In this document: piece after piece, positions 1-64,000 of the stretch
Numbering within the stretch: the stretch's first letter is position 1
Layout: the number at the start of each line of letters is the position of its first letter
Assembly: GCA_026066175.1 (NCBI GenBank)
Contig: GCA_026066175.1_4721.1
Direction: 5' to 3' (one strand)
Origin: a phage
Length of the DNA stretch: 64,000 nucleotides
Position numbers and translations under genes: made by a program
The notes under the pieces: generated by a model
Told to the model about the DNA's origin: nothing
The model's input: the letters and a program-made list of their open reading frames with translations, nothing else
Database searches by the model: none

Positions 1-29
1 TAACGAGCGGGTGTACATATCACTCCCTC

Positions 30-1175
30 TTATAGCGGTAACGTATCAAGCCATGCAGAAACCTTCAGGGCATCAACGTTCGGATATTTATTGCGTACAC
101 GTTCAACCAATAAACGCTTCACGTTGTCTTTTGTCAAGTCCCCACCTTTCTCGATAACGTTGTTAACAAAACTGTTCTTTAATAACGATTGGTTATTTTT
201 GGCATCGGTTTTAATCGACCAAATGAAACCTGGGTATAAAGCAGGAATAGAACGGAACGTTTTCGCTGCATCATCTTCCTTATCGCAACGGATTCGGATA
301 TGATCCCCTTTTTTCAATGAGGCAAGTTCCCGTTCCAAAACACGTACGATTTCATCGCCAACAAGACCATGCAATTTTATCGTCTTGTAGACATCGGCTT
401 TCTTGTTCTCAACGAACTCCCATTGGTCATTGAACGATTCGGTTAATGCGTATCGAAGATAACCTTTCGGACCTTCTTCTCCATGCGCAAGACGTCCGAA
501 CGAACCTCCCACCATGATACGCCCTTTCTGCGACTGTAAGTGAATATGCCCACTTACAATCCATCCTTGCGTTTTCTCCACCATCACGTTATACGCATCG
601 CTGCTATGCACACATGTTGCTTTTAACGCTTCGGGTGGTAGTTGATACTCAAACGCACCGTGCATCAGAATAAAGTCGGGCGATCCTTTCTCATCAATGA
701 GTTTGTTCACAGCTGCTAACGTCACGTCTGGGTCATGGCTGTAGTTATCAGGAAGATAAAGCACTTTCAACCCGAAGTCTTCATCGACCATGCAGAGATC
801 GTCATAGTAACGAACTTTCGCACCGATTTCCATGACTTCATTCTGTTCCACAAACCACTGGCTTTGCTTCTGATCGTGTAAGTTGGTGCCCTCAAGAAAG
901 ATCAACGTAATATCGTGTTTTCTTGCGTATCTTAACAGCCAGGTACCCCAGGCACGAACAGCAACCACATCGCTTGTTACAAAGGTCGTAATACGGTCGA
1001 AGACATCACCACTGAATGTAATCACGTCGAGTAACGCCGGGTCCTCTTTCGTGATGTAATAACGCAGCTGGCTAATCAGGTTTACCGTTGGCGTTTGACG
1101 ATGGATAAAATGAATATCCGATAAATTGATTCCTCGTAATACCCCAGGCGTTTTATTTCGGCTGAAGTCTCGCAT
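30..1175 (-). CDS. calcineurin-like metallophosphoesterase (possible SbcD/Mre11-type nuclease)
   Basis: 381-aa ORF with metallophosphoesterase motifs in canonical order: SDIHF (D-x-H), FSGDVFD (GD), EGTNLHD (GNH[DE]-like), LMHG, SGHIHL (GH-x-H). Start ATG overlaps the stop of the upstream ORF (TAATG). Confidence 0.6.
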   Translation of the reverse strand: MRDFSRNKTPGVLRGINLSDIHFIHRQTPTVNLISQLRYYITKEDPALLDVITFSGDVFDRITTFVTSDVVAVRAWGTWLLRYARKHDITLIFLEGTNLHDQKQSQWFVEQNEVMEIGAKVRYYDDLCMVDEDFGLKVLYLPDNYSHDPDVTLAAVNKLIDEKGSPDFILMHGAFEYQLPPEALKATCVHSSDAYNVMVEKTQGWIVSGHIHLQSQKGRIMVGGSFGRLAHGEEGPKGYLRYALTESFNDQWEFVENKKADVYKTIKLHGLVGDEIVRVLERELASLKKGDHIRIRCDKEDDAAKTFRSIPALYPGFIWSIKTDAKNNQSLLKNSFVNNVIEKGGDLTKDNVKRLLVERVRNKYPNVDALKVSAWLDTLPL

Positions 1176-1951
1176 TAGAATTCCTCTAAATCGTTGCTGC
1201 TGATCGTCCCGGTTGTCGACGGAATATTGCTACGACCTGCTGTTGTCGAAGCCGGTGCGGCCAGGTTCAGTCCGTTCAATAACCCACGCTCTTTTACCGT
1301 ACGACGTGAGCCGTCACGAACATCATAAAGAGGTACGTTATAATGGTCGAAAATCCGAAGCCATTGTACGTAATCCGCAACCACATGTTCTTTGCTCTCG
1401 TTCGGCGCAAAACGATCGAGTTGGTGGTCAACGTAAGCTTTTGCGCTTTCAGGATTGAAATTGTACTGTCGGCGGGCCTTGTCCACCATCGCAAGAAAAC
1501 AGGTGTTAGGGTCGCGGTTGATATACGAACGCGTTCTGATGAAAATCGCTGGGACCGTAAACAGAACCTTGTTGTTATTTCCATCAGCAACAATGTTAAC
1601 AGCACGGTGTGGCTGACCGGCGATTTTACACCAGTCGTGAACGATGGTACTATTACTCAACATCTCTGCGTATTCAGGGTCCTGCGAAAACATGCCTGCG
1701 AACGGATGCAGGAAATGTCTCACGAACAACGATTCAGGCAGGATGTTGGGACGCGTCATCTCCTGTAACCCTTTTCGTAGAAGCTCGCTGTTGTCGACTA
1801 ACTCCTGCCATATGTCCGGTCGTGTTTTCGGAATAGAAGGATCCTGAGCGCGGCGGATACGTTCTTCCTCGTTTACCACCACTACCCCAGCCGGATACCC
1901 TAGTAAATCCGTTCCTTCGTTAACGTTGCTGTTAGTTTGGCGCGCCTTCAT
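1175..1951 (-). CDS. hypothetical protein
   Basis: 258-aa ORF; AGGAGG Shine-Dalgarno just upstream of the ATG at 1951; stop overlaps the start of the downstream gene. Confidence 0.5.
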   Translation of the reverse strand: MKARQTNSNVNEGTDLLGYPAGVVVVNEEERIRRAQDPSIPKTRPDIWQELVDNSELLRKGLQEMTRPNILPESLFVRHFLHPFAGMFSQDPEYAEMLSNSTIVHDWCKIAGQPHRAVNIVADGNNNKVLFTVPAIFIRTRSYINRDPNTCFLAMVDKARRQYNFNPESAKAYVDHQLDRFAPNESKEHVVADYVQWLRIFDHYNVPLYDVRDGSRRTVKERGLLNGLNLAAPASTTAGRSNIPSTTGTISSNDLEEF

Positions 1952-2339
1952 TTACTTCCTCCTGCCATTTAACAAAGTTACCGCGTTCAGATCGCAAAAC
2001 ACCGCTTAAATCGTACGACATGCCTTTCTCTGTGACAATCCCTCCAATCTGGAGATCGACACGTTCCGTCGTTGAATCAATATACTTAACACGGACTTTT
2101 AGTTCCACGCGATCATAATACCGCATTAAATAGTCGTACAACATTCGATACGTCGCATCTTCTAATTTAGGTGCGCTGTATTGCGATGTTGCAATCAGGT
2201 ACGGTAATGAAACGATGGAACCTTGGTAACAATACGATTGGGAGTAGTTCGATATTGCAAAATTGGTCATGAGTCCATCTAGCTTCTTACCTGACGCTGT
2301 TAAAAAGCTTGATAGTCCTGGTAATGGATTCGACGCCAT
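1932..2339 (-). CDS. hypothetical protein (start trimmed from ORF 1932..2567)
   Basis: The first ~76 codons of the tracked ORF overlap gene 2353..2805 in another frame and look non-protein-like; internal ATG at 2339 is preceded by a GGAG SD. Confidence 0.4.
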   Translation of the reverse strand: MASNPLPGLSSFLTASGKKLDGLMTNFAISNYSQSYCYQGSIVSLPYLIATSQYSAPKLEDATYRMLYDYLMRYYDRVELKVRVKYIDSTTERVDLQIGGIVTEKGMSYDLSGVLRSERGNFVKWQEEVNEGAPN

Positions 2340-2352
2340 GAGGAACTCCTCG

Positions 2353-2805
2353 TTATTTTCGGTTGAGCGCTGCCAGCGTTTCGTAATCAGGCATGTGCCC
2401 CAATTGAAGATCAACAGGAACAGATGTTTGTGCCGCTGGTCCGTGGAATATTCGTTTATGCATATCGATATACCCGCATTCCAAACAAACAACATCAGCC
2501 AATTCCGACGGGTGATGTGGCGGGTCAATCCGTAAACGTTTATAATATTCCAACTGCCACCAGGCATGGAAATAGTTGTTGTATGCTGCTGACTTCTGGT
2601 TCGCGCATTTAAGTCCGTAAAGCACCCAAAGCTCAGCCATGAATTTCTTCATGTTTTCAATCGCGGGTACATCAGGTTTCATCACGGTAGAAATAAAAAG
2701 CAATGGTGAGTTATTATCACCAAAACAACCTTGTAGTGTATTACCAAAACGTTCAATATCCAGGCAAAGATACTCGCTTGATTTACCCTCAAAATGAACC
2801 GTCAT
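2353..2805 (-). CDS. hypothetical protein
   Basis: 150-aa ORF with ATG start and a weak GGAG-like SD. Confidence 0.45.
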   Translation of the reverse strand: MTVHFEGKSSEYLCLDIERFGNTLQGCFGDNNSPLLFISTVMKPDVPAIENMKKFMAELWVLYGLKCANQKSAAYNNYFHAWWQLEYYKRLRIDPPHHPSELADVVCLECGYIDMHKRIFHGPAAQTSVPVDLQLGHMPDYETLAALNRK

Positions 2806-2929
2806 CGATATCTCCCATTAAAAACGTTTTCTATTTCATAGAGTGCTGGAAATTCGTAGAAAATTACAAAAAGAAAAAGAAGGGCGCGGCCCCTCCCCAC
2901 CCGAGGGCAGGGAGAAACCGCAGATATCA

Positions 2930-3394
2930 TTAAACCAGCGCCGCGATAACGTCGTTGACGTTGCGACCGCGCAGCTCAGCCGCTAAGCGAATCACTTCAT
3001 CCAGGGAACGCGTTGTACGAATCTTGGCCACTTTCCAATTTTCAGGATACTGTTCGAAGTTCAGCAGCCAGGTCATGACTTTCGCTTGTTCCACACCGTT
3101 CAGCTTGATGGTCGTACGCGGATTGGCTTTAAACCACTTCTTGCTTAACTGTGCCATACGGCGAACAGGGTAAGCATAAGCGCGAGTCCAGTCTTTGGAC
3201 AGATTGTCGAGTAATTCACGATAGCTGCTGTCGTAGTCTTTGTTAATACGACGTAACAGCCAGTTGGCGGTCATCTGGTAGAGTTTATCGTCTTCACGTA
3301 AACGCATACCTGCCATCGCTAAATAAACAATAAGGCCCGCACCCATAATCAGAGACAGGATAAACAGAATTTGAGTTTCTTGAGCTAATGTCAT
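2930..3394 (-). CDS. small membrane protein (single N-terminal TM helix)
   Basis: Internal ATG at 3394 preceded by AGGA SD; N-terminal hydrophobic stretch ILFILSLIMGAGLIVYLAMAG. Confidence 0.45.
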   Translation of the reverse strand: MTLAQETQILFILSLIMGAGLIVYLAMAGMRLREDDKLYQMTANWLLRRINKDYDSSYRELLDNLSKDWTRAYAYPVRRMAQLSKKWFKANPRTTIKLNGVEQAKVMTWLLNFEQYPENWKVAKIRTTRSLDEVIRLAAELRGRNVNDVIAALV

Positions 3395-3521
3395 TTTACT
3401 ATCCTCGGATTTATTAGGATTTGATTTCCAATATAAGGACAACGCCTTATACAGTCGATTGATGTTGTACATCGCATCTGTGATGTATCACAGAAGTAAT
3501 ATAGCCGTGAAAATTATTGTA

Positions 3522-4322
3522 TTAACGTGTTCTCCTGTCACGATGGGTATATGACTGTAATCCGATGTCCATATGCGGTAACGTCAATGTTTGCCAGATC
3601 TGTTGTGCGTAGCGATCGAGTGTGTAGTCGTTGGTAACGCAGTCAACAGGTTCAATGAGATGCGTCGTATATTGACTTTTCTCTGAAAACGGATCAACGT
3701 TAGCAGTATCTCCTAGTCCGCTTTTCACCGTGAAAACAAGACGAGTAACCACCATCGCTTTACGTTGTTGCTCGTTATAACGAAGGCCACGATAAATCGC
3801 ATAGCTCGCGCCTTTCAGGCTTCGGGTATAACGAAGGTCAGATGTTGTCCCGCCAATTTGATGCAACATCCAGTCTAATGTATCCCGCCAGTATTTATCA
3901 TCCGTGTCAGGTACCTCGATACCGTAACGGGTGGGAAGCATATCCAGAAGCAGTTTGTAGAGTCCACGACGCAAGCCGTGTTCTTCTGTTTCTGATAACA
4001 TCTTTCCTCCAACATAACGAGAAATACGTGTTCGTAAATACGCACGAATAAACATGCACGTCATTACTGTTTTCGAGTGGCTGGTGATGTCTTCAAAAGT
4101 ATCAACACTGAAACTCGTTTCGATCAACCGTCCGTTAAAGTACAATGCAGCTACATACATCGCGCTACTGCTGTCTCGGTCGATGTTCAAACGACCGCAG
4201 ATATTGGCTGCGTCGTTCATGGTAAATTCGAGTTTGTCGTGTTCAATACGGTAGATAATATCTTCTTGGGTTGCCAGGCTCGCAATACGACGATAGCCTG
4301 GAGTAGTACGTTTAACGCTCAT
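3522..4322 (-). CDS. hypothetical protein
   Basis: Start placed at the ATG at 4322 (GAGGA SD 7 nt upstream) rather than the tracked ATG at 4361, which lies inside the conserved TTTATGCCGTC intergenic motif. Confidence 0.5.
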   Translation of the reverse strand: MSVKRTTPGYRRIASLATQEDIIYRIEHDKLEFTMNDAANICGRLNIDRDSSSAMYVAALYFNGRLIETSFSVDTFEDITSHSKTVMTCMFIRAYLRTRISRYVGGKMLSETEEHGLRRGLYKLLLDMLPTRYGIEVPDTDDKYWRDTLDWMLHQIGGTTSDLRYTRSLKGASYAIYRGLRYNEQQRKAMVVTRLVFTVKSGLGDTANVDPFSEKSQYTTHLIEPVDCVTNDYTLDRYAQQIWQTLTLPHMDIGLQSYTHRDRRTR

Positions 4323-4353
4323 AATGGTCCTCGATTTCAATTTTAGGATTACA

Positions 4354-4389
4354 GACGGCATAAACCCTCCCCGCGCTATGCAGGGAGGG
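4354..4389 (-). promoter_or_regulatory. GC-rich hairpin plus conserved TTTATGCCGTC motif (terminator / late-promoter-like composite)
   Basis: Minus strand reads hairpin CCCTCCC..GGGAGGG followed directly by TTTATGCCGTC, about 40 nt upstream of the gene start at 4322. Same composite recurs at about 12883, 39180 and 61262. Confidence 0.45.
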
Positions 4390-4412
4390 TAGCCATTGGT
4401 TGTCTTCGCCGG

Positions 4413-5051
4413 TTAGCCTAATTTACCTCCGGCGATGTTCGTGAAGTCTTCACCATCAGGGACCTGCAACAGAATACGTGCCATGTCCCAGTTGGTCAAT
4501 GTGATTGCTTTATCATCGATACTCAGTTCTGGTAGGTCGAGCTCATGATCATCGAACTCGTAGGAAATGCTCCATGTTTCATCAGTTTTAGGATCAGTTA
4601 TCAGCACACCGTCTGTTACACGCATGTAATCAGGGTGCAGCTCATTACTGAACGTGCTGAACGGATCGGTGTAACATTCAGCATAACCCTCGATCTGCTG
4701 ACGCTGTGCCTTCGTACGTAACTCAGGACACGCCATGATCAGCTGTCGGGAAATGCCGTTAGCCGCTCGGAAATCTTCCACGGTGATGCACGGCATCACC
4801 ACATCGTCATGGAAGATATTCTCCGACTGTCTCAACAAGGTCTTACGAAGTTCAGTATAGTTGATCTGATTGAACGTATCGAATGTTGCTAACGATTCCG
4901 CGTAAAAATGCTTTACGTGTTCGTTTGCGCCACCGAGACTGTTCATCAGCTTATGACCATACTCCATAAAGCTTTTATCGAGCCCAGTATTCATTTCTCC
5001 GAACCGTAGTGCACGATAGCTGTCTCGTCCACCTGTAAATATTTGCGCCAT
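4413..5051 (-). CDS. hypothetical protein
   Basis: 212-aa ORF; strong AAAGGAGG SD upstream of the ATG at 5051. Confidence 0.5.
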   Translation of the reverse strand: MAQIFTGGRDSYRALRFGEMNTGLDKSFMEYGHKLMNSLGGANEHVKHFYAESLATFDTFNQINYTELRKTLLRQSENIFHDDVVMPCITVEDFRAANGISRQLIMACPELRTKAQRQQIEGYAECYTDPFSTFSNELHPDYMRVTDGVLITDPKTDETWSISYEFDDHELDLPELSIDDKAITLTNWDMARILLQVPDGEDFTNIAGGKLG

Positions 5052-5066
5052 TACAGGCGTCCTCCT

Positions 5067-5304
5067 TTAGCATTGGTTATTGATTGCTTCTATTTCATCG
5101 ATATACGGTTCTACGTCATCGCCCTCCACGAATTCGTTGAACCAACAGTCAATCGTTGAGATAACCGGTGACTGATGTTCACATTTCTTAGATACCTTAA
5201 ACGGAACGTTGTTATCCATCATACCGAGTTCGGGTCGGAATCGCCCGAAATGTTTCGCAGTCCAAATGTCTGGGACGATATGGTTGTTCATAGCGTCTCC
5301 GTCG
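5067..5304 (-). CDS. RNAP beta-prime N-terminal subunit, exon 3 (starts inside the catalytic DFDGD motif)
   Basis: In-frame codons just upstream of tracked ORF 5067..5291 read C-GAC-GGA-GAC-GCT-ATG = (F)DGDAM, followed by MNNHIVP, matching bacterial beta-prime NADFDGDQMAVHVP. Boundary set after the G that follows the intron S element. Confidence 0.55.
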
Positions 5305-5683
5305 CTGTTTGTCGACTATATCTTCATCTTCATTGCGAAGAGACTCTCGTTTGGGTTTGTGTTTAACAAAGCCTACTCTACTCAACATCGCGTCTTTCGA
5401 TAGTCTGTGAGCACACATCTTAACGAATATTCGTGGGTTCCTACAGACAGGTGAATATTCTTGTTGAGATGCTTCGCTGCGGATTATTCCCGTCCTACCT
5501 CTTTTACCATACCCAGTTCATTACGCTGGCCCTCATCGATGTCACCATGATGAGTTGGTGTGTAGTCCGATTACAGAAACTTCCCGTCAATTAGAGAGTT
5601 TTAACTATGCTCCTGTTACCAGGAACCAGATCCCGACGGCATCAATAAATCAACGTAAGTTATTGATTTAATTGAAAAAACTG
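5305..5683 (-). mobile_element. group I intron B (td-like, ORF-less)
   Basis: Minus strand carries group I core elements in order: Q AATCCGCAGC (5490-5476), R TCACAGACTA (5410-5401), S GATATAGTC (5322-5314), ending in G at 5305. P3-like AACTCTCTAATTGACGGGAAG near 5615. Only about 9 nt separate S from the 3' splice site (short P9). Confidence 0.55.
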
Positions 5684-5696
5684 AAATCTGCATTAT
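5684..5696 (-). CDS. 13-nt micro-exon (AT-AAT-GCA-GAT-TT) encoding the NADF part of YNADFDGD
   Basis: Lies between intron A (ends in G at 5697) and intron B. Splicing exon1-microexon-exon3 gives in-frame ...MILKGS-Y-NADF-DGDAMNNHIVP..., recreating the universal YNADFDGD motif. Both upstream exons end in U as group I 5' splice sites require. Confidence 0.5.
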
Positions 5697-6059
5697 CTAA
5701 ACCTTCGATATGGTTCGCTACGCCATACCCGCACATACGTGCAGCTTACGTCTTTCACGTAAGAAGAGACTATATCTTTCACCCTCAGCTTTACCTGTTA
5801 GGGGCTCCCATTTCGGCGGTCGTTTGACCGGTGGTTTCCCACGCCGCTTGGCCCTAACGCCCGTAAGCGATAGTCGTTGAGCACATCTCCGTTCTGGAGA
5901 CTTCGCTGCGGATTCCCCAATCCTTACTGCTTTTACCGTACCTGAATGATTAGTTCAGCCCCATGCTCTGTTCCCAGGCATGGTTGGTGAGCAAGGCTCT
6001 AAGTAGGTTCCCGCTATTAGAGAGTTCCTCGTGATAGCATTACTGTGTCACTGGGCCTA
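5697..6059 (-). mobile_element. group I intron A (td-like, ORF-less)
   Basis: Minus strand core elements: GGAACTCTCTAATAGCGGGAACC (P3 region), GGTAAAAGCAGTAAGGATTGGGGAATCCGCAGC (Q, 5914-5905), TCAACGACTA (R, 5880-5871), GATATAGTC (S, 5776-5768), then P9 hairpins CTTACGTGAAAGACGTAAG and GCACGTATGTGC. No ORF of 60 aa or more in this stretch. Confidence 0.65.
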
Positions 6060-7305
6060 ATGACCCTTTCAAGATCATCACGCTTAACCCGATGGTATTA
6101 TCCTGCGGGTCGCGTTTAACCTTGGTGATTTCAAGACATTGGTTACTGCTACGGTCAAGTGATGGATTTCGAACAAAGCCACACACAATCCCATCGAACG
6201 GTGTATCAGCAATAAGCTCGTCATGCAGCTCGCTCATCATCGGATGATAATTGCGGACATGCTCTGCAACGAACGCACGGGCTGCTCTTGGTGAATAACC
6301 ACGATGGAATAACTTGGATTGGATATGTTCTTTATTGGTTAGTGTAAATGGTGCGTACGGAAAATGCAGATGATAATAACGATGGTTTGCTGTTATCGAA
6401 CTGATGACCGTACGTGTGGTGAATGGATGTAATGTACCTAATATGTTCTTACGTGTGATCCCTTTCTTCTTACCAATGAACTCATCGAAAATCGCCGAGT
6501 GATACTGCAACAGCTTCAATTGCACTTTCGCCATCCAGTTTTCTTTCTTTCTGGCGCTTAGTGGCGTGGTTGGATGATAGATGCTATTCAATGTTCCGAT
6601 GGCGTCTATCGCACCTTCCATTTTGCTGTCAGCGTAACGTCCTGTTGGCGTGTTCTCGATCACGAACATCATGGCTGCAGGAAAGCTGATGTACTGACTG
6701 AAGAATTTATCCCGATGAATACGGATGAATTCGCGTAGCGTATCAACCTTCTCCATGTTCTTCGGTCCACGTAGTGTTGGGCCTTTATACAAGATCTCCA
6801 TGATACGATCGAAGTTCTGTATAAAGCTATTTATACCGCGTCGTATTCCGAATACATCGAATTGCTGTTCCAGATAGTTCTTAAGTTCGATCGGTCGTTT
6901 TACGTTCGGACGGTAACTGGCATCAATGAGCCACGTCATCGTTTCAAAGCTTTTGATATTCAACTCGCTTGCCAGCACGAGATGGACCAACGGGTTAATG
7001 AACGCATCGATACCTTCCGGTACGCGCGCCCAGACCGTTGAACGAATCTCTTGTTCTGCTGGATAAGTGACAACCGTTTTACAGTTCGGGCACACCGTCC
7101 CTAATAACTCACCGCGATTATAGAAACCACAACCGCATTGCGGGGTGATATCCAAGGTATCGCTAGAGTAAACACGGGTGATGAAACTGTTTAATTTCTT
7201 CTTCTCTTCCACGACCTTCGTATCATAATCGTTCAACAATATCGGCGTAAAAGGAAGTTCTGCGAGCTGTCTATCGAAACTGACGATATCGAGCATGATG
7301 GCCAT
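6060..7305 (-). CDS. RNAP beta-prime N-terminal subunit, exon 1 (non-virion-RNAP-like)
   Basis: Zinc ribbon CGCG..x12..CPNC near the N-terminus. GKKKGITRKNILGTLHPFTTRTVISSI matches beta-prime [25 protein letters not shown]. Tracked ORF runs to a stop at 6040, but homology ends exactly where NADFDGD is expected; predicted 5' splice site is after U at 6060. AGGAG SD upstream of ATG 7305. Confidence 0.7.
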
Positions 7306-7337
7306 GGGGTATCTCCTGCAAATGAAAAAGAACGTTA

Positions 7338-7371
7338 GGACGTATAAGGGAGGGAGGTTGCCCTCCCTCCC
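7338..7371 (-). terminator. rho-independent-type hairpin downstream of the 632-aa gene, followed by a TTATACGTCC variant motif
   Basis: Perfect 10-bp stem GGGAGGGAGG / CCTCCCTCCC with a 4-nt loop (7348-7371); on the minus strand it is followed by TTATACGTCC and a T-rich stretch before the SD of gene 6060..7305. Confidence 0.5.
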
Positions 7372-7397
7372 GTCAGTTTACATCGAACGTTCTTCCA

Positions 7398-9296
7398 TTA
7401 GAACAGGTTGAATGCCCCGCCCATGCCGTTACCGCCCACATTCGGACGATCGTTACGTGCGTAGATGTTACCGCTGATGGTACCCAGACCACGAGCACGT
7501 GCTGCCATGTTACCACGAACAGCGGTACCTGCCAGATGCTGGATGTTCTCAGGACGGATGGTGAAGCCTGCTTCAGCAGCCGCTTCAATCAGTGCCTGCA
7601 GCGCCAGCGGATCGAAATCATAACGCATCGCCCAGCCAGTTTGTTCCCAGCTACCAGACAGAACGCGGTCGATGATTTCGTGACGAGCAACCACACGCTG
7701 AGACATCGACATATCGGTACGGTCGAAGCTGTCTTCCCAAGCTTCTACGGTATCCGGGTTAGTGATGTTCATCATGTACAGATCGTCCATATCACGAATA
7801 TCGTGACGGTTACCGTCCTGGTGGTTGTAGTGACCCAGCGGGATACGGTTACCGGTCGCGTAGACCAGCGGTGAGCCGTACGGATATTTCTTGCTGAAGC
7901 AACCCAGGGTAACATCATCGAACGCACGGAAGAGGGCTTTGTAGCCTTCGGAGTATTCCTGTACGTCCCCTTCAACATTACCCGAGAAGATCTTCTCAGC
8001 CGCCGGGATCATACGCAGCAGCCAGCTGTACTCACCTTCTTCTGGTACGTCGATAGAGATCAGCAGAGACGGATACAGAACCTGTTGCAGGAACTTGTAA
8101 ATCTGCTCGTTGGTTTGCGTAGACAGATCCAGCGGTGCAGTCACTTCAGGATCCAGCACCATCGCCAGAGCACCTGGGTTATGCGGACCAATACCACGAG
8201 CTGCGTTGCTGATTAAAGACTGCGCCCACGCCATGCCGCTGTTCAGCGTAGCGATGGTACCAATCAGACCCAGCACGAAGCTGTTCGGCGTGAACGCATC
8301 CAGTTCCAGCGGATACATGCTGGTCATTACGTAGCGCGGTTGGTACTGTACAGTTGGCGGTACCGGATAACCGTTAACCAGAACAGGACCTTGCTGGAAG
8401 GTCGGGTTCTGCGGGCTGTAGGTCAGATCGATATAACCGGTGGATGCAACCAGACGCTGCTGGCTATCGTAATCGCCCATCGCTTGACGGATGCGGTTAG
8501 AGATAGTTACAGTAATGTCGGAGCGTACCGGGTTACCCGCGATATCGCTATCCTGCATGCCGCTGGTGTTATACTGAACGCTACTGATCGGCTGATCGCT
8601 TGCCATCATACCCAGGTTGAACTGAGGCAGGCCCAGTCTGTCAGCAAAACGCATTTCGGTTGCCGTCTGGATCGCGTTATCCGCTGCGGAAAGCAGGGTG
8701 GTTGCCAGATGCGCAGATTCAGCAGTGATTTCATTGGTCACAACAGCCAGACCAGCGATACGTACCGTACCGTTAGCTTTACCACCGATAGCCGCATACA
8801 TCGCTGCCATGACTTCGTTGATGAACGTGCCGTTCAGGTTATCCACCCAAGTACATGGTACCAGGATGTTACCGTGAGGACCACGTTCTTCACGACGTGG
8901 CAGCGGAGCCAGGCCAGCAACCAGCGGAAGGACGTAACCGAAGAAGTGGTTATGATCACCCACTTTTACACCGCTCATCACAACCAGAGTCGGATACGGT
9001 ACGCTGTACTGATTCGGGTCAACCGCAACAAAGATGAAGTCGTCTTTGAACTGGGTATCTTCCAGATATTTCTCCATCAGACGACGGAGATTCAGTACCT
9101 GCTCGGAGCCGGTATTACGGCTGATACGACGGCTCAGTGTACGGTTAATCGTACGCATCGTATGAGTTACTTTAGGACGGTCAGCAAAATCTGCAGCGGT
9201 TTCGACCGCCTCGTTAGCATGCTGCGCCGTGCGGGTTTCAGCCACGCGGATGTCTACGTTATCGTTACCGTTATTGTTACGTACGTCTAAGCCCAT
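7398..9296 (-). CDS. abundant 632-aa protein; candidate phage-nucleus shell protein (chimallin)
   Basis: Size matches characterised chimallins; codon usage looks high-expression (CGT/GGT/CTG-rich). Own upstream promoter-like element and strong downstream hairpin. Lies immediately upstream of a beta-prime N-terminal gene, the arrangement I recall for phiKZ. No sequence comparison was possible. Confidence 0.45.
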   Translation of the reverse strand: MGLDVRNNNGNDNVDIRVAETRTAQHANEAVETAADFADRPKVTHTMRTINRTLSRRISRNTGSEQVLNLRRLMEKYLEDTQFKDDFIFVAVDPNQYSVPYPTLVVMSGVKVGDHNHFFGYVLPLVAGLAPLPRREERGPHGNILVPCTWVDNLNGTFINEVMAAMYAAIGGKANGTVRIAGLAVVTNEITAESAHLATTLLSAADNAIQTATEMRFADRLGLPQFNLGMMASDQPISSVQYNTSGMQDSDIAGNPVRSDITVTISNRIRQAMGDYDSQQRLVASTGYIDLTYSPQNPTFQQGPVLVNGYPVPPTVQYQPRYVMTSMYPLELDAFTPNSFVLGLIGTIATLNSGMAWAQSLISNAARGIGPHNPGALAMVLDPEVTAPLDLSTQTNEQIYKFLQQVLYPSLLISIDVPEEGEYSWLLRMIPAAEKIFSGNVEGDVQEYSEGYKALFRAFDDVTLGCFSKKYPYGSPLVYATGNRIPLGHYNHQDGNRHDIRDMDDLYMMNITNPDTVEAWEDSFDRTDMSMSQRVVARHEIIDRVLSGSWEQTGWAMRYDFDPLALQALIEAAAEAGFTIRPENIQHLAGTAVRGNMAARARGLGTISGNIYARNDRPNVGGNGMGGAFNLF

Positions 9297-9355
9297 TTGG
9301 GAATCCTCTTTTTCTTAACTTTTAAATGACGTCATTGAATCAGCTTTTTCTCGCT

Positions 9356-9437
9356 CATTCACCTAGGTAATATAACCCTGAAATTTTTTTCAATATTGGT
9401 GCAACCTTATTGAACGATATAAACCCCCAGGTGAATG
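9356..9437 (-). promoter_or_regulatory. conserved AT-rich promoter-like element (TATTGAAAAAAAT..TATATTACCT) flanked by a 12-nt inverted repeat
   Basis: Plus 9365-9395 AGGTAATATAACCCTGAAATTTTTTTCAATA is near-identical to elements at 38275-38305 and 62429-62459. Inverted repeat arms CATTCACCTAGG (9356-9367) and CCAGGTGAATG (9427-9437). About 60-70 nt upstream of the ATG at 9296. Confidence 0.45.
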
Positions 9438-9534
9438 CTGCCGAGAAGCAACATTCTATCTACATATAATCAGGATATGTCTGTAAACTTTTACTTCTCG
9501 TCATATCCGTTTACTATCTTCTTACGGAGTTCGT

Positions 9535-10629
9535 ATGTTTCGTGTTTTAAATAACCTCCCGCGAACATCATCGGGTGTGCAACCCATCCCTCAGAAAGAC
9601 TACCTAATACGCGAAGTTCAAAGAAACCTACAGACAATCCAGAACCACTATCAAGGTTTTACCTTCGCGGTTCAGAGCGATCACATCCTTGCATTGCTGC
9701 TCGCACAGCTCCCTATGAGATACGACATCTCAGTACAAACTTACTACGACATGATCGCTGACCTTACACCAGAATTGGGGAATCGCGTTAAGCTAACAAC
9801 AGCGCGATACGCGGGTAAGTTATTTAACGGTGCGTTCTATCCAGGATTGCATGAAGCGATCATCGCAACCAGCGAAAGCCGTCTTATATCGCGTGACGTT
9901 CTCGATAACTGGCGTAACTGGTCTCCGGTCAGAATCGTGACACACCCCTACGCGAATCTTCGTTATATCCCTCTGCATCAAAAGCCGGTTGAAGAAGGAC
10001 GGGGTTTTGCAGTTATCATGATCGATGTTCCTTTATTAGCATTGCAGTATCGCATGTGGTCATTGGTCATGGGTCACAACGTCGATGGTAAATGGGTGGT
10101 TAAAGAACCCGTTACAAGTTTCATTGCCAGTTTTCCTTTGGTCAATGCGTTATATACACACAACGACGTGGCTATCCGCAATCGTTGCTTATGGGTACCT
10201 CCGGCTAAGAATCCGCTCAAGTCACCGATTTACGTCAACGATCTGGATAACGTTTTCAGTCAAGTGGTGCTGACCGTCCAACATCAGCTATTACGAAGAA
10301 AACGTAGTTACACCGACATGTTGAAACAGATACCGAGTTTATACGAGGATCAATTTCAAGCAACACGCATGGGTTACACGATCGATCTTCGACAAACACG
10401 GTGGGCAAGGGATCTCGGATGTTTGTCTTTATGGCAACAGCTTGTTACCTTGCAAAACGTTTCAGAAAGCGTCGGCTTCAGTAGTCAAACCGATAACGAC
10501 TTATATCGTGCAGCCGATCGAAGTCTAAAAGAAGGGAACTGGGAATCGTCTCCTTTACCCGGTGATCTACGACGTGAGGTTACCGCACAGGTTGCTGATC
10601 TTTTAAAAATTCTTCCCGCTGGTGTATAA
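9535..10629 (+). CDS. hypothetical protein
   Basis: 364-aa ORF with GGAG SD; diverges from the 632-aa gene across a 238-bp intergenic region. Confidence 0.55.
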   Translation: MFRVLNNLPRTSSGVQPIPQKDYLIREVQRNLQTIQNHYQGFTFAVQSDHILALLLAQLPMRYDISVQTYYDMIADLTPELGNRVKLTTARYAGKLFNGAFYPGLHEAIIATSESRLISRDVLDNWRNWSPVRIVTHPYANLRYIPLHQKPVEEGRGFAVIMIDVPLLALQYRMWSLVMGHNVDGKWVVKEPVTSFIASFPLVNALYTHNDVAIRNRCLWVPPAKNPLKSPIYVNDLDNVFSQVVLTVQHQLLRRKRSYTDMLKQIPSLYEDQFQATRMGYTIDLRQTRWARDLGCLSLWQQLVTLQNVSESVGFSSQTDNDLYRAADRSLKEGNWESSPLPGDLRREVTAQVADLLKILPAGV

Positions 10630-10631
10630 TC

Positions 10632-10663
10632 CCCTCCTCCTTCCCTGATGGGTTGGAGGAGGG
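10632..10663. terminator. bidirectional terminator hairpin between convergent genes
   Basis: 9-bp stem CCCTCCTCC / GGAGGAGGG with a 14-nt loop; near-identical to the hairpin at 60128-60160. Confidence 0.5.
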
Positions 10664-10668
10664 TTATG

Positions 10669-12822
10669 TTACTCTGCGGTTTCTTTTTTCGGTTGGTAGC
10701 TTGCAGCGATATCTTGGGCTAACAGTGTGTTGTTTTTATTCGAAATGAAAATACCGTAACTTTCCATTAATGCGTAATACGAGCGAACGAGTGTAGAAAT
10801 CAATCGACGAATATCCATACCTTGGATGAAAATATCGGGAAGCCCAGAGGCTTCGATCACCGGTAATGGTATCGTTAAATTGCTTATCGTTTTCTTATCG
10901 TTACGTACAATCCAATCACGGAAACGTTGTTGTAACCCTTTATCCTCCCAGGAATCAATCCAATCATTAAGAAGCGTTTTGTTCTTCGTTGCCAATGGTA
11001 CACGAACCCCAACATAAGGCGGTTCAGGGCAATGGCCGTACGATTGCGCAAACACCTCTTCCCACATGTCGTACGACTGCTTGGTAACCGCAACATGGGG
11101 TTTTACTTTAACGCGTGTTAAGAAATCAGGATCGCCGCGTTTCATCGATTCCACGATTTCGTTTTCTAACGCGATGATATCATCAAGTACCAATCTGATA
11201 CTGATCTTCTCGTTACGTAACAGTTTATCCATGATACCGCACATCATGCGCTCAACACGTTGTACGATCATTTTTGGTGCTGATGCGTCACGCATAACGG
11301 GACCTTTCAATTCCAGTTTCGGCGGATTGATTGGAACCCCTTCACGCATGGTCATGTAACCGTAATAGTTTTTACCCATTGAAGTCAACGACAGAATCAA
11401 GAACATATACTCGTTCTTCATTTCCATCACGTACATATGCTCTTTCGCGACGCCGATATTACCCGAACACATTGCCATCAGATGAACCGTAATCTGCGTA
11501 ACCAGGTAGATAAGCGTATTCGCTAAGCGCGTTGAAATCGGATTGATCTCCATGTTGCCAAACCGCCACTGAACCCACTCCTGACAGGTAAATACCGTTG
11601 AGTCGGTATCAGACAACACACCCACTTCACGGATGGCTGACGGAAACGCATAAACACCAGCGGGTTGGTTCTCGGTACGCCAGAACGCCATAATCAGGTC
11701 AGCGTAACTCTGGATACGCTGCAACATTAACTTTGTCGTGGCTGCGGTGAGACGATAACCCAGTTCGTTGCCTTTTTCTAACGCAACGTAAATCGCTTCA
11801 CCATTTAAGAACTCGGTACACTGTGCTGTAATCCAGGCAACCGTGTTATTATCCATGGATGCAATAATGGCTTTCGCCTCTTCCATCGTTTCAACAGGTT
11901 CGGTGGCCAATTCACATAACGAATCAAGGAACCCACGAACAAACTCAGGGTTCAGTTCGCGTAACGAATACAAGTTGTTGCTATACATGTAACAAGCACG
12001 TTCCAACGGCGTTAAGCCGTTAATCAACTCCTGAATGACCAGTTCTTTTTCCGGGTCGAAAATATAGCGATGCAGGCATTTTGATACATTAGCCCAAACC
12101 TCTTCCGGTGTCGGGTAATGTAGCTGGTATTTTACCATCACCTGCTCAATGGCTTTACGGTCGCTGTTACGGACAATGCTTACGATATTTTCAATCGCGA
12201 TATCACAATCGTAATAATGAAAATTACCTGCCAGGAACCGTTCGTTATTCGCATTCGCTGAACCGGAAGCGCATCGGCATGTCGTGGTTAAACTCGGGTG
12301 TGCGATCGGGTTATAAAAAGGATTGAATTTAGATGCCTGTGTTCCCGACAAACTGTTGTTGTCTAACTTGGTATTGGTCTGTCGTTTATCATGCAGTTCC
12401 GCTTCGTCTTTACGTCCATGCGCTTGTGCAATAGACATCTGTTTCTTTTGTTTCTTACGCAGCTTACCGTTTTCAACCGCAAAGTCGCTTAACACGCTGG
12501 AACGTGTTTCACGTGGATAACAGTTCGCCCATACCGGGGTAATGATTAAATTATTTTCTTTGATATCGTTGATATACTGACTGAACTTAATAAGTTCTTT
12601 TTCGCGGTTCCCTTCTGTACGTTGTGTTAAAACAAGACAGTCGGGATCGACCATCCCATGTGCACCACCTGGCTTGATGGTATCAAGTACGAACCGTAAT
12701 GCTTCTTGTTGAGAAATACCACGCATGCGCATTAAGAACAGGGTATAATCCTGCACCGCTTCTTTGGTCATATCCAACGTACGACCGTATCCGTTTTCGT
12801 CGTAAAAGAACGGATTTTCCAT
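10669..12822 (-). CDS. large hypothetical protein with polymerase-like motifs (possible divergent family-B-type DNA polymerase domain)
   Basis: 717-aa ORF, GGAGG SD. Motifs in family-B order: YSNNLYSL (motif A-like), KLMLQRIQSYA (motif B-like), VLSDTDSTVF (YGDTDS-like motif C), GKNYY (KxY-like). Weak; no Walker motif. Confidence 0.35.
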   Translation of the reverse strand: MENPFFYDENGYGRTLDMTKEAVQDYTLFLMRMRGISQQEALRFVLDTIKPGGAHGMVDPDCLVLTQRTEGNREKELIKFSQYINDIKENNLIITPVWANCYPRETRSSVLSDFAVENGKLRKKQKKQMSIAQAHGRKDEAELHDKRQTNTKLDNNSLSGTQASKFNPFYNPIAHPSLTTTCRCASGSANANNERFLAGNFHYYDCDIAIENIVSIVRNSDRKAIEQVMVKYQLHYPTPEEVWANVSKCLHRYIFDPEKELVIQELINGLTPLERACYMYSNNLYSLRELNPEFVRGFLDSLCELATEPVETMEEAKAIIASMDNNTVAWITAQCTEFLNGEAIYVALEKGNELGYRLTAATTKLMLQRIQSYADLIMAFWRTENQPAGVYAFPSAIREVGVLSDTDSTVFTCQEWVQWRFGNMEINPISTRLANTLIYLVTQITVHLMAMCSGNIGVAKEHMYVMEMKNEYMFLILSLTSMGKNYYGYMTMREGVPINPPKLELKGPVMRDASAPKMIVQRVERMMCGIMDKLLRNEKISIRLVLDDIIALENEIVESMKRGDPDFLTRVKVKPHVAVTKQSYDMWEEVFAQSYGHCPEPPYVGVRVPLATKNKTLLNDWIDSWEDKGLQQRFRDWIVRNDKKTISNLTIPLPVIEASGLPDIFIQGMDIRRLISTLVRSYYALMESYGIFISNKNNTLLAQDIAASYQPKKETAE

Positions 12823-12882
12823 AAACCCTCCAAAAGTCGTGTAGCCTATCTACATCATCTCGTATATCTGTTAAAAAAGAAA

Positions 12883-12925
12883 GACGGCATAAAAAAGAAC
12901 CGATCCAGCCGAAGCCAGATCGGTT
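12883..12925 (-). terminator. rho-independent terminator plus conserved TTTATGCCGTC motif
   Basis: Minus strand reads AACCGATCTGGCTTCGGCTGGATCGGTT hairpin (8-bp stem), then CTTTTTTATGCCGTCTTTCTTTTTT, about 65 nt upstream of ATG 12822. Confidence 0.55.
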
Positions 12926-13131
12926 GAAAGGATATTAATAACAGGGAAATGAAAGTGTGACTGAAAGATATCGATGATGTTCGTGAAATAAGATCTCTCG
13001 TATACAGTGATGCCAGATCAGAGGGAGGTTGTAAACGAGAGACGGTTCACTAAAGGAGTAACAAACGCGAACCTATCTTATTTCACCGATGGCGCTAACC
13101 ACTCAAAATATATAGTGCTGTATGTAAAAGT

Positions 13132-13545
13132 TTACTGATTAATCAAGTCGTTAGCAACGATCTTGGTGTAGCCTGCTTGATTAAGAATCTGATTAATTTT
13201 TGTTACATCTGTCGCATCATCAATAACGATGCTGGGTTTATAAATCAACGTCTTGGTAACAACGATCGTACTCTCCTTAATCCAGGGAATCCCTAGGATC
13301 ACATACTCGCCATCAGCGGTGATGACCTCAACGTAGTTATATTTCGTTGGATCATTCGGAACGCTAGACGGAAGCCGGGAATAGATCTGCTGATGGATAG
13401 CGTCAACATCACGGCCGTTACGTACAGCGGTACGGTAGTTGTATACCGCACTAATTTCCACTCCGTTGAAGTTAACCCCAAGTTCTGAGGCGTACACATC
13501 AAAACTCACAACAGAGCCAATCTTTTCTAAATCAGAAGCTGGCAT
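13132..13545 (-). CDS. hypothetical protein
   Basis: 137-aa ORF at the head of a run of small, tightly packed minus-strand genes. Confidence 0.45.
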   Translation of the reverse strand: MPASDLEKIGSVVSFDVYASELGVNFNGVEISAVYNYRTAVRNGRDVDAIHQQIYSRLPSSVPNDPTKYNYVEVITADGEYVILGIPWIKESTIVVTKTLIYKPSIVIDDATDVTKINQILNQAGYTKIVANDLINQ

Positions 13546-13556
13546 AATAGCATCCT

Positions 13557-13955
13557 TTATTCAAAAATGTATTCGTATCCGAACGTTGTCGCTGACCAAA
13601 CTCGGATAGATGATAATGTTCCGCCACGATAAAACGTTTTTGTAAATTCCATATCCTGGACAACACGATAATAAACACGTGCGATGATACGTACAACGAG
13701 ATTTCGTGATAACGATCTCTCTTCGCAGTATTCGTCGATAAAGTCATCGTCGATATCCGATAAGACAACATCTGCGATTTCTTGCAGGAGATTCCTCATC
13801 AGCATCTGCTTTCCTTCGATACCCCATCCCGACAAACAGTAATCGTCTTCTGCCTGACTGTAGATGTCATAGACCGCCTGTTCAAGCAGTTGCTCAAGAT
13901 AGTGATCATCGCGTTTTATAACATGGCGACGGCGCTCAGAGGCGTATTTTTCCAT
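13557..13955 (-). CDS. hypothetical protein
   Basis: 132-aa ORF; short overlap with the upstream gene. Confidence 0.45.
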   Translation of the reverse strand: MEKYASERRRHVIKRDDHYLEQLLEQAVYDIYSQAEDDYCLSGWGIEGKQMLMRNLLQEIADVVLSDIDDDFIDEYCEERSLSRNLVVRIIARVYYRVVQDMEFTKTFYRGGTLSSIRVWSATTFGYEYIFE

Positions 13956-14398
13956 CCTGTGTTTCTCTTGTTAGGCGTATGTATTAACGACGCCACCGTC
14001 TTTTCTGGATCATCCCATAATGCGCGACGAAAACTGGACACCACCATAACGGTAGGATAGATCTGTACAACCTCCCAACCGTAACGATGTGCATTCGTCG
14101 TGCGCCCAACATTGAACAAACACAATTGATTCAAGAAACAGAGCTGCATCTTCGTAAACAATAGCGTGTCTTCACGTTTCACGTAACCGAGGATATAGGC
14201 GTTCTCGAACGCTTCACGTGCTAAGACAGGACGGTTAAGATAACGTAGCGACAACACCAACAACGCGGTGATACGCAACGGATCTTCGGGTCCTTTTAAA
14301 TCATTCAGCTCATTCTGCAACCAATCCGGAATCGCCACCGTTAGGCGATAGGTGTCTGTTCCACGATCAACCACATTTAATGTTGAAAAAGGCAACAT
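13916..14398 (-). CDS. hypothetical protein
   Basis: 160-aa ORF; short overlap with neighbours. Confidence 0.45.
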   Translation of the reverse strand: MLPFSTLNVVDRGTDTYRLTVAIPDWLQNELNDLKGPEDPLRITALLVLSLRYLNRPVLAREAFENAYILGYVKREDTLLFTKMQLCFLNQLCLFNVGRTTNAHRYGWEVVQIYPTVMVVSSFRRALWDDPEKTVASLIHTPNKRNTGWKNTPLSAVAML

Positions 14399-14879
14399 AC
14401 CCGTGAATTCCTTCTAACTCGAGGTCGTTCTCGTCGGTTTTCGGTAAAAGTCCGTTAGCTGTCAGCATCCTTGTCATCGCGCCATCGAAGCACGGGAAGA
14501 TAAGGTTAATAGTTTCATTAATCGCATCAACGTAGCTATACACCGCTTCGAAGTAATCGCCGTCATGATCGATACTCACCAGATCCTGGCATAGGTCTTC
14601 AGCAATCGTTTCATATACCGGCGGATACCACGAATGAAACGGTCGCTGCATACGTAACGACCAATACTCATACGTCGTATACTGAAGCACGTCATAGGCT
14701 GATACGTTAATGCGGTCAAAGAAAGCATACGTGTCCATGTGTTGGTACAACATCGCCAACACGGTTTCCAAACACACAGCTATCCGCACGCCATCATCTT
14801 TCCCGTTAAGGAAATTCGGTTTCTGCCGGTAACGCACGAATGCCGATGGCCTTGATTGTACTATTCCACCACCAACCAT
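14367..14879 (-). CDS. hypothetical protein (start trimmed to internal ATG)
   Basis: N-terminal 37 codons of tracked ORF 14367..14990 overlap the upstream gene and look non-protein-like; start moved to M38. Confidence 0.4.
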   Translation of the reverse strand: MVGGGIVQSRPSAFVRYRQKPNFLNGKDDGVRIAVCLETVLAMLYQHMDTYAFFDRINVSAYDVLQYTTYEYWSLRMQRPFHSWYPPVYETIAEDLCQDLVSIDHDGDYFEAVYSYVDAINETINLIFPCFDGAMTRMLTANGLLPKTDENDLELEGIHGYVAFFNIKCG

Positions 14880-15346
14880 AATGTCATACTCGTATCTAAC
14901 GTGAAATTGAAATGCCACCAATCTTCCACGCGTGGAATCCAGGTGCGGAGGATCTGATGAACCTCGCTTCGCATCACGGACAACCGACAACGGAAATCAA
15001 ACTTCTCATCACGACCATAGTCTTCATGCAGGAAAACCTCATCCAAAACAAACTCAAGTTGTGTATCGACATCACGACCCGAGATATTTCGTTTGTACAG
15101 ATACAGTTCGATCGTGTCATAAAGCAACGTATGGATATCGTAATTGCCATTCGGTGAGAAATAAGGTAAGCGTTCATCGAACATCAAAAACAGATATTCA
15201 CTGTAGTTTAAGAACGGGATGATGTACCGACGTCCTGTCTGTGGTGCGCGAATATGTATCGAAACCTGACCTGGACGCGGAATCGCCGACGGTTTAGCAT
15301 CGTCTCTCTGAAATTGCTCTAAAGATCGCAACAAAGGTGGCCGCAT
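14861..15346 (-). CDS. hypothetical protein (start uncertain)
   Basis: Tracked ORF 14861..15418; start trimmed to M25 to limit overlap with the upstream ORF. Confidence 0.35.
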   Translation of the reverse strand: MRPPLLRSLEQFQRDDAKPSAIPRPGQVSIHIRAPQTGRRYIIPFLNYSEYLFLMFDERLPYFSPNGNYDIHTLLYDTIELYLYKRNISGRDVDTQLEFVLDEVFLHEDYGRDEKFDFRCRLSVMRSEVHQILRTWIPRVEDWWHFNFTLDTSMTLWLVVE

Positions 15347-15725
15347 TGTAACTCTCCAACGCCCAATTGTAAGGCCCTTCCAACATGTGTTCCCATACGT
15401 GAATAAACTCACTACCAAAAACCGGTTCTAACGTCATCGTAAGATGCGTAAGTTCAGAAGCTGCAGCGTGATACGCGTCCACGTGTCTTTCCATCGAAGG
15501 TTCGTCTTCGTTGAAAATACGCTCGGTATCACCAGCACGTTCAATAAGTTCGGTAATGAGATCGATCCAAGTTTCGTGGCATGTCAGTGTTTCCTGTTCT
15601 CGACTTTGTATGCCGATGTCTGCGTGTACGCTGGACTCGAACCGGTCGAAAAGGACCCGAAGAACGTGCACCTTGTCGATGTATTTCACCGTTATCCAGG
15701 AAAGCGGTTGCCATCGACTCAACAT
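15294..15725 (-). CDS. hypothetical protein (start uncertain; long overlap with 15541..16518)
   Basis: Tracked ORF 15294..15923; the first ~60 codons are N/P-rich and look like out-of-frame translation. No convincing SD for any candidate ATG. Confidence 0.3.
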   Translation of the reverse strand: MLSRWQPLSWITVKYIDKVHVLRVLFDRFESSVHADIGIQSREQETLTCHETWIDLITELIERAGDTERIFNEDEPSMERHVDAYHAAASELTHLTMTLEPVFGSEFIHVWEHMLEGPYNWALESYNAATFVAIFRAISERRC

Positions 15726-16518
15726 CCATCCGGTGCTCGGGAACCCCAAACTCATATAGTACGGGTTGCACGGGGCCAAGGACGGAACGGCGTTGTTTGT
15801 AGCGTTCCTTAACGGCGAGGCCTTGTTTGACATAAATGGGTTCATTGGCGAGTTCTGCGGCTTTTCGTTTTGCGTGGGCCAATCGAAGTTCTTCCAATTG
15901 TCCAAGCCATTCAAATTGTTCATCTGTTAGCTCCTGGGGACGTTCAACAACCACGCCCGATGGGCAGACATTGATCGTAATGTTAATTGATGGCATCGCC
16001 ATCACTCGAGGATTACTATTACGTACACGGATAACATGTTCGGTTGCTGATTTACGATCAACGCAATATTCTGTCTCCTGAAACTCAAATGCTTTTAACG
16101 GTGCTGGTTTTGTTTGACGTTTTGGAACACGGCCAAGATCAACAATATAGGCATAATCGCACACACGTTCTATTCCGTAAATACGGTTATCCGACCAATT
16201 CTTACCAAACAGCTTGTTGTGATGATAAGACAAATATTCGGTTACCATACCCTGGACAACATCGAAGTCTTCTCGAAATTCAGGTTGGTACCAAATCGGG
16301 CCGAGAATATCTGCGAACGATTCATGACGATAGCGGCAATCATGCCGTGTCCAGGTCATCCTCTGATTAAGATCGAAATCAACCAGCAACTCAGTTAATT
16401 GCAGTTTTGCCTTCGGAGAAAGCTGGCGTTGATGATGCAAACTCAGGCAATCGATAAGCGGTAACGAAACCCACGACGCTAACGTATACAAATCGATCCT
16501 GGCTAATCTCTTGGTCAT
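15541..16518 (-). CDS. hypothetical protein (C-terminal ~40 aa Arg-rich, possibly read-through or frameshift)
   Basis: 325-aa ORF; protein-like to about residue 285, then an Arg-rich tail that overlaps the next ORF in another frame. Confidence 0.4.
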   Translation of the reverse strand: MTKRLARIDLYTLASWVSLPLIDCLSLHHQRQLSPKAKLQLTELLVDFDLNQRMTWTRHDCRYRHESFADILGPIWYQPEFREDFDVVQGMVTEYLSYHHNKLFGKNWSDNRIYGIERVCDYAYIVDLGRVPKRQTKPAPLKAFEFQETEYCVDRKSATEHVIRVRNSNPRVMAMPSINITINVCPSGVVVERPQELTDEQFEWLGQLEELRLAHAKRKAAELANEPIYVKQGLAVKERYKQRRSVLGPVQPVLYEFGVPEHRMDVESMATAFLDNGEIHRQGARSSGPFRPVRVQRTRRHRHTKSRTGNTDMPRNLDRSHYRTY

Positions 16519-16609
16519 ACTCTTTTCCTAAGTCCCCATTGTTTATACACACGATATCTGGGAATAGTTAAAATATACGGCGTAAAACGAAACAGGAGAG
16601 TTTCTCGCG

Positions 16610-16930
16610 TTATTTTCTTCCTCTTTTGATACAACCGATACCCCTCTCATTTAAAGCCTCCCAGGCGCGGTTTATTTCATCTTCGGTTGCTCGCGTATCT
16701 CGCGGAACCACCATCACGCAGTCTTCTATCGGCCAATGCGTAGGACGAGGAGCAGCAAATAAATCGTCCCATTCAAACGTCCATTTCTTCTTCGAACGGT
16801 TATAGTAAAGTGTGAGGTACGTACGCGTATACGCTGGGTAGCCTTGTAACACGGCGAAGTCTTTTCGATCTTGATGTGCTTGATTCCATTCGTTAAAACG
16901 GTTTCTTATTCTTGTCCACCATTTTCCCAT
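16610..16930 (-). CDS. hypothetical protein
   Basis: 106-aa ORF. Confidence 0.45.
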   Translation of the reverse strand: MGKWWTRIRNRFNEWNQAHQDRKDFAVLQGYPAYTRTYLTLYYNRSKKKWTFEWDDLFAAPRPTHWPIEDCVMVVPRDTRATEDEINRAWEALNERGIGCIKRGRK

Positions 16931-16987
16931 AAACTCTCCTACACGGCATAAAAGCCTGCCCCGAAGGACAGGCTCATCATGATACTT

Positions 16988-17185
16988 TTAACCTTCCATC
17001 TTCAATGAGGGATGGTTGACGATATGTGCATGTTTGGTTGGGTCATACGACTGATAAGGGAAATAGCCATGCCATTGACGGCCTTGACATTTCGTACACA
17101 GGAACTGACCATCACGGCGTTGATGCTCGTATGCCAATTCAGTGCTATCAACGTGACCGCAACGTTCGCAGATAAACAGCGACAT
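16988..17185 (-). CDS. small zinc-ribbon protein
   Basis: 65 aa with CERCGH...CTKCQG (two CxxC pairs); sits immediately downstream of the tubulin-like gene. Confidence 0.45.
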   Translation of the reverse strand: MSLFICERCGHVDSTELAYEHQRRDGQFLCTKCQGRQWHGYFPYQSYDPTKHAHIVNHPSLKMEG

Positions 17186-17201
17186 AGCGCATCTCCATGA
17201 A

Positions 17202-18182
17202 TTAGAAAAGCAAGAAACCGCTGTTCTTCGCTTCCGCTACGGTTTCATCACCCACCTTCGGTGCTTGTTGACGTGCGTTACGATGTTCAACAAAACGTTT
17301 TGCTTCGTCCGCGATTTGTTTGATAATACCCCCTAAACGATCGGTGCTTAATACGAACGATGTCGCTTCACGAATCGGGCTGCTTTCCGGCACAAAACCA
17401 TCACAGCTATAAATAGCATTAACACCCATGACTTTTGTTGCATCTTTCGGATACAACGTACAGAAAGCAATCGGGCTATCATGCTCTTTGGTCCACTCGT
17501 ATCCCATGAACGTGTTCAATTCGGTGATGGTCGGTTCCAAACCGGTAACACGAGGATGGTTTAAGAAGTTCTCCAGATCAGCGCTATCCAAGCGACGGTT
17601 CTCACCAGAGAACAACACACAGAGTTGGCTGATAACGATCTGGACATCCAGGTTAACGTCTTGCTCCGATTTCCCGTTTTCGCCATTCATGTGGTAGCTG
17701 ACAATCACAGGACGTTTCAACCCTTCTGCGGCTGCCATCAGTCCTTTGAACGTACGGTCAGCATTGATGGTCTGACGTTCATCGTCGAAGGAGGCAACGA
17801 TACAACAGACGACACGCTCACCGCGTTCCAGCAGGTTAGCGACCAGCGCAGGGCCTGCAACGGAACCCGAACCACCGCTTAAGCTGAAGACGACGATGTT
17901 GAATTTACCTGGCGTATGCTTATTAAGAATACCTGGGATTTGTGAGCAGATCAGTTCAGCATTCTCATCGCGTTTCTTACCGGAACCATCAAGCTCGCGG
18001 CCTGCTGCATCTTTAAAGATGTAAATGTGATCATCGTCCAGTGCGCTATCACGTAGGTTAGCACGGCTGGTATCAACATACGTCATGCTGTGTAATCCTT
18101 TCGCGACTTCGCCTTCAAATGCTGAGCCGATTTCGCCGCCACAACCACCAACCGCCCAAATATGTACTTGGTTCTCTTGCAT
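17202..18182 (-). CDS. phuZ: phage tubulin/FtsZ-like GTPase (PhuZ-like)
   Basis: 326 aa. N-terminal IWAVGGCGGEIG (tubulin/FtsZ T1 loop, cf. GVGGGGGNA) and FSLSGGSGSVAGP (tubulin signature GGGTGSG equivalent). Size typical of jumbo-phage PhuZ. Confidence 0.75.
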   Translation of the reverse strand: MQENQVHIWAVGGCGGEIGSAFEGEVAKGLHSMTYVDTSRANLRDSALDDDHIYIFKDAAGRELDGSGKKRDENAELICSQIPGILNKHTPGKFNIVVFSLSGGSGSVAGPALVANLLERGERVVCCIVASFDDERQTINADRTFKGLMAAAEGLKRPVIVSYHMNGENGKSEQDVNLDVQIVISQLCVLFSGENRRLDSADLENFLNHPRVTGLEPTITELNTFMGYEWTKEHDSPIAFCTLYPKDATKVMGVNAIYSCDGFVPESSPIREATSFVLSTDRLGGIIKQIADEAKRFVEHRNARQQAPKVGDETVAEAKNSGFLLF

Positions 18183-18246
18183 GTGAACTCCTAACTTGAT
18201 ATGTATTTAACGCACAATGAATCTTTCTTTACTAAAGGGGTGACCC

Positions 18247-19089
18247 ATGGGTGCTATTGACTACAGTGTCGATCGTATCTGCCGTACAATACCGGCAGAT
18301 ATTCTACAGTATTGCTATATCGATCGTTACGATTGGCGTAACCGCTATCCGCGTTCCGTTGAAGATATCATTACCGATTGGGTAATCCGTAAACGGGTTA
18401 TCGGAGACATCGATATCTACGGGGGGCTACAGACCGTTATTCCTCTTGATGATGCAGGCGTTACGATTGAAGAAGTCACCATTAACTGTTATGTTTTCCA
18501 TATTCCGCTGGAAGCGACACAAGGACGTTATATCACGTCAGCCTTGTCGATTATCTCTGGGAGCGTGAATAACTACGGAATCAACTATAACGGTCAATGG
18601 GGGGCGTTCAACCAAACCCAGTTCCAACGACAGCTTTGCGGATGGAACCCCGCAAGCAACGCATTGCAACAAGGGATGAATGCATTCGGTCCGGTGAACA
18701 TCCTCAGTACTGCTAACGTTGACATCATCGCACCTAACACCATCATGGTGAACAACGTCACACCGGTTCAATTCCCGTTGAGCTTACGCTGTTTCCTTGC
18801 CCATGATCCAGAACTAACCAACCTCAGCATGGAAGTCTGGAACGACTTTTACAAGCTCTGTTTATACGCCACACAAAGTGACATCTATAACAGAACCGTT
18901 ATTCGTCTCGATCGTGGTGTTACCGCACAAGGTCAAGAAGTCGGTGCATTCAAGGAATACATCGATCGCTTCGCTGATGCGGAAAACACCTACCAGGAAT
19001 TCCTGAACGAGACGTGGGCAGGCGTTGCTGCATGGAACGACCCACAAACGAAACGTCGGGCAATACGTCTGCAAACCGGTTACTTCTGA
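18247..19089 (+). CDS. hypothetical protein
   Basis: 280-aa ORF, AAAGGGG SD; lone plus-strand gene followed by a hairpin at about 19099-19128. Confidence 0.5.
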   Translation: MGAIDYSVDRICRTIPADILQYCYIDRYDWRNRYPRSVEDIITDWVIRKRVIGDIDIYGGLQTVIPLDDAGVTIEEVTINCYVFHIPLEATQGRYITSALSIISGSVNNYGINYNGQWGAFNQTQFQRQLCGWNPASNALQQGMNAFGPVNILSTANVDIIAPNTIMVNNVTPVQFPLSLRCFLAHDPELTNLSMEVWNDFYKLCLYATQSDIYNRTVIRLDRGVTAQGQEVGAFKEYIDRFADAENTYQEFLNETWAGVAAWNDPQTKRRAIRLQTGYF

Positions 19090-19590
19090 TTATCTGTGGT
19101 TCCCTCCCTCGGCGAGTTCGAGGGAGGTCTCAACAAAGCCAGCAGCAACACCACTCGCCGATATCTGTAAGGTATCGTTGAAGATAAGATCGTCAGGTAA
19201 ACAATCGAAGTAAATACCATATTGCGTGTTTGTCGTATTAATGATCAATGACGGCGTCGGTCGCGTTTTCTTAATGTCGGTGATATACAAACGTAAGAAC
19301 GTTTCACCGTCTTCGCTATCCGTAAAACGATACGCGTTACCAGAAAACTCGACACGTGGCGTAACGATAAACTGCACGCGATCGTCAGCCGGATGGATAT
19401 TTAGCCACCGTGCGATATCATCTGTGTTCACGTTGTGCATACTCAGCACGGTATACGCAAACAACGTAGCATGATGTTTGGAATAATGCAGTACATAAGC
19501 CGCATCTTTCTTTTTGTGAACCCCTTCAACGTATTCTATTGTCGTGTAGCCTGATTTATAAAGCTTTACTTGCGGTTTCTCATTCATCAT
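19090..19590 (-). CDS. hypothetical protein (start at internal ATG giving ATGA overlap)
   Basis: Tracked ORF 19090..19671; M28 start forms an ATGA overlap with the stop of the upstream gene. Confidence 0.4.
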   Translation of the reverse strand: MMNEKPQVKLYKSGYTTIEYVEGVHKKKDAAYVLHYSKHHATLFAYTVLSMHNVNTDDIARWLNIHPADDRVQFIVTPRVEFSGNAYRFTDSEDGETFLRLYITDIKKTRPTPSLIINTTNTQYGIYFDCLPDDLIFNDTLQISASGVAAGFVETSLELAEGGNHR

Positions 19591-19886
19591 AACAACCCTT
19601 CCCGTTTCATCGCAGAACGCATACTTGCGTAAAGCGCATTCTTCATTGCACCTGGACGTAACGGATAACAAATCTCATATCGACGTCCTTGTTTTACAGC
19701 GATCTTCCTTCCATTCAAAAACAACGTTCCATTATCCAGCAAGAGCTCACCTTGCAATACCATGAGCCCTGCCTTAACATGCCGTCCTTCTTCTTTGGTT
19801 AACACTTTGTAGCCGTGTTTATCCAATAACCACAACTCGTAAATACCGTGCGCAGCCTTCGGTGTTACTTTCTTTTTCGTCGTCAT
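19587..19886 (-). CDS. hypothetical protein
   Basis: 99-aa ORF. Confidence 0.4.
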   Translation of the reverse strand: MTTKKKVTPKAAHGIYELWLLDKHGYKVLTKEEGRHVKAGLMVLQGELLLDNGTLFLNGRKIAVKQGRRYEICYPLRPGAMKNALYASMRSAMKREGLL

Positions 19887-19898
19887 GATCGATACTCC

Positions 19899-20279
19899 TT
19901 AAACTCCTTGTCGGATCATCACCAACCGGAGCATATTGTATTCCAACGTGGCGCTTTCTAATTCGAATTCATATCGATACCAGAAATTCGGCTCCAATTG
20001 GTTTACAATACAACAACGCACCTCCGTTTGCACCTTCCTTGACAGCTCACGTAAGAAACGGGTTACCTCCGGTTTGAAGTAGTGCGCCAAACCTAACCGA
20101 TCGGAATAAAACAGGCCGCTGTCATTCGCAGCCTGCAGGATAACATATTCGACCATCAGATGACGTACATTCGGTTCAGGTACCGACGAACATAACGCAA
20201 GATCCAACACATCAACGATCGGACCAACGTACACGGCAGCACGGTATTCACGAATAACATCAACGTTATCCATGGCCAC
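19899..20279 (-). CDS. hypothetical protein
   Basis: 126-aa ORF. Confidence 0.45.
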   Translation of the reverse strand: MAMDNVDVIREYRAAVYVGPIVDVLDLALCSSVPEPNVRHLMVEYVILQAANDSGLFYSDRLGLAHYFKPEVTRFLRELSRKVQTEVRCCIVNQLEPNFWYRYEFELESATLEYNMLRLVMIRQGV

Positions 20280-20286
20280 CTACTGA

Positions 20287-21111
20287 TTAGTTGTTGCTTT
20301 CCGATAGGTTGATATAGTCAAACGCACGATCGCGTAAACAGGCATAACGAGGCAACGCGCTAAGGATAATCATCTTCAGCTGCATCGCAAGCGACATGCG
20401 TTCTTCCTCGGTCGCATCATCCCCCCATTTACCCGGTTTAACCTGGATGGGTTCCTGAGGATCCTGCGGAAAGATAAAACTCAACAGCAGGTAATCCGTG
20501 CGGAATTCCCATACCTCCCGTCCATCGCTATTGGTTTCTTTACGCAACGTGAACGGCTGACGCTCCGTGGTAGGATCCAACATCAGTGGACGACCACGAA
20601 CAACCTCAAGTTTACGTGGGCTGACGAACGTTGTTCGTTCTGGAAGATGCTTTTCAACCTCGTCGGTATCTAACAAGAACAAAATGATATCATCAAAATG
20701 CTCGGGTGCGAACGTGTGTATTGGCTCACCGTCGGTGTAGGAACAGATCGCCTGGAGTATGGGTGTTTTATCCGAGAAGCTCTGGCATGACCCGCGCGTG
20801 ATCGGTAAGGTATTCCAAAGATGTTCTGTAGACAACTCCACCGGCACCAACGGCTGATCATCGATGAACACCACGCAGGTCATCCCAACAGGAATATGTC
20901 CGTCGTTATTCGGTTCGAAGACCAAGCGAAGTTTACCGGTGATCAATGCTAACTCATCCGGCAGTAAACGATTCGCTGAACGCGCCAAACGGAATCCGGT
21001 TGCTTGGTGATATGGTTCGGGTTTATAACCACGGACAATAAGGGAAACCTCCGCAAGTTCGATGCTTACGAAGGCGTTTTTGATGTCCTTATTGTTCATC
21101 GTTAACGTCAT
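20287..21111 (-). CDS. hypothetical protein
   Basis: 274-aa ORF. Confidence 0.5.
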   Translation of the reverse strand: MTLTMNNKDIKNAFVSIELAEVSLIVRGYKPEPYHQATGFRLARSANRLLPDELALITGKLRLVFEPNNDGHIPVGMTCVVFIDDQPLVPVELSTEHLWNTLPITRGSCQSFSDKTPILQAICSYTDGEPIHTFAPEHFDDIILFLLDTDEVEKHLPERTTFVSPRKLEVVRGRPLMLDPTTERQPFTLRKETNSDGREVWEFRTDYLLLSFIFPQDPQEPIQVKPGKWGDDATEEERMSLAMQLKMIILSALPRYACLRDRAFDYINLSESNN

Positions 21112-22126
21112 TGTTCATTTTCTCCGTTGCAACAAATCGTTCAAGTTCATTCAGTAAACGTGCTTTTAACGTCGCATCCACGTCTGGTGCATGTTTATCA
21201 CGGTACCATTCTGTTCCGTTGTACTGTAAACTTACATGCCATGTGCCTAATGGACTATCTTCTGCCGCTGCGATGAAGTTCTTAACACCGGTTTTGGTTG
21301 GATACTCCATGATCGGCATGGCTTTATCTGGATCCATCAGCGTAAGATCCTGGAAGTTATAATCCAGAAGTGTCAACATGCGTTGCTTACGTAGTAACAC
21401 TCCGCATTGCAGGATGGTAAAATCGATTCCCCAGAAACGGAGTTTACCGCCCACGCCTATTGGCGTATGCCCACGATAAACCGCAAGATAGATTTCCCCT
21501 TTATCGGTTTCTTTGTTGTAGCCTGCGATGAACGCTGCGGTGATCAACGGCTGTTCGCCTTTCGCTAAAAAAGCAGGATGGCTACGATACAACCAATCGC
21601 TACGAATCAAATCGGTAACCTGACCTAAACGTGCGGTGGGTACCATCGTTGACCCTAAGGTTTCATCAACCGGGATCTGATAATACTCGAACAGAACCCC
21701 ATCGACTTCTTCGGTTGCATAAGGCGTACGCTCTGGATCGTTAAGTACCTTACGAAGTTTCTCATCGATTTCGTTTACACGATCGTCATGCGCTTTCTCA
21801 CGGCTTCCAACAACGAAAGCAACCAGATTGCGTACACTTACGAAGACGTCATCTTTTTCGGTCTCGGTAAGATCTTCCGCATCAGGCATCGTTGTCCAGT
21901 GCAAAGGACCTTCTACCACCTTAAGCCACTTATCTTCACGTTCAGGATAAACAAACGGTTTATGAACAGGAACATCCGTGTGTTGAACACGTAACAGTAA
22001 ATTGCATAACGGAGGTAATGTTTTCTCTAACGGTGGAACAATACCTGATGTAACAGCAATGACATAACGGTTAAGAACAAGAGAAGCGGAATAGGTAATG
22101 TTATCTAATCCTGGTAATTGATCCAT
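21089..22126 (-). CDS. hypothetical protein
   Basis: 345-aa ORF; first gene downstream of a 340-bp AT-rich ORF-free region. Confidence 0.5.
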   Translation of the reverse strand: MDQLPGLDNITYSASLVLNRYVIAVTSGIVPPLEKTLPPLCNLLLRVQHTDVPVHKPFVYPEREDKWLKVVEGPLHWTTMPDAEDLTETEKDDVFVSVRNLVAFVVGSREKAHDDRVNEIDEKLRKVLNDPERTPYATEEVDGVLFEYYQIPVDETLGSTMVPTARLGQVTDLIRSDWLYRSHPAFLAKGEQPLITAAFIAGYNKETDKGEIYLAVYRGHTPIGVGGKLRFWGIDFTILQCGVLLRKQRMLTLLDYNFQDLTLMDPDKAMPIMEYPTKTGVKNFIAAAEDSPLGTWHVSLQYNGTEWYRDKHAPDVDATLKARLLNELERFVATEKMNNDVNDEQ

Positions 22127-22463
22127 GATAGAAATCCTTATTGGTTTTGATCTGTTGTTTAATTAACATATTAAGTTTTAAAGAGGTTATGTTTTACGTC
22201 ATATTCGATGTTTGTATTGATGAATTAGAATACTTGTATTTTTAAGCGAGTATAATAATAGTAATAAACCTAAATTAATCTCTGTTACTTACTGTTCTAT
22301 CTAAAGATAGTAAACTGATATAATGCTCCCCACCACCCCATTCTCCCAAGTAATACTGGCCTACCGGCCCTCTCCTTTTTAGGGAGAGAGGTAAGCATTC
22401 AGTATTGCTCAAATGAATAAGCAAAGCTGTAGAGATTTACTGCCGCTTTACCTCTCTTATCTA

Positions 22464-22814
22464 TCAACACCCTATCTCTGCATAAACCTTCAATGCTTCG
22501 AATGCATCTCCCTTCTTTGTCATCGTCTTGTACAGACGTGATTGAGCAATGATTTTTACCCATTGCTTAGGATCATGAAAATTCACGTTTTCAAAATGAG
22601 GTGTGTGATCATCATTGAATTTGATGTACCCTAAAAGCAATCCGGTATGAGAACCTCGACGGAGTTCGATATGGGGTTTGAAGAAGATACGATTGTCTGG
22701 TGGATACCAGCTTACCGTGTAGTAATGGTTTCCCGAAACAACGATTTCATGAACCTGTTTTGTTTCGTCATCGATAACCGCGTTCACGCAAGGAATCATT
22801 AATTTTTGAAGCAT
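22464..22814 (-). CDS. hypothetical protein
   Basis: 116-aa ORF. Confidence 0.45.
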   Translation of the reverse strand: MLQKLMIPCVNAVIDDETKQVHEIVVSGNHYYTVSWYPPDNRIFFKPHIELRRGSHTGLLLGYIKFNDDHTPHFENVNFHDPKQWVKIIAQSRLYKTMTKKGDAFEALKVYAEIGC

Positions 22815-23398
22815 GGGACATAAACCTCCATCAACATCGCATAAAGCGCACCAAGCCCGTGTAGGACTCGGTTAGGGGCAAAGGTAGGTGTATAGCAGAC
22901 TTGTTCAGTGGGCGCTTGCTGACGCAGATCGAGAGGATCCCCGTTGATAAGCATTTGTAGAAGATCGGTGTCGTCCTGTAAGGTATCTTCATCGATATAC
23001 GCATCAACACAGAGCAGTCGATGTAACTGTTCGGGTTTAATTGAGATGCCGACAACCATGCAGTTGTTGTAGGTCGCGTTGTCCAGAAAGAAGTGAATAA
23101 CCCCTGCTTGCGGATCGCCGCTGTAATGCAGCCATTGAGTAAAACCCGCCGACATCATCCACAACGGGTTATGTTGCAATGCGCCGACAACACGGGTTTC
23201 GAATTCCAAACCGAACTTCTGGAAGATCGCGCCCATCTGGAAACGATCTTCATCCAAACGGTAACGGAAGATACAGGCATCAGAGCCTGTTGAGTTATCA
23301 TACACCGAAAGATACCCACGATGGATTTCCACGGTAACGTTGTTATCATTAAGCGTAGCGCTTGCGACGCCGTTAGCAAAGGTTGGTACAAAGCTCAT
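22799..23398 (-). CDS. hypothetical protein
   Basis: 199-aa ORF. Confidence 0.45.
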   Translation of the reverse strand: MSFVPTFANGVASATLNDNNVTVEIHRGYLSVYDNSTGSDACIFRYRLDEDRFQMGAIFQKFGLEFETRVVGALQHNPLWMMSAGFTQWLHYSGDPQAGVIHFFLDNATYNNCMVVGISIKPEQLHRLLCVDAYIDEDTLQDDTDLLQMLINGDPLDLRQQAPTEQVCYTPTFAPNRVLHGLGALYAMLMEVYVPCFKN

Positions 23399-23973
23399 CT
23401 TGTAATCCTTAATTTACCTGAATGAATGATTGTTGTTGGGTCGACGACGCGACCGTATTTCGCGTTACGTAGTACACGATGCCCAAAGAAGTCAGCGGTT
23501 TCTAACACAACCGTATAACAACCCAGTTGATGTTGGTGCCCCCAAAACCGCTCAATGGGAATCCAGCATGGTGTCATGCCTTTATGTCGCCAATCGGTAA
23601 CGCAACCAAATTCAGCAAACTGCTCAGTAAACCACTCGTCGATATCGGTATCCGTAAAGAGAAAGACATGATCTCTAACCAGATAAGCGAATCCAGGATA
23701 AAAAAGCTGCGGGTCGTCAGCGTCACGAAGATAGACACGAAGTTTATCTAACGTGCCCTCGATAACGATCGTATCGGGTAATCCTGGCGGTGTGAATCGA
23801 AGTTGGAAATTATCCTCGTTTGCTGAAGCGTTAACCAAATACCCCAATTGAAGAGGTCGATGCAATTCGAAGAGATTGAACGTTAGTGCATATTCGATAT
23901 ACTCTAATCCTATATTCATGTTTGACCTATGTGGTATGGATGACATTACGTTGCCTTCCGCGGATATAATCAT
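23395..23973 (-). CDS. hypothetical protein
   Basis: 192-aa ORF; ATGA-type overlap with the downstream gene; promoter-like element variant immediately upstream. Confidence 0.5.
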   Translation of the reverse strand: MIISAEGNVMSSIPHRSNMNIGLEYIEYALTFNLFELHRPLQLGYLVNASANEDNFQLRFTPPGLPDTIVIEGTLDKLRVYLRDADDPQLFYPGFAYLVRDHVFLFTDTDIDEWFTEQFAEFGCVTDWRHKGMTPCWIPIERFWGHQHQLGCYTVVLETADFFGHRVLRNAKYGRVVDPTTIIHSGKLRITR

Positions 23974-23974
23974 G

Positions 23975-24000
23975 AAGGTAATGTAGGTTTATTTTAATCT
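23975..24000 (-). promoter_or_regulatory. variant of the AT-rich promoter-like element (AAAATAAACCTACATTACCTTCATGAT on minus strand)
   Basis: Shares the GAAGGTAAT core and flanking ATCATGAAGG with the element at 62429-62459; sits in a divergent intergenic region. Confidence 0.35.
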
Positions 24001-24057
24001 CCATTTCGCGATGATATGACAGTCTTTATTACGTTTACCATCTGAGGGAGCATGCTC

Positions 24058-25296
24058 ATGTCTTCTATTTTACAGGTGTTTAATGCGCATGCGGAAGGCA
24101 TTGACATCGACGAGTATTTTGTTAATCAGGTTATCCGTTACGCAACACGCTTCCGTACGCAAGACCAAGAACACATGCGTTTTTTCGGTGGGGTTTTATT
24201 AGGCGTACAGAAAATCCGATTCACAACAAGACATAACGATATGTGGTTTTCCGACGTCTTGATGATGGATGAAGAAAGCTTACGACGCGATTTAAGTAAA
24301 CTGCCCTTTTACAACACGCAAACCAACCGTGTTGCGTCAAATGCGTTTAACCTTAGCTGCTGTTGGTTGCTTCATGCGATTTTCCACAGCAAACAGATCA
24401 AAAAAGAAAAGGTTCGTGAAGCCGGGATGCTTGCAGCAATGCAAGTCCTTCATTATAAATTCATTTGTGGCCTGGTGGCACGCCGTTATCCGTACAACGC
24501 TGATCCAGCGATTGCTATTAAGGCGTATGATGAGTTGACCCTCAAATCAGGCATCAAGCGCATGAACAGCTGGAACGAGTATATCGATGAACGCTGTAAT
24601 GCTATCATCGCACGTAATAGCACCCACTTCAGTCGTTGGTCGACCTTAGAACCGGATAGCGTTGCTGAGCGTTTCGTACGTGACGTGAATACCGGGATTC
24701 GTAAAGTAATCAACCGTATCACCGACACCTATTACGCGATGTATGAAGAAGGTAAGAAAATCGGCACGTCATCACAAACCGTAGAATTAGATGACGGTCT
24801 CGCTGTTCGCGACATTAAACGTAACGAAACCACCTACCGGCAATACCTGTTCGAAATCGCTTATGACCGAACAAGTTTCGTTAAACGCGAACTAATGGTG
24901 GTTATCCTCGACGTGCATCATACAACCAACCTCCTGTCTCTTGAACGCGCATTAAGCTATATCAGCGCTAATGTAGAACGTCCAACGAAAGACGGAAAAC
25001 AGGTCTCTCAAATGCTGCGGCTTGTAATGGAACATGCGATCGAATACATCATCTTGAATAAAGTCGATATGCGTGACTTAACGTTCTTATTCTACATGCG
25101 TAACGTCTACACGTCTAACCGTACCAGCAACCCGAAACTGTTAGAACTTCGTAAGATCGGCTCTGAAGTCATTAAGAAAGCAACCAACGCAAGAAACGAT
25201 GCTGAAGCAGCAGCAACCCGCACCGGGGTCTTTCTGTATATCCTGCTTCGTGTGTTTAGCCGTAATTACTATGTTCGTCGTGCGATGTCTCGGTAA
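24058..25296 (+). CDS. hypothetical protein
   Basis: Start placed at the second ATG (GAGGGA SD 8 nt upstream); about 412 aa. Confidence 0.5.
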   Translation: MSSILQVFNAHAEGIDIDEYFVNQVIRYATRFRTQDQEHMRFFGGVLLGVQKIRFTTRHNDMWFSDVLMMDEESLRRDLSKLPFYNTQTNRVASNAFNLSCCWLLHAIFHSKQIKKEKVREAGMLAAMQVLHYKFICGLVARRYPYNADPAIAIKAYDELTLKSGIKRMNSWNEYIDERCNAIIARNSTHFSRWSTLEPDSVAERFVRDVNTGIRKVINRITDTYYAMYEEGKKIGTSSQTVELDDGLAVRDIKRNETTYRQYLFEIAYDRTSFVKRELMVVILDVHHTTNLLSLERALSYISANVERPTKDGKQVSQMLRLVMEHAIEYIILNKVDMRDLTFLFYMRNVYTSNRTSNPKLLELRKIGSEVIKKATNARNDAEAAATRTGVFLYILLRVFSRNYYVRRAMSR

Positions 25297-25435
25297 AGTT
25301 TTACTGCTGTTGGTTATTATTTGAAGCATAGGGCTTCACCCAGGAGTACCATCCCTTTAAGCCATTTGTCCTCTCCTGGTTAACTGTCGTTCTCTCACAG
25401 TGCTCGACAGACCAAAAATGCTCAGGCCCCATAGT

Positions 25436-25464
25436 CCTCCTCTGGGAATGGAACCCAGAGGAGG
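25436..25464. terminator. bidirectional terminator hairpin
   Basis: 11-bp stem CCTCCTCTGGG / CCCAGAGGAGG with loop AATGGAA, between convergent genes. Confidence 0.5.
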
Positions 25465-25484
25465 CTATGTTTATTATGCTGTCT

Positions 25485-25793
25485 TTAAAACTCAATTCGA
25501 CCTTTTGTGGTAAATAATACACCTCTTTGCCAACAGAAAAGATCCTCCGATTGCGCACATACACGAATACCGGCATCGAACAAATGTTTTGTTCTGGCGC
25601 TTAAACAATCTGAATCTTCTACGTACAACAGAAGACGTTGACATTTATTCTGAATGCGTTCAACAAGAATGTTCTTATCGCTTAAAATAGAATGCGCGTT
25701 ATCCGTTAAGTTATCGTCTGTTTCCAGCTGTTTAACAAGTTTGATTAAAATACGTAATTGCTCGAGTGTGTCATGATCAAGTGAATCGCCCAT
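25485..25793 (-). CDS. small hypothetical protein (immediately downstream of the terminase large subunit)
   Basis: Start at M5 of tracked ORF 25485..25805 (GAGG SD 7 nt upstream). Confidence 0.4.
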   Translation of the reverse strand: MGDSLDHDTLEQLRILIKLVKQLETDDNLTDNAHSILSDKNILVERIQNKCQRLLLYVEDSDCLSARTKHLFDAGIRVCAQSEDLFCWQRGVLFTTKGRIEF

Positions 25794-25875
25794 GGCGTAC
25801 CTCAACGTTATACGTCGTTCGTATTATAATACTTAGACTCCCCATCGGAATTAACGGGGAGTCTGCAAATCGTGC

Positions 25876-28107
25876 TTAGAAAAAACCTCCCGGACGATAT
25901 TGTCCCATCGTCATCCACGCGTTACGAGAAATATTCCGTTCGTTTGAGGAGCGGCTTATTTGACGATACGTGTTCGCGCGTTCTTCCCTTGCTTTCGTGA
26001 TCATCGCGTCAATAGAAACAGACGCTGAATCCTCCCCACGTATCTTCCCTTTATACGTAAGAAGCTCTGCCTCCAAACGATCCAAAATGAGGCCGTTGGT
26101 TTCGGTTTTGAGCAGCTCATAGATTTCAGCAACACGTTGACGTAACTTCGCCTGCTGTTGGTTCAGATACGCTTCGTAGGGGTCTATTTCACCGGTCACC
26201 GATGCCGGTAAACGACTCATGACTTTAAGGGGATCGATACCATAATGGATCTGTTTCTTAGCACGCTTAATGAACCACATCGCCAACATCCACGCAAAGG
26301 TCATGTCGTCGTGCATTCCATCCTGGTGGTCGACACGTCCGTCTTTAATCACCAAGCCGAGAATCTCAGAACACAGCATCTTGTCGCGTAATTGTCCACG
26401 CGTTTCTACAATACCTTCCATCAAGATGTCGGAATATAATTCCATACGTTTGCGCGCATCCGTGGTGAAACCCAGATGCTTCTTACGTTGTGCGTACCAG
26501 CTTTCATCACGCATGCTTAACGGTAATTTCAAGTCTTCAAACATCGCCGGGTTGTCAGCATGTCTGTCCACAATGGTGTTATAGACACGTTTGAATACAT
26601 CGATACCCGCTTGTCTTAGGAACTCCTCGATCGCGTCTAACAGCATAATCGCACTGCTTTTACGTTCAGGAATCAACGTCACATTTTTATATCGCATCAG
26701 GAAGTTCGCTATCCAGCGCGCAAATGAAAGCAAGCTTAACTTATTAAAACGACCTGTCGCCACAACCTCTGCTGTTTCCACGTCAACCATGACCAGACCG
26801 ATAGCATCTCGACCAATCGCATCACTGGTATCCAAACCCGCAACCACCTTATTGTTCTGCATGTAGGTTTCGATCTGACCTCGAGGGATATACCAGTTAA
26901 CGCAGTAGCCTTCAGGTGAAATCTCAATGTGGTCGATTTCACGTTGTCCCGCCATGATCATTTCAACCATCTCAGCGGTTAACGGGCTTTCTGCTGAACC
27001 GTTGGTCCAGATGTTCATGTAGTCGCGGTCTTTCTGGAGTTTGTCACCTTCCGTTTCGTTCATGGTTTTCGCTAACCATTCATCACTGAATCCCAGCTGG
27101 GCATGGTTCCATTGCGCACCAATCCTGACGGTCGCCTTGCTAAGTTCGCACGGTACATTGTTCAATACCGTTTGATGTAAATGTTTTTCGTTACGGCAAT
27201 CAAAGAAACTTTCAGAGAACGGCGCTGAACGCATGAAAACTTCATACGCCCATTTTCCTTCACGTTTATCCAATTCCCCAGCCGTTGTTGTGTAGATGAT
27301 ACTGGTTAAGTCACCGTTACTTAACGCTTCATCACGTGCCGCACCCATCGCACCGATACCGGCAGGAACAATGATTTCAATGTATTTCGTAAACGCGGTT
27401 TCGTCGCTATGGAATATCGGGGTGGTTAGACCACGGCCGATGTTCGTGGCTTGTTTCTTATCCGAACGCGGAATCTTCACCGAAAGCTTGTTCTTAAAAC
27501 GTGTGTAGGTGACGTTTTCTTTGTTCGATGAGTCACGGCTATCCAGCGTCCAGAGATACGCCGGTAACAGATCACGGATACTACGCACGTCTTCTACTGT
27601 TTTCGTACGCGCATCACCGTCTTTTGTTAGCTGGATGACTTCGGTGTTACGACTGCGTACATACGTCAGATAGCAAAACAAACCTAACATGGTCATGGAT
27701 TTACCAGTCTGACGTATCTGTATCTGATACCAGTTCGTTCGTGTGAATATCCCCCACAGCATCGGAATATTACCGCGGTTAGCACGGAATGAGATTTTGT
27801 TGTCACCCGCTTTTGCTGGGACACGCATCACTTCACGGAAGAAGTACCATGGATTGAGGTAACATTCTGCACTGATCATCTGAATCTGTTCAGACGTCAA
27901 ATTCGGCGCATGAGGATCCACACCAATCAATCTTGGATTCAACAACGCCATGAAGAACGCGGAGTTACGAACGCCGAATTCACGACGGTATAAAATCGCT
28001 AAATCACGCCAACTTGTGTTTGTTGTTTCCCAGTGCGGAACCGCTTGAGGAAAATAATCCCAATCCTCCTCAAACAGAATGATTTTCTTCGGATCAACAA
28101 TCGACAT
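25876..28107 (-). CDS. terL: terminase large subunit (TerL)
   Basis: 743 aa. Walker A-like IQIRQTGKSMT, Walker B / catalytic carboxylate PIFHSDETAF, and C-terminal RNase H-like nuclease acidic residues (VAGLDTSDAIG, GMHDDMTFAW). GGAGGAG SD. Confidence 0.75.
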   Translation of the reverse strand: MSIVDPKKIILFEEDWDYFPQAVPHWETTNTSWRDLAILYRREFGVRNSAFFMALLNPRLIGVDPHAPNLTSEQIQMISAECYLNPWYFFREVMRVPAKAGDNKISFRANRGNIPMLWGIFTRTNWYQIQIRQTGKSMTMLGLFCYLTYVRSRNTEVIQLTKDGDARTKTVEDVRSIRDLLPAYLWTLDSRDSSNKENVTYTRFKNKLSVKIPRSDKKQATNIGRGLTTPIFHSDETAFTKYIEIIVPAGIGAMGAARDEALSNGDLTSIIYTTTAGELDKREGKWAYEVFMRSAPFSESFFDCRNEKHLHQTVLNNVPCELSKATVRIGAQWNHAQLGFSDEWLAKTMNETEGDKLQKDRDYMNIWTNGSAESPLTAEMVEMIMAGQREIDHIEISPEGYCVNWYIPRGQIETYMQNNKVVAGLDTSDAIGRDAIGLVMVDVETAEVVATGRFNKLSLLSFARWIANFLMRYKNVTLIPERKSSAIMLLDAIEEFLRQAGIDVFKRVYNTIVDRHADNPAMFEDLKLPLSMRDESWYAQRKKHLGFTTDARKRMELYSDILMEGIVETRGQLRDKMLCSEILGLVIKDGRVDHQDGMHDDMTFAWMLAMWFIKRAKKQIHYGIDPLKVMSRLPASVTGEIDPYEAYLNQQQAKLRQRVAEIYELLKTETNGLILDRLEAELLTYKGKIRGEDSASVSIDAMITKAREERANTYRQISRSSNERNISRNAWMTMGQYRPGGFF

Positions 28108-28122
28108 ATAAACTCCTCCGAT

Positions 28123-28143
28123 GGAGGGTGCCGAGCACCCTCC
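28123..28143 (-). terminator. hairpin in the TerL 5' leader / terminator of the upstream gene
   Basis: 9-bp stem GGAGGGTGC / GCACCCTCC with loop CGA, directly upstream of the TerL SD. Confidence 0.4.
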
Positions 28144-28157
28144 ATCGTTGTATTACC

Positions 28158-29897
28158 TTATGCGACTTTACTAATAACGACGGCAGTGATACCGAGATGG
28201 AGGTCAACGCCGTTCTGTACTTTAATCCAGCGGATATACAGGTTAGCGTTATCCTGTCCCGTACCACCTGGGACGTTATTGTTCTTATTCCATTGTGAGA
28301 TTTCGAAACGTTTCTGCACGTTAGGGCCAACCATGATTTCAAAGTGGGTTGGTTCTGGTGCTTTCGATTCCGTCTTCTCAAGATAAAGCGGATGGGTTGA
28401 GTAGTAAAGCTGATTCAACCATTCACCCAGGTCTGAGTGTTTGTTCGTCAAGTCAACGTACGCGTTACCGGCAACGTCGTAAGAGAACAACGCTTTCGTA
28501 TTACGGCCGTATACATCCGTTGTTGTTGGGGTGGTCTGCGAACTGAAGGTAACTGTCCAGTAATCACCGGATGTTGCCGAACCGGCTTGCAGCAACGTCA
28601 TGCGAATCGTCTGTGTATGACGTACACGTTTGTAAACGGTAGGGTCGACTTCATCCAGCCAGATGTTGTACGCAAACTCTTGAGGTTGTCCGTATTTCTT
28701 CGGACTGAACTCAGGACTGTTCAACGCTAATTGGACTTTGTCGGTGACGTTGTAATACCGTTCACGGTCAACGTTATACAGCCAGAACACCAGCTCGTAA
28801 CCCACAGCGTCAGATACCCATTGCGGATAACAGAACAGCTTAACGCTATACGCGCCCTTCGCTTCTTTCGAAACGACGGTGTATGGAACACTGATGTGTT
28901 TCACTGCACCTGGTAATGCGTAGGAGGTATCTTCATCATCATCCAGGTAGTAGTGCAGCGCCAGTGGGTGTTTGCTGTTAATGACCTGAGACGTGAAGAC
29001 GTTAAGACCATCCAACACAACCTTGTTCCCGGTAACAGGCCAGTACTTGATAGAACCGTCGCTGTACGTGACTTCTGCCTGAAGGTCGACGGAGTCCAAG
29101 TTGACGTTGATTGGTAGCTCAAGGAGTTTGGAATCGCTGCTGCTAAGCCAGGTCGATTTCAGTCGTACTCCGTCTTCCAGGATGTACTTAATACCTTGGT
29201 CTGGTGTACGGACATAATCAGTAATACGAACGATCATGCGTTTCATCGACAACGGTTGTGGACCATCACCGTAACCGACCACCATCACTTGTTCGAAGTC
29301 TTCTACAGGTTTAATGCAGTAGCCTTCACGGGGTGCCCAGATGGCTTTGTTCGTTCCGTCTTTATAAGCGATAAGCTGACAGGGAATAAAATCGCTGATC
29401 TTATTACCGCTATTGTCATACATCGCACTGATGATTTCGCCGTTAGCGCTGATATCAGAACCACGGAAGACCGCAATACGTCGAATATCCGAACCGTGTA
29501 GATGGAAACGACGGTCAATGTTCATCGTTGCTGGAATGGTGTTCGTATTAATCAATACCCGCCAGGTATCGTACGACCAGGTTGGATCGATCCCTTCAAA
29601 GGTCGTTGTTTCATCACCTTGACCATCGAAGGGTGCTGACAATTGACCGATGAGCTTAAGGGTACTCAGTTTCGTTCTGTCATCAACAGCGATAACCCGG
29701 TACACCGCGTTGGTGTCCCAGTCTTCAACTTTATCATCCACGTTGGGAACATAAAGCTTCCAGTCTTCTTCAACACCATTGTAGATCTCTTTATACGCAT
29801 ATGTGGTATAGCGTCTGTCGAGATCCTGAATAGCGAGTTTATCCGGATGCTGTTGTGCGTAAAGCACCGGATTGGTAATCTCTCTTCCCATTATCAC
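28158..29897 (-). CDS. hypothetical protein (probable virion/morphogenesis protein)
   Basis: 579 aa; ATGA overlap with the upstream 864-aa gene; same operon as TerL. Confidence 0.5.
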   Translation of the reverse strand: MIMGREITNPVLYAQQHPDKLAIQDLDRRYTTYAYKEIYNGVEEDWKLYVPNVDDKVEDWDTNAVYRVIAVDDRTKLSTLKLIGQLSAPFDGQGDETTTFEGIDPTWSYDTWRVLINTNTIPATMNIDRRFHLHGSDIRRIAVFRGSDISANGEIISAMYDNSGNKISDFIPCQLIAYKDGTNKAIWAPREGYCIKPVEDFEQVMVVGYGDGPQPLSMKRMIVRITDYVRTPDQGIKYILEDGVRLKSTWLSSSDSKLLELPINVNLDSVDLQAEVTYSDGSIKYWPVTGNKVVLDGLNVFTSQVINSKHPLALHYYLDDDEDTSYALPGAVKHISVPYTVVSKEAKGAYSVKLFCYPQWVSDAVGYELVFWLYNVDRERYYNVTDKVQLALNSPEFSPKKYGQPQEFAYNIWLDEVDPTVYKRVRHTQTIRMTLLQAGSATSGDYWTVTFSSQTTPTTTDVYGRNTKALFSYDVAGNAYVDLTNKHSDLGEWLNQLYYSTHPLYLEKTESKAPEPTHFEIMVGPNVQKRFEISQWNKNNNVPGGTGQDNANLYIRWIKVQNGVDLHLGITAVVISKVA

Positions 29898-32488
29898 TCA
29901 CCTTTGATTGTGTAAAACTTCGTGAAGTCCACGCGATCTTTCAAGAACTCACGACTGACACGTTCTAAGAACCGCAACTGTTTAACTGTTACTTCAAGCG
30001 GTCTCCAACTGTCGTGTGGATGAATAGAAACCATCCGCCAATCGTAATTGCGTAACGCAGGATCGTAATCATAGAACCATTTATACGGTTTCATGAAGTC
30101 CATCAACTTAACGTCCTGCATATCGGGATCGGGATCGATAACACCGTTGATAAGATCGTACGTTACCGCCATCAGCGTTGGACTGATCAGCTGATATTTG
30201 TTTTCGATCGTGACCGGCGTATCGTACTTCACGCGAGGGAAATACAATGACATATAGTCTTCAACGCGTTTGTCGGTTTCAAGACTTTTGTCGCGTAGAT
30301 AATACGTGTCTGTGTTCACGAGACCACGGATAGGGGCAATAACATGGTAAATCGCATAAGGCACCCCATCGTTGACTTTGATGTCGGCAGGGTATTGCGT
30401 GTCCTCTGCGGTAACCACTTCGCTACGATCGTAAATACGTCCACCAACCACAATACGAACAACATGGTCGTCACGAACATTAAACACGTCGTCGTAAGAA
30501 AGCTGATTATGCATCGTCCAACCGGTATCGTAAACGGTTTCACCGGTTAAGTCCGTACGTGGGAAACCGGTGCATCTCACGGTAACCGTGTGCGTGTTCC
30601 CTTCACTGAAATACCGTTTCGCGTTGATCATGATCGTTGGCCATTTTACGATATAATCGATATCGCGTACCAAGCTGTAGCTTTTGGTTGCTCGCTCGTC
30701 ACCTAACCATACTTCGATTTGACCAGGTTCGAAAGGCAGCGGATATTCAACATCAATACCCGTCGTAACATCCAACCATACGGTGTGGTTACGATGTTGT
30801 ATTGTGGTCTTATACGCTAAGAAGTAGGTGTCGAACAATACCAACCCGGTTTGTTTTCTTCCATCCAACGACCACTTAATCACACCGCTCTCTTCCGTTA
30901 CCACTGAAGCATCGTCGGTAACATCCTTCCATGTGTTTGCGACAGGTTGTCCGTTACGAAGATTGACGCTATAGCAACGATAGCTTGCCCATTCACGAAC
31001 AGGTACGTCGGCAACACCCTTCACGTAATCAAGCGTTCTTCCGCCGACGCCTGAACGACCCTCAACATACGACGTTGTTGGGTATTGCGGATAGAAATAG
31101 CGTCCAGCAGGATGTTGGGTAATCCCTAATAAAAGACCGCTACTGTCATATTCGAAGAACGTTGCGTTTGCACGCAGCCCCCACGGGACTTCAGCAGCCG
31201 GTGTACCCATATCGTCGGTAACACGTTGTGGGCTATCCGCAACCAGTTTCGCCATCGCGTTATACCCGTAAGCAGAAGTCACCATGTCGATCGTGATATT
31301 GCTTTCCTTATTACGCATGATGCGTGTATAATTGCTGGCTTCAAGTGTGCGTGCAAAGAACTCGGGTATATTCGCGTTCTGTTCTAACATCGCACCGACA
31401 ATGACATCGTCAGGAAGTTTATACAACTCGTGGATGCGATTATGCTCGAAGGTCAAATGCGTTTTCAAGCCGCTATCACGGACAATAACTTCCAACGTTA
31501 AATCGCGAAGTGATTCAGCACCATCAGCACGTTCAACGAAATAGCTGACGTAATCAACAGGAATCCCGTAATCACGATGCGTAAGCATGCGGATACTATT
31601 TTCCTGGTTGGTGTGGTAGTAACGTCCTTTTCCGTTAGGGCCTTTCACGTAAATATCGACATCATCACGATACTGAATCTTAATATCTTTCTCATCTTTC
31701 GGTGGATGAATCAGATACTTCACTTTCTTGTCCAGATCGCTGTTATACGTTTTAAGGTCTTCGACACGGAAACTGTAACGATGGACAACCGTACCGTCGT
31801 AAACGACCTGAATGCTATCACCGATCTTAAAACTTGACGGCGGGATATCTTCAACCGCTTCACCGTTGATGCTACAATGCGTCCAACCGATTCCGGTTTC
31901 CTGGATCTTTTTACGCCATGCGTATAGCTGACGTTGCCACTGCAGAACCTGTGTGGAACTCGTCACGATACCGCCCAGGATATGCACTTCACGACCCGTC
32001 GGTTTTGTATACGCTGGATAACCTTCAGCGAAGTCTGCGTTGAGATAGGTACGCCAGTAATAATCACCAACGCCAAGATCGGCGATATTCGGTTGATCCA
32101 GTACGCAGATCAACATCGTTTCATTTTCCAGGTTACCGGTCCACGTCAGTGTTAACGGGAATTCTTTACCGTCTTCGGTATAGATGTTGTAATAAGACCC
32201 TTTCACTTCGCAGAACTTGCTCAGTTCTCGCCACCATAACCGACCCGCCCCGACATTAAAATCCTCCCCCATATGGCGTCCGATAACAAACACATGGAAC
32301 GTATTCGTATCGTCAGGAAGATTGAAGGTTCGATGCCATGCGGTAAAATTTTTTACAGCGCCGGTTTTTCCGGTGATACGACGCATCTTGATACGATGCT
32401 GGTTGTCCATTAACGGACGGCAGTTCACGTTCAGCGCAGCATGATTGATCAAGTATTGCGCGGTAGGATTAGAAGCGTTCAACACCAC
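29894..32488 (-). CDS. hypothetical 864-aa protein (portal-size virion protein candidate)
   Basis: GTG start with GGAGG SD. Size and position next to TerL are compatible with a jumbo-phage portal, but no motif evidence. Confidence 0.45.
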   Translation of the reverse strand: MVLNASNPTAQYLINHAALNVNCRPLMDNQHRIKMRRITGKTGAVKNFTAWHRTFNLPDDTNTFHVFVIGRHMGEDFNVGAGRLWWRELSKFCEVKGSYYNIYTEDGKEFPLTLTWTGNLENETMLICVLDQPNIADLGVGDYYWRTYLNADFAEGYPAYTKPTGREVHILGGIVTSSTQVLQWQRQLYAWRKKIQETGIGWTHCSINGEAVEDIPPSSFKIGDSIQVVYDGTVVHRYSFRVEDLKTYNSDLDKKVKYLIHPPKDEKDIKIQYRDDVDIYVKGPNGKGRYYHTNQENSIRMLTHRDYGIPVDYVSYFVERADGAESLRDLTLEVIVRDSGLKTHLTFEHNRIHELYKLPDDVIVGAMLEQNANIPEFFARTLEASNYTRIMRNKESNITIDMVTSAYGYNAMAKLVADSPQRVTDDMGTPAAEVPWGLRANATFFEYDSSGLLLGITQHPAGRYFYPQYPTTSYVEGRSGVGGRTLDYVKGVADVPVREWASYRCYSVNLRNGQPVANTWKDVTDDASVVTEESGVIKWSLDGRKQTGLVLFDTYFLAYKTTIQHRNHTVWLDVTTGIDVEYPLPFEPGQIEVWLGDERATKSYSLVRDIDYIVKWPTIMINAKRYFSEGNTHTVTVRCTGFPRTDLTGETVYDTGWTMHNQLSYDDVFNVRDDHVVRIVVGGRIYDRSEVVTAEDTQYPADIKVNDGVPYAIYHVIAPIRGLVNTDTYYLRDKSLETDKRVEDYMSLYFPRVKYDTPVTIENKYQLISPTLMAVTYDLINGVIDPDPDMQDVKLMDFMKPYKWFYDYDPALRNYDWRMVSIHPHDSWRPLEVTVKQLRFLERVSREFLKDRVDFTKFYTIKGE

Positions 32489-33416
32489 GGCATGCCTCCA
32501 AGAGGTATTTCATATTGGCTTGGAAATCATTGACGTCACGCGCCATGCGACGCTGATCCGCCATGAGACGAGCCAACACGGTATCACGATAACCACGGTC
32601 GTGGTCAGCAGAAGAGCATAAAAGGATAAATGTTGGCGGATGCTCTAAAGCGATCCCGGCAACTTCTTTACTGTATCCCCCAACCCAACTGTAGGCGGTA
32701 ATCTCAAACAACAGCGCTTGCGTTAACGTGTTCAAACGTGGGCTGATATTGCTTTCTTTTAATGCGGTAACAAAAGCCGCCATGTTAGGGATAAAGCCCA
32801 GGTTCTCGGTAACGATTCCGATGCTCGCAAAGTCGTAACGAAGCGTTGTCTGGATGGTACGTACCATCGTGAGTCTTTCATTATTTGTAAGGCTATCTTT
32901 AAATAAGCAAAGATAGTACCACGCTGTTATGATGGCAACATCACGACGCTGTTGGAGATCCAAACCTAAACGTTGAGTAATTTGTCCGCTGATCCAATCG
33001 CAGAAGACACGCATCGGGATAGGACCAAGACGTTCAAAAGGGCGTGTGCCCAAGGATTCCCATCCTACCTGAAGATACGCACGTGATTGAAGAAAGTTAT
33101 ATTCACGTTCGTTAACGACGGTAGTACGCGATCCTGGGCGTGAAGTGTCGGTTGGTGTGCGAGCATAGGCACGCTGGTCGATGACGACGCGTTGTCCATC
33201 CATCACCGTTTTAATCACCAGCGGATGACCGAAGGAAGGAATATCGTCTAACGTGTTTTTGTTACCGATAACTTCTAAGACGGGGGTGTTTACACCATTT
33301 TCTTCTCCGGGTGCGCTTAACAACCCACCGACATAAGCAACCTCGATGGCGGTGCGAATACGGTCAATCCCTTTGAGTTTTGTTCCAACAGTTGTGTCGT
33401 AAGGAGAGATGAACAT
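32469..33416 (-). CDS. hypothetical protein
   Basis: Start trimmed to the first ATG (AAGGA SD); about 315 aa. Confidence 0.45.
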   Translation of the reverse strand: MFISPYDTTVGTKLKGIDRIRTAIEVAYVGGLLSAPGEENGVNTPVLEVIGNKNTLDDIPSFGHPLVIKTVMDGQRVVIDQRAYARTPTDTSRPGSRTTVVNEREYNFLQSRAYLQVGWESLGTRPFERLGPIPMRVFCDWISGQITQRLGLDLQQRRDVAIITAWYYLCLFKDSLTNNERLTMVRTIQTTLRYDFASIGIVTENLGFIPNMAAFVTALKESNISPRLNTLTQALLFEITAYSWVGGYSKEVAGIALEHPPTFILLCSSADHDRGYRDTVLARLMADQRRMARDVNDFQANMKYLLEACRGVERF

Positions 33417-33477
33417 AGATAATTCCTTTATTACGGCATAGTAAGAAAACGGGTTACGCACACAGATTTAAGCATAA

Positions 33478-33489
33478 TGGTAATATTTT
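33478..33489 (-). promoter_or_regulatory. variant ATATTACC promoter-like core
   Basis: Minus strand AAAATATTACCATTATG in the divergent intergenic region 33417-33561. Confidence 0.3.
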
Positions 33490-33561
33490 ACGTAATGCCT
33501 ATGACATTGTGTCACGTGTGCAATTATGTCATACAATTTCCTTAATTTAAGGAGAGTTATA

Positions 33562-35640
33562 ATGAGGCTCAAAAACAGTACGCCTCGCGCGATTTTCACG
33601 GGCTTTAAAGAGGGTCTCACTACGGATCCGGTAACCGCCCCTGAGATCACGCCCATTCACCTCCCGTATGTATACATTCAGGGTGGTCGTGGTAAAGAGG
33701 ATACCTTGCTTTTAACAGGGGACGCCCTGTCCACCGTTTACGGTGACGAAATGTTGAATTACCGTAGTAAGTATGCTTCTCCTGCAACACTGATTGCACG
33801 TCAAGCGGCTTCAACCGGTAGCGCAATTTTCACCAAACGTTTGGTATCACCCGATGCAAAATACGCACGTATTCGTATCGGCGTAGAAGTGGTTGACGAT
33901 GTTCTTCCGGTATGGCAACGTAACCCCGACGGCTCCTATAAAAAGGATCAGGACGGTAACCGTATTCAGGATGCAGACAAGACCACAAACAAAGTTAAAA
34001 TGCGTTGGGTCGTTAACCACGACAAAGACGCTGACTCACCGCATGAATTCGGTAAAGATGAGGTCACTATCGGATCAATGACCGCAACCGCGGACGACGC
34101 GCAGAGTAACTACTATCCGATTCTGGATGGCCTGGTAAGCTGGCGTGGTGAGGAAGGCAACAATATCGGTCTGCGTTTAGAAGCGCCTACCGCATTGAGC
34201 AGCAATCCGACCCGCACCGACATCATCGAACGCATCGGTGCATTCCTGTATCGCATTCAGTTCGTTGAACGTAAATCGGCACGTACTGCGCCAACTGTCG
34301 TTCGCACCATCAGCGGTATGGAACAAGAAACGTTCGCATTGCAGACAGGTGTTATTCACCCGGACGACGAAACCGATCTGTCCTTTGATAAAGTCGTTGT
34401 TGATGCCTACGAGTACAATGAAACGGGGAATACCCCGATCTTTGCACCGATGGATCAACTTCACATTTATCAGAAGAATATCGACGAGCTGACTAAGCGT
34501 CTGTATGATGCTGAGAAAGCGGAAGCCGGAAACCATCTGCTGACCGACGTGGAATTCGTTGAAGGTCAGATGAACATCCTTACCGGTGTTGACTACAACG
34601 GTATTCCGTACTACGCGGTGGAAGTCCTGGATGCGGACGAAGGCGGCGTTATCTTTGATGGTAGCAGCACCTTCTACGCGATCGACGGCAGCGATGGCAC
34701 CGTTGACTGGGATACCTTCGATGCGTTAGCGCAACAGCAGTTCGCGTCGTTCGGTAACATGGGTGAAGACCTGGAAGACATGGCGTATTATCCGTTCTCT
34801 ATCGTGTACGACATTGGTTACAAAGTCGATACGAAGAAAGCAATGGCTAACGTCTTGTCCCTGCGTCCAGACGTCATGATTATTGCGTCAACCCATACCT
34901 GGAAAGGTGTGGAACTGAACGTCGACGAAGAAAGCTCCATGGGTGCAATGCTGCGTAACTATTATCGCCTGCATCCAGAAAGCGTGCTTTATAACACCCC
35001 AGCGTGTCGTGCTGCTGTGTTCATGCAGTACGGTGAAAGCATCGAAGCGCCGAGCTTAGGTAAAGTTCCATTAACCATGGAAGTGGCTAACAAGCTGGCA
35101 ACCTACATGGGTGCTTCCGATGGTGTTATTCGTGGAACCCGCATCGATAACAACCCTGGTAACGTTGTCACAACGATGCGTAAAATCAACAAGACGTATC
35201 GTAACGCAACGGTTCGTGATCGTGATTGGGAAAACGGTTTGAACTATGTTCAGACTTATAACCGTAATTCCAACTTCTTCCCGGCGTGGGGCACGATCTA
35301 CAACAACGACCGTTCGGTATGGCGTTCGTTGATCAACGTGATCATCGGTTGCGATCTGACTCGCGTATGCTATCGTCTCTGGGCAGAAACCACCGGTACA
35401 ACAGGAATGGATGAAACCCTGTTCCTGAAACTGATGGGCGAACGCTTCCTGGAATACACCACGGGTCGTTATAACGACCACGTGACCGTTAAGGGACGTT
35501 TCTACCTGGATAAAGAAGACGGTTATAACGGCTTCAGCTATCATGGTGATATTAGCCTGATCGGTGATCCGGGTATGACCGTGGGTACGTTTACCATCAC
35601 CGGGCTGCGTCGTAACACCGAAGCAGCTGAAGCGGCGTAA
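33562..35640 (+). CDS. major virion structural protein; candidate tail sheath
   Basis: 692 aa, strong AAGGAGAG SD, high-expression codon usage; followed 15 nt later by a 296-aa gene and then a terminator. Size and gene order match a myovirus sheath/tube pair. Assignment by size and context only. Confidence 0.4.
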   Translation: MRLKNSTPRAIFTGFKEGLTTDPVTAPEITPIHLPYVYIQGGRGKEDTLLLTGDALSTVYGDEMLNYRSKYASPATLIARQAASTGSAIFTKRLVSPDAKYARIRIGVEVVDDVLPVWQRNPDGSYKKDQDGNRIQDADKTTNKVKMRWVVNHDKDADSPHEFGKDEVTIGSMTATADDAQSNYYPILDGLVSWRGEEGNNIGLRLEAPTALSSNPTRTDIIERIGAFLYRIQFVERKSARTAPTVVRTISGMEQETFALQTGVIHPDDETDLSFDKVVVDAYEYNETGNTPIFAPMDQLHIYQKNIDELTKRLYDAEKAEAGNHLLTDVEFVEGQMNILTGVDYNGIPYYAVEVLDADEGGVIFDGSSTFYAIDGSDGTVDWDTFDALAQQQFASFGNMGEDLEDMAYYPFSIVYDIGYKVDTKKAMANVLSLRPDVMIIASTHTWKGVELNVDEESSMGAMLRNYYRLHPESVLYNTPACRAAVFMQYGESIEAPSLGKVPLTMEVANKLATYMGASDGVIRGTRIDNNPGNVVTTMRKINKTYRNATVRDRDWENGLNYVQTYNRNSNFFPAWGTIYNNDRSVWRSLINVIIGCDLTRVCYRLWAETTGTTGMDETLFLKLMGERFLEYTTGRYNDHVTVKGRFYLDKEDGYNGFSYHGDISLIGDPGMTVGTFTITGLRRNTEAAEAA

Positions 35641-35655
35641 TGAGAGGAGTCCATA

Positions 35656-36546
35656 ATGCGTCCTGATAATACCCTACTCGGTGAACAGGGTGTTGGTGCT
35701 CTTAGCAACGCGGCTATGGTCGATATTCGTGCAGGTGCCCAAAACGGGTACATCAGCAATATCGGTACGTACGTTGCTAACGCCAACTACATTCCGAACC
35801 AAATGTTCTGCCTCCTGCTGGAGGCACCACGTGGTTTCAACTACCTGCCTAACCCGGATGTCCAGATCGGCTATCTGAAAGCGCTGGTAGAAGAAGTTGC
35901 GCATTCGATTACCGGTCTGCAACGTGGACTGGAAGTTGAATTCGTTAGCGTCCCGGTTTCTGGTTCCGGTGAAATCCAGGAAGAAGTCTCTGACGTTAAA
36001 CGTCCTCGCTCTAACCCGACCTTCGGGATCTATGAGAAAGAAGGCCGTTCTGTCAGCTACTTCCTGGAGCAATGGATCACGTATCTGTTGATGGATCCGG
36101 ATGCCAAGTATCCGATGCTGTCGTCTATCGTATCCACTGGTGGTCCAACCGACCTGCTGGCGGATTATCGTAGCGCAACAATGCTGTTCGTTGAGCCAGA
36201 CCGTCAACACAAGAAAGTGGTTAACGCCTGGCTGTGCACGAACATGATGCCTCACGGTACCGGTGACTGGACATCACGTCGTAACAAGAACGATGCGCCA
36301 AACGTGGTAGAATTGAGCATTCAGTTCACCGCGTTAACACAGACCAACTACGGCGTGCGTGCTTTTGCACAACGTCTGCTGGATAAGATGAACCTGCTTA
36401 AAGTGAACCCGGATTTCCGTCCGGCATACTTAAGCGACATCGATCCGGCTGTTGCTGCACAGAAGGTGGGTTACACCTTCGACTTTGATAACAACGATAC
36501 CTTCGAGGTACCGAGCGCTTATCAAAACGTAACACCTCGCGTGTAA
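35656..36546 (+). CDS. virion structural protein; candidate tail tube
   Basis: 296 aa, GAGGAG SD, directly downstream of the candidate sheath gene. Confidence 0.35.
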   Translation: MRPDNTLLGEQGVGALSNAAMVDIRAGAQNGYISNIGTYVANANYIPNQMFCLLLEAPRGFNYLPNPDVQIGYLKALVEEVAHSITGLQRGLEVEFVSVPVSGSGEIQEEVSDVKRPRSNPTFGIYEKEGRSVSYFLEQWITYLLMDPDAKYPMLSSIVSTGGPTDLLADYRSATMLFVEPDRQHKKVVNAWLCTNMMPHGTGDWTSRRNKNDAPNVVELSIQFTALTQTNYGVRAFAQRLLDKMNLLKVNPDFRPAYLSDIDPAVAAQKVGYTFDFDNNDTFEVPSAYQNVTPRV

Positions 36547-36565
36547 CGTAAAAAAAAAACATATT

Positions 36566-36600
36566 ACATCCTCCTTCCCCGGCCTGATGGCTAGGGAAGG
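36566..36600. terminator. bidirectional terminator hairpin
   Basis: Stem ATCCTCCTTCCC / GGGAAGGAGGAT preceded by a T/A-run, between convergent genes. Confidence 0.5.
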
Positions 36601-36615
36601 AGGATTATGGTTTAT

Positions 36616-37155
36616 TTACTGTTGGTTCTTAGCTTCACGAATGAAAATGACATCAGGGTATTCTTGGGATTCAATGAATTCAGGATTACGATAACGACGA
36701 ATATGACGCATTGTCGTACAAGCAAGTTTGTAAAGATGTTCCTCCTCACGTTGTGTTAATAACATCAGTTGCGCGTCTGGAATCACGAATGGGAGTCTTT
36801 CATTCACGTATTCCCGAAGGTCATCGAGATCATCGTGATGAATGCCCTCTGAGAGCTTATATAACGCTTCCAGCAATTCTAATCCACCGAACTGGTAACT
36901 TCCTATTGTCGTCTTAAACAATGCGCCAGAACGCGTGGTGGATGCTCTATCGGCGACATCGTATTGTTCTAACATATATCCGTAGACCATGCTACGTCGA
37001 TCCAGTGTATCCGTAACGAGATTACGCCACCGTTCCAGTCTTTCGAGCGCTTTGTCGATAGAGTAAACGATCATGCCATGTTCATCCAACTCTTCCGCAA
37101 TACCCAATAGTTCATTGTTGTTAGGTTTTGCTGCACCGATAAGAAAAACACTCAT
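36616..37155 (-). CDS. hypothetical protein
   Basis: 179-aa ORF. Confidence 0.5.
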   Translation of the reverse strand: MSVFLIGAAKPNNNELLGIAEELDEHGMIVYSIDKALERLERWRNLVTDTLDRRSMVYGYMLEQYDVADRASTTRSGALFKTTIGSYQFGGLELLEALYKLSEGIHHDDLDDLREYVNERLPFVIPDAQLMLLTQREEEHLYKLACTTMRHIRRYRNPEFIESQEYPDVIFIREAKNQQ

Positions 37156-37568
37156 TACTCAAACTCCTTATTCCAAAACTCGATTAATGAATCGAGCTGT
37201 TCCTTACTGGTTATCTCACCTCCCCTAACAAAATGAAATCGTTCCTGAATGGCGATCTTTTCAAGGATATCGGTAAGCAAATGACGGTGACAGAAATTTC
37301 CTGCAGGACAATAACACCCTAACACCACAACAGGATGGGAGAATAAAACCAACCATTCCGGTGTATGATCAACAAAGCTTTTGCGCATAAGCGCGTAGTA
37401 GCCTGTGGTATATTCATCCTCGGTTAACGTTTTTGATTTGATTCCTGTAACAAGTTCCCATGAAGGTGCGAAGAGTGGGTTACCTGTTTTCACCGTCGTG
37501 TCCAGTAGGAACGCTCGTGTGTCTGAAAGCCAACGATGTTTGGCTAATTGAAGGGTGTATAAAAACAC
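37155..37568 (-). CDS. hypothetical protein
   Basis: 137-aa ORF; start/stop overlap with the downstream gene. Confidence 0.5.
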   Translation of the reverse strand: MFLYTLQLAKHRWLSDTRAFLLDTTVKTGNPLFAPSWELVTGIKSKTLTEDEYTTGYYALMRKSFVDHTPEWLVLFSHPVVVLGCYCPAGNFCHRHLLTDILEKIAIQERFHFVRGGEITSKEQLDSLIEFWNKEFE

Positions 37569-37673
37569 AGCGCTAACCCCAAAGGATAAAAATAAAACCT
37601 TGACATAACCACCACCGCAACCCCATACAGGGCTACGGTGGGGTTTATACAGAGAGACGAGTTAAATTACAAA

Positions 37674-38153
37674 TTAGCCTTTCAGCAGCTCAGCTGCATA
37701 TGCACTGATGTTATCGCGAATATGCTTAACCTGAGTTGTTGGGAAGGATTTCTTATACGCGGTAGTCAGACGTCCGTAAACCTGTTTCTTCTCGTTAGAG
37801 CCGAAACCAACTTCAGCGCTACGTTGAACGGTTGCTGATACAACGTCTTTACCCAGCGGCAGCGTAACAGAAACAACGTCAACCTGCTTGTTGTCTGCCA
37901 TGAACTGCGCACCAACGCGACCCACTGCCAGGCCATGAGCCAGACCGATGTCTGTTGTCAGTTTCTGTGCTTTTTCCAGGATTTCTTTTTCTTCTGGTGT
38001 TACCAGCGTACCAATGAAATCACTGCCCAGCTTCTGGCTACCTGATTCGTCCAGTTTGAGACCAGCAGCGATTTTATCAGAAAGAGCCTGAACTTCCGGA
38101 CGTACGTTAGAAGTGGTTTCAGTCGCTACGGTGGTTTCTACTGCTTCAGACAT
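37674..38153 (-). CDS. small abundant hydrophilic protein (function unknown)
   Basis: Start at M12 (GGAG SD), about 159 aa. High-expression codon usage; own promoter-like element upstream and a hairpin plus T-run downstream (37608-37650). Confidence 0.5.
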   Translation of the reverse strand: MSEAVETTVATETTSNVRPEVQALSDKIAAGLKLDESGSQKLGSDFIGTLVTPEEKEILEKAQKLTTDIGLAHGLAVGRVGAQFMADNKQVDVVSVTLPLGKDVVSATVQRSAEVGFGSNEKKQVYGRLTTAYKKSFPTTQVKHIRDNISAYAAELLKG

Positions 38154-38274
38154 GTTAGTACTCCAATTAGTTTTTCGATCGATCAAAAGGATAAAATCAG
38201 AAGATTCTTTTCTTCATAGGGAAAACACAAGTCGGTTAAGGTTTACTTCTCAAACTCCTTGCGTTCTATCAGTT

Positions 38275-38305
38275 AGGTAATATAGACCTCAACTTTTTTC
38301 CAATA
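38275..38305 (-). promoter_or_regulatory. conserved AT-rich promoter-like element
   Basis: Plus AGGTAATATAGACCTCAACTTTTTTCCAATA (minus TATTGGAAAAAAGTTGAGGTCTATATTACCT). Overlaps the last codons of gene 38289..39086 and lies about 120 nt upstream of gene 37674..38153. No plus-strand gene is downstream, which fixes its orientation as minus. Confidence 0.45.
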
Positions 38306-39086
38306 ATGCCGCAACGGAACGGGCGAATCGGATAACCTTGTAGTTGCGTGTCTGTGTGACATCTTCCCCATCGCTGTCCTCTTCGGACGGATCTTCCCAC
38401 GTGAACTCTTGTTCCTCCGCTTTCTGGAGGTAACGATACAACTGCACCATACTGCGGGCTGTCGGAGAGATCGCTTGAAGTTCAGTTAAGTCATCTTCCG
38501 TCAACAACACGTGCGGTGAACGCAGCGGTTCCATCGTGGTATTGCATAACAGACGAATCAGAAGATCCACGCATGGAATAATCGAACCTGGTGACGCGAT
38601 TTCAGGATGCAGCGTATACTGCCAATATACAGTGTTGTAATACGTCAATACCGCAGGTAACGACGGGTGTTCCATTACACGTGCGATTTGCTGTCTTACG
38701 ATTGATGCGCGATCATTCAGAACATCAAGCGTGATCTGTTGTGGTTCCATCACCGCCATTGAAATGCCGTATGCGTCAGCCACGCCCAGGATTTCATGAA
38801 GGGACTGATGTTCTTCTTCAACAGATGTTGTTCCAACGGCTTTACGTCCAGCCAGCTCAATAAGCATGGGTGTAACGGTCTCTTTAACCGCGTTAAAAGA
38901 AGCCTGGTAAGCATGCTTGTGGAGATACAACGTCCAGGCTAATGCACGTTCTGCCGTATGCAGAAGATCAACATAAGACAGATCTTGATAACAAGGTCCG
39001 TATACGCTTACGGCAAGCTTGGTGGCTTTCTCGGATGCAGCCATAATAGCATCCGGTGATTTAGGCATATCGCGTTCTTCTTGCAT
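38289..39086 (-). CDS. hypothetical protein
   Basis: 265-aa ORF. Confidence 0.5.
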   Translation of the reverse strand: MQEERDMPKSPDAIMAASEKATKLAVSVYGPCYQDLSYVDLLHTAERALAWTLYLHKHAYQASFNAVKETVTPMLIELAGRKAVGTTSVEEEHQSLHEILGVADAYGISMAVMEPQQITLDVLNDRASIVRQQIARVMEHPSLPAVLTYYNTVYWQYTLHPEIASPGSIIPCVDLLIRLLCNTTMEPLRSPHVLLTEDDLTELQAISPTARSMVQLYRYLQKAEEQEFTWEDPSEEDSDGEDVTQTRNYKVIRFARSVAALLEKS

Positions 39087-39179
39087 CTTTTTAATTCCTA
39101 CTCAACAAAAGGTTCGTGTTCGACATCACGTGTCATGTATCCGTAGAATAATGAGTCCTGGTAAGCTTTTACATCAAAA

Positions 39180-39225
39180 GACGGCATAAAAAGTACCTCC
39201 TCACCCACAAGGGGCAAGGAGGTTC
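39180..39225 (-). promoter_or_regulatory. hairpin plus TTTATGCCGTC motif
   Basis: Minus strand ACCTCCTTGCCCCTTGTGGGTGAGGAGGT hairpin followed by ACTTTTTATGCCGTCTTTTG, about 100 nt upstream of ATG 39086. Confidence 0.45.
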
Positions 39226-39370
39226 GTCCATCACGACGGAAGGACGTTATGTGACGCGGTGTCCATAACGGCCCTGGTAGCAGGCATTAAAGATAACAAA
39301 AAGGATGTAAGTTGAGCTAAACCACCTAAATACGGTAACGATGACTTCCGTACACAATATACTGCAACAC

Positions 39371-40180
39371 TTACCACTGGTTAAAGCTACCCGCTTTAAC
39401 GACATCGCAACGCAGATGGTTACGTAACTGATCCAGGAAGACAACCGGGCTATCGCCGGATAGCATGGTCAGGGCATGTTGTCCACCGGAACGAACAACC
39501 AGCTCATCAACCATCGGTGCGGTAATCGGAAGATCGTACGCATCCATGATGGCTTTAGCTTCCTGTTCGAGGTCTTTCTGGAAGCCTTCCATCGTTGGAG
39601 AGTCGTATTTGGTTGCAAACTCGATCCCCGGTAAGTTGACATAATCGTACGTCATAACGCGGGTCATTACACGACGTCGCTCATGTTGCCAAATCTGAGG
39701 ATCGGTTAACGCGCGTACTGAAAAACACACGTTCACCAACGGCGTTTCAAAGTCTTTACGTAACGCATCACCATACGGACCACAAGGAATAACATCCCCC
39801 ATCACCATCACGACAGGACGACCACGACGGTCGCGTCCTGATTCCTCTAACCAAATCTTAGAAAAGCAATGGCTTACCTTGGTTTCTTCGATTCGTAATG
39901 CACGCTGTAAAAAACTGGTTGCATCCTGACCAACTTCTGGTTTCGGATGACCGTACTCACCTTTCAATGAACGGTTACGTGCATTCGTTTGCAATAAGCT
40001 GTTTTCTAAGAACAGCGGTTTCGAACGTTCAAGTTCGTAATATTCTTCGGTATTGTTAAAGCAGTTAAATCCGCCTATGACACAGGTGTAGGCACCGTCG
40101 GCGTTAGGACGGATAATGCCTTTCTTATTTACACCAAGATAACTGGTGCAAACAAGATTACTAATTGGTGGTTGCATCAT
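39371..40180 (-). CDS. hypothetical protein
   Basis: 269-aa ORF. Confidence 0.5.
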   Translation of the reverse strand: MMQPPISNLVCTSYLGVNKKGIIRPNADGAYTCVIGGFNCFNNTEEYYELERSKPLFLENSLLQTNARNRSLKGEYGHPKPEVGQDATSFLQRALRIEETKVSHCFSKIWLEESGRDRRGRPVVMVMGDVIPCGPYGDALRKDFETPLVNVCFSVRALTDPQIWQHERRRVMTRVMTYDYVNLPGIEFATKYDSPTMEGFQKDLEQEAKAIMDAYDLPITAPMVDELVVRSGGQHALTMLSGDSPVVFLDQLRNHLRCDVVKAGSFNQW

Positions 40181-40213
40181 AACCCCTTAATAAGCAACTA
40201 AATGAAAACACGA

Positions 40214-40945
40214 TTACCACGCATACGATCCAGCGCTTTGATGTCCTAAAAGGACCAACGCATCATCTTTAGCAGCCAGGTATTTATCCATTGTAATTTT
40301 CGTTACCGACACATTGGAAAAATCCATAACCCCCAACCGATGATCGTAATGGTTAATTTGCATTCGGTAATACCCTTTCTTTACAACCAGGAACTCACCT
40401 TGACGCAACCATAACGGAACATCATCGACTTCCGCATGAATGTAGAACACAGGACACTCTGTCGATACGGAGCTGTCTTTTCCGTCTTTGTCCTTGATCT
40501 TACCCTTGGGTATAGCCGCAATAAAACATTCACCGATACGTTTGGTGTGGTAACCTTCCGGGTATCGTGGGTCGTGAAATAACCAATGTTCGTCACTGAT
40601 ATCAACATCGGATAACAGCGTACGATGAGGACGTAATGCAAGATCGAACGGAACCCGATAGATGACATACCCACCTAACCAGTGCGCGAGATTACCCCCA
40701 GAGTAGTACTGCTTAATGGCGGTGCTGTAGCCGTATATGCAACCCATCAGACTGCTGGATACACAAATCCGTGGAAACGAACCATCCTCCATCCTCAAGG
40801 TACGCTGAGGAATACGAGGTGTCATCGTTGTCAATTCGGTATCGGTGCTGATGTGTAATAAGCCGAACGGTAACGTTCTGCTGGGTACCCACGCACAGCG
40901 TTCCATAATCGCTCTTGGGACAATTGTCTCGATAGTCGATAACAT
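40214..40945 (-). CDS. hypothetical protein
   Basis: 243-aa ORF. Confidence 0.5.
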   Translation of the reverse strand: MLSTIETIVPRAIMERCAWVPSRTLPFGLLHISTDTELTTMTPRIPQRTLRMEDGSFPRICVSSSLMGCIYGYSTAIKQYYSGGNLAHWLGGYVIYRVPFDLALRPHRTLLSDVDISDEHWLFHDPRYPEGYHTKRIGECFIAAIPKGKIKDKDGKDSSVSTECPVFYIHAEVDDVPLWLRQGEFLVVKKGYYRMQINHYDHRLGVMDFSNVSVTKITMDKYLAAKDDALVLLGHQSAGSYAW

Positions 40946-40946
40946 A

Positions 40947-41657
40947 TTACCCCCTCAGAATCGCTTCTGTTTCGCTGATCGTATCCGCAGGATAAACCAA
41001 ACTACTGTCGATGGCGTTATTGACATAACCACCCATTAAGTTGGTGATGGTGTTTGTACCGCTATCGATGATGTTTCGTAATCCGATATCGATGGCTTTT
41101 AACGTGCTGCGTTCCTCATCCGAAAGCAAACGCCATGCCCGACGACGGTCGTTGGGATCACGCGTGGTGATAGACGCCAGAACAGAATAAATGCTGCTGT
41201 CTGCGTTCAGCTTAACTCCGGCTAATTTTGCAGAGGTATACAACAACTGGTATTTCTCTTTCTCGGTATACCACCATGGTACCTTACCGAGTGTGTAGAT
41301 CTCGTTATACATCAACCAAGGAAAAGAGTTGCGCATAACAACATCGGTCGATACCAACACGGTATCACCTGGAAGAAAGACAAATTCATAAAACGGTTGA
41401 CCATCCATGGTAATCTCACGGATGTCGGACGGGTCGATATGGAGCTGGGTCAATGCGTGGCTGACACCATACTGACCATCAGGAAGAAGAATCGGGCAGC
41501 ATGCACATACCCGGTTCTCGCTCCCGATGATAGATAAACCCAATCCTTCGTAACGGACGGGTGTCAGAATTGAACACCCGCCTCGTGTCACAACGGATTT
41601 ATCTTCTTGTATGTCCCAGTCCGCCAGTACCGCAGCACCGTTGCGGACAAGCGCCAT
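40947..41657 (-). CDS. hypothetical protein
   Basis: 236-aa ORF. Confidence 0.5.
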   Translation of the reverse strand: MALVRNGAAVLADWDIQEDKSVVTRGGCSILTPVRYEGLGLSIIGSENRVCACCPILLPDGQYGVSHALTQLHIDPSDIREITMDGQPFYEFVFLPGDTVLVSTDVVMRNSFPWLMYNEIYTLGKVPWWYTEKEKYQLLYTSAKLAGVKLNADSSIYSVLASITTRDPNDRRRAWRLLSDEERSTLKAIDIGLRNIIDSGTNTITNLMGGYVNNAIDSSLVYPADTISETEAILRG

Positions 41658-43178
41658 TTACACCTCGCTAATCTGAATAACGTAAAGCTGCTGGGCCACG
41701 TAATCGGTGGTCAGATGCATCGTTGCGATCGTTGCCGCTTCGAAAACGGTAAGCTCGGGACGTTCGCGCATGATCAAATCGATTTCATCGATCAAACGGT
41801 TAACGCCCTGGGCGTCTTCATGATGCATGACTTTGACGTATAGCGTACGGAAGTATTGCTGGAAATTAGCCACGTCGGTATCGGTCAGATTAGCCACTTC
41901 ACCGCGTACGATTTCCAACACTTTCTTACGGGTGTCTTCATCGAGGTCTACCGTAATCAAATCAGCAAATACACCCTGCAGCGCCAACGCGTATGCGCGT
42001 AAGCGGTTTGCAGCTTGCTGGCTGGCTTTCATGTTAATGTAGTTACGATAGTGCTGCATGAAGCCTGCACCGTTCGCTAACAGTTCATCTTTGCTTATGA
42101 GTTCACGTTCCAACAGAACCGCTGCGGTTAATGCTTCTGGTGAACCACCTTCTTGCAGATAACTCATGTAGACATCGGCGTTAACGAAGATCGTCATCGT
42201 TGATGCATCTTCGGCACGTTGAATCTGAGATGCGGATGGCGCAGAAAGAATCAGTTCACCACGCTCCATACGCAGGATACGATCACGACCAATACGTGCC
42301 ATCCCGTTGATCGCTGCACTACGGGCCTGTTGCATCTTCGCACGATAGTTCTCGAGCATCATGTCGTTACCGTCCTGGATATCTTCCAGTAGGTTAACCG
42401 CCCACATATAGCAGAGGAAAGCCGGGGTTGCAGCGGCACGTGAACCCTGGAAGGCGACGTTGTCGCTATCCGGATACGCGATCAGGAAAACGTTGTTGGT
42501 AGCGGATGCCGAACCACGGAAGAAATGGTTGTAAATATCTTCCAGTGCTTGATCGCTCATTCCTTCGGTTGCTTGCTGGACGAAACGGTCCAGGTTTTCA
42601 TTACCGGTATACAACAAAGTGCGGAGTTTGTCGCCGGTGATATAGGCCAGCTTCTCGGTTGGGGTAAACTCATTGTTAACATCGATCAGGCCGTTAAGGT
42701 TATACTCACCCACCAACGCCTGATATTCTTCAGAGTTATAAAACTCAGGATAGTAACTCAAACTTACTGTCGGGATCAGTTTAGGTGCCAGGATGATCGC
42801 GTCGATGCGTTTTTCCAGTTCCGGGTACAAGGCACGGCATTTCGGCAGGATGGTATTACGCGCCAGCTCTTTGGCATACACCACCTTTTCCACCACGTCT
42901 TGAACTGCGGTCTGTAAAACTTCATCATGAATATAAACCTCGCGTTCGCCAGCAGGTCGTACGACACCGTCCTCGGTTTCATCAAGGGTTTCAGCGACCA
43001 CCACACGCTCAGCACTCAGCTGTACTAATGCATCAGCATCTTCTGGCGGTTGGTTCCAATGCATAGTTTCACAAACCGCAGCAAGCGGGGTACCTGGAAT
43101 TGCTGCAACGATCTGGTTGCGTTTAATAAACCCTTCAACGATCGGCTCAACGGCATAAACGGTTTTATTGGTAATCAT
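41658..43178 (-). CDS. hypothetical protein
   Basis: 506-aa ORF; no RNAP motifs recognised despite lying in the RNAP operon. Confidence 0.5.
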   Translation of the reverse strand: MITNKTVYAVEPIVEGFIKRNQIVAAIPGTPLAAVCETMHWNQPPEDADALVQLSAERVVVAETLDETEDGVVRPAGEREVYIHDEVLQTAVQDVVEKVVYAKELARNTILPKCRALYPELEKRIDAIILAPKLIPTVSLSYYPEFYNSEEYQALVGEYNLNGLIDVNNEFTPTEKLAYITGDKLRTLLYTGNENLDRFVQQATEGMSDQALEDIYNHFFRGSASATNNVFLIAYPDSDNVAFQGSRAAATPAFLCYMWAVNLLEDIQDGNDMMLENYRAKMQQARSAAINGMARIGRDRILRMERGELILSAPSASQIQRAEDASTMTIFVNADVYMSYLQEGGSPEALTAAVLLERELISKDELLANGAGFMQHYRNYINMKASQQAANRLRAYALALQGVFADLITVDLDEDTRKKVLEIVRGEVANLTDTDVANFQQYFRTLYVKVMHHEDAQGVNRLIDEIDLIMRERPELTVFEAATIATMHLTTDYVAQQLYVIQISEV

Positions 43179-43411
43179 TACTGCGCTCCCTCCAACGCGT
43201 TGTTACGTACCGGCTCTTTGGTTTCCAGACGGCTGTTCAAGCGCGCAGCAACCGCATCTTCCAATCCCAACGGCATAACCTTTTTATTCACATCAGGATC
43301 CGCTGCATCGTTACCGACGGTCTGACGGACGACCTCAGCAACCAACGTTACCGCGTTCGTCAGCGCAACAAAGCTCGCTGCCCGAGCCGTATTAAGTTGT
43401 TCTTGGTTCAT
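43178..43411 (-). CDS. small hypothetical protein
   Basis: 77-aa ORF filling the gap between two larger genes. Confidence 0.35.
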   Translation of the reverse strand: MNQEQLNTARAASFVALTNAVTLVAEVVRQTVGNDAADPDVNKKVMPLGLEDAVAARLNSRLETKEPVRNNALEGAQ

Positions 43412-43471
43412 TCACTTTTCCTTTACCACGTTCAGCGAAATAAATGAGCAGGGGCATAACGCCCCTTGCTC

Positions 43472-44602
43472 TTATTTGGCTTCATTAAAATAAATATCAA
43501 CGGCACGTTCCGTTGCGTAGAGAAGACCCAGATTCACGGTCCCTACCACTTCCGGTGAACCGATGATACGGTTAGCGATACTGGTGCCACTGAAGATAGC
43601 ATCAAGGGTGTGCCCGTCTTCGGTTTTGTTCACACCATGACCCACGGAAGAGACAACGGATTTCGCCTGTGCGGCGAAGGTACCTTTATCCCCCATTCCC
43701 GCACCAAGGTCGTAACGCATGAAAATACGGATCGCGATCTGGTTCTCACCTAACGGATTACCGTCTATTCTCACGTTACTGTTATTGATGCGTCCCGTTG
43801 TTGCTTCGTTGAGTTTCAGTTCCTTAACACGTTTAGCTCGCGCCTTATCAGCGTCACCCACAAGTGCTGCCATGGTTTCGCTCATGTCTTCAATCTGAGC
43901 GCGGTACAACACATCGATCTGTACGACTTCACCATGCACGTCAGCGCGTGGGTTATACTGACTCATACGGCGTAACGCTTCAACCGCTTCCTGACTTTCA
44001 TCGCTCAGATCGGTTGCAATAGGTTCTTCCAGTGTTGCCAGGATCGTCCGAGGTTCAACATGATCGCCGATTTTCACCAAACCACGAATGTTGAGATGAG
44101 CGTCAACAATGAGCGTACGGCTCTTAATCGATGGGGTTACGAGACGATCGGCAAGATTGTCGAAGATATACGAACTGTCCTCGTGCGTTTCTGGAATATC
44201 CAGAATACCAACCAGAGACAACACGCCTGCGCGCCAAACAACCTGACCTGGGTTCCACCAATCCCGTTTAAAATAAAGACGATGGAAAACCACTACATCC
44301 TGGTCCTTAACGCGATCCCCGACTTTATAATCGGTAATGAGATCGTGAGGATAATACTTACCTGGTCCTTTCCCGATTATCGTACCGAGTTGGAAAACCT
44401 CTTCCCCTAATTCTGGATCGTCGTATTGTATCGTAAGCGCTGTTTTGGTGACCTTCTTCACAACACCATCGCCTTGAGCAGCTGCTGCGAAGAGTTTACC
44501 AACACGATGCGCGATAACAGTCTCGCCACCAGTGCGCCATGGTTGTACGTCGTAACCTTCAGCGGCTATCATGCGGTTGTGTTGGATGCCTATAAACACC
44601 AA
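43472..44602 (-). CDS. RNAP beta subunit, middle segment (probable exon 2 of an intron-split beta gene)
   Basis: [28 protein letters not shown] matches beta [35 protein letters not shown]...[21 protein letters not shown] matches beta GRHGNKGVIS...[22 protein letters not shown]. The tracked ORF begins at a TTG, not ATG, consistent with an internal exon. Confidence 0.6.
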   Translation of the reverse strand: [376 protein letters not shown]

Positions 44603-46273
44603 TCTCTTGGGCGAATTTAGTTCTTATTCAGTATTAACATACCGTTACCGAAATAAGACTGAGATTAGATTGTTCAGATAAGGTCGTTAATCTTATCCCG
44701 GAGGTGATGATAGGCACATCACCTCCCGCTTACGTTCTCACGCAAGAGCAGACTATATCACATCTCGTTTCAAACGGTGCTTCTTCAGCACCTCAACGAG
44801 AGTTCACTTCTTCCCAGCGCATCCAGCGCCATTCTCTTATCCAAGGAGAATGCCTCACTCGAGGGGTACAGGGGGATGAATCCCTTAGTCGTTGAACCGT
44901 CACCCTAGAACGTTTCACAACGATCCTTAGGCGATTGGCTGCGGATTACCCTTGGCCTGCGGACCACGAACTTTTGTCGCGGTCAACTCTTCATTTTTAA
45001 AGCCTGCTTCACGAGCAATACGTCTCGCTTCTCGCACGTCTAACGTTTCCGTTTCCGCTTTGGCTGAAGGCAGCATTGGGCGTCCCCGCAATTCAATGAA
45101 TCTCGTCCATACGTCACCGTATAAACGGACCCGCTCTTTGTAAACAGAATAGTAGATATAACGTTTTCCGTCAGGAAATTTAGTCATTCCATCCGACTTT
45201 AAACGGTAATTGAGTAACGTAGTAGATATACCCATTTCTTCAGCGCAATCGACGGCCGAAAGGTACAACAGAGGTACATCATTTTCAGGAATGACGACAA
45301 TAGCACGTTTGTTGGTTGTCTTCTCCAACTCCAGGATACTATCTTCGACTTCTCGCCATGGCGTCTCATCAGTAACCCACTTAACTTGATAACAACCATT
45401 AACGACAGGTTGGTTCTTGTCGTTAACGTACATCGACGCAGTGGATAACTTAACACCAATGTGATTCGCGAATTCAGTCAATGATTCGAAAAGATGAATC
45501 TCTTTTGTTATCGTTGACCTTGCAATCACACCCTTACTTCCCGTATCCGTCAACGTTGCTAACTCGTATTTGGTGGGAATACGCCATGGTTCATCGCCGT
45601 AATCTTTGCGGTACTGCTTACGTTCAGGAAACGCTCGCTGTTTGCCTCTATAGACACGATGATGAATGAAGTCGATATTCACACCAAGATCGCGTGCCGC
45701 TTCCGTCATGGATGGATATCTGGTTACAACACCGGTATCAACATCACGAACCTGAATAGGTTTACCGTAGGCAGCAATTGAACGTTTACGCATGTTCATA
45801 ATGCGAGCATGCTGATTGTTCTCTTTCTGCGTAACCCATTCAAGATTGTCATTCTCGGCGTTACCGTCGGGATCAAGGTAGTTATTAAGTCTGTTGCCGT
45901 CCTTGTGGTTCACATGGAGCAAATGCGCATCATCGATGTTACGGAACGTTAACATTAGAAGCCTGTGCATGGAACGGTAAACCAATGTTCCATCGTGACC
46001 TCGAAACGAATAACGATAATACCCAGCAATGATGGTGGGCAAATATTCAAACTTCGATTCCTTGTTACGCAATGTTCCATCTATGGATATCTCCAGGAAC
46101 GGGAATTCCGGTACGGTCTTAAATACCTTCTCACTCATTGACTATATTCCTCTTGTGCAGTGAAACTAACTACACTTTCGTAATATAGCCTTAATTCTGT
46201 TTACATTGAAGCCTTAATCATCTCTATCAGCAGCAGGTACTGCAAGTGCTGATGTACTCATTATTGACGAGCT
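44603..46273 (-). mobile_element. group I intron (td-like) carrying an HNH homing endonuclease ORF; boundaries approximate
   Basis: Minus-strand core elements 3' of the HNH ORF: Q GGGTAATCCGCAGCC (overlapping the last HNH codons, about 44950-44937), R GGTTCAACGACTAAGGG (about 44899-44883), S GATATAGTC (about 44760-44752), then P9-like hairpins. Beta homology in the upstream ORF ends at ...SVYGETKPYDEKTDG. Confidence 0.55.
44927..46138 (-). CDS. HNH homing endonuclease (intron-encoded)
   Basis: 403 aa; HNH motif HVNHKDGNRLNNYLDPDGNAENDNLEWVTQKENNQHA; basic C-terminal DNA-binding-like region; lies between two beta segments. Confidence 0.8.
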   Translation of the reverse strand: MSEKVFKTVPEFPFLEISIDGTLRNKESKFEYLPTIIAGYYRYSFRGHDGTLVYRSMHRLLMLTFRNIDDAHLLHVNHKDGNRLNNYLDPDGNAENDNLEWVTQKENNQHARIMNMRKRSIAAYGKPIQVRDVDTGVVTRYPSMTEAARDLGVNIDFIHHRVYRGKQRAFPERKQYRKDYGDEPWRIPTKYELATLTDTGSKGVIARSTITKEIHLFESLTEFANHIGVKLSTASMYVNDKNQPVVNGCYQVKWVTDETPWREVEDSILELEKTTNKRAIVVIPENDVPLLYLSAVDCAEEMGISTTLLNYRLKSDGMTKFPDGKRYIYYSVYKERVRLYGDVWTRFIELRGRPMLPSAKAETETLDVREARRIAREAGFKNEELTATKVRGPQAKGNPQPIA

Positions 46274-49200
46274 ACCATCCGTTTTCTCGTCGTAGGGTTT
46301 CGTTTCACCGTATACAGACACAATGTTTGCGTTAGGTGCGAGGTAAGCAGAAATACCTACGTCCCCACTATCCTTCGTACCTTCGGATACAACACCAATG
46401 TCCGACTTGTCGTACTCACGATCGCGTGCGCGTCGAAGCGATGTTTTCGAACGACCCCCGATACCGGTCATCGTTGCTTCTTCACCCTGCTTGATATCCA
46501 GCATCGGGTTGGTTTCATCGATGACGATAGAAGCACTGTCGTCAAGGATTTGGTTCCAAACGCTCACCGGACTGATTGAGATCTTCTGTCGGTTGCCTTG
46601 GCTGCTGTTCTCGTTTTGACGAATAGCACCAACCAGATCCTTATACACCAACTCAGCGAACTTATCGTACGTTTTGAAGCGCTGGTAGTTCACGTCGTTC
46701 GTGTTAGGTGCCCAATCGTCCAGAAGCAGTTCAACCGCACGTAATAACAACATGGCGAAATCAGTCGGTTCGCCCATGTTCTGTAATAACGTACGACTTA
46801 CCGGGTCGACGAAAAGACGCTCCATGAGTTCAAGTTCGCGAAGATGACGAACCTTAAGACCTGCACCATCGACAACGTTAAAATAGATATCCCGATTGTC
46901 GAAAGCACCTCGAGCGTAACCAATGTAGTTACGGTATTCGTTGAATCCGCCTAACAACAATGTCGTCATTCGATCATCTTTACTGAAGATCAAACTTTCA
47001 TCGTCGAAGCTCACCGCGAATTCATCCGATGCTAATCCCATACGAGAACCACGAGGTACCGTACGGTAGTTCGCTTTAAGATGTTCTAATAACGGTGTAA
47101 GACCACCTAAGTAACTTAACACAACACCAACCGGAATACGTACGCCCATGAACTCAAGGTCAGCGGCTTCGATGGGCATCTTCGCGGCATTGATACCGAA
47201 GAAATCAGGGAACGTTCCAACCGGCGTTGGGGTTTGATTCGGTTCGTAAACGTATAACTGATTCTGACCATCCACCGCCAGGAATTCGCCGTTGGTGTTT
47301 TTGGCGAACGTTAAGAATCCACCCGCCAGCTGTTCGGTGAATAAATCTTCACCGATGTGTTCCGGCAACGTTTTGATATCGAGGCGTATGTCCCAATCCG
47401 CAAATTGGATTTGGGTGTAGTTACGTGCAAGCACCGCGAAGTAATACGGAACTTTGACAGACGGATCAAAGACGTTACCACGTTTTAAGGTGGTTAAGGG
47501 CGAGGTTTTATCGTAATACATCGCTGTGAGTTGACGTGTTAACCAACGACCAGCATTATTAACCACGCGTTCTGAACGCTTAACGAACACCTTACCGTAG
47601 GCGGTACTCAACGCAACTTCGGATGACGATACCTTTCTGATTGGTTTATCGACACGTTGTTTACGCATTCGATATTTAATGCCGTTAACGACATAAATGC
47701 CGTCCTTACGAACCTTCGGTAACATCACCGGGAACGTGGTCGGAACACCGCCTACCGGAGCCAGCTTGATCGTGATGACCTGGTAATCACCCATCACGTC
47801 AACAACATCTTCAACTTTATATCCGGTAACAGGATAGCCCGCTTGCTGCACCGCCACAACGGCTGCTGCGATGTCCTTTTGCATGACATGTTCGACGTAG
47901 TGTTTATCCCATACGGCAAGCGTCGATTTGCACAAGCTCTTATCAACGATAACGTCCGCTTCCGGCATCACCTTCTCAGGTGCTAATTTCGCGGCTTTTG
48001 GTTTAACCTCAACGTATTCAGCAAGCGTGAGTCCAGAACCGTCAGGTGCTTCAATTTCATGAATCGCGTCAGCGTTACGCATCGCTGCTTTATATTGAAC
48101 GCCGCTTAATTGACCAGCATCCGCGAGGTCGCTTGCACGTACCAGCACTGCATCGGATAACGACTGAATATATTCACCGTGCGTTTTCGGTAACGTTGCC
48201 GCATCGAAGACATCAACTTTTTCTTCCGGCATGTCATCGTTGACAACCTCAAAGAGATCATCGGTGATGTCTTGATCTTCGTCCGGTTGAAAATCGGGCT
48301 GAACTTCAACGCCAGGGACTTCACGAACATCTTCAAACGCACGTTCAACAACCGCGTTCCATGCTTCAGCGTCGTCATCTTCATCCGATCCTCCGATCAA
48401 CTCGCTTTCCAGTTCATCGGGGTCAAGAACGGTATCAAGGTCCTCACCGTTAGGAAGCACGACATCACGTTCATCGTACTCCGCATCGGGACTGTCTGCG
48501 AGAATATCACGCTCTTGACGAAGAACCTGCTCCTCTTCTTGTTTCTGTTCTTCTTCATTGGCGCTCTGCGACCACAGACGGGTTACCGCCATCATCCAAC
48601 GACGCTGGAACGTTTCAAGCGTTGTCTTATCAAGTTCCTCGCCTTCCTTCGCTAAACCCGAACGCCATTCTTCCATTAAACCAAGATTCAGAGTAAAGAA
48701 ATAGACGCCGTCCGTAAATACAACGTTAAGCTTATCCAGCGAAGCACGGTCCAATGATACCATCGTGCTGTTCTCACGATCGACACCTAACCAACGGAAG
48801 AAGTCAAAGAACGACAGCTCCTCGGAGGTGGCAAAATTCATGAGGTTATTACGGGTTGGGGCTTGTTGTGTCGTACGCATCAACGATATCTTCGGTAACG
48901 TCGACGGGATACGGAATAACAAGAACTGCTGACGGTCGCTTTGTTGGGCGATCTCGTTTGCTTGCGTCCAAATCGTTTTACGCACGTTGAACCATTCATC
49001 ATACCAACGGGTCAGTGTCGGACGATAGATGTACATGTGGTTAAGATGCGCATAGTTAGCCACGATCTGGGCGTTGATGTTCTTCTCAACCTTGCTAAGA
49101 TCGGTGACCAAACGAAAACGACGATGCGATGCACGGTAATCCAGTTTCGCACGCGGTAGCTGGAATCGCTGATCGCGTCGAGGTGCGCCTTGCTTGGTTG

Positions 49201-49423
49201 CAAGATCATCCGCGAATGATATCCAAAGCTGGGCGCTTTCTTTGCTCAGCATGTATTCGTTTTCAGGAGGACCGATTAACGAAGGATCGGTTGCTGTATA
49301 ATGATAAACCGCATAACGCGGCAGCTGCAAAAGCTGCACCAAACGCAATCTAGGTGATAATAACTCTTGATAACGTCGTACACCGAATTGTCTGTAGTAA
49401 TCAAGGTATTTAAGTTTTGCCAT
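46214..49423 (-). CDS. RNAP beta subunit, N-terminal segment (virion-RNAP-like set); last ~20 codons may be intronic read-through
   Basis: 1069 aa. C-terminal TGIGGRSKTSLRRARDREYD...EGTKDSGDVGISAYLAPNANIVSVYGETKPY matches beta LGPGGLTRERAGFEVRDVH...[30 protein letters not shown]. Start is translationally coupled to the upstream beta-prime gene. Confidence 0.6.
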   Translation of the reverse strand: MAKLKYLDYYRQFGVRRYQELLSPRLRLVQLLQLPRYAVYHYTATDPSLIGPPENEYMLSKESAQLWISFADDLATKQGAPRRDQRFQLPRAKLDYRASHRRFRLVTDLSKVEKNINAQIVANYAHLNHMYIYRPTLTRWYDEWFNVRKTIWTQANEIAQQSDRQQFLLFRIPSTLPKISLMRTTQQAPTRNNLMNFATSEELSFFDFFRWLGVDRENSTMVSLDRASLDKLNVVFTDGVYFFTLNLGLMEEWRSGLAKEGEELDKTTLETFQRRWMMAVTRLWSQSANEEEQKQEEEQVLRQERDILADSPDAEYDERDVVLPNGEDLDTVLDPDELESELIGGSDEDDDAEAWNAVVERAFEDVREVPGVEVQPDFQPDEDQDITDDLFEVVNDDMPEEKVDVFDAATLPKTHGEYIQSLSDAVLVRASDLADAGQLSGVQYKAAMRNADAIHEIEAPDGSGLTLAEYVEVKPKAAKLAPEKVMPEADVIVDKSLCKSTLAVWDKHYVEHVMQKDIAAAVVAVQQAGYPVTGYKVEDVVDVMGDYQVITIKLAPVGGVPTTFPVMLPKVRKDGIYVVNGIKYRMRKQRVDKPIRKVSSSEVALSTAYGKVFVKRSERVVNNAGRWLTRQLTAMYYDKTSPLTTLKRGNVFDPSVKVPYYFAVLARNYTQIQFADWDIRLDIKTLPEHIGEDLFTEQLAGGFLTFAKNTNGEFLAVDGQNQLYVYEPNQTPTPVGTFPDFFGINAAKMPIEAADLEFMGVRIPVGVVLSYLGGLTPLLEHLKANYRTVPRGSRMGLASDEFAVSFDDESLIFSKDDRMTTLLLGGFNEYRNYIGYARGAFDNRDIYFNVVDGAGLKVRHLRELELMERLFVDPVSRTLLQNMGEPTDFAMLLLRAVELLLDDWAPNTNDVNYQRFKTYDKFAELVYKDLVGAIRQNENSSQGNRQKISISPVSVWNQILDDSASIVIDETNPMLDIKQGEEATMTGIGGRSKTSLRRARDREYDKSDIGVVSEGTKDSGDVGISAYLAPNANIVSVYGETKPYDEKTDGSSSIMSTSALAVPAADRDD

Positions 49424-49426
49424 GAG

Positions 49427-51106
49427 TTAGGCTCCACGAGGTCCCGTTAAGTTGCGTAATAGGAACGCAACCGTATCGTAACCAATATCAATGTTGAATT
49501 TATTTTTACCGCTTACCCAGAAAGCACGCTTCTTGTGCGAGTTGGTAATTTCGTCGATGGCTTCCATGGAATAAAGAACGTTAACAGAGACCGTATCACC
49601 GTCGAAATCGGCCCCGAGCCCGGCGAGAAACACTTGGCCGACTTGGGTCGTTTCTACGAACGATGCTTTTAATGACCAATCTGGGTATTCCCACGCCATA
49701 TAACGATAGCCTTCCATCGGTTGCCAGCTATCGTCGAGTTCTATTCTCGGTTTTGTATTAACCGTCGTTCTCACATAGCAAGTTAACGGTATAACTGACT
49801 GCATCCCGGATACCGGATAACGTGTAACCATCGCACCGAGTTTATTCCAAAGATGGTAACCACTCAGATAAATCAACTCGCAATAGGTAATTGGGTGAAC
49901 ATTCGCACCAGGTTTGTTAAGCATCTCTGGTGGTAATTCACTCATACCACGGAACAGCCGGAATGAGTTGTTGTTCACATAGACCAAACAGAGATAGCGA
50001 CCATTCACCATGATAGGTTCGTTACGTACACCAGGATCGCTTAGGGTGTTTAATAAACGTTCGATGCCGTCCCAGGTTGTAAAGTCATCGATGGTATCTG
50101 GGTCTAGCGTGACACGTTCACGTTCCATCGTTTCGGTATCGATAAGCTCAGCTTCAGTAACATCGCGAACAAAGATTTCTTGTAATATCCCTGTACGTAA
50201 CGCATGTTGCGTTATCGGAAGGGCTGCTTTGCTCATCTGGTATAGGCCGAGCTGTACAGACGTACACGATGTTTGGTTTGGAGAGCCAAGAACTTCGGTC
50301 GTTGGAATAACTGCTGAAATAACGTTACGGGTTGAGTTCCAAACACGACGTGAACCGAACTTACCTTGGAAGATCCCTTTCTTACCCTGGAACATATCCA
50401 ACAGCAATGCGTAGATATCATTGAAGGTTCTTTGCAGGCTCCAGCGCTGTCCGTCGTAGACAGGATCGTTGTAGTCCTTTAACCCATCGGGAACGGTATT
50501 GGAGATAGCAAGGAAACGACGATAAAGCTCCGTGATTTCTTGTTCGCTTTCATACCCGCCTTCTTTTACTTCTATTTCACGAAGACCAGCAGGTAACACC
50601 AATAAATGACGGGTCATCGCTTTGAACATGTTTTCTTCGACAACTTTAATACGCAGTTCTCGTTGCGCTGAACCTGTTGAAACGAACATGATCTCCGCAA
50701 CGTGTTGTGCGAAGAAACCGTAGCCGGTTTGTCCCGTTAACGCATCAGCGGCAACGAAATCACGTTGTTCTGGATCCCATCGCGCATAAGCTTTACCGGA
50801 CATGATATCGCCATAAAGGTGTTTCAATCGAATAAGGCGATCGTAAATGACCGGATGCAAGATTTCCACTTTACACTCGATGACCGCAAAGCGGCGATCA
50901 CGATCTTCGCTTCCCGCGCTCCCAAAAATGGTGTACGAATAAAAACCATCGTCATGGAAATTACCCGTGCTCGGGTCGCGGATACTCATGCTGGTAATCT
51001 TAGGAAGGAAACGCAACTGCTGCTTATCAAGATGCAGTATACTGATATTGAACGGCTCTCTGACTTTAGCCATGGATGCACTCCTTAAATAAGGCGGCGG
51101 TATCAT
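49427..51106 (-). CDS. RNAP beta-prime N-terminal fragment with catalytic DFDGD motif (virion-RNAP-like set)
   Basis: 559 aa. FQGKKGIFQGKFGSRRVWNSTRNVISAVIP (beta-prime lid/rudder region) and LAGLGADFDGDTVSVNVLYSMEA (NADFDGD Mg-binding motif). My line count puts the start ATG 1 nt off the tracked coordinate; tracked coordinates are used. Confidence 0.8.
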   Translation of the reverse strand: MIPPPYLRSASMAKVREPFNISILHLDKQQLRFLPKITSMSIRDPSTGNFHDDGFYSYTIFGSAGSEDRDRRFAVIECKVEILHPVIYDRLIRLKHLYGDIMSGKAYARWDPEQRDFVAADALTGQTGYGFFAQHVAEIMFVSTGSAQRELRIKVVEENMFKAMTRHLLVLPAGLREIEVKEGGYESEQEITELYRRFLAISNTVPDGLKDYNDPVYDGQRWSLQRTFNDIYALLLDMFQGKKGIFQGKFGSRRVWNSTRNVISAVIPTTEVLGSPNQTSCTSVQLGLYQMSKAALPITQHALRTGILQEIFVRDVTEAELIDTETMERERVTLDPDTIDDFTTWDGIERLLNTLSDPGVRNEPIMVNGRYLCLVYVNNNSFRLFRGMSELPPEMLNKPGANVHPITYCELIYLSGYHLWNKLGAMVTRYPVSGMQSVIPLTCYVRTTVNTKPRIELDDSWQPMEGYRYMAWEYPDWSLKASFVETTQVGQVFLAGLGADFDGDTVSVNVLYSMEAIDEITNSHKKRAFWVSGKNKFNIDIGYDTVAFLLRNLTGPRGA

Positions 51107-51246
51107 CTGAACACATGAGAGACGTAATGGGTGAAGCCATCACCCATCGCTTCCCTGCTTGATGCGAGGAAGGTATTAAATTACGTACCTGTTCGACAGC
51201 ATCGAACAGGCGATGTATGAAGCTATGCTTCAATTTGGAGGTATAC

Positions 51247-54200
51247 ATGGTAGATAAAACCCGTGTTGAGGGTGATGATAATTGGGATAACTGGGATGAT
51301 GACTTCTCCCTGGATCTCGATTTTAACGAACCCAAAGACGATCGTAAACCGATAACACGCTTTGCGGTAGGCGCGGTTAAAGGTGCTGCTGAGGATCTTA
51401 CTTCCTACGAAAGAATGAAGGAGATCGCCAGAAACGCATTACCTAAGGGTTATAGCGACGGTATGGATCTTATCGATTCCGCCGTCGGATCCACGAAGGA
51501 ACTATACAATGAAGCCGTTCGTGACATTCTTCCGAAGGTACAAAGCTCAAAACGGTTAGCCGCACAACTGACGAAAAAATACCGTGCGAGCATGCCCGAT
51601 TTCTCGAAGAAAATCATCGAGCGTTGGGAGCAGGAAGCCAAGGAAGAAGACGAACGTAAGCAGGCGGAAGCCGATCTCAAACAACGCATGGCGAATGCAG
51701 GTGATGAAGAAATCGCTCGCAAGGTCGCTGAAGCGTTAGGCGAAGCGGCTAACCAGAACGCGGATCAGTTTGCGGAACAACAAGCAAAAGAAAGTATCCG
51801 TGACGATATTGCTGATAAACGTTATAATGTCACCAACAAACAGATGAGCGCGATGCAGGAAGGCATCGCCAAGATGGTTGGTTTCAATAACGAATTCGCC
51901 GCACGCTATATGCGTAAAAGCCTGGAACTGAAATACCGTTCTTTGGCGATACAACGCGCGAGTTTCGATCAGCATAAAAAGTTAGCCGAAGTCTATATCG
52001 GTTTATTACAGAACATCCAAAAGAACACAGCTTTACCGGATGCGGCTAAAGCAAAAATGTCGGAAGAATTTCGTCGTACGGCGTACCAACGTTTCTTTGG
52101 TAACGCATTGAATGCGATGAGTTCTTTCGAGAACCGTTTCTTTGCTGATGTTAAGAAAAACCTTGCAACCAATGCACTGGGTGCGTTAAAAGGTGTTGCG
52201 TCTGGTGCGCACGACGCCCTCTCTGGTTTAAACGAAGCACGTGACTCGATGTCCATGATGGACGGCATGGGGTCAGAAGGCGATATTAAGGAAATGCAAG
52301 GGAAGATGTTGGGTCAGTTAATCGGCTCAACCGTTGCACCATGGATGGCTAATAAAGGCATGACGGCATTGCGGGATTTAGCAAAACGCCATCCTAACGC
52401 TAAATTCGCCAACGCGTTAAAAGCGGTCGATCAAGGCGGTGAAGCTGCCGCTTATACAACGCGTAACGTCGGGAAACTGCTGCAAGAAGATATTCGTAAA
52501 AACGAATTCAACCTCAGCGATCCTTTCTACAAACAGTTCCTCCGTGGAGCTGGACGTTGGGCCTTCAATCTGGACGGCGGTCGTAACTTCCGTGTAATGA
52601 ACGACACCGCAGAGACATTAGCCGAACAAACGTCTTTCGATGGTTTAACCTATCGTAGCATCAACGAGGTCATTCCTGGATTTCTTGCTCGGATACTGAA
52701 AAGCACTGAAGGTATCCGTACCGGTGAAAGCGATCCTGATTACGAGGTCTATGATGGCATCAGTGGGCAATTCGTTGCTCAGCGTACCCGCGAGCAAGGC
52801 GTAACCGACACGCTCTTTAACAAACGCTCGTTCGGTTATTACGCCGGTCGTTTTAATGAAGTTATCTCGGTTATCGATCCTGATAAACAGCTGTCAGAAA
52901 AGGCAAGGAAAGCCTTGGCTAAACAGCTGGCACGCGACAGCGATGCGAACATGGCTTTCGATCCTGCTCGATATACCGACGAAAGTAACTTTGATCGCAG
53001 CATCGATAGAGACGCCATTAAAGAACTTTCTGCGTATTTCAAAGATCGTTACGGTATTCGTGATGATGTTGATGATGAAGGTAACCGTCAGCAGGTTATT
53101 GAAAACCGTGGGCAGTACTACACGGAACGTAACCGCGCTGACCTGCGGTACGGTAATCTGAAATCATTACAGCCGGATATCCAACGCAACCTTAACCTTC
53201 TGAAGCGTACCGGTGATATTCAATACCTGGAACGTATCGGGATCGTAACAAGAAACAGCGATGGCAGTTATTCGGTTAATCACGATCGTTACTTCTCTGA
53301 AATCGATCGATACATCGACCGACCGGAATATGCTGACCGCGGCGATGTTAACACGCGACTCAGTGCCCAACAGACCAGGGCGTTAGCGTTAGGCTATCGT
53401 GATGACGTTGCATCAAACACTGACGTACAAAATCGTGCGTTACCAAACCTTGATCGAACAACGGTCGGGACGGTAAACATCGATGAGAACATCGGGTACG
53501 AGAAATGGTGGAACGACGCGGGTGTTATCACCACATCGCTTGAAGACCAAAATCGCGCATGGCAAGAACTCTATCTTGAAGCGCTTCAGGAAGCTTCACA
53601 TCAGCGTGAAACAATGCTGGAACTTCTGAAAGCGATCTCAGAAAAAGAATGGGGTGGTAACGGCATTGGACTCCAGGGCGAACCTGGCGGGGAAGAAAGT
53701 GATGATCGCTCTATGTTAAGTCGGATCTCCGACTTAACACTGGGTAAAGCCGGTAGCTATGCCTGGAAAGGTGCGAAAGGGGCTACCAAGTTCGGATGGA
53801 AATGGGGTCGAAAAGCGGCAACATGGGGCGCGAAACGTACATGGGGAAGCTTCGTAAACTCAGCGCGTCGAATTATCAACTTCAACCGTTTTGTGTTTGG
53901 CGCATTATCTAAGGTCGATCAAGTTCCGTTTGACATTTACGTTAAAGGTGAAGATCGTCCACGTATCTTAGCTGCGAAACTTCGTCAAGGTCTTTATTTC
54001 GATGAAGCCACCGGCAAAGCCGTCAAACGGATGAAGGATATTAAAGGTCCGTTAGTTGATGCTGATGGCAATATCGTCATCAGCGCTGAAGATATCGAGA
54101 AGGGCTTGATTACGCGTGCTGGACGCGCCTTCGAAAACTCCGGTTTGAAAGCATGGGCACGTGAAGGTATTAACGGTATCACCACGGTCTTAAGTTTACC

Positions 54201-57200
54201 AAGACTTTTAAAGCGTGGTGCTACGGAGCTGTACAAGCATTTCGATAAAACACCTGATGTATACGTGGCCGGTGAATCCACCCCACGTTTGCTTTCTCTG
54301 GTGATGGCAGCTGGCGGTTATTTCCGTAAGTCCGATGGGAAAGTCATCAAGCATCTGGAAGACATCGACGGTGATGTGGTTGACGCACAAGGAAACGTCA
54401 TCCTGACCCACGCTGATATGCAGAAAGGGTTGGTCGATAAATACGGTAAGAAGATACGTCGCCTGAAAGAAAAGCTGATCAACTTCGGTGTGAAAGCTTT
54501 CACCTTACCGTTAACCTTATTGCGTAAGACAAAAGACATCCTGAAGAATCTCCCCACGAAAGCCATGAACGGGTTGCGTCGTATGGGCCTGAACTTCCGT
54601 TTACCGGAAGAGGTGCTTATCGGTACAACCGCAGGCATGGTGGATCGTCTTGACGCTATTTATCAGCTTCTTGATAAACGCATGCCGGGTGGAGATAAGG
54701 ATTATCGTGATTGGAACGGTGACGGTGTCCGTGAAGGATCGCTTGAAGATCTGAAACGTAAACGCGCTGAGAAAGAAGGAGAAAAAGGAGAAGGTACAGG
54801 TAAAGGATCCGGGAAAGGAGAAGAGAAGGAGAAGAAAAAAGGAATTCTTGGGAGCCTTTTCGACATGCTTGGTGACACCGCACTTGGTAAACGTTTAATG
54901 GCGAGTCCGCTTGGAAAGATTCTGGGTGGCCTTGGATCCATTCTCAGTGGTGGTGCATCATTAACGGGGTTACTCGGGAAAGGTTTGCTTAAAGGCTCAG
55001 GCGCACTCCTCAGAGGGGGTTTAAGTGCTGCGGGTTGGTTAGGGCGCGGTGCTCTGATGGCGGGCGGTGCTGCGCTTAATGCGGTAGGAGGATTATCCGG
55101 GCTTGGTGCTGCGCTTATCTCCCCGGTTGGGTTAGCGATTGCCGGTGGGGCATTAGCGGTATACGTAGGCTGGAAGATCTATCAGCATTATGCTGAGAAA
55201 CCTGACCCGATGCAGAAGCTTCGTCTTATTGCATACGGTGCAAAAGGGGATGACAAGGACTTCAACAAGAAGTTATTACAAACTGAAACCTACCTTACCG
55301 ACCATGTGGTCATGACGGGAGATACCATCGGATTCAATCCAAAAGCGGATTCTGAAAAGATTCTTGAAATCTGGGAACTGTCATTGGAAGATACCGACCG
55401 GATGAATGAATGGAAGCGCTGGTATCTGCATCGCTTTATCCCCGTTTTCGCTCGTGCGTATAAGCTCTGGAAAGAGCATATGCCGGACGAGAAGAAGTAC
55501 ATGGAGATGGACGACTACCCCAACGGTGAGAACAAGGTCAAATGGTCGGAAGCCTTCATCTGGCCATCGGACAGTCCAGACAGCCCGTACTATGTTGAAG
55601 CTAACCCGTTAGGTTCGGCTGGCGCAACGTTATACATCGCAGGGCAAGATGTTAAAAAGCTCATGGAGAGCCAACTGGAAGTCATCAGGAAAGAATATCA
55701 AAACCAGATCAAGAAATACACGCACGATGAAGCGATTAAAGACTGGTCGAAGATGTCTGACGCTCAGCGTAAATCTGTTGCACCTAACGCGTTACGTGGT
55801 CAGAAAGCCTCTTTACGTTTCAACGACAAACGTTATAACAGTGCGGGTGTTAAAGGTCGTCAGAAACTGGACGCTACCGCGGTTGTTGAAAGCGTGGATC
55901 GTCGCGGTAAGAAATGGATGGCCGGTGGGTATATTGATGAACTTACCAGTTTGCGTATCCGTGCGTATGGGTTAGAGGTTCCGCTGTTAAGCCAAATCAA
56001 GGTATTGATGGAACTGGAAGACGCGGTTGAACCTGGCGTTGTTGCTGAAGGTAAAGGCGTCAAATACGGCGGTAATCTCGCGGAGCTGTATAAGAAGTTC
56101 GCGTCTAAGTTCGGTCGGGATGTCAACGGCAAACAAGACCAGAACATCTGGTTCGCCTGGATGAACAACCGTTTCTTGCCGGTCTTCTTAACGTACTATC
56201 AGCAAGTTGGCGAGATGGGCGGACAAGGGCTGTTATCAGATGTTGTACAGAATCTGAAAGACAGCCAGCGTTGGGAAATCGGTGAGGCGTTGGTTGCTGC
56301 GCAATACAAGGATGAGAAGGGTGCGCTACAGCCGGTATGGTCGTGGAACAGTTGTGGTTTCTCTGGCACCAAAGCAAACATGTCCAGCAGTTCAACCAAG
56401 AGCCAACTCGATCTGTTAAAAGAATACGCAGATAAAGAGAAGGTTCGTGAGAAGAACGCTGAAGCATCGCAGGAGGATGAAGATAAATTATCGAAAATCC
56501 AAGAGCAGTTGATGAAGCAAGCGGGATATGAGAAGAAGGACGGTGTTTGGCAGAAGAAATCACGTATCACGGGTGGGATGAGCAACGCGGAGGCGAACTA
56601 CAATCCGAACCGTAACGAGGTTGGCAGAAGTAGCTTTACTGCTTCAGCAACCTCCAGCGCAGGTTTGGGTAGTGGTGGACCGGATATCACCGGGTTACCG
56701 AACATGGGACTGAAGAAACCCGCATCAGGTCCTGGTCCAGAAGCGGGTCGTCGTGCGGCAATTAAATCAGCGGTGAAGCACGGTATTACCGATCCGATGG
56801 AAATGGCGATGTTCTTATCGAACCTCGAACATGAATCCGGTAACTACAGGTATGTCCGCGAACTTAACTACACAAAACCCGAAAGTCTGAAGAAAGCGTT
56901 CAACCGGAAATTCAGGGATGAACAAGACGCTGCGCAGACCATCAGCATGGGTCCAGAGGCTGTATTCGAACGTGTTTATGGCATGCGTAAGGACCTGGGA
57001 AATACCCAGAAAGGTGACGGAGCGAAATATCTGGGGCGTAGTTATATCCAGGTTACAGGCAAAGCCAACTACGCACGATTGTCGAAGATCCTGAATAAAG
57101 ATCTGGTTAGCGATCCATCGTATTTGGAAACCCCAGAAGGTGCAGCCGAAGGGAGTGTTGCATGGTGGCTTAACAGGGGTAACGTATTACGTGATCCTGC

Positions 57201-57918
57201 AAAGCGTGGCGATGTGCGCCAGGTTCGTTATCTGGTTAACGGAGGATATAATGGGCTACGCGATGTTGAGCAACGTTCAGCGTATTGGATTCAAGCTGCT
57301 AAAAGCGGCACGTTGAAGAAAATGATGGATGAGGTTGCGGGTGCAACCTCGGACGATCAAGCTGAAGGTCCGTCTACCGCCAGCCAAGTGAAGAACGAGG
57401 AGGCGCAAGAAACCAACAGCACGCCAACGTCAAGCAACGATCCGCAAGCACCGACGGCGACCACGACGCCTGAAGTCAAACCATCAGCGGCCTCCGGCAC
57501 TGCACCCGCACCCGGAACGGCAACACCGACACCAGGAAGTTTCGATACCGCAAAAGCTGCTGCTGGACAACCAGCATCAACACCAGCACCTAGCGATTTA
57601 CCGTCAAACCCTGGTGCAAATCGAGGAATTTCAGTTCCAAATACACCCGCGCAGGTTGCGCAGTCCGCAACACAAACATCGGCAGCAAGTGAAAACTTCT
57701 ACGGTAGTGCAGGTGAGATTCTTCGTCAGCAGTTGACCGTGCAACAAAACATCGAGAAGAACACCGGTAAGACCAACGAACTTATCTCAGAATTGATCCA
57801 GGCTGTTAAAGGGTCAACGATCGGTAAAGGTTCGACAGGATCTTCTCAACAACAGACGATGTCGCTACCTAATCGTCCGCAAGGGATCTCTCCAACACGG
57901 ACAAGGTACGCGCAGTAG
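51247..57918 (+). CDS. giant virion-associated protein with C-terminal GH19-type lysozyme domain (phiKZ gp181-like structural lysin)
   Basis: Start at the second ATG (TTTGGAGG SD); about 2223 aa. Lysozyme signatures FLSNLEHESGNY (catalytic Glu context) and LGRSYIQVTGKANY (GH19 signature 2-like) at about 56760-57200. Gly/Ala/Leu-rich hydrophobic segment at about 54840-55190. Two tandem ~108-aa internal repeats at about 53940-54450. Ser/Thr/Pro/Ala-rich C-terminal tail. Confidence 0.7.
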   Translation: MVDKTRVEGDDNWDNWDDDFSLDLDFNEPKDDRKPITRFAVGAVKGAAEDLTSYERMKEIARNALPKGYSDGMDLIDSAVGSTKELYNEAVRDILPKVQSSKRLAAQLTKKYRASMPDFSKKIIERWEQEAKEEDERKQAEADLKQRMANAGDEEIARKVAEALGEAANQNADQFAEQQAKESIRDDIADKRYNVTNKQMSAMQEGIAKMVGFNNEFAARYMRKSLELKYRSLAIQRASFDQHKKLAEVYIGLLQNIQKNTALPDAAKAKMSEEFRRTAYQRFFGNALNAMSSFENRFFADVKKNLATNALGALKGVASGAHDALSGLNEARDSMSMMDGMGSEGDIKEMQGKMLGQLIGSTVAPWMANKGMTALRDLAKRHPNAKFANALKAVDQGGEAAAYTTRNVGKLLQEDIRKNEFNLSDPFYKQFLRGAGRWAFNLDGGRNFRVMNDTAETLAEQTSFDGLTYRSINEVIPGFLARILKSTEGIRTGESDPDYEVYDGISGQFVAQRTREQGVTDTLFNKRSFGYYAGRFNEVISVIDPDKQLSEKARKALAKQLARDSDANMAFDPARYTDESNFDRSIDRDAIKELSAYFKDRYGIRDDVDDEGNRQQVIENRGQYYTERNRADLRYGNLKSLQPDIQRNLNLLKRTGDIQYLERIGIVTRNSDGSYSVNHDRYFSEIDRYIDRPEYADRGDVNTRLSAQQTRALALGYRDDVASNTDVQNRALPNLDRTTVGTVNIDENIGYEKWWNDAGVITTSLEDQNRAWQELYLEALQEASHQRETMLELLKAISEKEWGGNGIGLQGEPGGEESDDRSMLSRISDLTLGKAGSYAWKGAKGATKFGWKWGRKAATWGAKRTWGSFVNSARRIINFNRFVFGALSKVDQVPFDIYVKGEDRPRILAAKLRQGLYFDEATGKAVKRMKDIKGPLVDADGNIVISAEDIEKGLITRAGRAFENSGLKAWAREGINGITTVLSLPRLLKRGATELYKHFDKTPDVYVAGESTPRLLSLVMAAGGYFRKSDGKVIKHLEDIDGDVVDAQGNVILTHADMQKGLVDKYGKKIRRLKEKLINFGVKAFTLPLTLLRKTKDILKNLPTKAMNGLRRMGLNFRLPEEVLIGTTAGMVDRLDAIYQLLDKRMPGGDKDYRDWNGDGVREGSLEDLKRKRAEKEGEKGEGTGKGSGKGEEKEKKKGILGSLFDMLGDTALGKRLMASPLGKILGGLGSILSGGASLTGLLGKGLLKGSGALLRGGLSAAGWLGRGALMAGGAALNAVGGLSGLGAALISPVGLAIAGGALAVYVGWKIYQHYAEKPDPMQKLRLIAYGAKGDDKDFNKKLLQTETYLTDHVVMTGDTIGFNPKADSEKILEIWELSLEDTDRMNEWKRWYLHRFIPVFARAYKLWKEHMPDEKKYMEMDDYPNGENKVKWSEAFIWPSDSPDSPYYVEANPLGSAGATLYIAGQDVKKLMESQLEVIRKEYQNQIKKYTHDEAIKDWSKMSDAQRKSVAPNALRGQKASLRFNDKRYNSAGVKGRQKLDATAVVESVDRRGKKWMAGGYIDELTSLRIRAYGLEVPLLSQIKVLMELEDAVEPGVVAEGKGVKYGGNLAELYKKFASKFGRDVNGKQDQNIWFAWMNNRFLPVFLTYYQQVGEMGGQGLLSDVVQNLKDSQRWEIGEALVAAQYKDEKGALQPVWSWNSCGFSGTKANMSSSSTKSQLDLLKEYADKEKVREKNAEASQEDEDKLSKIQEQLMKQAGYEKKDGVWQKKSRITGGMSNAEANYNPNRNEVGRSSFTASATSSAGLGSGGPDITGLPNMGLKKPASGPGPEAGRRAAIKSAVKHGITDPMEMAMFLSNLEHESGNYRYVRELNYTKPESLKKAFNRKFRDEQDAAQTISMGPEAVFERVYGMRKDLGNTQKGDGAKYLGRSYIQVTGKANYARLSKILNKDLVSDPSYLETPEGAAEGSVAWWLNRGNVLRDPAKRGDVRQVRYLVNGGYNGLRDVEQRSAYWIQAAKSGTLKKMMDEVAGATSDDQAEGPSTASQVKNEEAQETNSTPTSSNDPQAPTATTTPEVKPSAASGTAPAPGTATPTPGSFDTAKAAAGQPASTPAPSDLPSNPGANRGISVPNTPAQVAQSATQTSAASENFYGSAGEILRQQLTVQQNIEKNTGKTNELISELIQAVKGSTIGKGSTGSSQQQTMSLPNRPQGISPTRTRYAQ

Positions 57919-57924
57919 TCATTA

Positions 57925-57947
57925 GTTCGGGGTGGGGAATCCCCACC
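57925..57947 (+). terminator. hairpin after the giant gene (terminator/attenuator)
   Basis: 9-bp stem GGGGTGGGG / CCCCACCCC with loop AAT; only a short T-tract follows, then the SD of the next gene. Confidence 0.35.
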
Positions 57948-57968
57948 CCCCTTCTTGAGGAATGGTAC

Positions 57969-60110
57969 ATGGGTATTCTTGTTCAAAACGCCCTCATCAC
58001 AAAACAAGCCTTTTTATTACCCGGTGACAGCAGCACGCTTAGTGCTGACATGATTAAAGCGAGACATACACCCTATTCCTACGATAACGTCGATGATACA
58101 ACACTGGGTGGGAACTGGGTACTTAACCCGCCACCGCAATATACGAAATTTGCTGATATCAAAGAACGACGGCGTGCAGTTATGCCTGGATCAACAGGTA
58201 TGGGACGTGGGTACAGTGAAAGCATCAACAGCTTTAAAGAAGTTGTTACATTACGATTCGGTAAACCACGTTTTACAGGTGCGAGTATCTTCTTTACTGA
58301 TTTCTACGACGCCGATGTTGCGGTCACCGTGAAAACCGGTCGTGACCCAGGTATTCTTTATTACGCCGCCAAAGCGTATACCACCGTGCTTTCTTATCTC
58401 ACACCGTTACCTTATATCTACATGCTGGGTCGTATCGGCCGATACTTCATGGGCAAACCAACCAGTCAGTACTACTATCAAGTACCGACCATGCATGTAT
58501 ACTGGTCCTCGTTCCAGACGTTGGTTAACCAAGCAGCAATAAACATGGGTATCGTTGCGGGGATGGGTAAGGACAAAGGGTATGTCGAGGAAGGCGGTAC
58601 CGTACTCCACCAATTCTCGATTGGTGGTCAGGATGTTGAAGAATTCATCAACTACGCTTCTAAAACGCTCCCAGGCATTTATAAGAAAGGCGGTGGGATC
58701 GATATCTATCAAATTGCAACACGTCGCCAACGCATACAGAACGCATGGGTTCGACGTATTCAATCCATGATGGAGAACGATTACGCGTCTTACGAGGAAT
58801 TCTGGAACGATCTTGATAAACGACTCGATAGCGGAGCATTTCCATCGGACGTTACCGGCCGTACGCTAACACAGTACCTTGCTGATACACAGAAGTCTGC
58901 CGTTTACAGTGCTGCAGCAGGTGATAACAAACAGACGATGGACGACCTGTTATTCGGCAGGGCTTCCTACAGCAACAAAGATGCTGATGCTAACTTCAAT
59001 ATCTCTGCTGCCACCTCCGACGGCGGTACGTCAGCACAAAGTCAGGGTACGACAGCTAACGTCGGTAATTCAACATCGGGGACAACGCAAGCTTCAACCG
59101 CAGCATCAACGGCTGGAGGTGCGAACGTACAGAGCAAAGGCATCGGGCAAACGAATGCGGCTGAAGAAGCGACGTTCCTTGATCTGATGGATGCCGAACT
59201 GGCCGATGGTGCTCAGTTTATCAGTTTTCGGGTCGATTCTGTAACCAGTGTAACCGAAACATTCTCAAACAGCGCTTCGGAAAGTTCAATCGCACAAACG
59301 ATGAACAGCAAAGCGCAGGCGAACATCGAACGACGTTTTACGTTGTCTGGCGGTCAAACCGGCTGGGCTATGCTGGACGCGGCGATAAAGGGTGTGTCGG
59401 ATACCATCAACGGTGCTATTTCAGGAATGGGTTTGGATGGTATCTTTGGTGCCTTCATGGGTTCTGGCTTCGCAGACATTCCAAAGTTCTATTCTGGGTC
59501 ATCGGTAAGCCTTCCACGTGCAGATCTGACAATGGAATTACGTTCCTGGAGTGGAGATCGTTGGTCGATCTTTACGAACCTCATGGTACCGCTTTTAGCG
59601 ATCCTTGCAGGCGGTTTACCGCAGTCTACCGGTAAATCGTCTTACGGGATGCCATTCATGTGCGAGTGTTATATTCCTGGTAAGGTCCAGATTAAAATGG
59701 GTCTTATTGATAATATCACAGTTACACGCCATGTCGGGAACGTGCCGTCAACACGTGAACGCTTACCGTTAGGTATTGATGTCAGTTTCAGTGTGTATGA
59801 CCTGTCGTCGATCGTTGCAATGCCGATCACCACCACAGCAGCATCATTAGCAAAATTGGATCCTCGTGGCTTCTTAAGTGATCTTCTTGCTGATGATACG
59901 CCGCTGAACAACTATCTTGCTGTGTTATCGGCGTTGACGCTTACCGAACAGGTTTACATGATCCCAGATTTAAGTCGTCGTATGCATAAGACCATGGCTG
60001 ATATCGATAGTTTCTGGAGCAAAGGTAATTTTGCTAACTGGTTATCGGACACCATGCCTGGCAGGATAGCATCAGGGCTGTTATGGAAACGTACCGAACG
60101 ACCGTTCTGA
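57969..60110 (+). CDS. hypothetical virion-associated protein
   Basis: 713 aa, GAGG SD. Ser/Thr/Gly-rich linker and a Gly-rich hydrophobic segment (GAISGMGLDGIFGAFMGSGF); co-transcribed with the giant lysin-domain gene. Confidence 0.5.
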   Translation: MGILVQNALITKQAFLLPGDSSTLSADMIKARHTPYSYDNVDDTTLGGNWVLNPPPQYTKFADIKERRRAVMPGSTGMGRGYSESINSFKEVVTLRFGKPRFTGASIFFTDFYDADVAVTVKTGRDPGILYYAAKAYTTVLSYLTPLPYIYMLGRIGRYFMGKPTSQYYYQVPTMHVYWSSFQTLVNQAAINMGIVAGMGKDKGYVEEGGTVLHQFSIGGQDVEEFINYASKTLPGIYKKGGGIDIYQIATRRQRIQNAWVRRIQSMMENDYASYEEFWNDLDKRLDSGAFPSDVTGRTLTQYLADTQKSAVYSAAAGDNKQTMDDLLFGRASYSNKDADANFNISAATSDGGTSAQSQGTTANVGNSTSGTTQASTAASTAGGANVQSKGIGQTNAAEEATFLDLMDAELADGAQFISFRVDSVTSVTETFSNSASESSIAQTMNSKAQANIERRFTLSGGQTGWAMLDAAIKGVSDTINGAISGMGLDGIFGAFMGSGFADIPKFYSGSSVSLPRADLTMELRSWSGDRWSIFTNLMVPLLAILAGGLPQSTGKSSYGMPFMCECYIPGKVQIKMGLIDNITVTRHVGNVPSTRERLPLGIDVSFSVYDLSSIVAMPITTTAASLAKLDPRGFLSDLLADDTPLNNYLAVLSALTLTEQVYMIPDLSRRMHKTMADIDSFWSKGNFANWLSDTMPGRIASGLLWKRTERPF

Positions 60111-60127
60111 TATTCGCTGCATAGAGC

Positions 60128-60160
60128 CCTCCTCCTTCCCTTCCGGGTTGGAGGAGGGCT
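60128..60160. terminator. bidirectional terminator hairpin (same repeat family as 10632-10663)
   Basis: Stem GCCCTCCTCC / GGAGGAGGGC with loop TTCCCTTCCGGGTT. Confidence 0.5.
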
Positions 60161-60164
60161 TATG

Positions 60165-61232
60165 TTAACCTAACGTCACCGTCGGTAAATCAGGATAAAG
60201 TTTCTTCAAGCCTGCCATCGTGGTGGTAGTTGTATAATTCTTACCCATCACAGCAAGAGATGCGTATTTCCTACTGCGGGAGAAAAGAGAATAGAACCCA
60301 CTGGATGTTTCCATCCACATCGTGAGACGTTCTGCATCCTTACCGTGATAGTTCGTTTTACCCCATCCCGGTTTAAACGCATCAGCAAAATCAATTAAAC
60401 GTGACGCTTCAGCGTCGTATTCTTTAAGGGTGATGTACGACGGTATACGGTAGTTGCGAAATAGCAAAGTGATGAGTTCAGGGACCACACTACGTGCGCG
60501 TTCAGCCGTAATGAGTTCGGTAATAACGGCAGCTGTACGGAAATCACCGTTCTGACCAACGCTACTTAATGACTCTGCTAAAGTGGTTGCCATCGCCACT
60601 TTATCTTCCGCTGATCCTGAATCATACAAACTACGCACGTCGATATAGTTGCCCGCTAATGCAGCTTGACGAATCAACGACGTAACAACAGTTTGGTTCG
60701 TCTTGTAGTCGTTATAGCTGAACGACGTACGTTCCTTTCCTTGGTCAGAAAGATACTTATCAACGATCGTAGACAGTTTGTAATACTCATCGCCAGACAT
60801 CAGACTGTCGAGAAGTTTTACATTACCCTCTTTATCGATAAGCTTCCCTAGCGCACCATTAGACTGTTGGTTGATGGTGCTGTAAATCTGATCTTTGACT
60901 TGCGATAAGATGTTATCCGTTGATGTGATATTCAAGCCGGTAACATCTTTGATCTTATTCATTAACGCGTTTTCATTCAGCGAGATTTTACCGCCGCTGA
61001 TGTCAATAAAGGAGTTAAGATCGCTGATGGAAATCAGGTTTCCTGTTAACGCCGATAATGTACTGTTGATGCTATTCGTAATACTGCTACGAAAACTGGT
61101 TAATGCGTCTGCTGCTGAAACAGCGGTACCGCTAACCGCTTTAAGGAGCGTATCACGCCCGGTTGAAAAATCGCTGGTGATGGTTTTGATCTTGGACGTA
61201 TCTATACTCGGCAGTTTGTCGTAAAGACTCAT
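60165..61232 (-). CDS. hypothetical protein
   Basis: Start at M18 of the tracked ORF (AGGAGG SD); about 355 aa. Confidence 0.5.
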   Translation of the reverse strand: MSLYDKLPSIDTSKIKTITSDFSTGRDTLLKAVSGTAVSAADALTSFRSSITNSINSTLSALTGNLISISDLNSFIDISGGKISLNENALMNKIKDVTGLNITSTDNILSQVKDQIYSTINQQSNGALGKLIDKEGNVKLLDSLMSGDEYYKLSTIVDKYLSDQGKERTSFSYNDYKTNQTVVTSLIRQAALAGNYIDVRSLYDSGSAEDKVAMATTLAESLSSVGQNGDFRTAAVITELITAERARSVVPELITLLFRNYRIPSYITLKEYDAEASRLIDFADAFKPGWGKTNYHGKDAERLTMWMETSSGFYSLFSRSRKYASLAVMGKNYTTTTTMAGLKKLYPDLPTVTLG

Positions 61233-61261
61233 CACGTCCTCCTGAAAAAGAAAAAAGAAAT

Positions 61262-61296
61262 ACGGCATAAAGCCTACCCACACAATGGTGGGTAGG
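61262..61296 (-). promoter_or_regulatory. terminator hairpin plus TTTATGCCGTA motif
   Basis: Minus strand 11-bp-stem hairpin AGCCTACCCAC / GTGGGTAGGCT followed by TTTATGCCGTATTTCTTTTTT, about 26 nt upstream of ATG 61232. Confidence 0.5.
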
Positions 61297-61314
61297 CTAA
61301 GATCAACATCGATG

Positions 61315-61827
61315 TTAAACTTCTTCGTTTTCTGAACCTAATGATTCAGCATCTGGATCGTCAACAGGAACGGTTGCATCAAAATACCGCTTCGTATGCG
61401 TGGTTGTGTACCCTACGCTATCCGTAATGGAAATCGTAAACGTCACTTCCCTTGCACGTATTAAACGCAACTTGTTCATGAAGTTCCGAAAAGGCATGGA
61501 TCCACGATTCAACTCCTTGATGACGTTTCCTCGAATGCTGGAAATGTCTTTATTCGTTTTATCGGGATGCCGTTTCTTCACGTCACGCATATGTCGGGTG
61601 ATATACGAATTGAGCTGATTTGCGCCGATCCCTCTCTCCGTATAAATCTGCAACAAGAACTCCGTCAGGAAATCCTGTCTACCCGTAGGCGTCCAGAAGT
61701 TGTTACCGTGGTTATAGTTAGTCGCTCGTCCTCGATTACTTTGAGGATTTTCATCATCGCTTTCGTCACGACGCTTAAGCGGATTAATGCGTGCGCGAAA
61801 AGAGACTTCGTTATATTTATCTATCAT
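61315..61827 (-). CDS. hypothetical protein (start uncertain)
   Basis: Tracked ORF 61315..61872 begins at a TTG; first ATG at 61827; basic protein. Confidence 0.4.
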   Translation of the reverse strand: MIDKYNEVSFRARINPLKRRDESDDENPQSNRGRATNYNHGNNFWTPTGRQDFLTEFLLQIYTERGIGANQLNSYITRHMRDVKKRHPDKTNKDISSIRGNVIKELNRGSMPFRNFMNKLRLIRAREVTFTISITDSVGYTTTHTKRYFDATVPVDDPDAESLGSENEEV

Positions 61828-62339
61828 AGTACACCAGTGTATTGACTGAGTGCGAAGGTTAGGAGTTCGCAACAGTCTCTCGCTAGTTTCCTTGTTTTGC
61901 GTAATCCATAAGCCGCATCCAAATCGTCACGTTCCGCCAGCGCGTCTAACCACGTCGCAAGTATGCGTCCATACTCGATAACGTCACGCATGAGAACGTC
62001 GAACTGGATAACACGACCATCGGCATCAGCAAGCCAACGATTGAATGTAATTTGTGGTGCTAATATTGCATAGGTTCTCTCCTCTAATGTTATTATGTTT
62101 ATGTTGCCTTCGTTATCGAACGCTTGATGCCAACGGCGTAGGTCAAGCATCAACGACTCAGCATCCATATACCACAACGGTAAATACGTTTTACGTGCAA
62201 CACGTATATCGTAGATGTTGTGAACCCAGGACGTTGTTTTATAGAGCAACAAGAGTTCGTTTAACCGTTGCCTATCATCTTGAAACGTCTTCCTTTTATA
62301 ACGTTGGAAAGCACGCCTCAAGAAAAAGCGATGTAACAT
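61824..62339 (-). CDS. hypothetical protein
   Basis: 171-aa ORF; the AT-rich promoter-like element lies about 90 nt upstream. Confidence 0.5.
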   Translation of the reverse strand: MLHRFFLRRAFQRYKRKTFQDDRQRLNELLLLYKTTSWVHNIYDIRVARKTYLPLWYMDAESLMLDLRRWHQAFDNEGNINIITLEERTYAILAPQITFNRWLADADGRVIQFDVLMRDVIEYGRILATWLDALAERDDLDAAYGLRKTRKLARDCCELLTFALSQYTGVL

Positions 62340-62428
62340 GGCATCACCTATGTATCATTCTTGCAGGTATCAATGATACCGTCACAAGAAGGTAACGTTT
62401 TACGTCGCCTCCATGACTGTTATCATGA

Positions 62429-62459
62429 AGGTAATATAGTCCTGATATTTTTTTCAATA
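62429..62459 (-). promoter_or_regulatory. conserved AT-rich promoter-like element
   Basis: Plus AGGTAATATAGTCCTGATATTTTTTTCAATA (minus TATTGAAAAAAATATCAGGACTATATTACCT), in the divergent intergenic region 62340-62473. Confidence 0.45.
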
Positions 62460-62473
62460 CGGAGAATAGAATA

Positions 62474-63088
62474 ATGAGCGAATACGGTGTTGTCCCCGTA
62501 GATGATGAACCGCAAGAGGCACCCGATAAATTCGAGGTCCGTCTCGATGAAACTCGTAACATCCGTCAACGATTTATTCAGCGTCTTGAAATGCTGTTAG
62601 ATAGCGAATTCAAGGAATTTGAGCATAATCCCGGTGCGGATAATAAAGCCATCGTTGACGTAGAAAACGTCGACCGAATCGGGAAACTATTGCTGAAATC
62701 GTTGGGTGATAATGATAAAGTCGACTTAACGCTGAAACGCATTAGTGCTGACCAGGCCATGAACGACAGCGCATTGAAAACGGCGCAGGCCCTAACCGAA
62801 ACCATGCTGCGCCGCTTAGGTCAGATGGATCAACATCCTCTCGCAGCAGGGGCTGTTTATGATGGCGAAGTCGTGCAACCGGTTACACCGGAAGAGCGCG
62901 ATCGTCGACTTGGTTTTGCGTCGTTGGAAGAATTCGACAGCAAAGAGTTTTCACCGGGTATTCTCATCCAGGGACGTGTTGAAGAAACCAGCGATGCTTT
63001 TTACGCTAGAATGGCTCAACTGACGGCGTCGGTTCGTGAAGAGGTGTCTCAGCAGATGACTGCTGAGGACGCACGCGAGGGGGAATAA
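62474..63088 (+). CDS. acidic hypothetical protein
   Basis: 204 aa, GGAG SD, Glu/Asp-rich. Confidence 0.5.
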   Translation: MSEYGVVPVDDEPQEAPDKFEVRLDETRNIRQRFIQRLEMLLDSEFKEFEHNPGADNKAIVDVENVDRIGKLLLKSLGDNDKVDLTLKRISADQAMNDSALKTAQALTETMLRRLGQMDQHPLAAGAVYDGEVVQPVTPEERDRRLGFASLEEFDSKEFSPGILIQGRVEETSDAFYARMAQLTASVREEVSQQMTAEDAREGE

Positions 63089-63782
63089 AATAACTGAACC
63101 ATTTTATTCCAAAGAACCGCATGAACATCACGGGTGCGTTAGAAAGTTCAATCGCTTCGTAAAGTTGATCGTAAGCCAGATCGGAGTCAGGAATGGTTTC
63201 GCTGATCCGTCTGGCTACCACCAATACGTTACAAATCGGATTATCTTCCAACAGCATTTGATTCGGGAGATGCCAACGTTTGAAATCGTAAAAGAACATC
63301 GCGTTATACGTTTTACGGATTTCTGCGGGATGCATCGTCGCCGGATGACGGTAGATAATCTCGACGATATCTTGCGCACCGAGATACTGTTGAATACCCT
63401 CTTTTAACGCAACAGCTGCATCACCGACAAACTCAAACGGGTATGTGTTGACATGAACCGAAAAATCCGGCGATGCGATACCGGTTAATCGATCCTTCAT
63501 GTAATCCGCAACCACATAACACAACCGCCACATTAACTCCGTAGGAATGCATTTATCGAGAATGGTTTCGTCGATATTTGCTAACGCGTCCTTAAACTCC
63601 TCGTAAGTATAAGTAACGCCCGCCTGTTTCTCAGGTTCCAGGTTATAGGGCCTGTAATGCCATTTCTTTCCCCACTTCCTGATCGCTTCTGGATCCAACG
63701 TTGTCGCTACTGCCATCTCAATGTCGAGCAGCGCTTCGAGTTCGACATAAACCGTAACATACGCTGCGCTTTCAATCATCAT
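63006..63782 (-). CDS. hypothetical protein
   Basis: Tracked ORF starts at a GTG; first ATG at 63782, coupled to the upstream stop (TGATG) with a GGAGAG SD. The 3' end overlaps the convergent plus gene by about 83 nt. Confidence 0.45.
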   Translation of the reverse strand: MMIESAAYVTVYVELEALLDIEMAVATTLDPEAIRKWGKKWHYRPYNLEPEKQAGVTYTYEEFKDALANIDETILDKCIPTELMWRLCYVVADYMKDRLTGIASPDFSVHVNTYPFEFVGDAAVALKEGIQQYLGAQDIVEIIYRHPATMHPAEIRKTYNAMFFYDFKRWHLPNQMLLEDNPICNVLVVARRISETIPDSDLAYDQLYEAIELSNAPVMFMRFFGIKWFSYFIPPRVRPQQSSAETPLHEPTPSVEPF

Positions 63783-64000
63783 CACTCTCCAGTATTACCC
63801 GTTAGCATCTGCGCGTCAGGCGACGTTGCCATTTTCTTCTCGTACTCTTTGGTTTGTTTGAAGACCAACTCACCGATTTCTTCCAGTTCTTCAACGGTGA
63901 CGGTATGCAAATAGAGTAGCGGAATAATCCAGGTGTTCGCATTAAGCATGTCGCGGATATCATCAACGGATGGGAGTTCGGTAAAGAACTGTTCATCAAC
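63782..64000 (-). CDS. hypothetical protein, partial (C-terminal 72 codons; gene continues beyond the window)
   Basis: Frame translating ...VDEQFFTELPSVDDIRDMLNANTWIIPLLYLHTVTVEELEEIGELVFKQTKEYEKKMATSPDAQMLTGNTGE-stop is open to the window edge; stop TGA overlaps the downstream ATG. Confidence 0.45.
   Translation of the reverse strand, partial: VDEQFFTELPSVDDIRDMLNANTWIIPLLYLHTVTVEELEEIGELVFKQTKEYEKKMATSPDAQMLTGNTGE

What the first reader, a model, noticed from the sequence alone, without database searches (positions are those of the whole stretch)
51247..57918. 2233-aa virion protein with a GH19-type lysozyme domain, glycine-zipper segment and internal tandem repeats
The C-terminal region carries FLSNLEHESGNY and LGRSYIQVTGKANY, matching the catalytic-Glu and signature-2 regions of GH19/lysozyme-like hydrolases. 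It sits inside a giant protein with an N-terminal coiled-coil-like region, two tandem ~108-aa repeats (DIYVKGEDRPRILAAKLRQGLYFDEATGKAVKRMKDIKGPLVDADGNIVISAEDIEKGLI vs DVYVAGESTPRLLSLVMAAGGYFRKSDGKVIKHLEDIDGDVVDAQGNVILTHADMQKGLV), a ~110-aa Gly/Ala/Leu-rich hydrophobic segment and a Ser/Thr/Pro-rich tail. Size and position next to RNAP genes parallel the structural lysin phiKZ gp181. The internal repeats and the GH19-type (rather than SLT-type) motif context may be lineage-specific.
Basis: partly seen in the sequence, partly recalled or inferred. Interest (0 to 1): 0.5.

Follow-up and report, generated by a model that had tools for sequence, protein, structure and literature searches.

The report
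Giant phage tail protein carrying lysin
This gene encodes the roughly 2,220-residue giant tail protein of a Goslar-like jumbo phage of E. coli, with a GH19 cell-wall-cutting enzyme near its end; it belongs to the known phiKZ gp181 family, so the finding is correct but ordinary.

Summary
The ORF is real: 51217..57918 gives 2233 aa, and the likely start at 51247 gives 2223 aa. It is 87.6% identical in protein to Goslar gp204 (YP_009820915.1, "putative chitinase"/"tail fiber protein"). That orthologue was detected in purified Goslar virions at about 3-8 copies.

All are present: both GH19 motifs, two 108-aa repeats, a 114-aa Gly/Leu/Ala hydrophobic segment and a Ser/Thr/Pro-rich tail.
- **GH19 assignment.** It holds: hits to solved GH19 endolysins reach E=2e-21, the predicted fold matches, and the Glu-Glu-Thr catalytic set is conserved. 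Pfam PF00182 itself stays below threshold.
- **Corrections.** The hydrophobic segment is not a canonical glycine zipper. Neither the repeats nor the GH19 context is lineage-specific. The repeat module occurs in 118 of 121 family members and in about 1,280 clusters of giant proteins. GH19 is one of several enzyme domains (SLT, M23, CHAP, VanY) swapped in at the same position.
- **New here.** A second, diverged tandem duplication (M1/M2).
- **Best reading.** A tail-lumen, tape-measure-type ejection protein organised like T5 Pb2: helical N-terminus, membrane-inserting segment, muralytic domain, C-terminal anchor.

It is a new member of a known kind. Its place in the virion is still unresolved in both published cryo-EM atlases.

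The parts
51247..57918 (+). CDS of the giant tail protein (2223 aa plus stop). An alternative upstream ATG at 51217 would give 2233 aa.
   Evidence: ORF list. GGAGG lies 5 nt before the 51247 ATG. The 98%-identical P0001 is 2223 aa. The gene is 81% nt and 87.6% aa identical to Goslar gp204.
51349..52581 (+). Residues 35-445: N-terminal region predicted as long alpha-helices (tape-measure-like).
   Evidence: AlphaFold2 DSSP gives helices 67-110, 118-196, 211-260, 265-338 and 347-381, with pLDDT mostly 30-75. The region is part of the phrog_3201 match 11-1172, E=2.5e-298. BFVD gives only weak, non-significant matches to tape measure proteins.
52582..53361 (+). Residues 446-705: folded alpha/beta domain of unknown function, carrying the most conserved family motif (S-I-x-E-V-I-P-G-F-L-A-R-I).
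   Evidence: pLDDT is 80-93 over residues 500-700. Columns P477 and L480 are invariant. There is no PDB fold match with E<=0.001 and no Pfam hit.
53362..53916 (+). Residues 706-890: variable, low-confidence linker with helices.
   Evidence: It is the least conserved block against Goslar (63% identity versus 88% overall). pLDDT is below 50.
53917..54243 (+). R1, residues 891-999: first copy of the about 110-aa family repeat (about 70-aa beta-rich core plus a basic amphipathic helix).
   Evidence: Self-alignment z=27. HMM E=1.6e-36. pLDDT about 80. No PDB or Pfam relative.
54244..54582 (+). R2, residues 1000-1112: second copy of the repeat.
   Evidence: The module is family-wide, with 1-6 copies.
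54583..54840 (+). Residues 1113-1198: Lys/Glu/Gly-rich charged linker.
   Evidence: Composition table: 15 K/R and 13 D/E in residues 1151-1200. pLDDT is low.
54841..55182 (+). Residues 1199-1312: Gly/Leu/Ala-rich hydrophobic segment ending in a TM-like helix (1280-1308). Proposed membrane-inserting element.
   Evidence: Composition and hydropathy. An equivalent segment is present in nearly all 120 homologues. It is not a GxxxG zipper. Its function is inferred by analogy with T5 Pb2.
55183..55746 (+). M1, residues 1313-1500: first copy of a second, diverged tandem module (motif LRxxxYG ... WxxWxxxRF(I/L)PVF).
   Evidence: Smith-Waterman 73 against 36 +/- 6, with 0 of 1000 shuffles reaching it. 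hhalign M1 against M2 gives probability 99.6%, E=9e-25 over 160 columns. pLDDT 77-92. No Pfam or PDB relative.
55912..56481 (+). M2, residues 1556-1745: second copy of the M module.
   Evidence: pLDDT 85-96.
56734..57345 (+). Residues 1830-2033: GH19 (endolysin-subfamily) muramidase-like domain. Catalytic candidates are E1863, E1872 and T1937.
   Evidence: PDB sequence hits. Foldseek hits. phrog_181 endolysin, E=1.5e-48. The active-site set is conserved in all GH19-type giants. Residue roles are taken from PMC12329726 and PMC8547705.
57346..57690 (+). Residues 2034-2148: Ser/Thr/Pro/Ala-rich disordered tail.
   Evidence: Composition. pLDDT below 50. A tryptic peptide from the equivalent Goslar stretch was found in virions.
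57691..57915 (+). Residues 2149-2223: conserved C-terminal helical segment (family motif LxxQLxVQ). Proposed anchor in the baseplate hub.
   Evidence: Helices at 2134-2188. Family consensus. 93% identity to Goslar. There is a sub-threshold Talin_R4 helical-bundle hit only. The anchoring role is inferred from T5 Pb2.
57969..60110 (+). Downstream gene (713 aa): orthologue of Goslar gp203 and phiKZ gp182, the spacer ring of the tail-tube initiator complex in the baseplate centre.
   Evidence: phrog_3181, E=3.6e-173. Synteny with Goslar, Miami and PA7. Structural assignments come from the Goslar and phiKZ cryo-EM papers.
49427..51106 (-). Divergently transcribed upstream gene (559 aa): virion RNA polymerase beta-type subunit (Goslar gp205 orthologue).
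   Evidence: phrog_2986, E=1e-179. 91% identity to Goslar gp205.

Best explanation
This is the Goslar-clade member of the phiKZ gp181 / SPN3US gp239 family, the essential giant tail protein of phiKZ-like (chimalli-type) jumbo phages.

**Shown**
- It is orthologous to Goslar gp204, which is present in purified virions at a few copies.
- It has a conserved modular architecture, in this order: helical N-terminus; folded alpha/beta domain; R repeats; charged linker; Gly/Leu/Ala hydrophobic segment; M1-M2 tandem modules; peptidoglycan hydrolase; Ser/Thr/Pro linker; conserved C-terminal helices.
- The hydrolase here is a GH19 endolysin-type domain with an intact Glu-Glu-Thr catalytic set.

**Inferred mechanism**
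- Three to six copies lie inside the unusually wide tail-tube lumen.
- The C-terminal helices are docked in the baseplate centre, next to the product of the adjacent gene (the spacer ring).
- The protein probably templates tail assembly or length, as a tape measure does.
- On sheath contraction it is expelled ahead of the DNA.
- The GH19 domain then cuts MurNAc-GlcNAc bonds locally in the periplasm.
- The hydrophobic segment inserts into a host membrane to help form the DNA and protein conduit.

This is the same logic as the T5 tape measure protein Pb2.

The stated confidence is for the whole statement. The identity part alone I put near 0.97, and the inferred mechanism near 0.6.
For: **Identity**
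- 81% nt and 87.6% aa identity to Goslar gp204.
- phrog_3201, E=2.5e-298 over residues 11-1172.
- 133 homologues, mostly 2,150-2,500 aa.

**Gene order**
- The order vRNAP beta genes, giant gene, baseplate spacer gene is conserved in Goslar, Klebsiella phage Miami and the phiKZ-like phage PA7.

**Virion and tail association**
- Goslar orthologue: 34 peptides, about 3.4-8 copies per virion, labelled 'Tail protein' and not modelled.
- SPN3US gp239 (259 kDa) is called the tail tape measure protein and is more than 10-fold depleted in tailless particles.

**Not the spike**
- The spike, hub, spacer and tube-initiator positions are all assigned to other proteins in Goslar and phiKZ.

**Space in the lumen (my arithmetic)**
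- The phiKZ lumen is about 68 A wide. The Goslar tube is 46 rings x 39.2 A, about 1,800 A.
- That gives about 6.5e6 A^3, against about 3e5 A^3 per 245-kDa copy. Three to six copies would fill only 14-28%, and folded 20-kDa domains fit.

**GH19 domain**
-. PaGH19Lys (9eoi) is a proven muramidase with E51, E60 and T129. These align to E1863, E1872 and T1937 (E60 pairs with E1872 only in the ungapped 9-residue register, see evidence against).

**T5 Pb2 parallel**
- Pb2 has a coiled coil, a hydrophobic stretch, a muralytic domain and a C-terminal helix bound in the hub.

**Conservation**
- The hydrophobic segment, the R modules, the M modules and the C-terminal motif are family-wide.
Against: - No structure places the protein. 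It is absent from the 28-protein Goslar model and from the 40-protein phiKZ atlas.
- No experiment links its length to tail length.
- Only about 400 N-terminal residues are predicted as extended helix, and at low confidence. Much of the rest folds into globular domains, unlike classical rulers.
- If it were fully helical, 2,223 residues would span about 3,300 A, nearly twice the tube length.
- The membrane-insertion and hub-anchor roles rest on analogy only.
- Pfam GH19 is below threshold.
- In HMMER's gapped alignment the second catalytic Glu is offset by one residue. E1872 fits only on the ungapped 9-residue spacing.
- Muralytic activity has been measured for the SLT domain of phiKZ gp181, not for any GH19-type giant.
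Confidence: 0.68

Rival explanations
1. It is an ejected conduit or cargo protein but not a length ruler. The protein would be stored in the tail lumen (or partly in the head) only to be injected. It would then digest peptidoglycan and build the trans-envelope channel, like the T7 internal core protein gp16. Tail length would be set by something else.
For: - Most of the chain is predicted as globular modules rather than one long coiled coil.
- R-module copy number varies from 1 to 6 without a proportional change in total length. For example, P0025 has 4 copies in 2,223 aa.
- No length-determination experiment exists.
- Chimalliviruses are known to inject many virion proteins.
Against: - Total length clusters tightly around 2,200-2,300 aa in many diverged members.
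- The gene sits next to the tube-initiator/spacer gene, as tape-measure genes do.
- SPN3US gp239 tracks with tails, not heads.
- No other candidate tape measure protein has been named in Goslar or phiKZ.
Confidence: 0.2
2. It is a component of the needle-like cell-puncturing device at the baseplate tip. This was the original proposal for phiKZ gp181.
For: A review lists gp181 as a 'needle-like cell-puncturing device, putative trimer', citing Briers 2008 and Fokine 2008. The lysin domain is analogous to T4 gp5.
Against: Cryo-EM assigns the spike, spike tip, hub, pin, spacer and tube initiator to other gene products. In phiKZ these are gp164, gp163.1, gp101, gp174, gp182 and gp88. In Goslar they are gp13, gp48, gp203 and gp62. 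AlphaFold2 predicts no beta-helix or OB-fold spike domain.
Confidence: 0.04
3. It is a tail fibre or receptor-binding protein, as labelled by PHROG 3201, RefSeq and many GenBank records.
For: The database label 'tail fiber protein'.
Against: - No fibre-type fold, carbohydrate-binding domain or trimeric beta-structure is predicted.
- The protein contains a hydrophobic membrane-like segment and a lysin.
- It is present at only about 3-8 copies.
- The Goslar fibre and filament proteins are assigned to other families, such as DUF7941.
- The label appears to be propagated annotation, not a tested function.
Confidence: 0.03
4. It is the phage's endolysin, acting from within at the end of infection.
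For: The GH19 domain is homologous to true endolysins.
Against: A 245-kDa virion-packaged protein with this conserved tail-gene context is not a lysis-cassette product. phiKZ uses a separate endolysin, gp144, and a separate lysis cassette.
Confidence: 0.02

Closest known systems
Escherichia phage Goslar gp204 (YP_009820915.1; GenBank Goslar_00232 'putative chitinase', RefSeq 'tail fiber protein')
   Same: Direct orthologue, 87.6% aa identity over 97% of the length, with the same GH19 domain, the same modules and the same neighbours. It was detected in purified virions.
   Different: Divergence is concentrated in the 706-890 linker (63% identity). Goslar is annotated from an upstream start (2252 aa). 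The window's phage also differs in where its vRNAP genes carry introns.
Pseudomonas phage phiKZ gp181 (2237 aa structural peptidoglycan hydrolase; Briers et al. 2008)
   Same: Same family and size. The N-terminal region, R repeats, hydrophobic segment, M modules and C-terminal motif are homologous. It has the same position between the vRNAP genes and gp182. From my recollection of Briers 2008, not checked here, its lysin domain lies at about residues 1880-2042, against 1830-2033 here. It is essential and is considered the likely tape measure.
   Different: The catalytic domain of the phiKZ-type majority is an SLT / lytic transglycosylase (PF01464). This is seen in about 68 of the 120 listed homologues and in the family consensus. 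Here it is a GH19 hydrolase, which has a different chemistry: an inverting hydrolase rather than a lytic transglycosylase. Overall identity is about 24%.
Salmonella phage SPN3US gp239 and Klebsiella phage Miami gp231 (annotated tape measure proteins)
   Same: Giant homologues, explicitly called tail tape measure proteins. SPN3US gp239 is tail-associated by mass spectrometry of tailless mutants. In Miami the tblastn match extends through query residue 2077, so it covers the GH19 region, and the synteny is identical.
   Different: Distant in sequence (about 25%). The tape-measure role is an assignment, not a demonstrated function.
Phage T5 tape measure protein Pb2
   Same: Same functional layout: helical region, then a hydrophobic stretch proposed to form a membrane channel, then a muralytic domain, then C-terminal helices bound as a trimer in the baseplate hub. 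It is expelled from the lumen on receptor binding.
   Different: No detectable homology. Pb2 is from a siphophage, is about half the size, and has a zinc-peptidase-type muralytic motif that is cleaved off during assembly. It has no R or M modules. No cleavage is known for this family.
GH19 endolysins: SPN1S endolysin (4ok7), PaGH19Lys (9eoi), KTN6 gp46 (8p8e)
   Same: 27-30% identity over about 200 residues, with the same fold in the predicted model. H-E, E, Y, Q-x-T, N and R active-site residues are conserved.
   Different: Those are free-standing proteins of about 200 aa acting at lysis. Here the domain is embedded near the C-terminus of a virion protein. It reads GRS instead of GRG before the Q-x-T motif.

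Membership tests
Glycoside hydrolase family 19 (endolysin subfamily) | Significant sequence similarity to characterised GH19 endolysins | tested here: met
   phmmer against PDB: 7r6s 2.4e-21, 9eoi 1.4e-19, 4ok7 8.9e-16, 8p8e 3.2e-14, over residues 1838-2048. phrog_181 endolysin, 1.5e-48.
Glycoside hydrolase family 19 (endolysin subfamily) | Match to Pfam PF00182 (Glyco_hydro_19) at or above the gathering score | tested here: not met
   13.5 bits for the whole protein and 17.8 bits for the isolated domain, against a cut-off of 25.5. Only 40 residues around the second motif match. The Pfam model is chitinase-centred. Six more distant giant homologues do carry a PF00182 label.
Glycoside hydrolase family 19 (endolysin subfamily) | Two catalytic glutamates plus the Ser/Thr that positions the water (E49/E58/T130 in SPN1S numbering; E51/E60/T129 in PaGH19Lys) | tested here: met
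   E1863, E1872 (9 residues apart, as in PaGH19Lys) and T1937 are present, together with H1862, Y1911, Q1935, N1998 and R2010 (residue roles). E, E, Y, Q, T and N are conserved in the 11 full-length GH19-domain hits among the giants. HMMER's gap placement shifts the second Glu by one position.
Glycoside hydrolase family 19 (endolysin subfamily) | Bilobal alpha-helical lysozyme-superfamily fold | tested here: met
   For the AlphaFold2 model (pLDDT 77-93 over 1830-2033), the top Foldseek PDB hits are eight GH19 endolysin-type structures (probability 1.00, TM-score to target 0.48-0.77). Streptomyces and plant GH19 chitinases follow. This is a predicted model, not a solved structure.
Glycoside hydrolase family 19 (endolysin subfamily) | Hydrolysis of the MurNAc-GlcNAc bond (muramidase activity) | not testable with these tools
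   This needs a purified 1830-2035 fragment, a lysis assay and muropeptide LC-MS.
phiKZ gp181 / SPN3US gp239 giant tail protein family | Homology across the non-catalytic body of the protein | tested here: met
   phrog_3201, E=2.5e-298 over residues 11-1172. 133 homologues. tblastn hits in phiKZ-like, EL-like, Erwinia, Klebsiella, Vibrio and Ralstonia jumbo phages. BFVD structural hits to the N-terminal halves of family members, E down to 3e-28.
phiKZ gp181 / SPN3US gp239 giant tail protein family | Conserved gene position: divergent from the vRNAP beta-subunit genes and directly upstream of the baseplate spacer gene (phiKZ gp182) | tested here: met
   Window ORFs and PHROG hits. The same order is seen in Goslar, Miami and PA7.
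phiKZ gp181 / SPN3US gp239 giant tail protein family | Peptidoglycan hydrolase domain about 200-400 residues before the C-terminus | tested here: met
   The GH19 domain lies at 1830-2033 of 2223. The position is the same as in the family consensus, but the family majority carries SLT.
phiKZ gp181 / SPN3US gp239 giant tail protein family | Structural (virion, tail-associated) protein | not testable with these tools
   This is shown for the orthologues only: Goslar virion mass spectrometry and SPN3US tailless-particle comparison.
Tail tape measure protein (functional class) | Located in the tail-tube lumen and anchored in the baseplate hub | not testable with these tools
   The protein is not modelled in the Goslar or phiKZ cryo-EM atlases. 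By volume, the lumen has ample room (my inference).
Tail tape measure protein (functional class) | Predominantly extended alpha-helical chain whose length scales with tail length | tested here: inconclusive
   Residues 35-445 are predicted helical at low confidence. The remainder is mostly folded modules and linkers. No tail-length series was available. BFVD matches to annotated tape measure proteins are non-significant (probability 0.35 or lower).
Tail tape measure protein (functional class) | Three or six copies per virion | tested here: inconclusive
   The label-free estimate for the Goslar orthologue is 3.4-8 copies, mid value 5.1. This is compatible with 3 or 6 but is imprecise.
Glycine-zipper membrane segment | Repeated GxxxG / GxxxGxxxG spacing | tested here: not met
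   There are 3 GxxxG and no GxxxGxxxG motifs in 1199-1312, against 7.5 +/- 2.1 and 1.8 in shuffles. Family-wide, Gly-Gly spacing of 4 has observed/expected 0.75, while spacings of 5-7 are mildly enriched.

The most novel reading that the evidence does not exclude
The conserved central block (R repeats, charged linker, Gly/Leu/Ala hydrophobic segment, M1-M2 modules) has no relative in Pfam or the PDB and seems confined to these giant proteins. It could be the machinery that reshapes the host inner membrane at the tail tip. It would not merely form a pore. It would seed the lipid 'early phage infection' vesicle into which chimalliviruses inject their DNA and proteins. That would make this protein the phage-encoded initiator of that compartment.
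Probability: 0.1. Interest if true: 0.8.

Novelty: new member of a known kind. Interest (0 to 1): 0.27.

Why it matters
For this window it matters little. The gene is a close orthologue of an annotated Goslar gene and belongs to a family whose lysin activity (phiKZ gp181), essentiality and probable tape-measure role are already in the literature.

The wider family is still worth attention.
- It is the largest and an essential gene of phiKZ-like phages.
- It is missing from both recent whole-virion cryo-EM models.
- It probably acts at the moment the tail crosses the cell wall and inner membrane, which is when the early infection vesicle appears.

This analysis adds three points.
- The architecture is fixed across more than 1,000 sequence clusters.
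- The enzyme cassette is exchangeable at one position (SLT, GH19, M23, CHAP, VanY and others).
- Two uncharacterised modules (R, at 1-6 copies, and the M1/M2 pair) are family hallmarks.

The GH19 domain is also a plausible, easily tested enzybiotic candidate against E. coli.

Tried and rejected
- **Pfam and NCBIfam.** I searched the whole protein and eight segments. Nothing reached a curated threshold. The best hits were GH19 at 17.8 of 25.5 bits and Talin_R4 at 19.4 of 27.
- **Foldseek against PDB, N-terminal half.** No hit at E<=0.001. The weak winged-helix and flagellin-like matches were discarded.
- **Foldseek against PDB, C-terminal half.** Only the GH19 domain matched. Nothing matched M1 or M2.
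- **Profile searches of R and M modules.** Against PDB sequences the best E-values were 0.39 and 0.25. Pfam gave nothing.
- **BFVD.** It re-found the family. Beyond that it gave only non-significant tape-measure-like matches.
- **Glycine zipper.** Tested and rejected.
- **Promoter and terminator scan around the gene.** It found fewer sites than in shuffles, so it was uninformative.
- **Structure prediction input.** The first 81-sequence alignment was too large. I used 34 sequences instead, so the models are of moderate quality (mean pLDDT 57 and 64).
- **Literature.** Neither the Goslar preprint text nor the phiKZ atlas mentions the protein by name or as a tape measure. The early-vesicle preprint does not mention it either, nor does the core-genome preprint.
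- **Numerical coincidence.** The 1,198 residues before the hydrophobic segment would, at 1.5 A per residue, equal the roughly 1,800-A Goslar tube. I do not count this as evidence, because that part is not predicted to be one continuous helix.

Full report
**Observation.** The + strand carries an open reading frame from 51217 to 57918, which is 2233 codons from the first ATG. It is preceded by GGAGG and gives 2223 aa. This matches a 98%-identical 2223-aa metagenomic orthologue (P0001) and the N-terminal consensus of the family. I use the 2223-aa numbering throughout.

- The two GH19-like motifs are at residues 1856 and 1929.
- The two repeats have a period of 108 aa. Their Smith-Waterman score is 167, against 29 +/- 5 in 500 shuffles.
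- The hydrophobic segment 1199-1312 has 30 Gly, 25 Leu and 17 Ala, and one strong TM-like window at 1280-1308.
- A Ser/Thr/Pro-rich stretch spans 2034-2148.

One label fails. The hydrophobic segment has only three GxxxG motifs and no GxxxGxxxG, fewer than in shuffles. The same depletion holds across the family. It is therefore not a canonical glycine zipper.

**Identity of the gene.** The DNA is 81% identical, and the protein 87.6% identical, to one gene of Escherichia phage Goslar, a nucleus-forming jumbo phage. That gene is Goslar_00232 'putative chitinase' in GenBank and HOV27_gp204 'tail fiber protein' (YP_009820915.1) in RefSeq.

The neighbours are also orthologous.
- Upstream and divergent are virion RNA polymerase beta-type subunits.
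- Downstream is the orthologue of Goslar gp203 and phiKZ gp182. Cryo-EM places this protein as the six-fold spacer ring of the tube-initiator complex in the baseplate centre.
- The same three-gene arrangement is found in Klebsiella phage Miami, where the giant gene is annotated 'tape measure protein', and in the phiKZ-like phage PA7.

**The family.**
- PHROG 3201 matches residues 11-1172 at E=2.5e-298.
- A search of 5.8 billion proteins returned 133 homologues, mostly 2,150-2,500 aa.
- The catalytic domain differs among them. About 68 of the 120 listed carry SLT (PF01464). Six carry a Pfam GH19 label. Others carry M23, CHAP, VanY or phage tail lysozyme domains, sometimes in combination.
- The five Goslar-clade proteins have no Pfam label but contain the same GH19 domain.
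- Cultured jumbo phages whose match extends through, or ends within, the GH19 region (query end 2014-2077) include Miami, N1M2, Erwinia AH04, Burkholderia SURPRISE13, Shewanella SXP01 and EL-like Pseudomonas phages. Ralstonia RSL2 is also GH19-type.

The GH19 context is therefore one of several interchangeable cassettes at a fixed position. It is not a peculiarity of this lineage.

**The GH19 domain.** Pfam PF00182 is below its gathering score, at 13.5 and 17.8 bits against 25.5, and covers only 40 residues. Direct comparison with solved structures is unambiguous.
- 7r6s gives 2.4e-21, 9eoi (PaGH19Lys) 1.4e-19, 4ok7 (SPN1S endolysin) 8.9e-16 and 8p8e 3.2e-14.
- PaGH19Lys is an experimentally proven muramidase. 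Its active site comprises H50, E51, E60, Y103, Q127, T129, I187, N188 and R197.
- The GH19 database paper gives E49, E58 and T130 as the endolysin catalytic set.
- In the printed alignment these correspond to H1862, E1863, E1872 (on the conserved 9-residue spacing), Y1911, Q1935, T1937, V1997, N1998 and R2010.
- E, E, Y, Q, T and N are conserved in the 11 full-length GH19-domain hits among the giants.
- In the AlphaFold2 model this domain has pLDDT 77-93. Its best Foldseek hits in the PDB are eight GH19 endolysin-type structures, followed by bacterial and plant GH19 chitinases.

**Anatomy of the rest.** AlphaFold2 was run on the two halves with 34-sequence alignments, giving mean pLDDT of 57 and 64. 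The picture is as follows.
- Residues 35-445 are long helices at low confidence.
- Residues 446-705 form a well-folded alpha/beta domain (pLDDT 80-93) that carries the most conserved family motif.
- Residues 706-890 are a variable linker, only 63% identical to Goslar.
- R1 (891-999) and R2 (1000-1112) each have a beta-rich core of about 70 aa followed by a basic amphipathic helix.
- Next come a Lys/Glu/Gly linker and then the hydrophobic segment.
- Two confidently folded modules follow, M1 (about 1313-1500) and M2 (about 1556-1745).
- After a linker comes the GH19 domain, then the Ser/Thr/Pro tail.
- Conserved C-terminal helices end the protein. AlphaFold2 places them at 2134-2188, and the conserved block runs to residue 2223.

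The Smith-Waterman score is 73, against 36 +/- 6 with 0 of 1000 shuffles reaching it. Profile-profile probability is 99.6%, E=9e-25. Both copies appear in the family consensus.

The R module is present in 118 of 121 family sequences, at 1-5 copies. A profile of it, searched against 1.84 billion representative proteins, finds 1,281 clusters. The best 150 are almost all 1,600-3,450 aa, with 2-6 copies. Neither R, nor M, nor the 446-705 domain has any relative in Pfam or the PDB, by sequence profile or by Foldseek on these multi-domain models.

**How it most likely works.**

Shown for orthologues:
- The Goslar protein is in CsCl-purified virions with 34 peptides, including one from the C-terminal Ser/Thr/Pro region. 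The estimate is 3.4-8 copies per virion.
- SPN3US gp239 is depleted more than 10-fold in tailless particles and is called the tape measure protein.
- phiKZ orf181 tolerates no transposon insertion and is described as the likely tape measure.

Shown by others' structures:
- The spike, hub, spacer and tube initiator are other proteins. This removes the older idea that gp181 is the cell-puncturing needle.
- Neither atlas models this protein.

Inference:
- The protein lies in the tube lumen. The phiKZ lumen is about 68 A wide and the Goslar tube is about 1,800 A long (46 x 39.2 A).
- That gives about 6.5e6 A^3, against about 3e5 A^3 per copy. Three to six copies, including folded 20-kDa domains, would fit comfortably.
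- The order of elements mirrors the T5 tape measure protein Pb2: helical region, hydrophobic stretch, muralytic domain, C-terminal helices.
- In T5 Pb2 the C-terminal helices sit as a trimer in the hub. The hydrophobic stretch is proposed to form the membrane channel. The muralytic part digests peptidoglycan after expulsion.
- I therefore propose the same sequence here: docking of residues 2149-2223 near the spacer/hub, expulsion on contraction, local MurNAc-GlcNAc hydrolysis by the GH19 domain, and membrane insertion of 1199-1312.
- The ruler function itself is untested. It is weakened by the largely globular prediction. A cargo-only role is the main rival.

**Comparison and novelty.**
- Membership of the gp181/gp239 family is met on homology, size, synteny and lysin position.
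- Membership of GH19 is met on similarity to characterised members, catalytic residues and predicted fold, but not on the Pfam threshold.
- Membership of the functional class 'tape measure' remains inconclusive.
- The gene is a new member of a known kind.
- What is not yet in the literature I could search is the family-wide description of the R and M modules and of the cassette-like exchange of the enzyme domain. These are properties of the family, not of this window.

**Noticed in passing.** The vRNAP beta gene orthologous to Goslar gp207 is split in this phage after residue 1069. The insert is about 1.6 kb and holds a group I intron (Rfam RF00028, 51.4 bits, 44729-45152 on the minus strand) and a 403-aa HNH endonuclease ORF. 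Goslar instead carries a different intron-plus-endonuclease insert of about 2.0 kb near the 3' end of the neighbouring subunit gene. This phage lacks that insert.

Noticed in passing
window 43472-49423 (minus strand); insert about 44603-46213: The virion RNA polymerase beta gene, contiguous in Goslar as gp207 (1448 aa), is split here. One part is a 1069-aa ORF (46214..49423, 95.7% identical to gp207 residues 1-1069). The other is a 376-aa ORF (43472..44602, 99.5% identical to residues 1073-1448). Between them lie a group I intron (Rfam RF00028, 51.4 bits, 44729-45152 on the minus strand) and a 403-aa HNH endonuclease ORF (44927..46138, phrog_59).
   Followed up: partly
window about 49606-49647 (inside ORF 49427..51106, minus strand) versus L001 (Goslar) 8245-10329: Goslar has an insert of about 2.0 kb near the 3' end of the gp205 orthologue. 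It contains an annotated group I intron and gp206, an endonuclease-like protein 27% identical to the window's HNH ORF. This phage lacks that insert, and its ORF is intact at 559 aa. The two close relatives therefore carry mobile introns at different sites in their vRNAP genes.
   Followed up: partly
window 55183-55746 and 55912-56481: A second, strongly diverged tandem duplication (M1/M2, motif LRxxxYG ... WxxWxxxRF(I/L)PVF) lies inside the giant protein. hhalign gives probability 99.6%. The modules are conserved across the family, are confidently folded in AlphaFold2, and have no Pfam or PDB relative.
   Followed up: yes
window 51217 versus 51247: There are two in-frame ATGs 30 nt apart. The second has the Shine-Dalgarno sequence and matches the orthologue's length and the family consensus. 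Goslar's GenBank annotation starts further upstream (2252 aa), which may be an over-extension.
   Followed up: partly
homologues P0006-P0120 and P0121-P0256: Across the family, the enzyme domain near the C-terminus is exchanged like a cassette: SLT, GH19, M23, CHAP, VanY, phage tail lysozyme and Peptidase_S74, sometimes two or three together. R-module copy number ranges from 1 to 6 without a proportional change in total length.
   Followed up: partly
homologues P0006, P0058, P0059, P0066: Several family members are filed under bacterial names (Caballeronia, Paraburkholderia), on contigs of 140-490 kb. One is named 'cell pole-organizing protein PopZ'. These are probably jumbo-phage contigs or misassigned sequences in bacterial assemblies, with misleading names.
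   Followed up: no

Follow-up and report, generated by a model that had tools for sequence, protein, structure and literature searches.

Convergent genes of compact bacterial and phage genomes can overlap at their 3′ ends, such that two bona fide genes on opposite strands share 3′ coding ends that are poorly conserved. In the known cases one frame that lacks a stop codon of its own runs on to the next one available. Most of these overlaps extend over a few to a few tens of nucleotides. Two other arrangements have been described at junctions of this type. Bidirectional intrinsic terminators occupy the same position between convergent genes, and in excludon-type antisense regulation the units are likewise convergent.

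We have analysed a junction of convergent genes in a 64 kb stretch of phage DNA (here called the window, at its full length). The window is 87% identical in nucleotide sequence to Escherichia phage vB_EcoM_Goslar, a nucleus-forming jumbo phage, and judged from this comparison its phage is a Goslar-like chimallivirus. The two genes, named here plus and minus by strand, overlap tail to tail in the manner of the known 3′-3′ overlaps. It differs from them in being longer than most (83-98 nt), and in that each gene has its stop codon within codons that are conserved in the other. In addition, its length can be traced through six related lineages (29-98 nt). Compared with the gp199/gp198 pair of Goslar, the window has an overlap of 83 and not 98 nt, and a hairpin of its own at 63047-63068. 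In the literature we came across no remark on the Goslar overlap. The hairpins within the overlap differ from bidirectional intrinsic terminators, being A+U-rich or restricted to one lineage and situated in coding sequence. As in an excludon the 3′ ends of the two RNAs would be able to pair; unlike in an excludon the complementarity lies in coding sequence and not in long UTRs, and the Goslar genes share a temporal class.

Results

The overlap and its reading frames

The coordinates of the two genes and of the features discussed below are collected in Table 1. A tail-to-tail overlap of about 83 nt was reported in the first-pass annotation, and is borne out by both the ORF list and the sequence. 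In-frame ATG codons follow the GTG start of the minus gene at 63782, which was the start chosen in that annotation, and at 63779, which matches the start annotated in Goslar. The overlap encodes residues 178-204 of the plus protein (ARMAQLTASVREEVSQQMTAEDAREGE) and residues 233-259 of the minus protein (FIPPRVRPQQSSAETPLHEPTPSVEPF). The plus gene ends with TAA at 63086-63088 and the minus gene with TAG at 63006-63008. Within the overlap codon position 1 lies opposite position 1, while position 3 of either frame lies opposite position 2, so that hardly any change is silent in both frames.

Table 1. Position of the genes, the elements of their overlap and the hairpins at other convergent junctions, numbered along the window
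Feature	Position	Strand	Remarks
Plus gene	62474..63088	+	ATG start, 204 aa; ORF list
Minus gene	63006..63785	-	GTG start at 63785, 259 aa; ORF list
Tail-to-tail overlap	63006..63088	both	83 nt common to the plus and minus ORFs
Plus-frame conserved edge, DAFYAR	62993..63010	+	aa 174-179; DAFY-x-R in 6/6 lineages
Minus-frame conserved edge, WFSYFIPPR	63075..63101	-	aa 229-237; Phe-Ile codons TTT ATT hold the plus stop
Weakly constrained middle	63011..63074	both	length and sequence vary among lineages
Inverted repeat, GGAATAAAAT-N9-ATTTTATTCC	63082..63110	both	perfect 10 bp, A+U-rich
Hairpin, TCTCAGCAG-ATGA-CTGCTGAGG	63047..63068	both	window lineage only; at the 15-nt indel
Hairpin at junction 10629/10669	10632-10663		CCTCC...GGAGG, intergenic
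Hairpin at junction 25296/25485	25436-25464		CCTCC...GGAGG, intergenic
Hairpin at junction 36546/36616	36568-36605		CCTCC...GGAGG, intergenic
Hairpin at junction 60110/60165	60126-60159		CCTCC...GGAGG, intergenic

At this locus the window is almost identical to a metagenome contig (JACXXQ010000003.1, 208,844 bp; L018), and it has just 87-89% DNA identity to Goslar and six other Goslar-like genomes. The phage of the window is probably a separate species of the genus Goslarvirus.

Both reading frames are genes

The minus gene is the last of a block that holds the gene for the virion RNA polymerase beta subunit, and lies downstream of the latter (phiKZ gp149) and of a gp148-like gene. The order gp149, gp148, gp147 is seen in Goslar, LucasX, FLC8, Special G, phiKZ, Proteus phage 10, RTH11, SNUABM_37, pVa-21 and Eowyn. 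The minus protein is 92.4% identical to its ortholog Goslar HOV27_gp198, with the orientation and stop sites alike, and 100% identical to a protein encoded on JACXXQ010000003.1. It matches phrog_3328, the phiKZ gp147 family, with E 5.6e-21 (residues 11-235, profile positions 6-235 of 242), and a tblastn search with it gave matches in 28 phage records, PHIKZ147 among them.

We note that the edge gene of contig L011 (the Goslar gp193 position; 7394-8615) encodes 862 aa with matches to LAGLIDADG_3 and Hom_end. Its counterparts encode 505 aa in L023 (7394-8615) and 502 aa in L010 (7339-8588). This suggests a putative intein or homing-endonuclease insertion in one lineage.

The plus gene is the sole plus-strand gene within the minus-strand array. 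Its protein is 95.5% identical to the ortholog Goslar HOV27_gp199, again with orientation and stop sites alike. It matches the phrog_5894 profile (E 6.7e-6, residues 56-192), more weakly than the minus protein matches its own family. Neither the plus nor the minus protein has a match in Pfam. Given that antisense frames are often open in this genome, and that the plus protein is without a Pfam match, it could be asked whether the plus ORF is an open antisense frame and not a gene. This is scarcely credible. Relatives of the plus protein at 45-46% identity, of equal length and in synteny, were returned by an exhaustive representative search, and a further search added relatives with 86 and 54% identity to one of these. 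(Word-indexed protein searches returned only near-identical clusters; it took the exhaustive search to reach the intermediates.) Moreover, phrog_5894 is matched by the convergent neighbours in the distant chimalliviruses LucasX, FLC8, Special G and Proteus phage 10 (E 1e-6 to 1e-10); P0003 matched with an E of only 0.0075, and P0004 and P0007 taken singly gave no match.

The pattern of substitution refutes the reading of the plus ORF as a mere antisense frame. Variable sites were counted in nine Goslar-like genomes (the window, L007-L009 and L018-L022). By codon position (1/2/3) the plus gene has 12/4/70 of them outside the overlap, and the minus gene 14/8/112. Between L011 and L023 the core of the plus gene has 20/10/69 differences by codon position, and that of the minus gene 18/10/80. 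The strong third-position bias shows that both genes are real, with purifying selection evidently acting on each.

A Shine-Dalgarno sequence GGAG at 62461 lies 10 nt upstream of the plus start, and L010, L011, L023 and L024, the four distant lineages, have a purine-rich box of the GGAG type with equal spacing to the start. The conserved box GGTAATRTAG upstream of the plus gene was considered as its promoter and rejected, as it recurs on the opposite strand before five minus-strand genes; it is better read as a putative early promoter of the adjoining gp200-like gene. A conserved TATG late motif was likewise not seen for the plus gene. The minus-strand motif CTAYATTAC(C) occurs at 3496, 23978, 38277, 46180 and 62430-62440. 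All copies are intergenic, each placed shortly before the start of a minus-strand gene (3472, 23973, 38153, 46138 and 62339). The motif is kept upstream of the gp200-like gene in L010, L011, L023 and L024. Early promoters of the virion RNA polymerase have been described as AT-rich (PMC7598289). As a candidate the motif fits this description. It is also consistent with the RNA-seq classes, in which gp200 and gp201 are the sole early genes of this part of the Goslar genome.

Other searches gave no basis for assigning a function to either protein. No sequence relatives of either were found in the PDB with profiles A2 and A3. AlphaFold2 (AF2) models of both, built on alignments 3-4 sequences deep, were of low confidence (pLDDT 47.0 and 47.8), and Foldseek comparison of these models with the PDB returned nothing at E<=0.001. 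In the literature we found no paper naming Goslar gp198 or gp199 or discussing the function of phiKZ gp147, and a full-text search with TATATTAC gave nothing informative.

The overlap in related lineages

Each of the nine Goslar-like genomes has the overlap, as do four more distant lineages represented by fully syntenic contigs. The overlap measures 29 nt in L010, 53 nt in L024, 62 nt in L023, 68 nt in L011-L014, 83 nt in the window and L018, and 98 nt in the seven genomes of the Goslar group, where gp199 and gp198 are so annotated in RefSeq NC_048170. Scans of IMG/VR and of metagenomes recovered only Goslar-like genomes. The six lineages are non-independent samples, three of them using one minus stop site, and it is recurrence in these lineages, rather than length, that shows the overlap to be a stable feature. 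Stop codons in this antisense phase arise at 5.3% per codon in the genes of the window, with a mean open run of 17 codons. The chance of at least 27 open codons is P ~0.21-0.23, so that the length of the overlap is unremarkable. The observed read-through of the minus frame is ~9-32 codons with a mean of ~21, which on these figures is what would be expected of a frame that has no stop of its own.

The two ends of the overlap behave differently. The plus stop (TAA or TGA) is at one fixed site in 6/6 lineages, within the minus codons Phe-Ile/Thr (TTY-AYT). The minus stop uses four sites among the six lineages. In the window, Goslar and L011 it is on GCT-AGA, i.e. the Ala-Arg codons of DAFYAR, which hold CTA (the complement of TAG) at 63006-63008; L010, L023 and L024 have one site each. 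Alignment of the orthologous C-termini shows that the edges DAFYxR and WFSYFIPPR are conserved, and that the middle of both tails is variable. Between L011 and L023 the DAFYAR edge has only plus-frame synonymous changes. The sequence WFSYFIPPR is invariant in the window, Goslar, L010 and L011, is WFSYFTPP in L024, and its FS is invariant throughout the gp147 family. The codons for IPPR are the antisense of the acidic end of the plus protein, which is EEE in 4/6 lineages with the variants EGE, EEG and QEE. This acidic terminus may be a mere mirror of the PP codons of the minus motif.

Between the edges lies a 15-nt in-frame indel after 63062, where the window is without 15 nt that are present in the Goslar group. 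The minus tails of the lineages read RVRPQQSSAETPLHEPTPSVEPF, RKAPEEPAQTPESSSNGV, RKAPAEPTPPPQPSST, VKKTPPPQKTPHP and RKPQP; plus tails include MAQLTASVREEVSQQMTAEDAREGE and LRSMTTQASEQALQGPSEEE. In the distal 4-27 residues of the minus tail neither length nor sequence is conserved. The earlier suggestion that one C-terminal extension may be spurious does not stand as a matter of annotation, since there are no earlier in-frame stops, purifying selection acts on both genes and the overlap is kept. In a weaker, evolutionary sense it has some substance: the distal minus tail is unconserved and ends at a chance antisense stop, while the plus stop is fixed.

Constraint within the overlap

A region under dual constraint (i.e. 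overprinted) is expected to have a lowered substitution rate. This was not seen across the overlap, where only the short edges are conserved. In the nine Goslar-like genomes 13 of 83 sites vary in the overlap, compared with 86/532 and 134/697 in the flanks, and the variable sites of the overlap are split evenly over the phase classes (3/5/5). In the 75-nt tail L011 and L023 differ at 17 sites, distributed 6/4/7 over the plus codon positions without third-position bias; divergence is 23% in the tail and 16-18% in the cores. Toward the right-hand edge, three changes (63075, 63081 and 63084) leave the minus protein as it is but alter the plus protein. Overall, synonymous changes tend to be in the plus frame on the left (5:1) and in the minus frame on the right (2:4), a trend with Fisher p = 0.24. 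The segment 63001-63039 is rather invariant in the Goslar group and the window, with two variable sites, and this could reflect some dual constraint.

Hairpins in the overlap

The 5′ arm of the inverted repeat at 63082-63110 carries the plus stop, and the loop carries the Phe-Ser codons. There is no U-tract on either strand, and the distance from the repeat down to the minus stop is 76 nt. If this hairpin terminated transcription in both directions the minus mRNA would stop directly behind WFSYFIPP and the 22-residue distal tail of the minus protein would be absent; alternatively the plus protein might end early, at some signal that has escaped recognition. We consider it very improbable that one of the tails is not made in this way. 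In its favour, the perfect 10-bp hairpin coincides exactly with the plus stop and with the point where the conserved minus core ends, and in L009 a double substitution from A-U to G-C keeps the pairing. The distal minus tail is unconserved, as shown above, and in the low-confidence AF2 model it is coil with pLDDT 27-41. However, the hairpin is A+U-rich, and folds only modestly better than shuffled sequences (ΔG -10.6/-14.1 kcal/mol, z -1.7/-2.3). The covariation is non-significant, being equalled in 212/500 shuffles, and L020 has a single-change unpaired intermediate. The hairpin is confined to the Goslar group and the window, and is missing from L010, L011, L023 and L024 despite their overlaps. 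Neither ORF has an earlier in-frame stop, and a minus mRNA ending here would be stopless, which normally leads to ribosome stalling and protein tagging.

A second hairpin, at 63047-63068, forms in the window a tight 9-bp stem with a 4-nt loop, and the 15-nt indel coincides with the loop. In the Goslar counterpart (L007 ~3575-3610) the stem is interrupted and weaker and encloses a 17-nt insert; one of its pairs (C-G to A-U) seems to be compensated. This feature is missing from L010. The two hairpins combined have z -4.8 in the window, -1.6 in Goslar and ~0 in L010 and L011. An Rfam search of the overlap gave no match at E<=1. A clade-wide conserved RNA element was rejected, given the lack of an Rfam match, the non-significant covariation and the absence of excess folding in Goslar, L010 and L011.

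The junction compared with others in the window and in the family

The first-pass annotation had the overlap free of a terminator. This is confirmed by a scan for a bidirectional intrinsic terminator (a G+C-rich stem and U-rich tail past both stops), which found none at the overlap; the one hit nearby, a weak 5-bp match, falls within the minus gene (63133..63117). The further statement that the junction is in this respect unlike the others of the window holds for the hairpin, which is present at the others and lacking here. It does not hold for an intergenic gap as a general rule. Four junctions have gaps of 39-188 nt with the strong hairpins listed in Table 1. At 19089/19090 the gap is 0 and a GC-rich hairpin (19103-19127) lies within the 3′ coding end of the minus ORF; in the Goslar equivalent gp233 and gp232 overlap by 10 nt (L030 1081-1090). 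No other convergent junction of the window overlaps by more than 4 nt.

The hairpins of the junctions share one type, CCTCCTCC...GGAGGAGG, and the four that are intergenic are then followed by (C)TTATG(T/G)TT on the plus strand. The core of the phiKZ late promoter is T-3ATG+1 (PMC7598289). The conserved TATG that follows the stems resembles this core, or else may be part of the terminator.

The convergent arrangement of a gp147-like gene and a phrog_5894 gene is found in eight other chimalliviruses (the four named above being those for which the profile match of the neighbour is shown), with gaps that range from +44 to -20 nt: RTH11 +44, LucasX +42, Eowyn +22, Proteus phage 10 +2, Special G 0, pEa_SNUABM_37 0, FLC8 -4 and pVa-21 -20 nt. 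In phiKZ itself the convergent neighbour of gp147 differs, and is gp146. The junctions of RTH11, LucasX and Eowyn contain a perfect 9-bp GC-rich palindromic hairpin, and the five without room for a terminator have none. Since junctions without hairpin and without gap occur in other chimalliviruses, the Goslar clade is the far end of a continuum.

Expression of the two genes

RNA-seq at 30 min with and without knock-down of ChmA has been tabulated for Goslar (Armbruster et al., Supplementary Table 2; bioRxiv 10.1101/2023.09.20.558163). On knock-down gp190-gp199 and gp202-gp206 drop by log2 3-8, and gp200 and gp201 do not (10.1101/2023.09.20.558163). In these published counts the change for gp198 and gp199 is log2 -3.3 to -6.3. 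Both genes are in the nucleus-dependent class, and the adjoining gp200 and gp201 are early. We note that an 11-bp hairpin, AGCCTACCCAC-ACAATG-GTGGGTAGGCT, separates the gp201-like gene of the window from the gp202-like gene (61271-61298). Going by the RNA-seq classes, this is the very place where the early unit of two genes (gp200-gp201 in Goslar) is expected to end. The NEB E7770 library kit is non-directional. This was the kit used for the Goslar RNA-seq (10.1101/2023.09.20.558163). Owing to the kit, sense and antisense reads are apparently merged.

Because there are no earlier stops, normal termination of translation requires that each mRNA run for 83 nt or more within the other gene. It was suggested in the first-pass annotation that antisense overlap may couple the expression of the two genes. 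The overlap and the terminator-less junction might thus be functional, with pairing of the 3′ ends or head-on transcription coupling or limiting the plus gene and the last gene of the late block. This could occur through an RNA duplex processed by RNase III, or through transcriptional interference that replaces a terminator. Both mRNAs must span the shared 83 nt to include both stops, and with gp198 and gp199 in a single nucleus-dependent class simultaneous transcription is possible. The pair is convergent across the Chimalliviridae, mostly without a terminator, and in every lineage examined the plus gene is the lone inverted gene in a co-directional array. We nevertheless regard a functional overlap as rather unlikely. 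The Goslar RNA-seq is apparently unstranded, so that co-occurring sense transcripts are not separable in it. The spacing of the two genes in the family ranges from -98 to +44 nt, and three lineages have a strong bidirectional hairpin, so that pairing of the 3′ ends is no family requirement. Furthermore, the middle of the overlap has no conserved structure or sequence.

Discussion

The observations are in our opinion quite probably explained by a genuine, inherited 3′-3′ coding overlap that results from tight packing of a terminator-less convergent pair, and whose tails evolve fast. The plus stop is built into the conserved minus motif WFSYF(I/T)PP, and since it lies within conserved minus codons some overlap is unavoidable in the Goslar clade. 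The minus frame, having no stop of its own after this motif, continues through the antisense of the plus tail to the first chance stop. In the window, Goslar and L011 that stop is the CTA which the conserved GCT-AGA of the plus gene contains. Constraint is confined to the edges of the overlap, one frame at each, and the middle evolves freely in both frames and accepts in-frame indels.

On this explanation both tails are presumably translated, given the absence of earlier stops. The distal minus tail would be a passenger rich in Pro, Ser, Glu and Thr with little or no sequence-specific function, and the plus tail probably a loosely constrained linker with an acidic end. The complementary 3′ ends appear to be tolerated and not exploited. 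The overlap is ordinary in kind though rather long; it belongs to a known type and is already visible in the annotation of Goslar.

A more ambitious reading is that the lone inverted phrog_5894 gene and its terminator-less, often overlapping junction with the gp147-like gene could together form a conserved regulatory device of the Chimalliviridae, which by head-on transcription or by pairing of the 3′ ends would end or tune the late operon in which a virion RNA polymerase subunit is encoded. Such a device would act at the border with the early gp200-gp201 unit, in place of a terminator for the phage RNA polymerase. We think this quite improbable. If it were true, the junction would provide an entry point to the termination of transcription by chimallivirus RNA polymerases, which is poorly understood.

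There are practical consequences for work on these phages. Both ORFs should be annotated at full length in Goslar-like genomes, and neither tail trimmed as an artefact. In engineering or knock-down of Goslar gp198 or gp199 (by Cas13 or antisense reagents), edits in the final 83-98 nt affect both genes. The locus also provides a clean, small example of how an overlap is locked in place when the stop codon of one gene lies in conserved codons of its partner, while the other end of the overlap then drifts with the frequency of chance stops.
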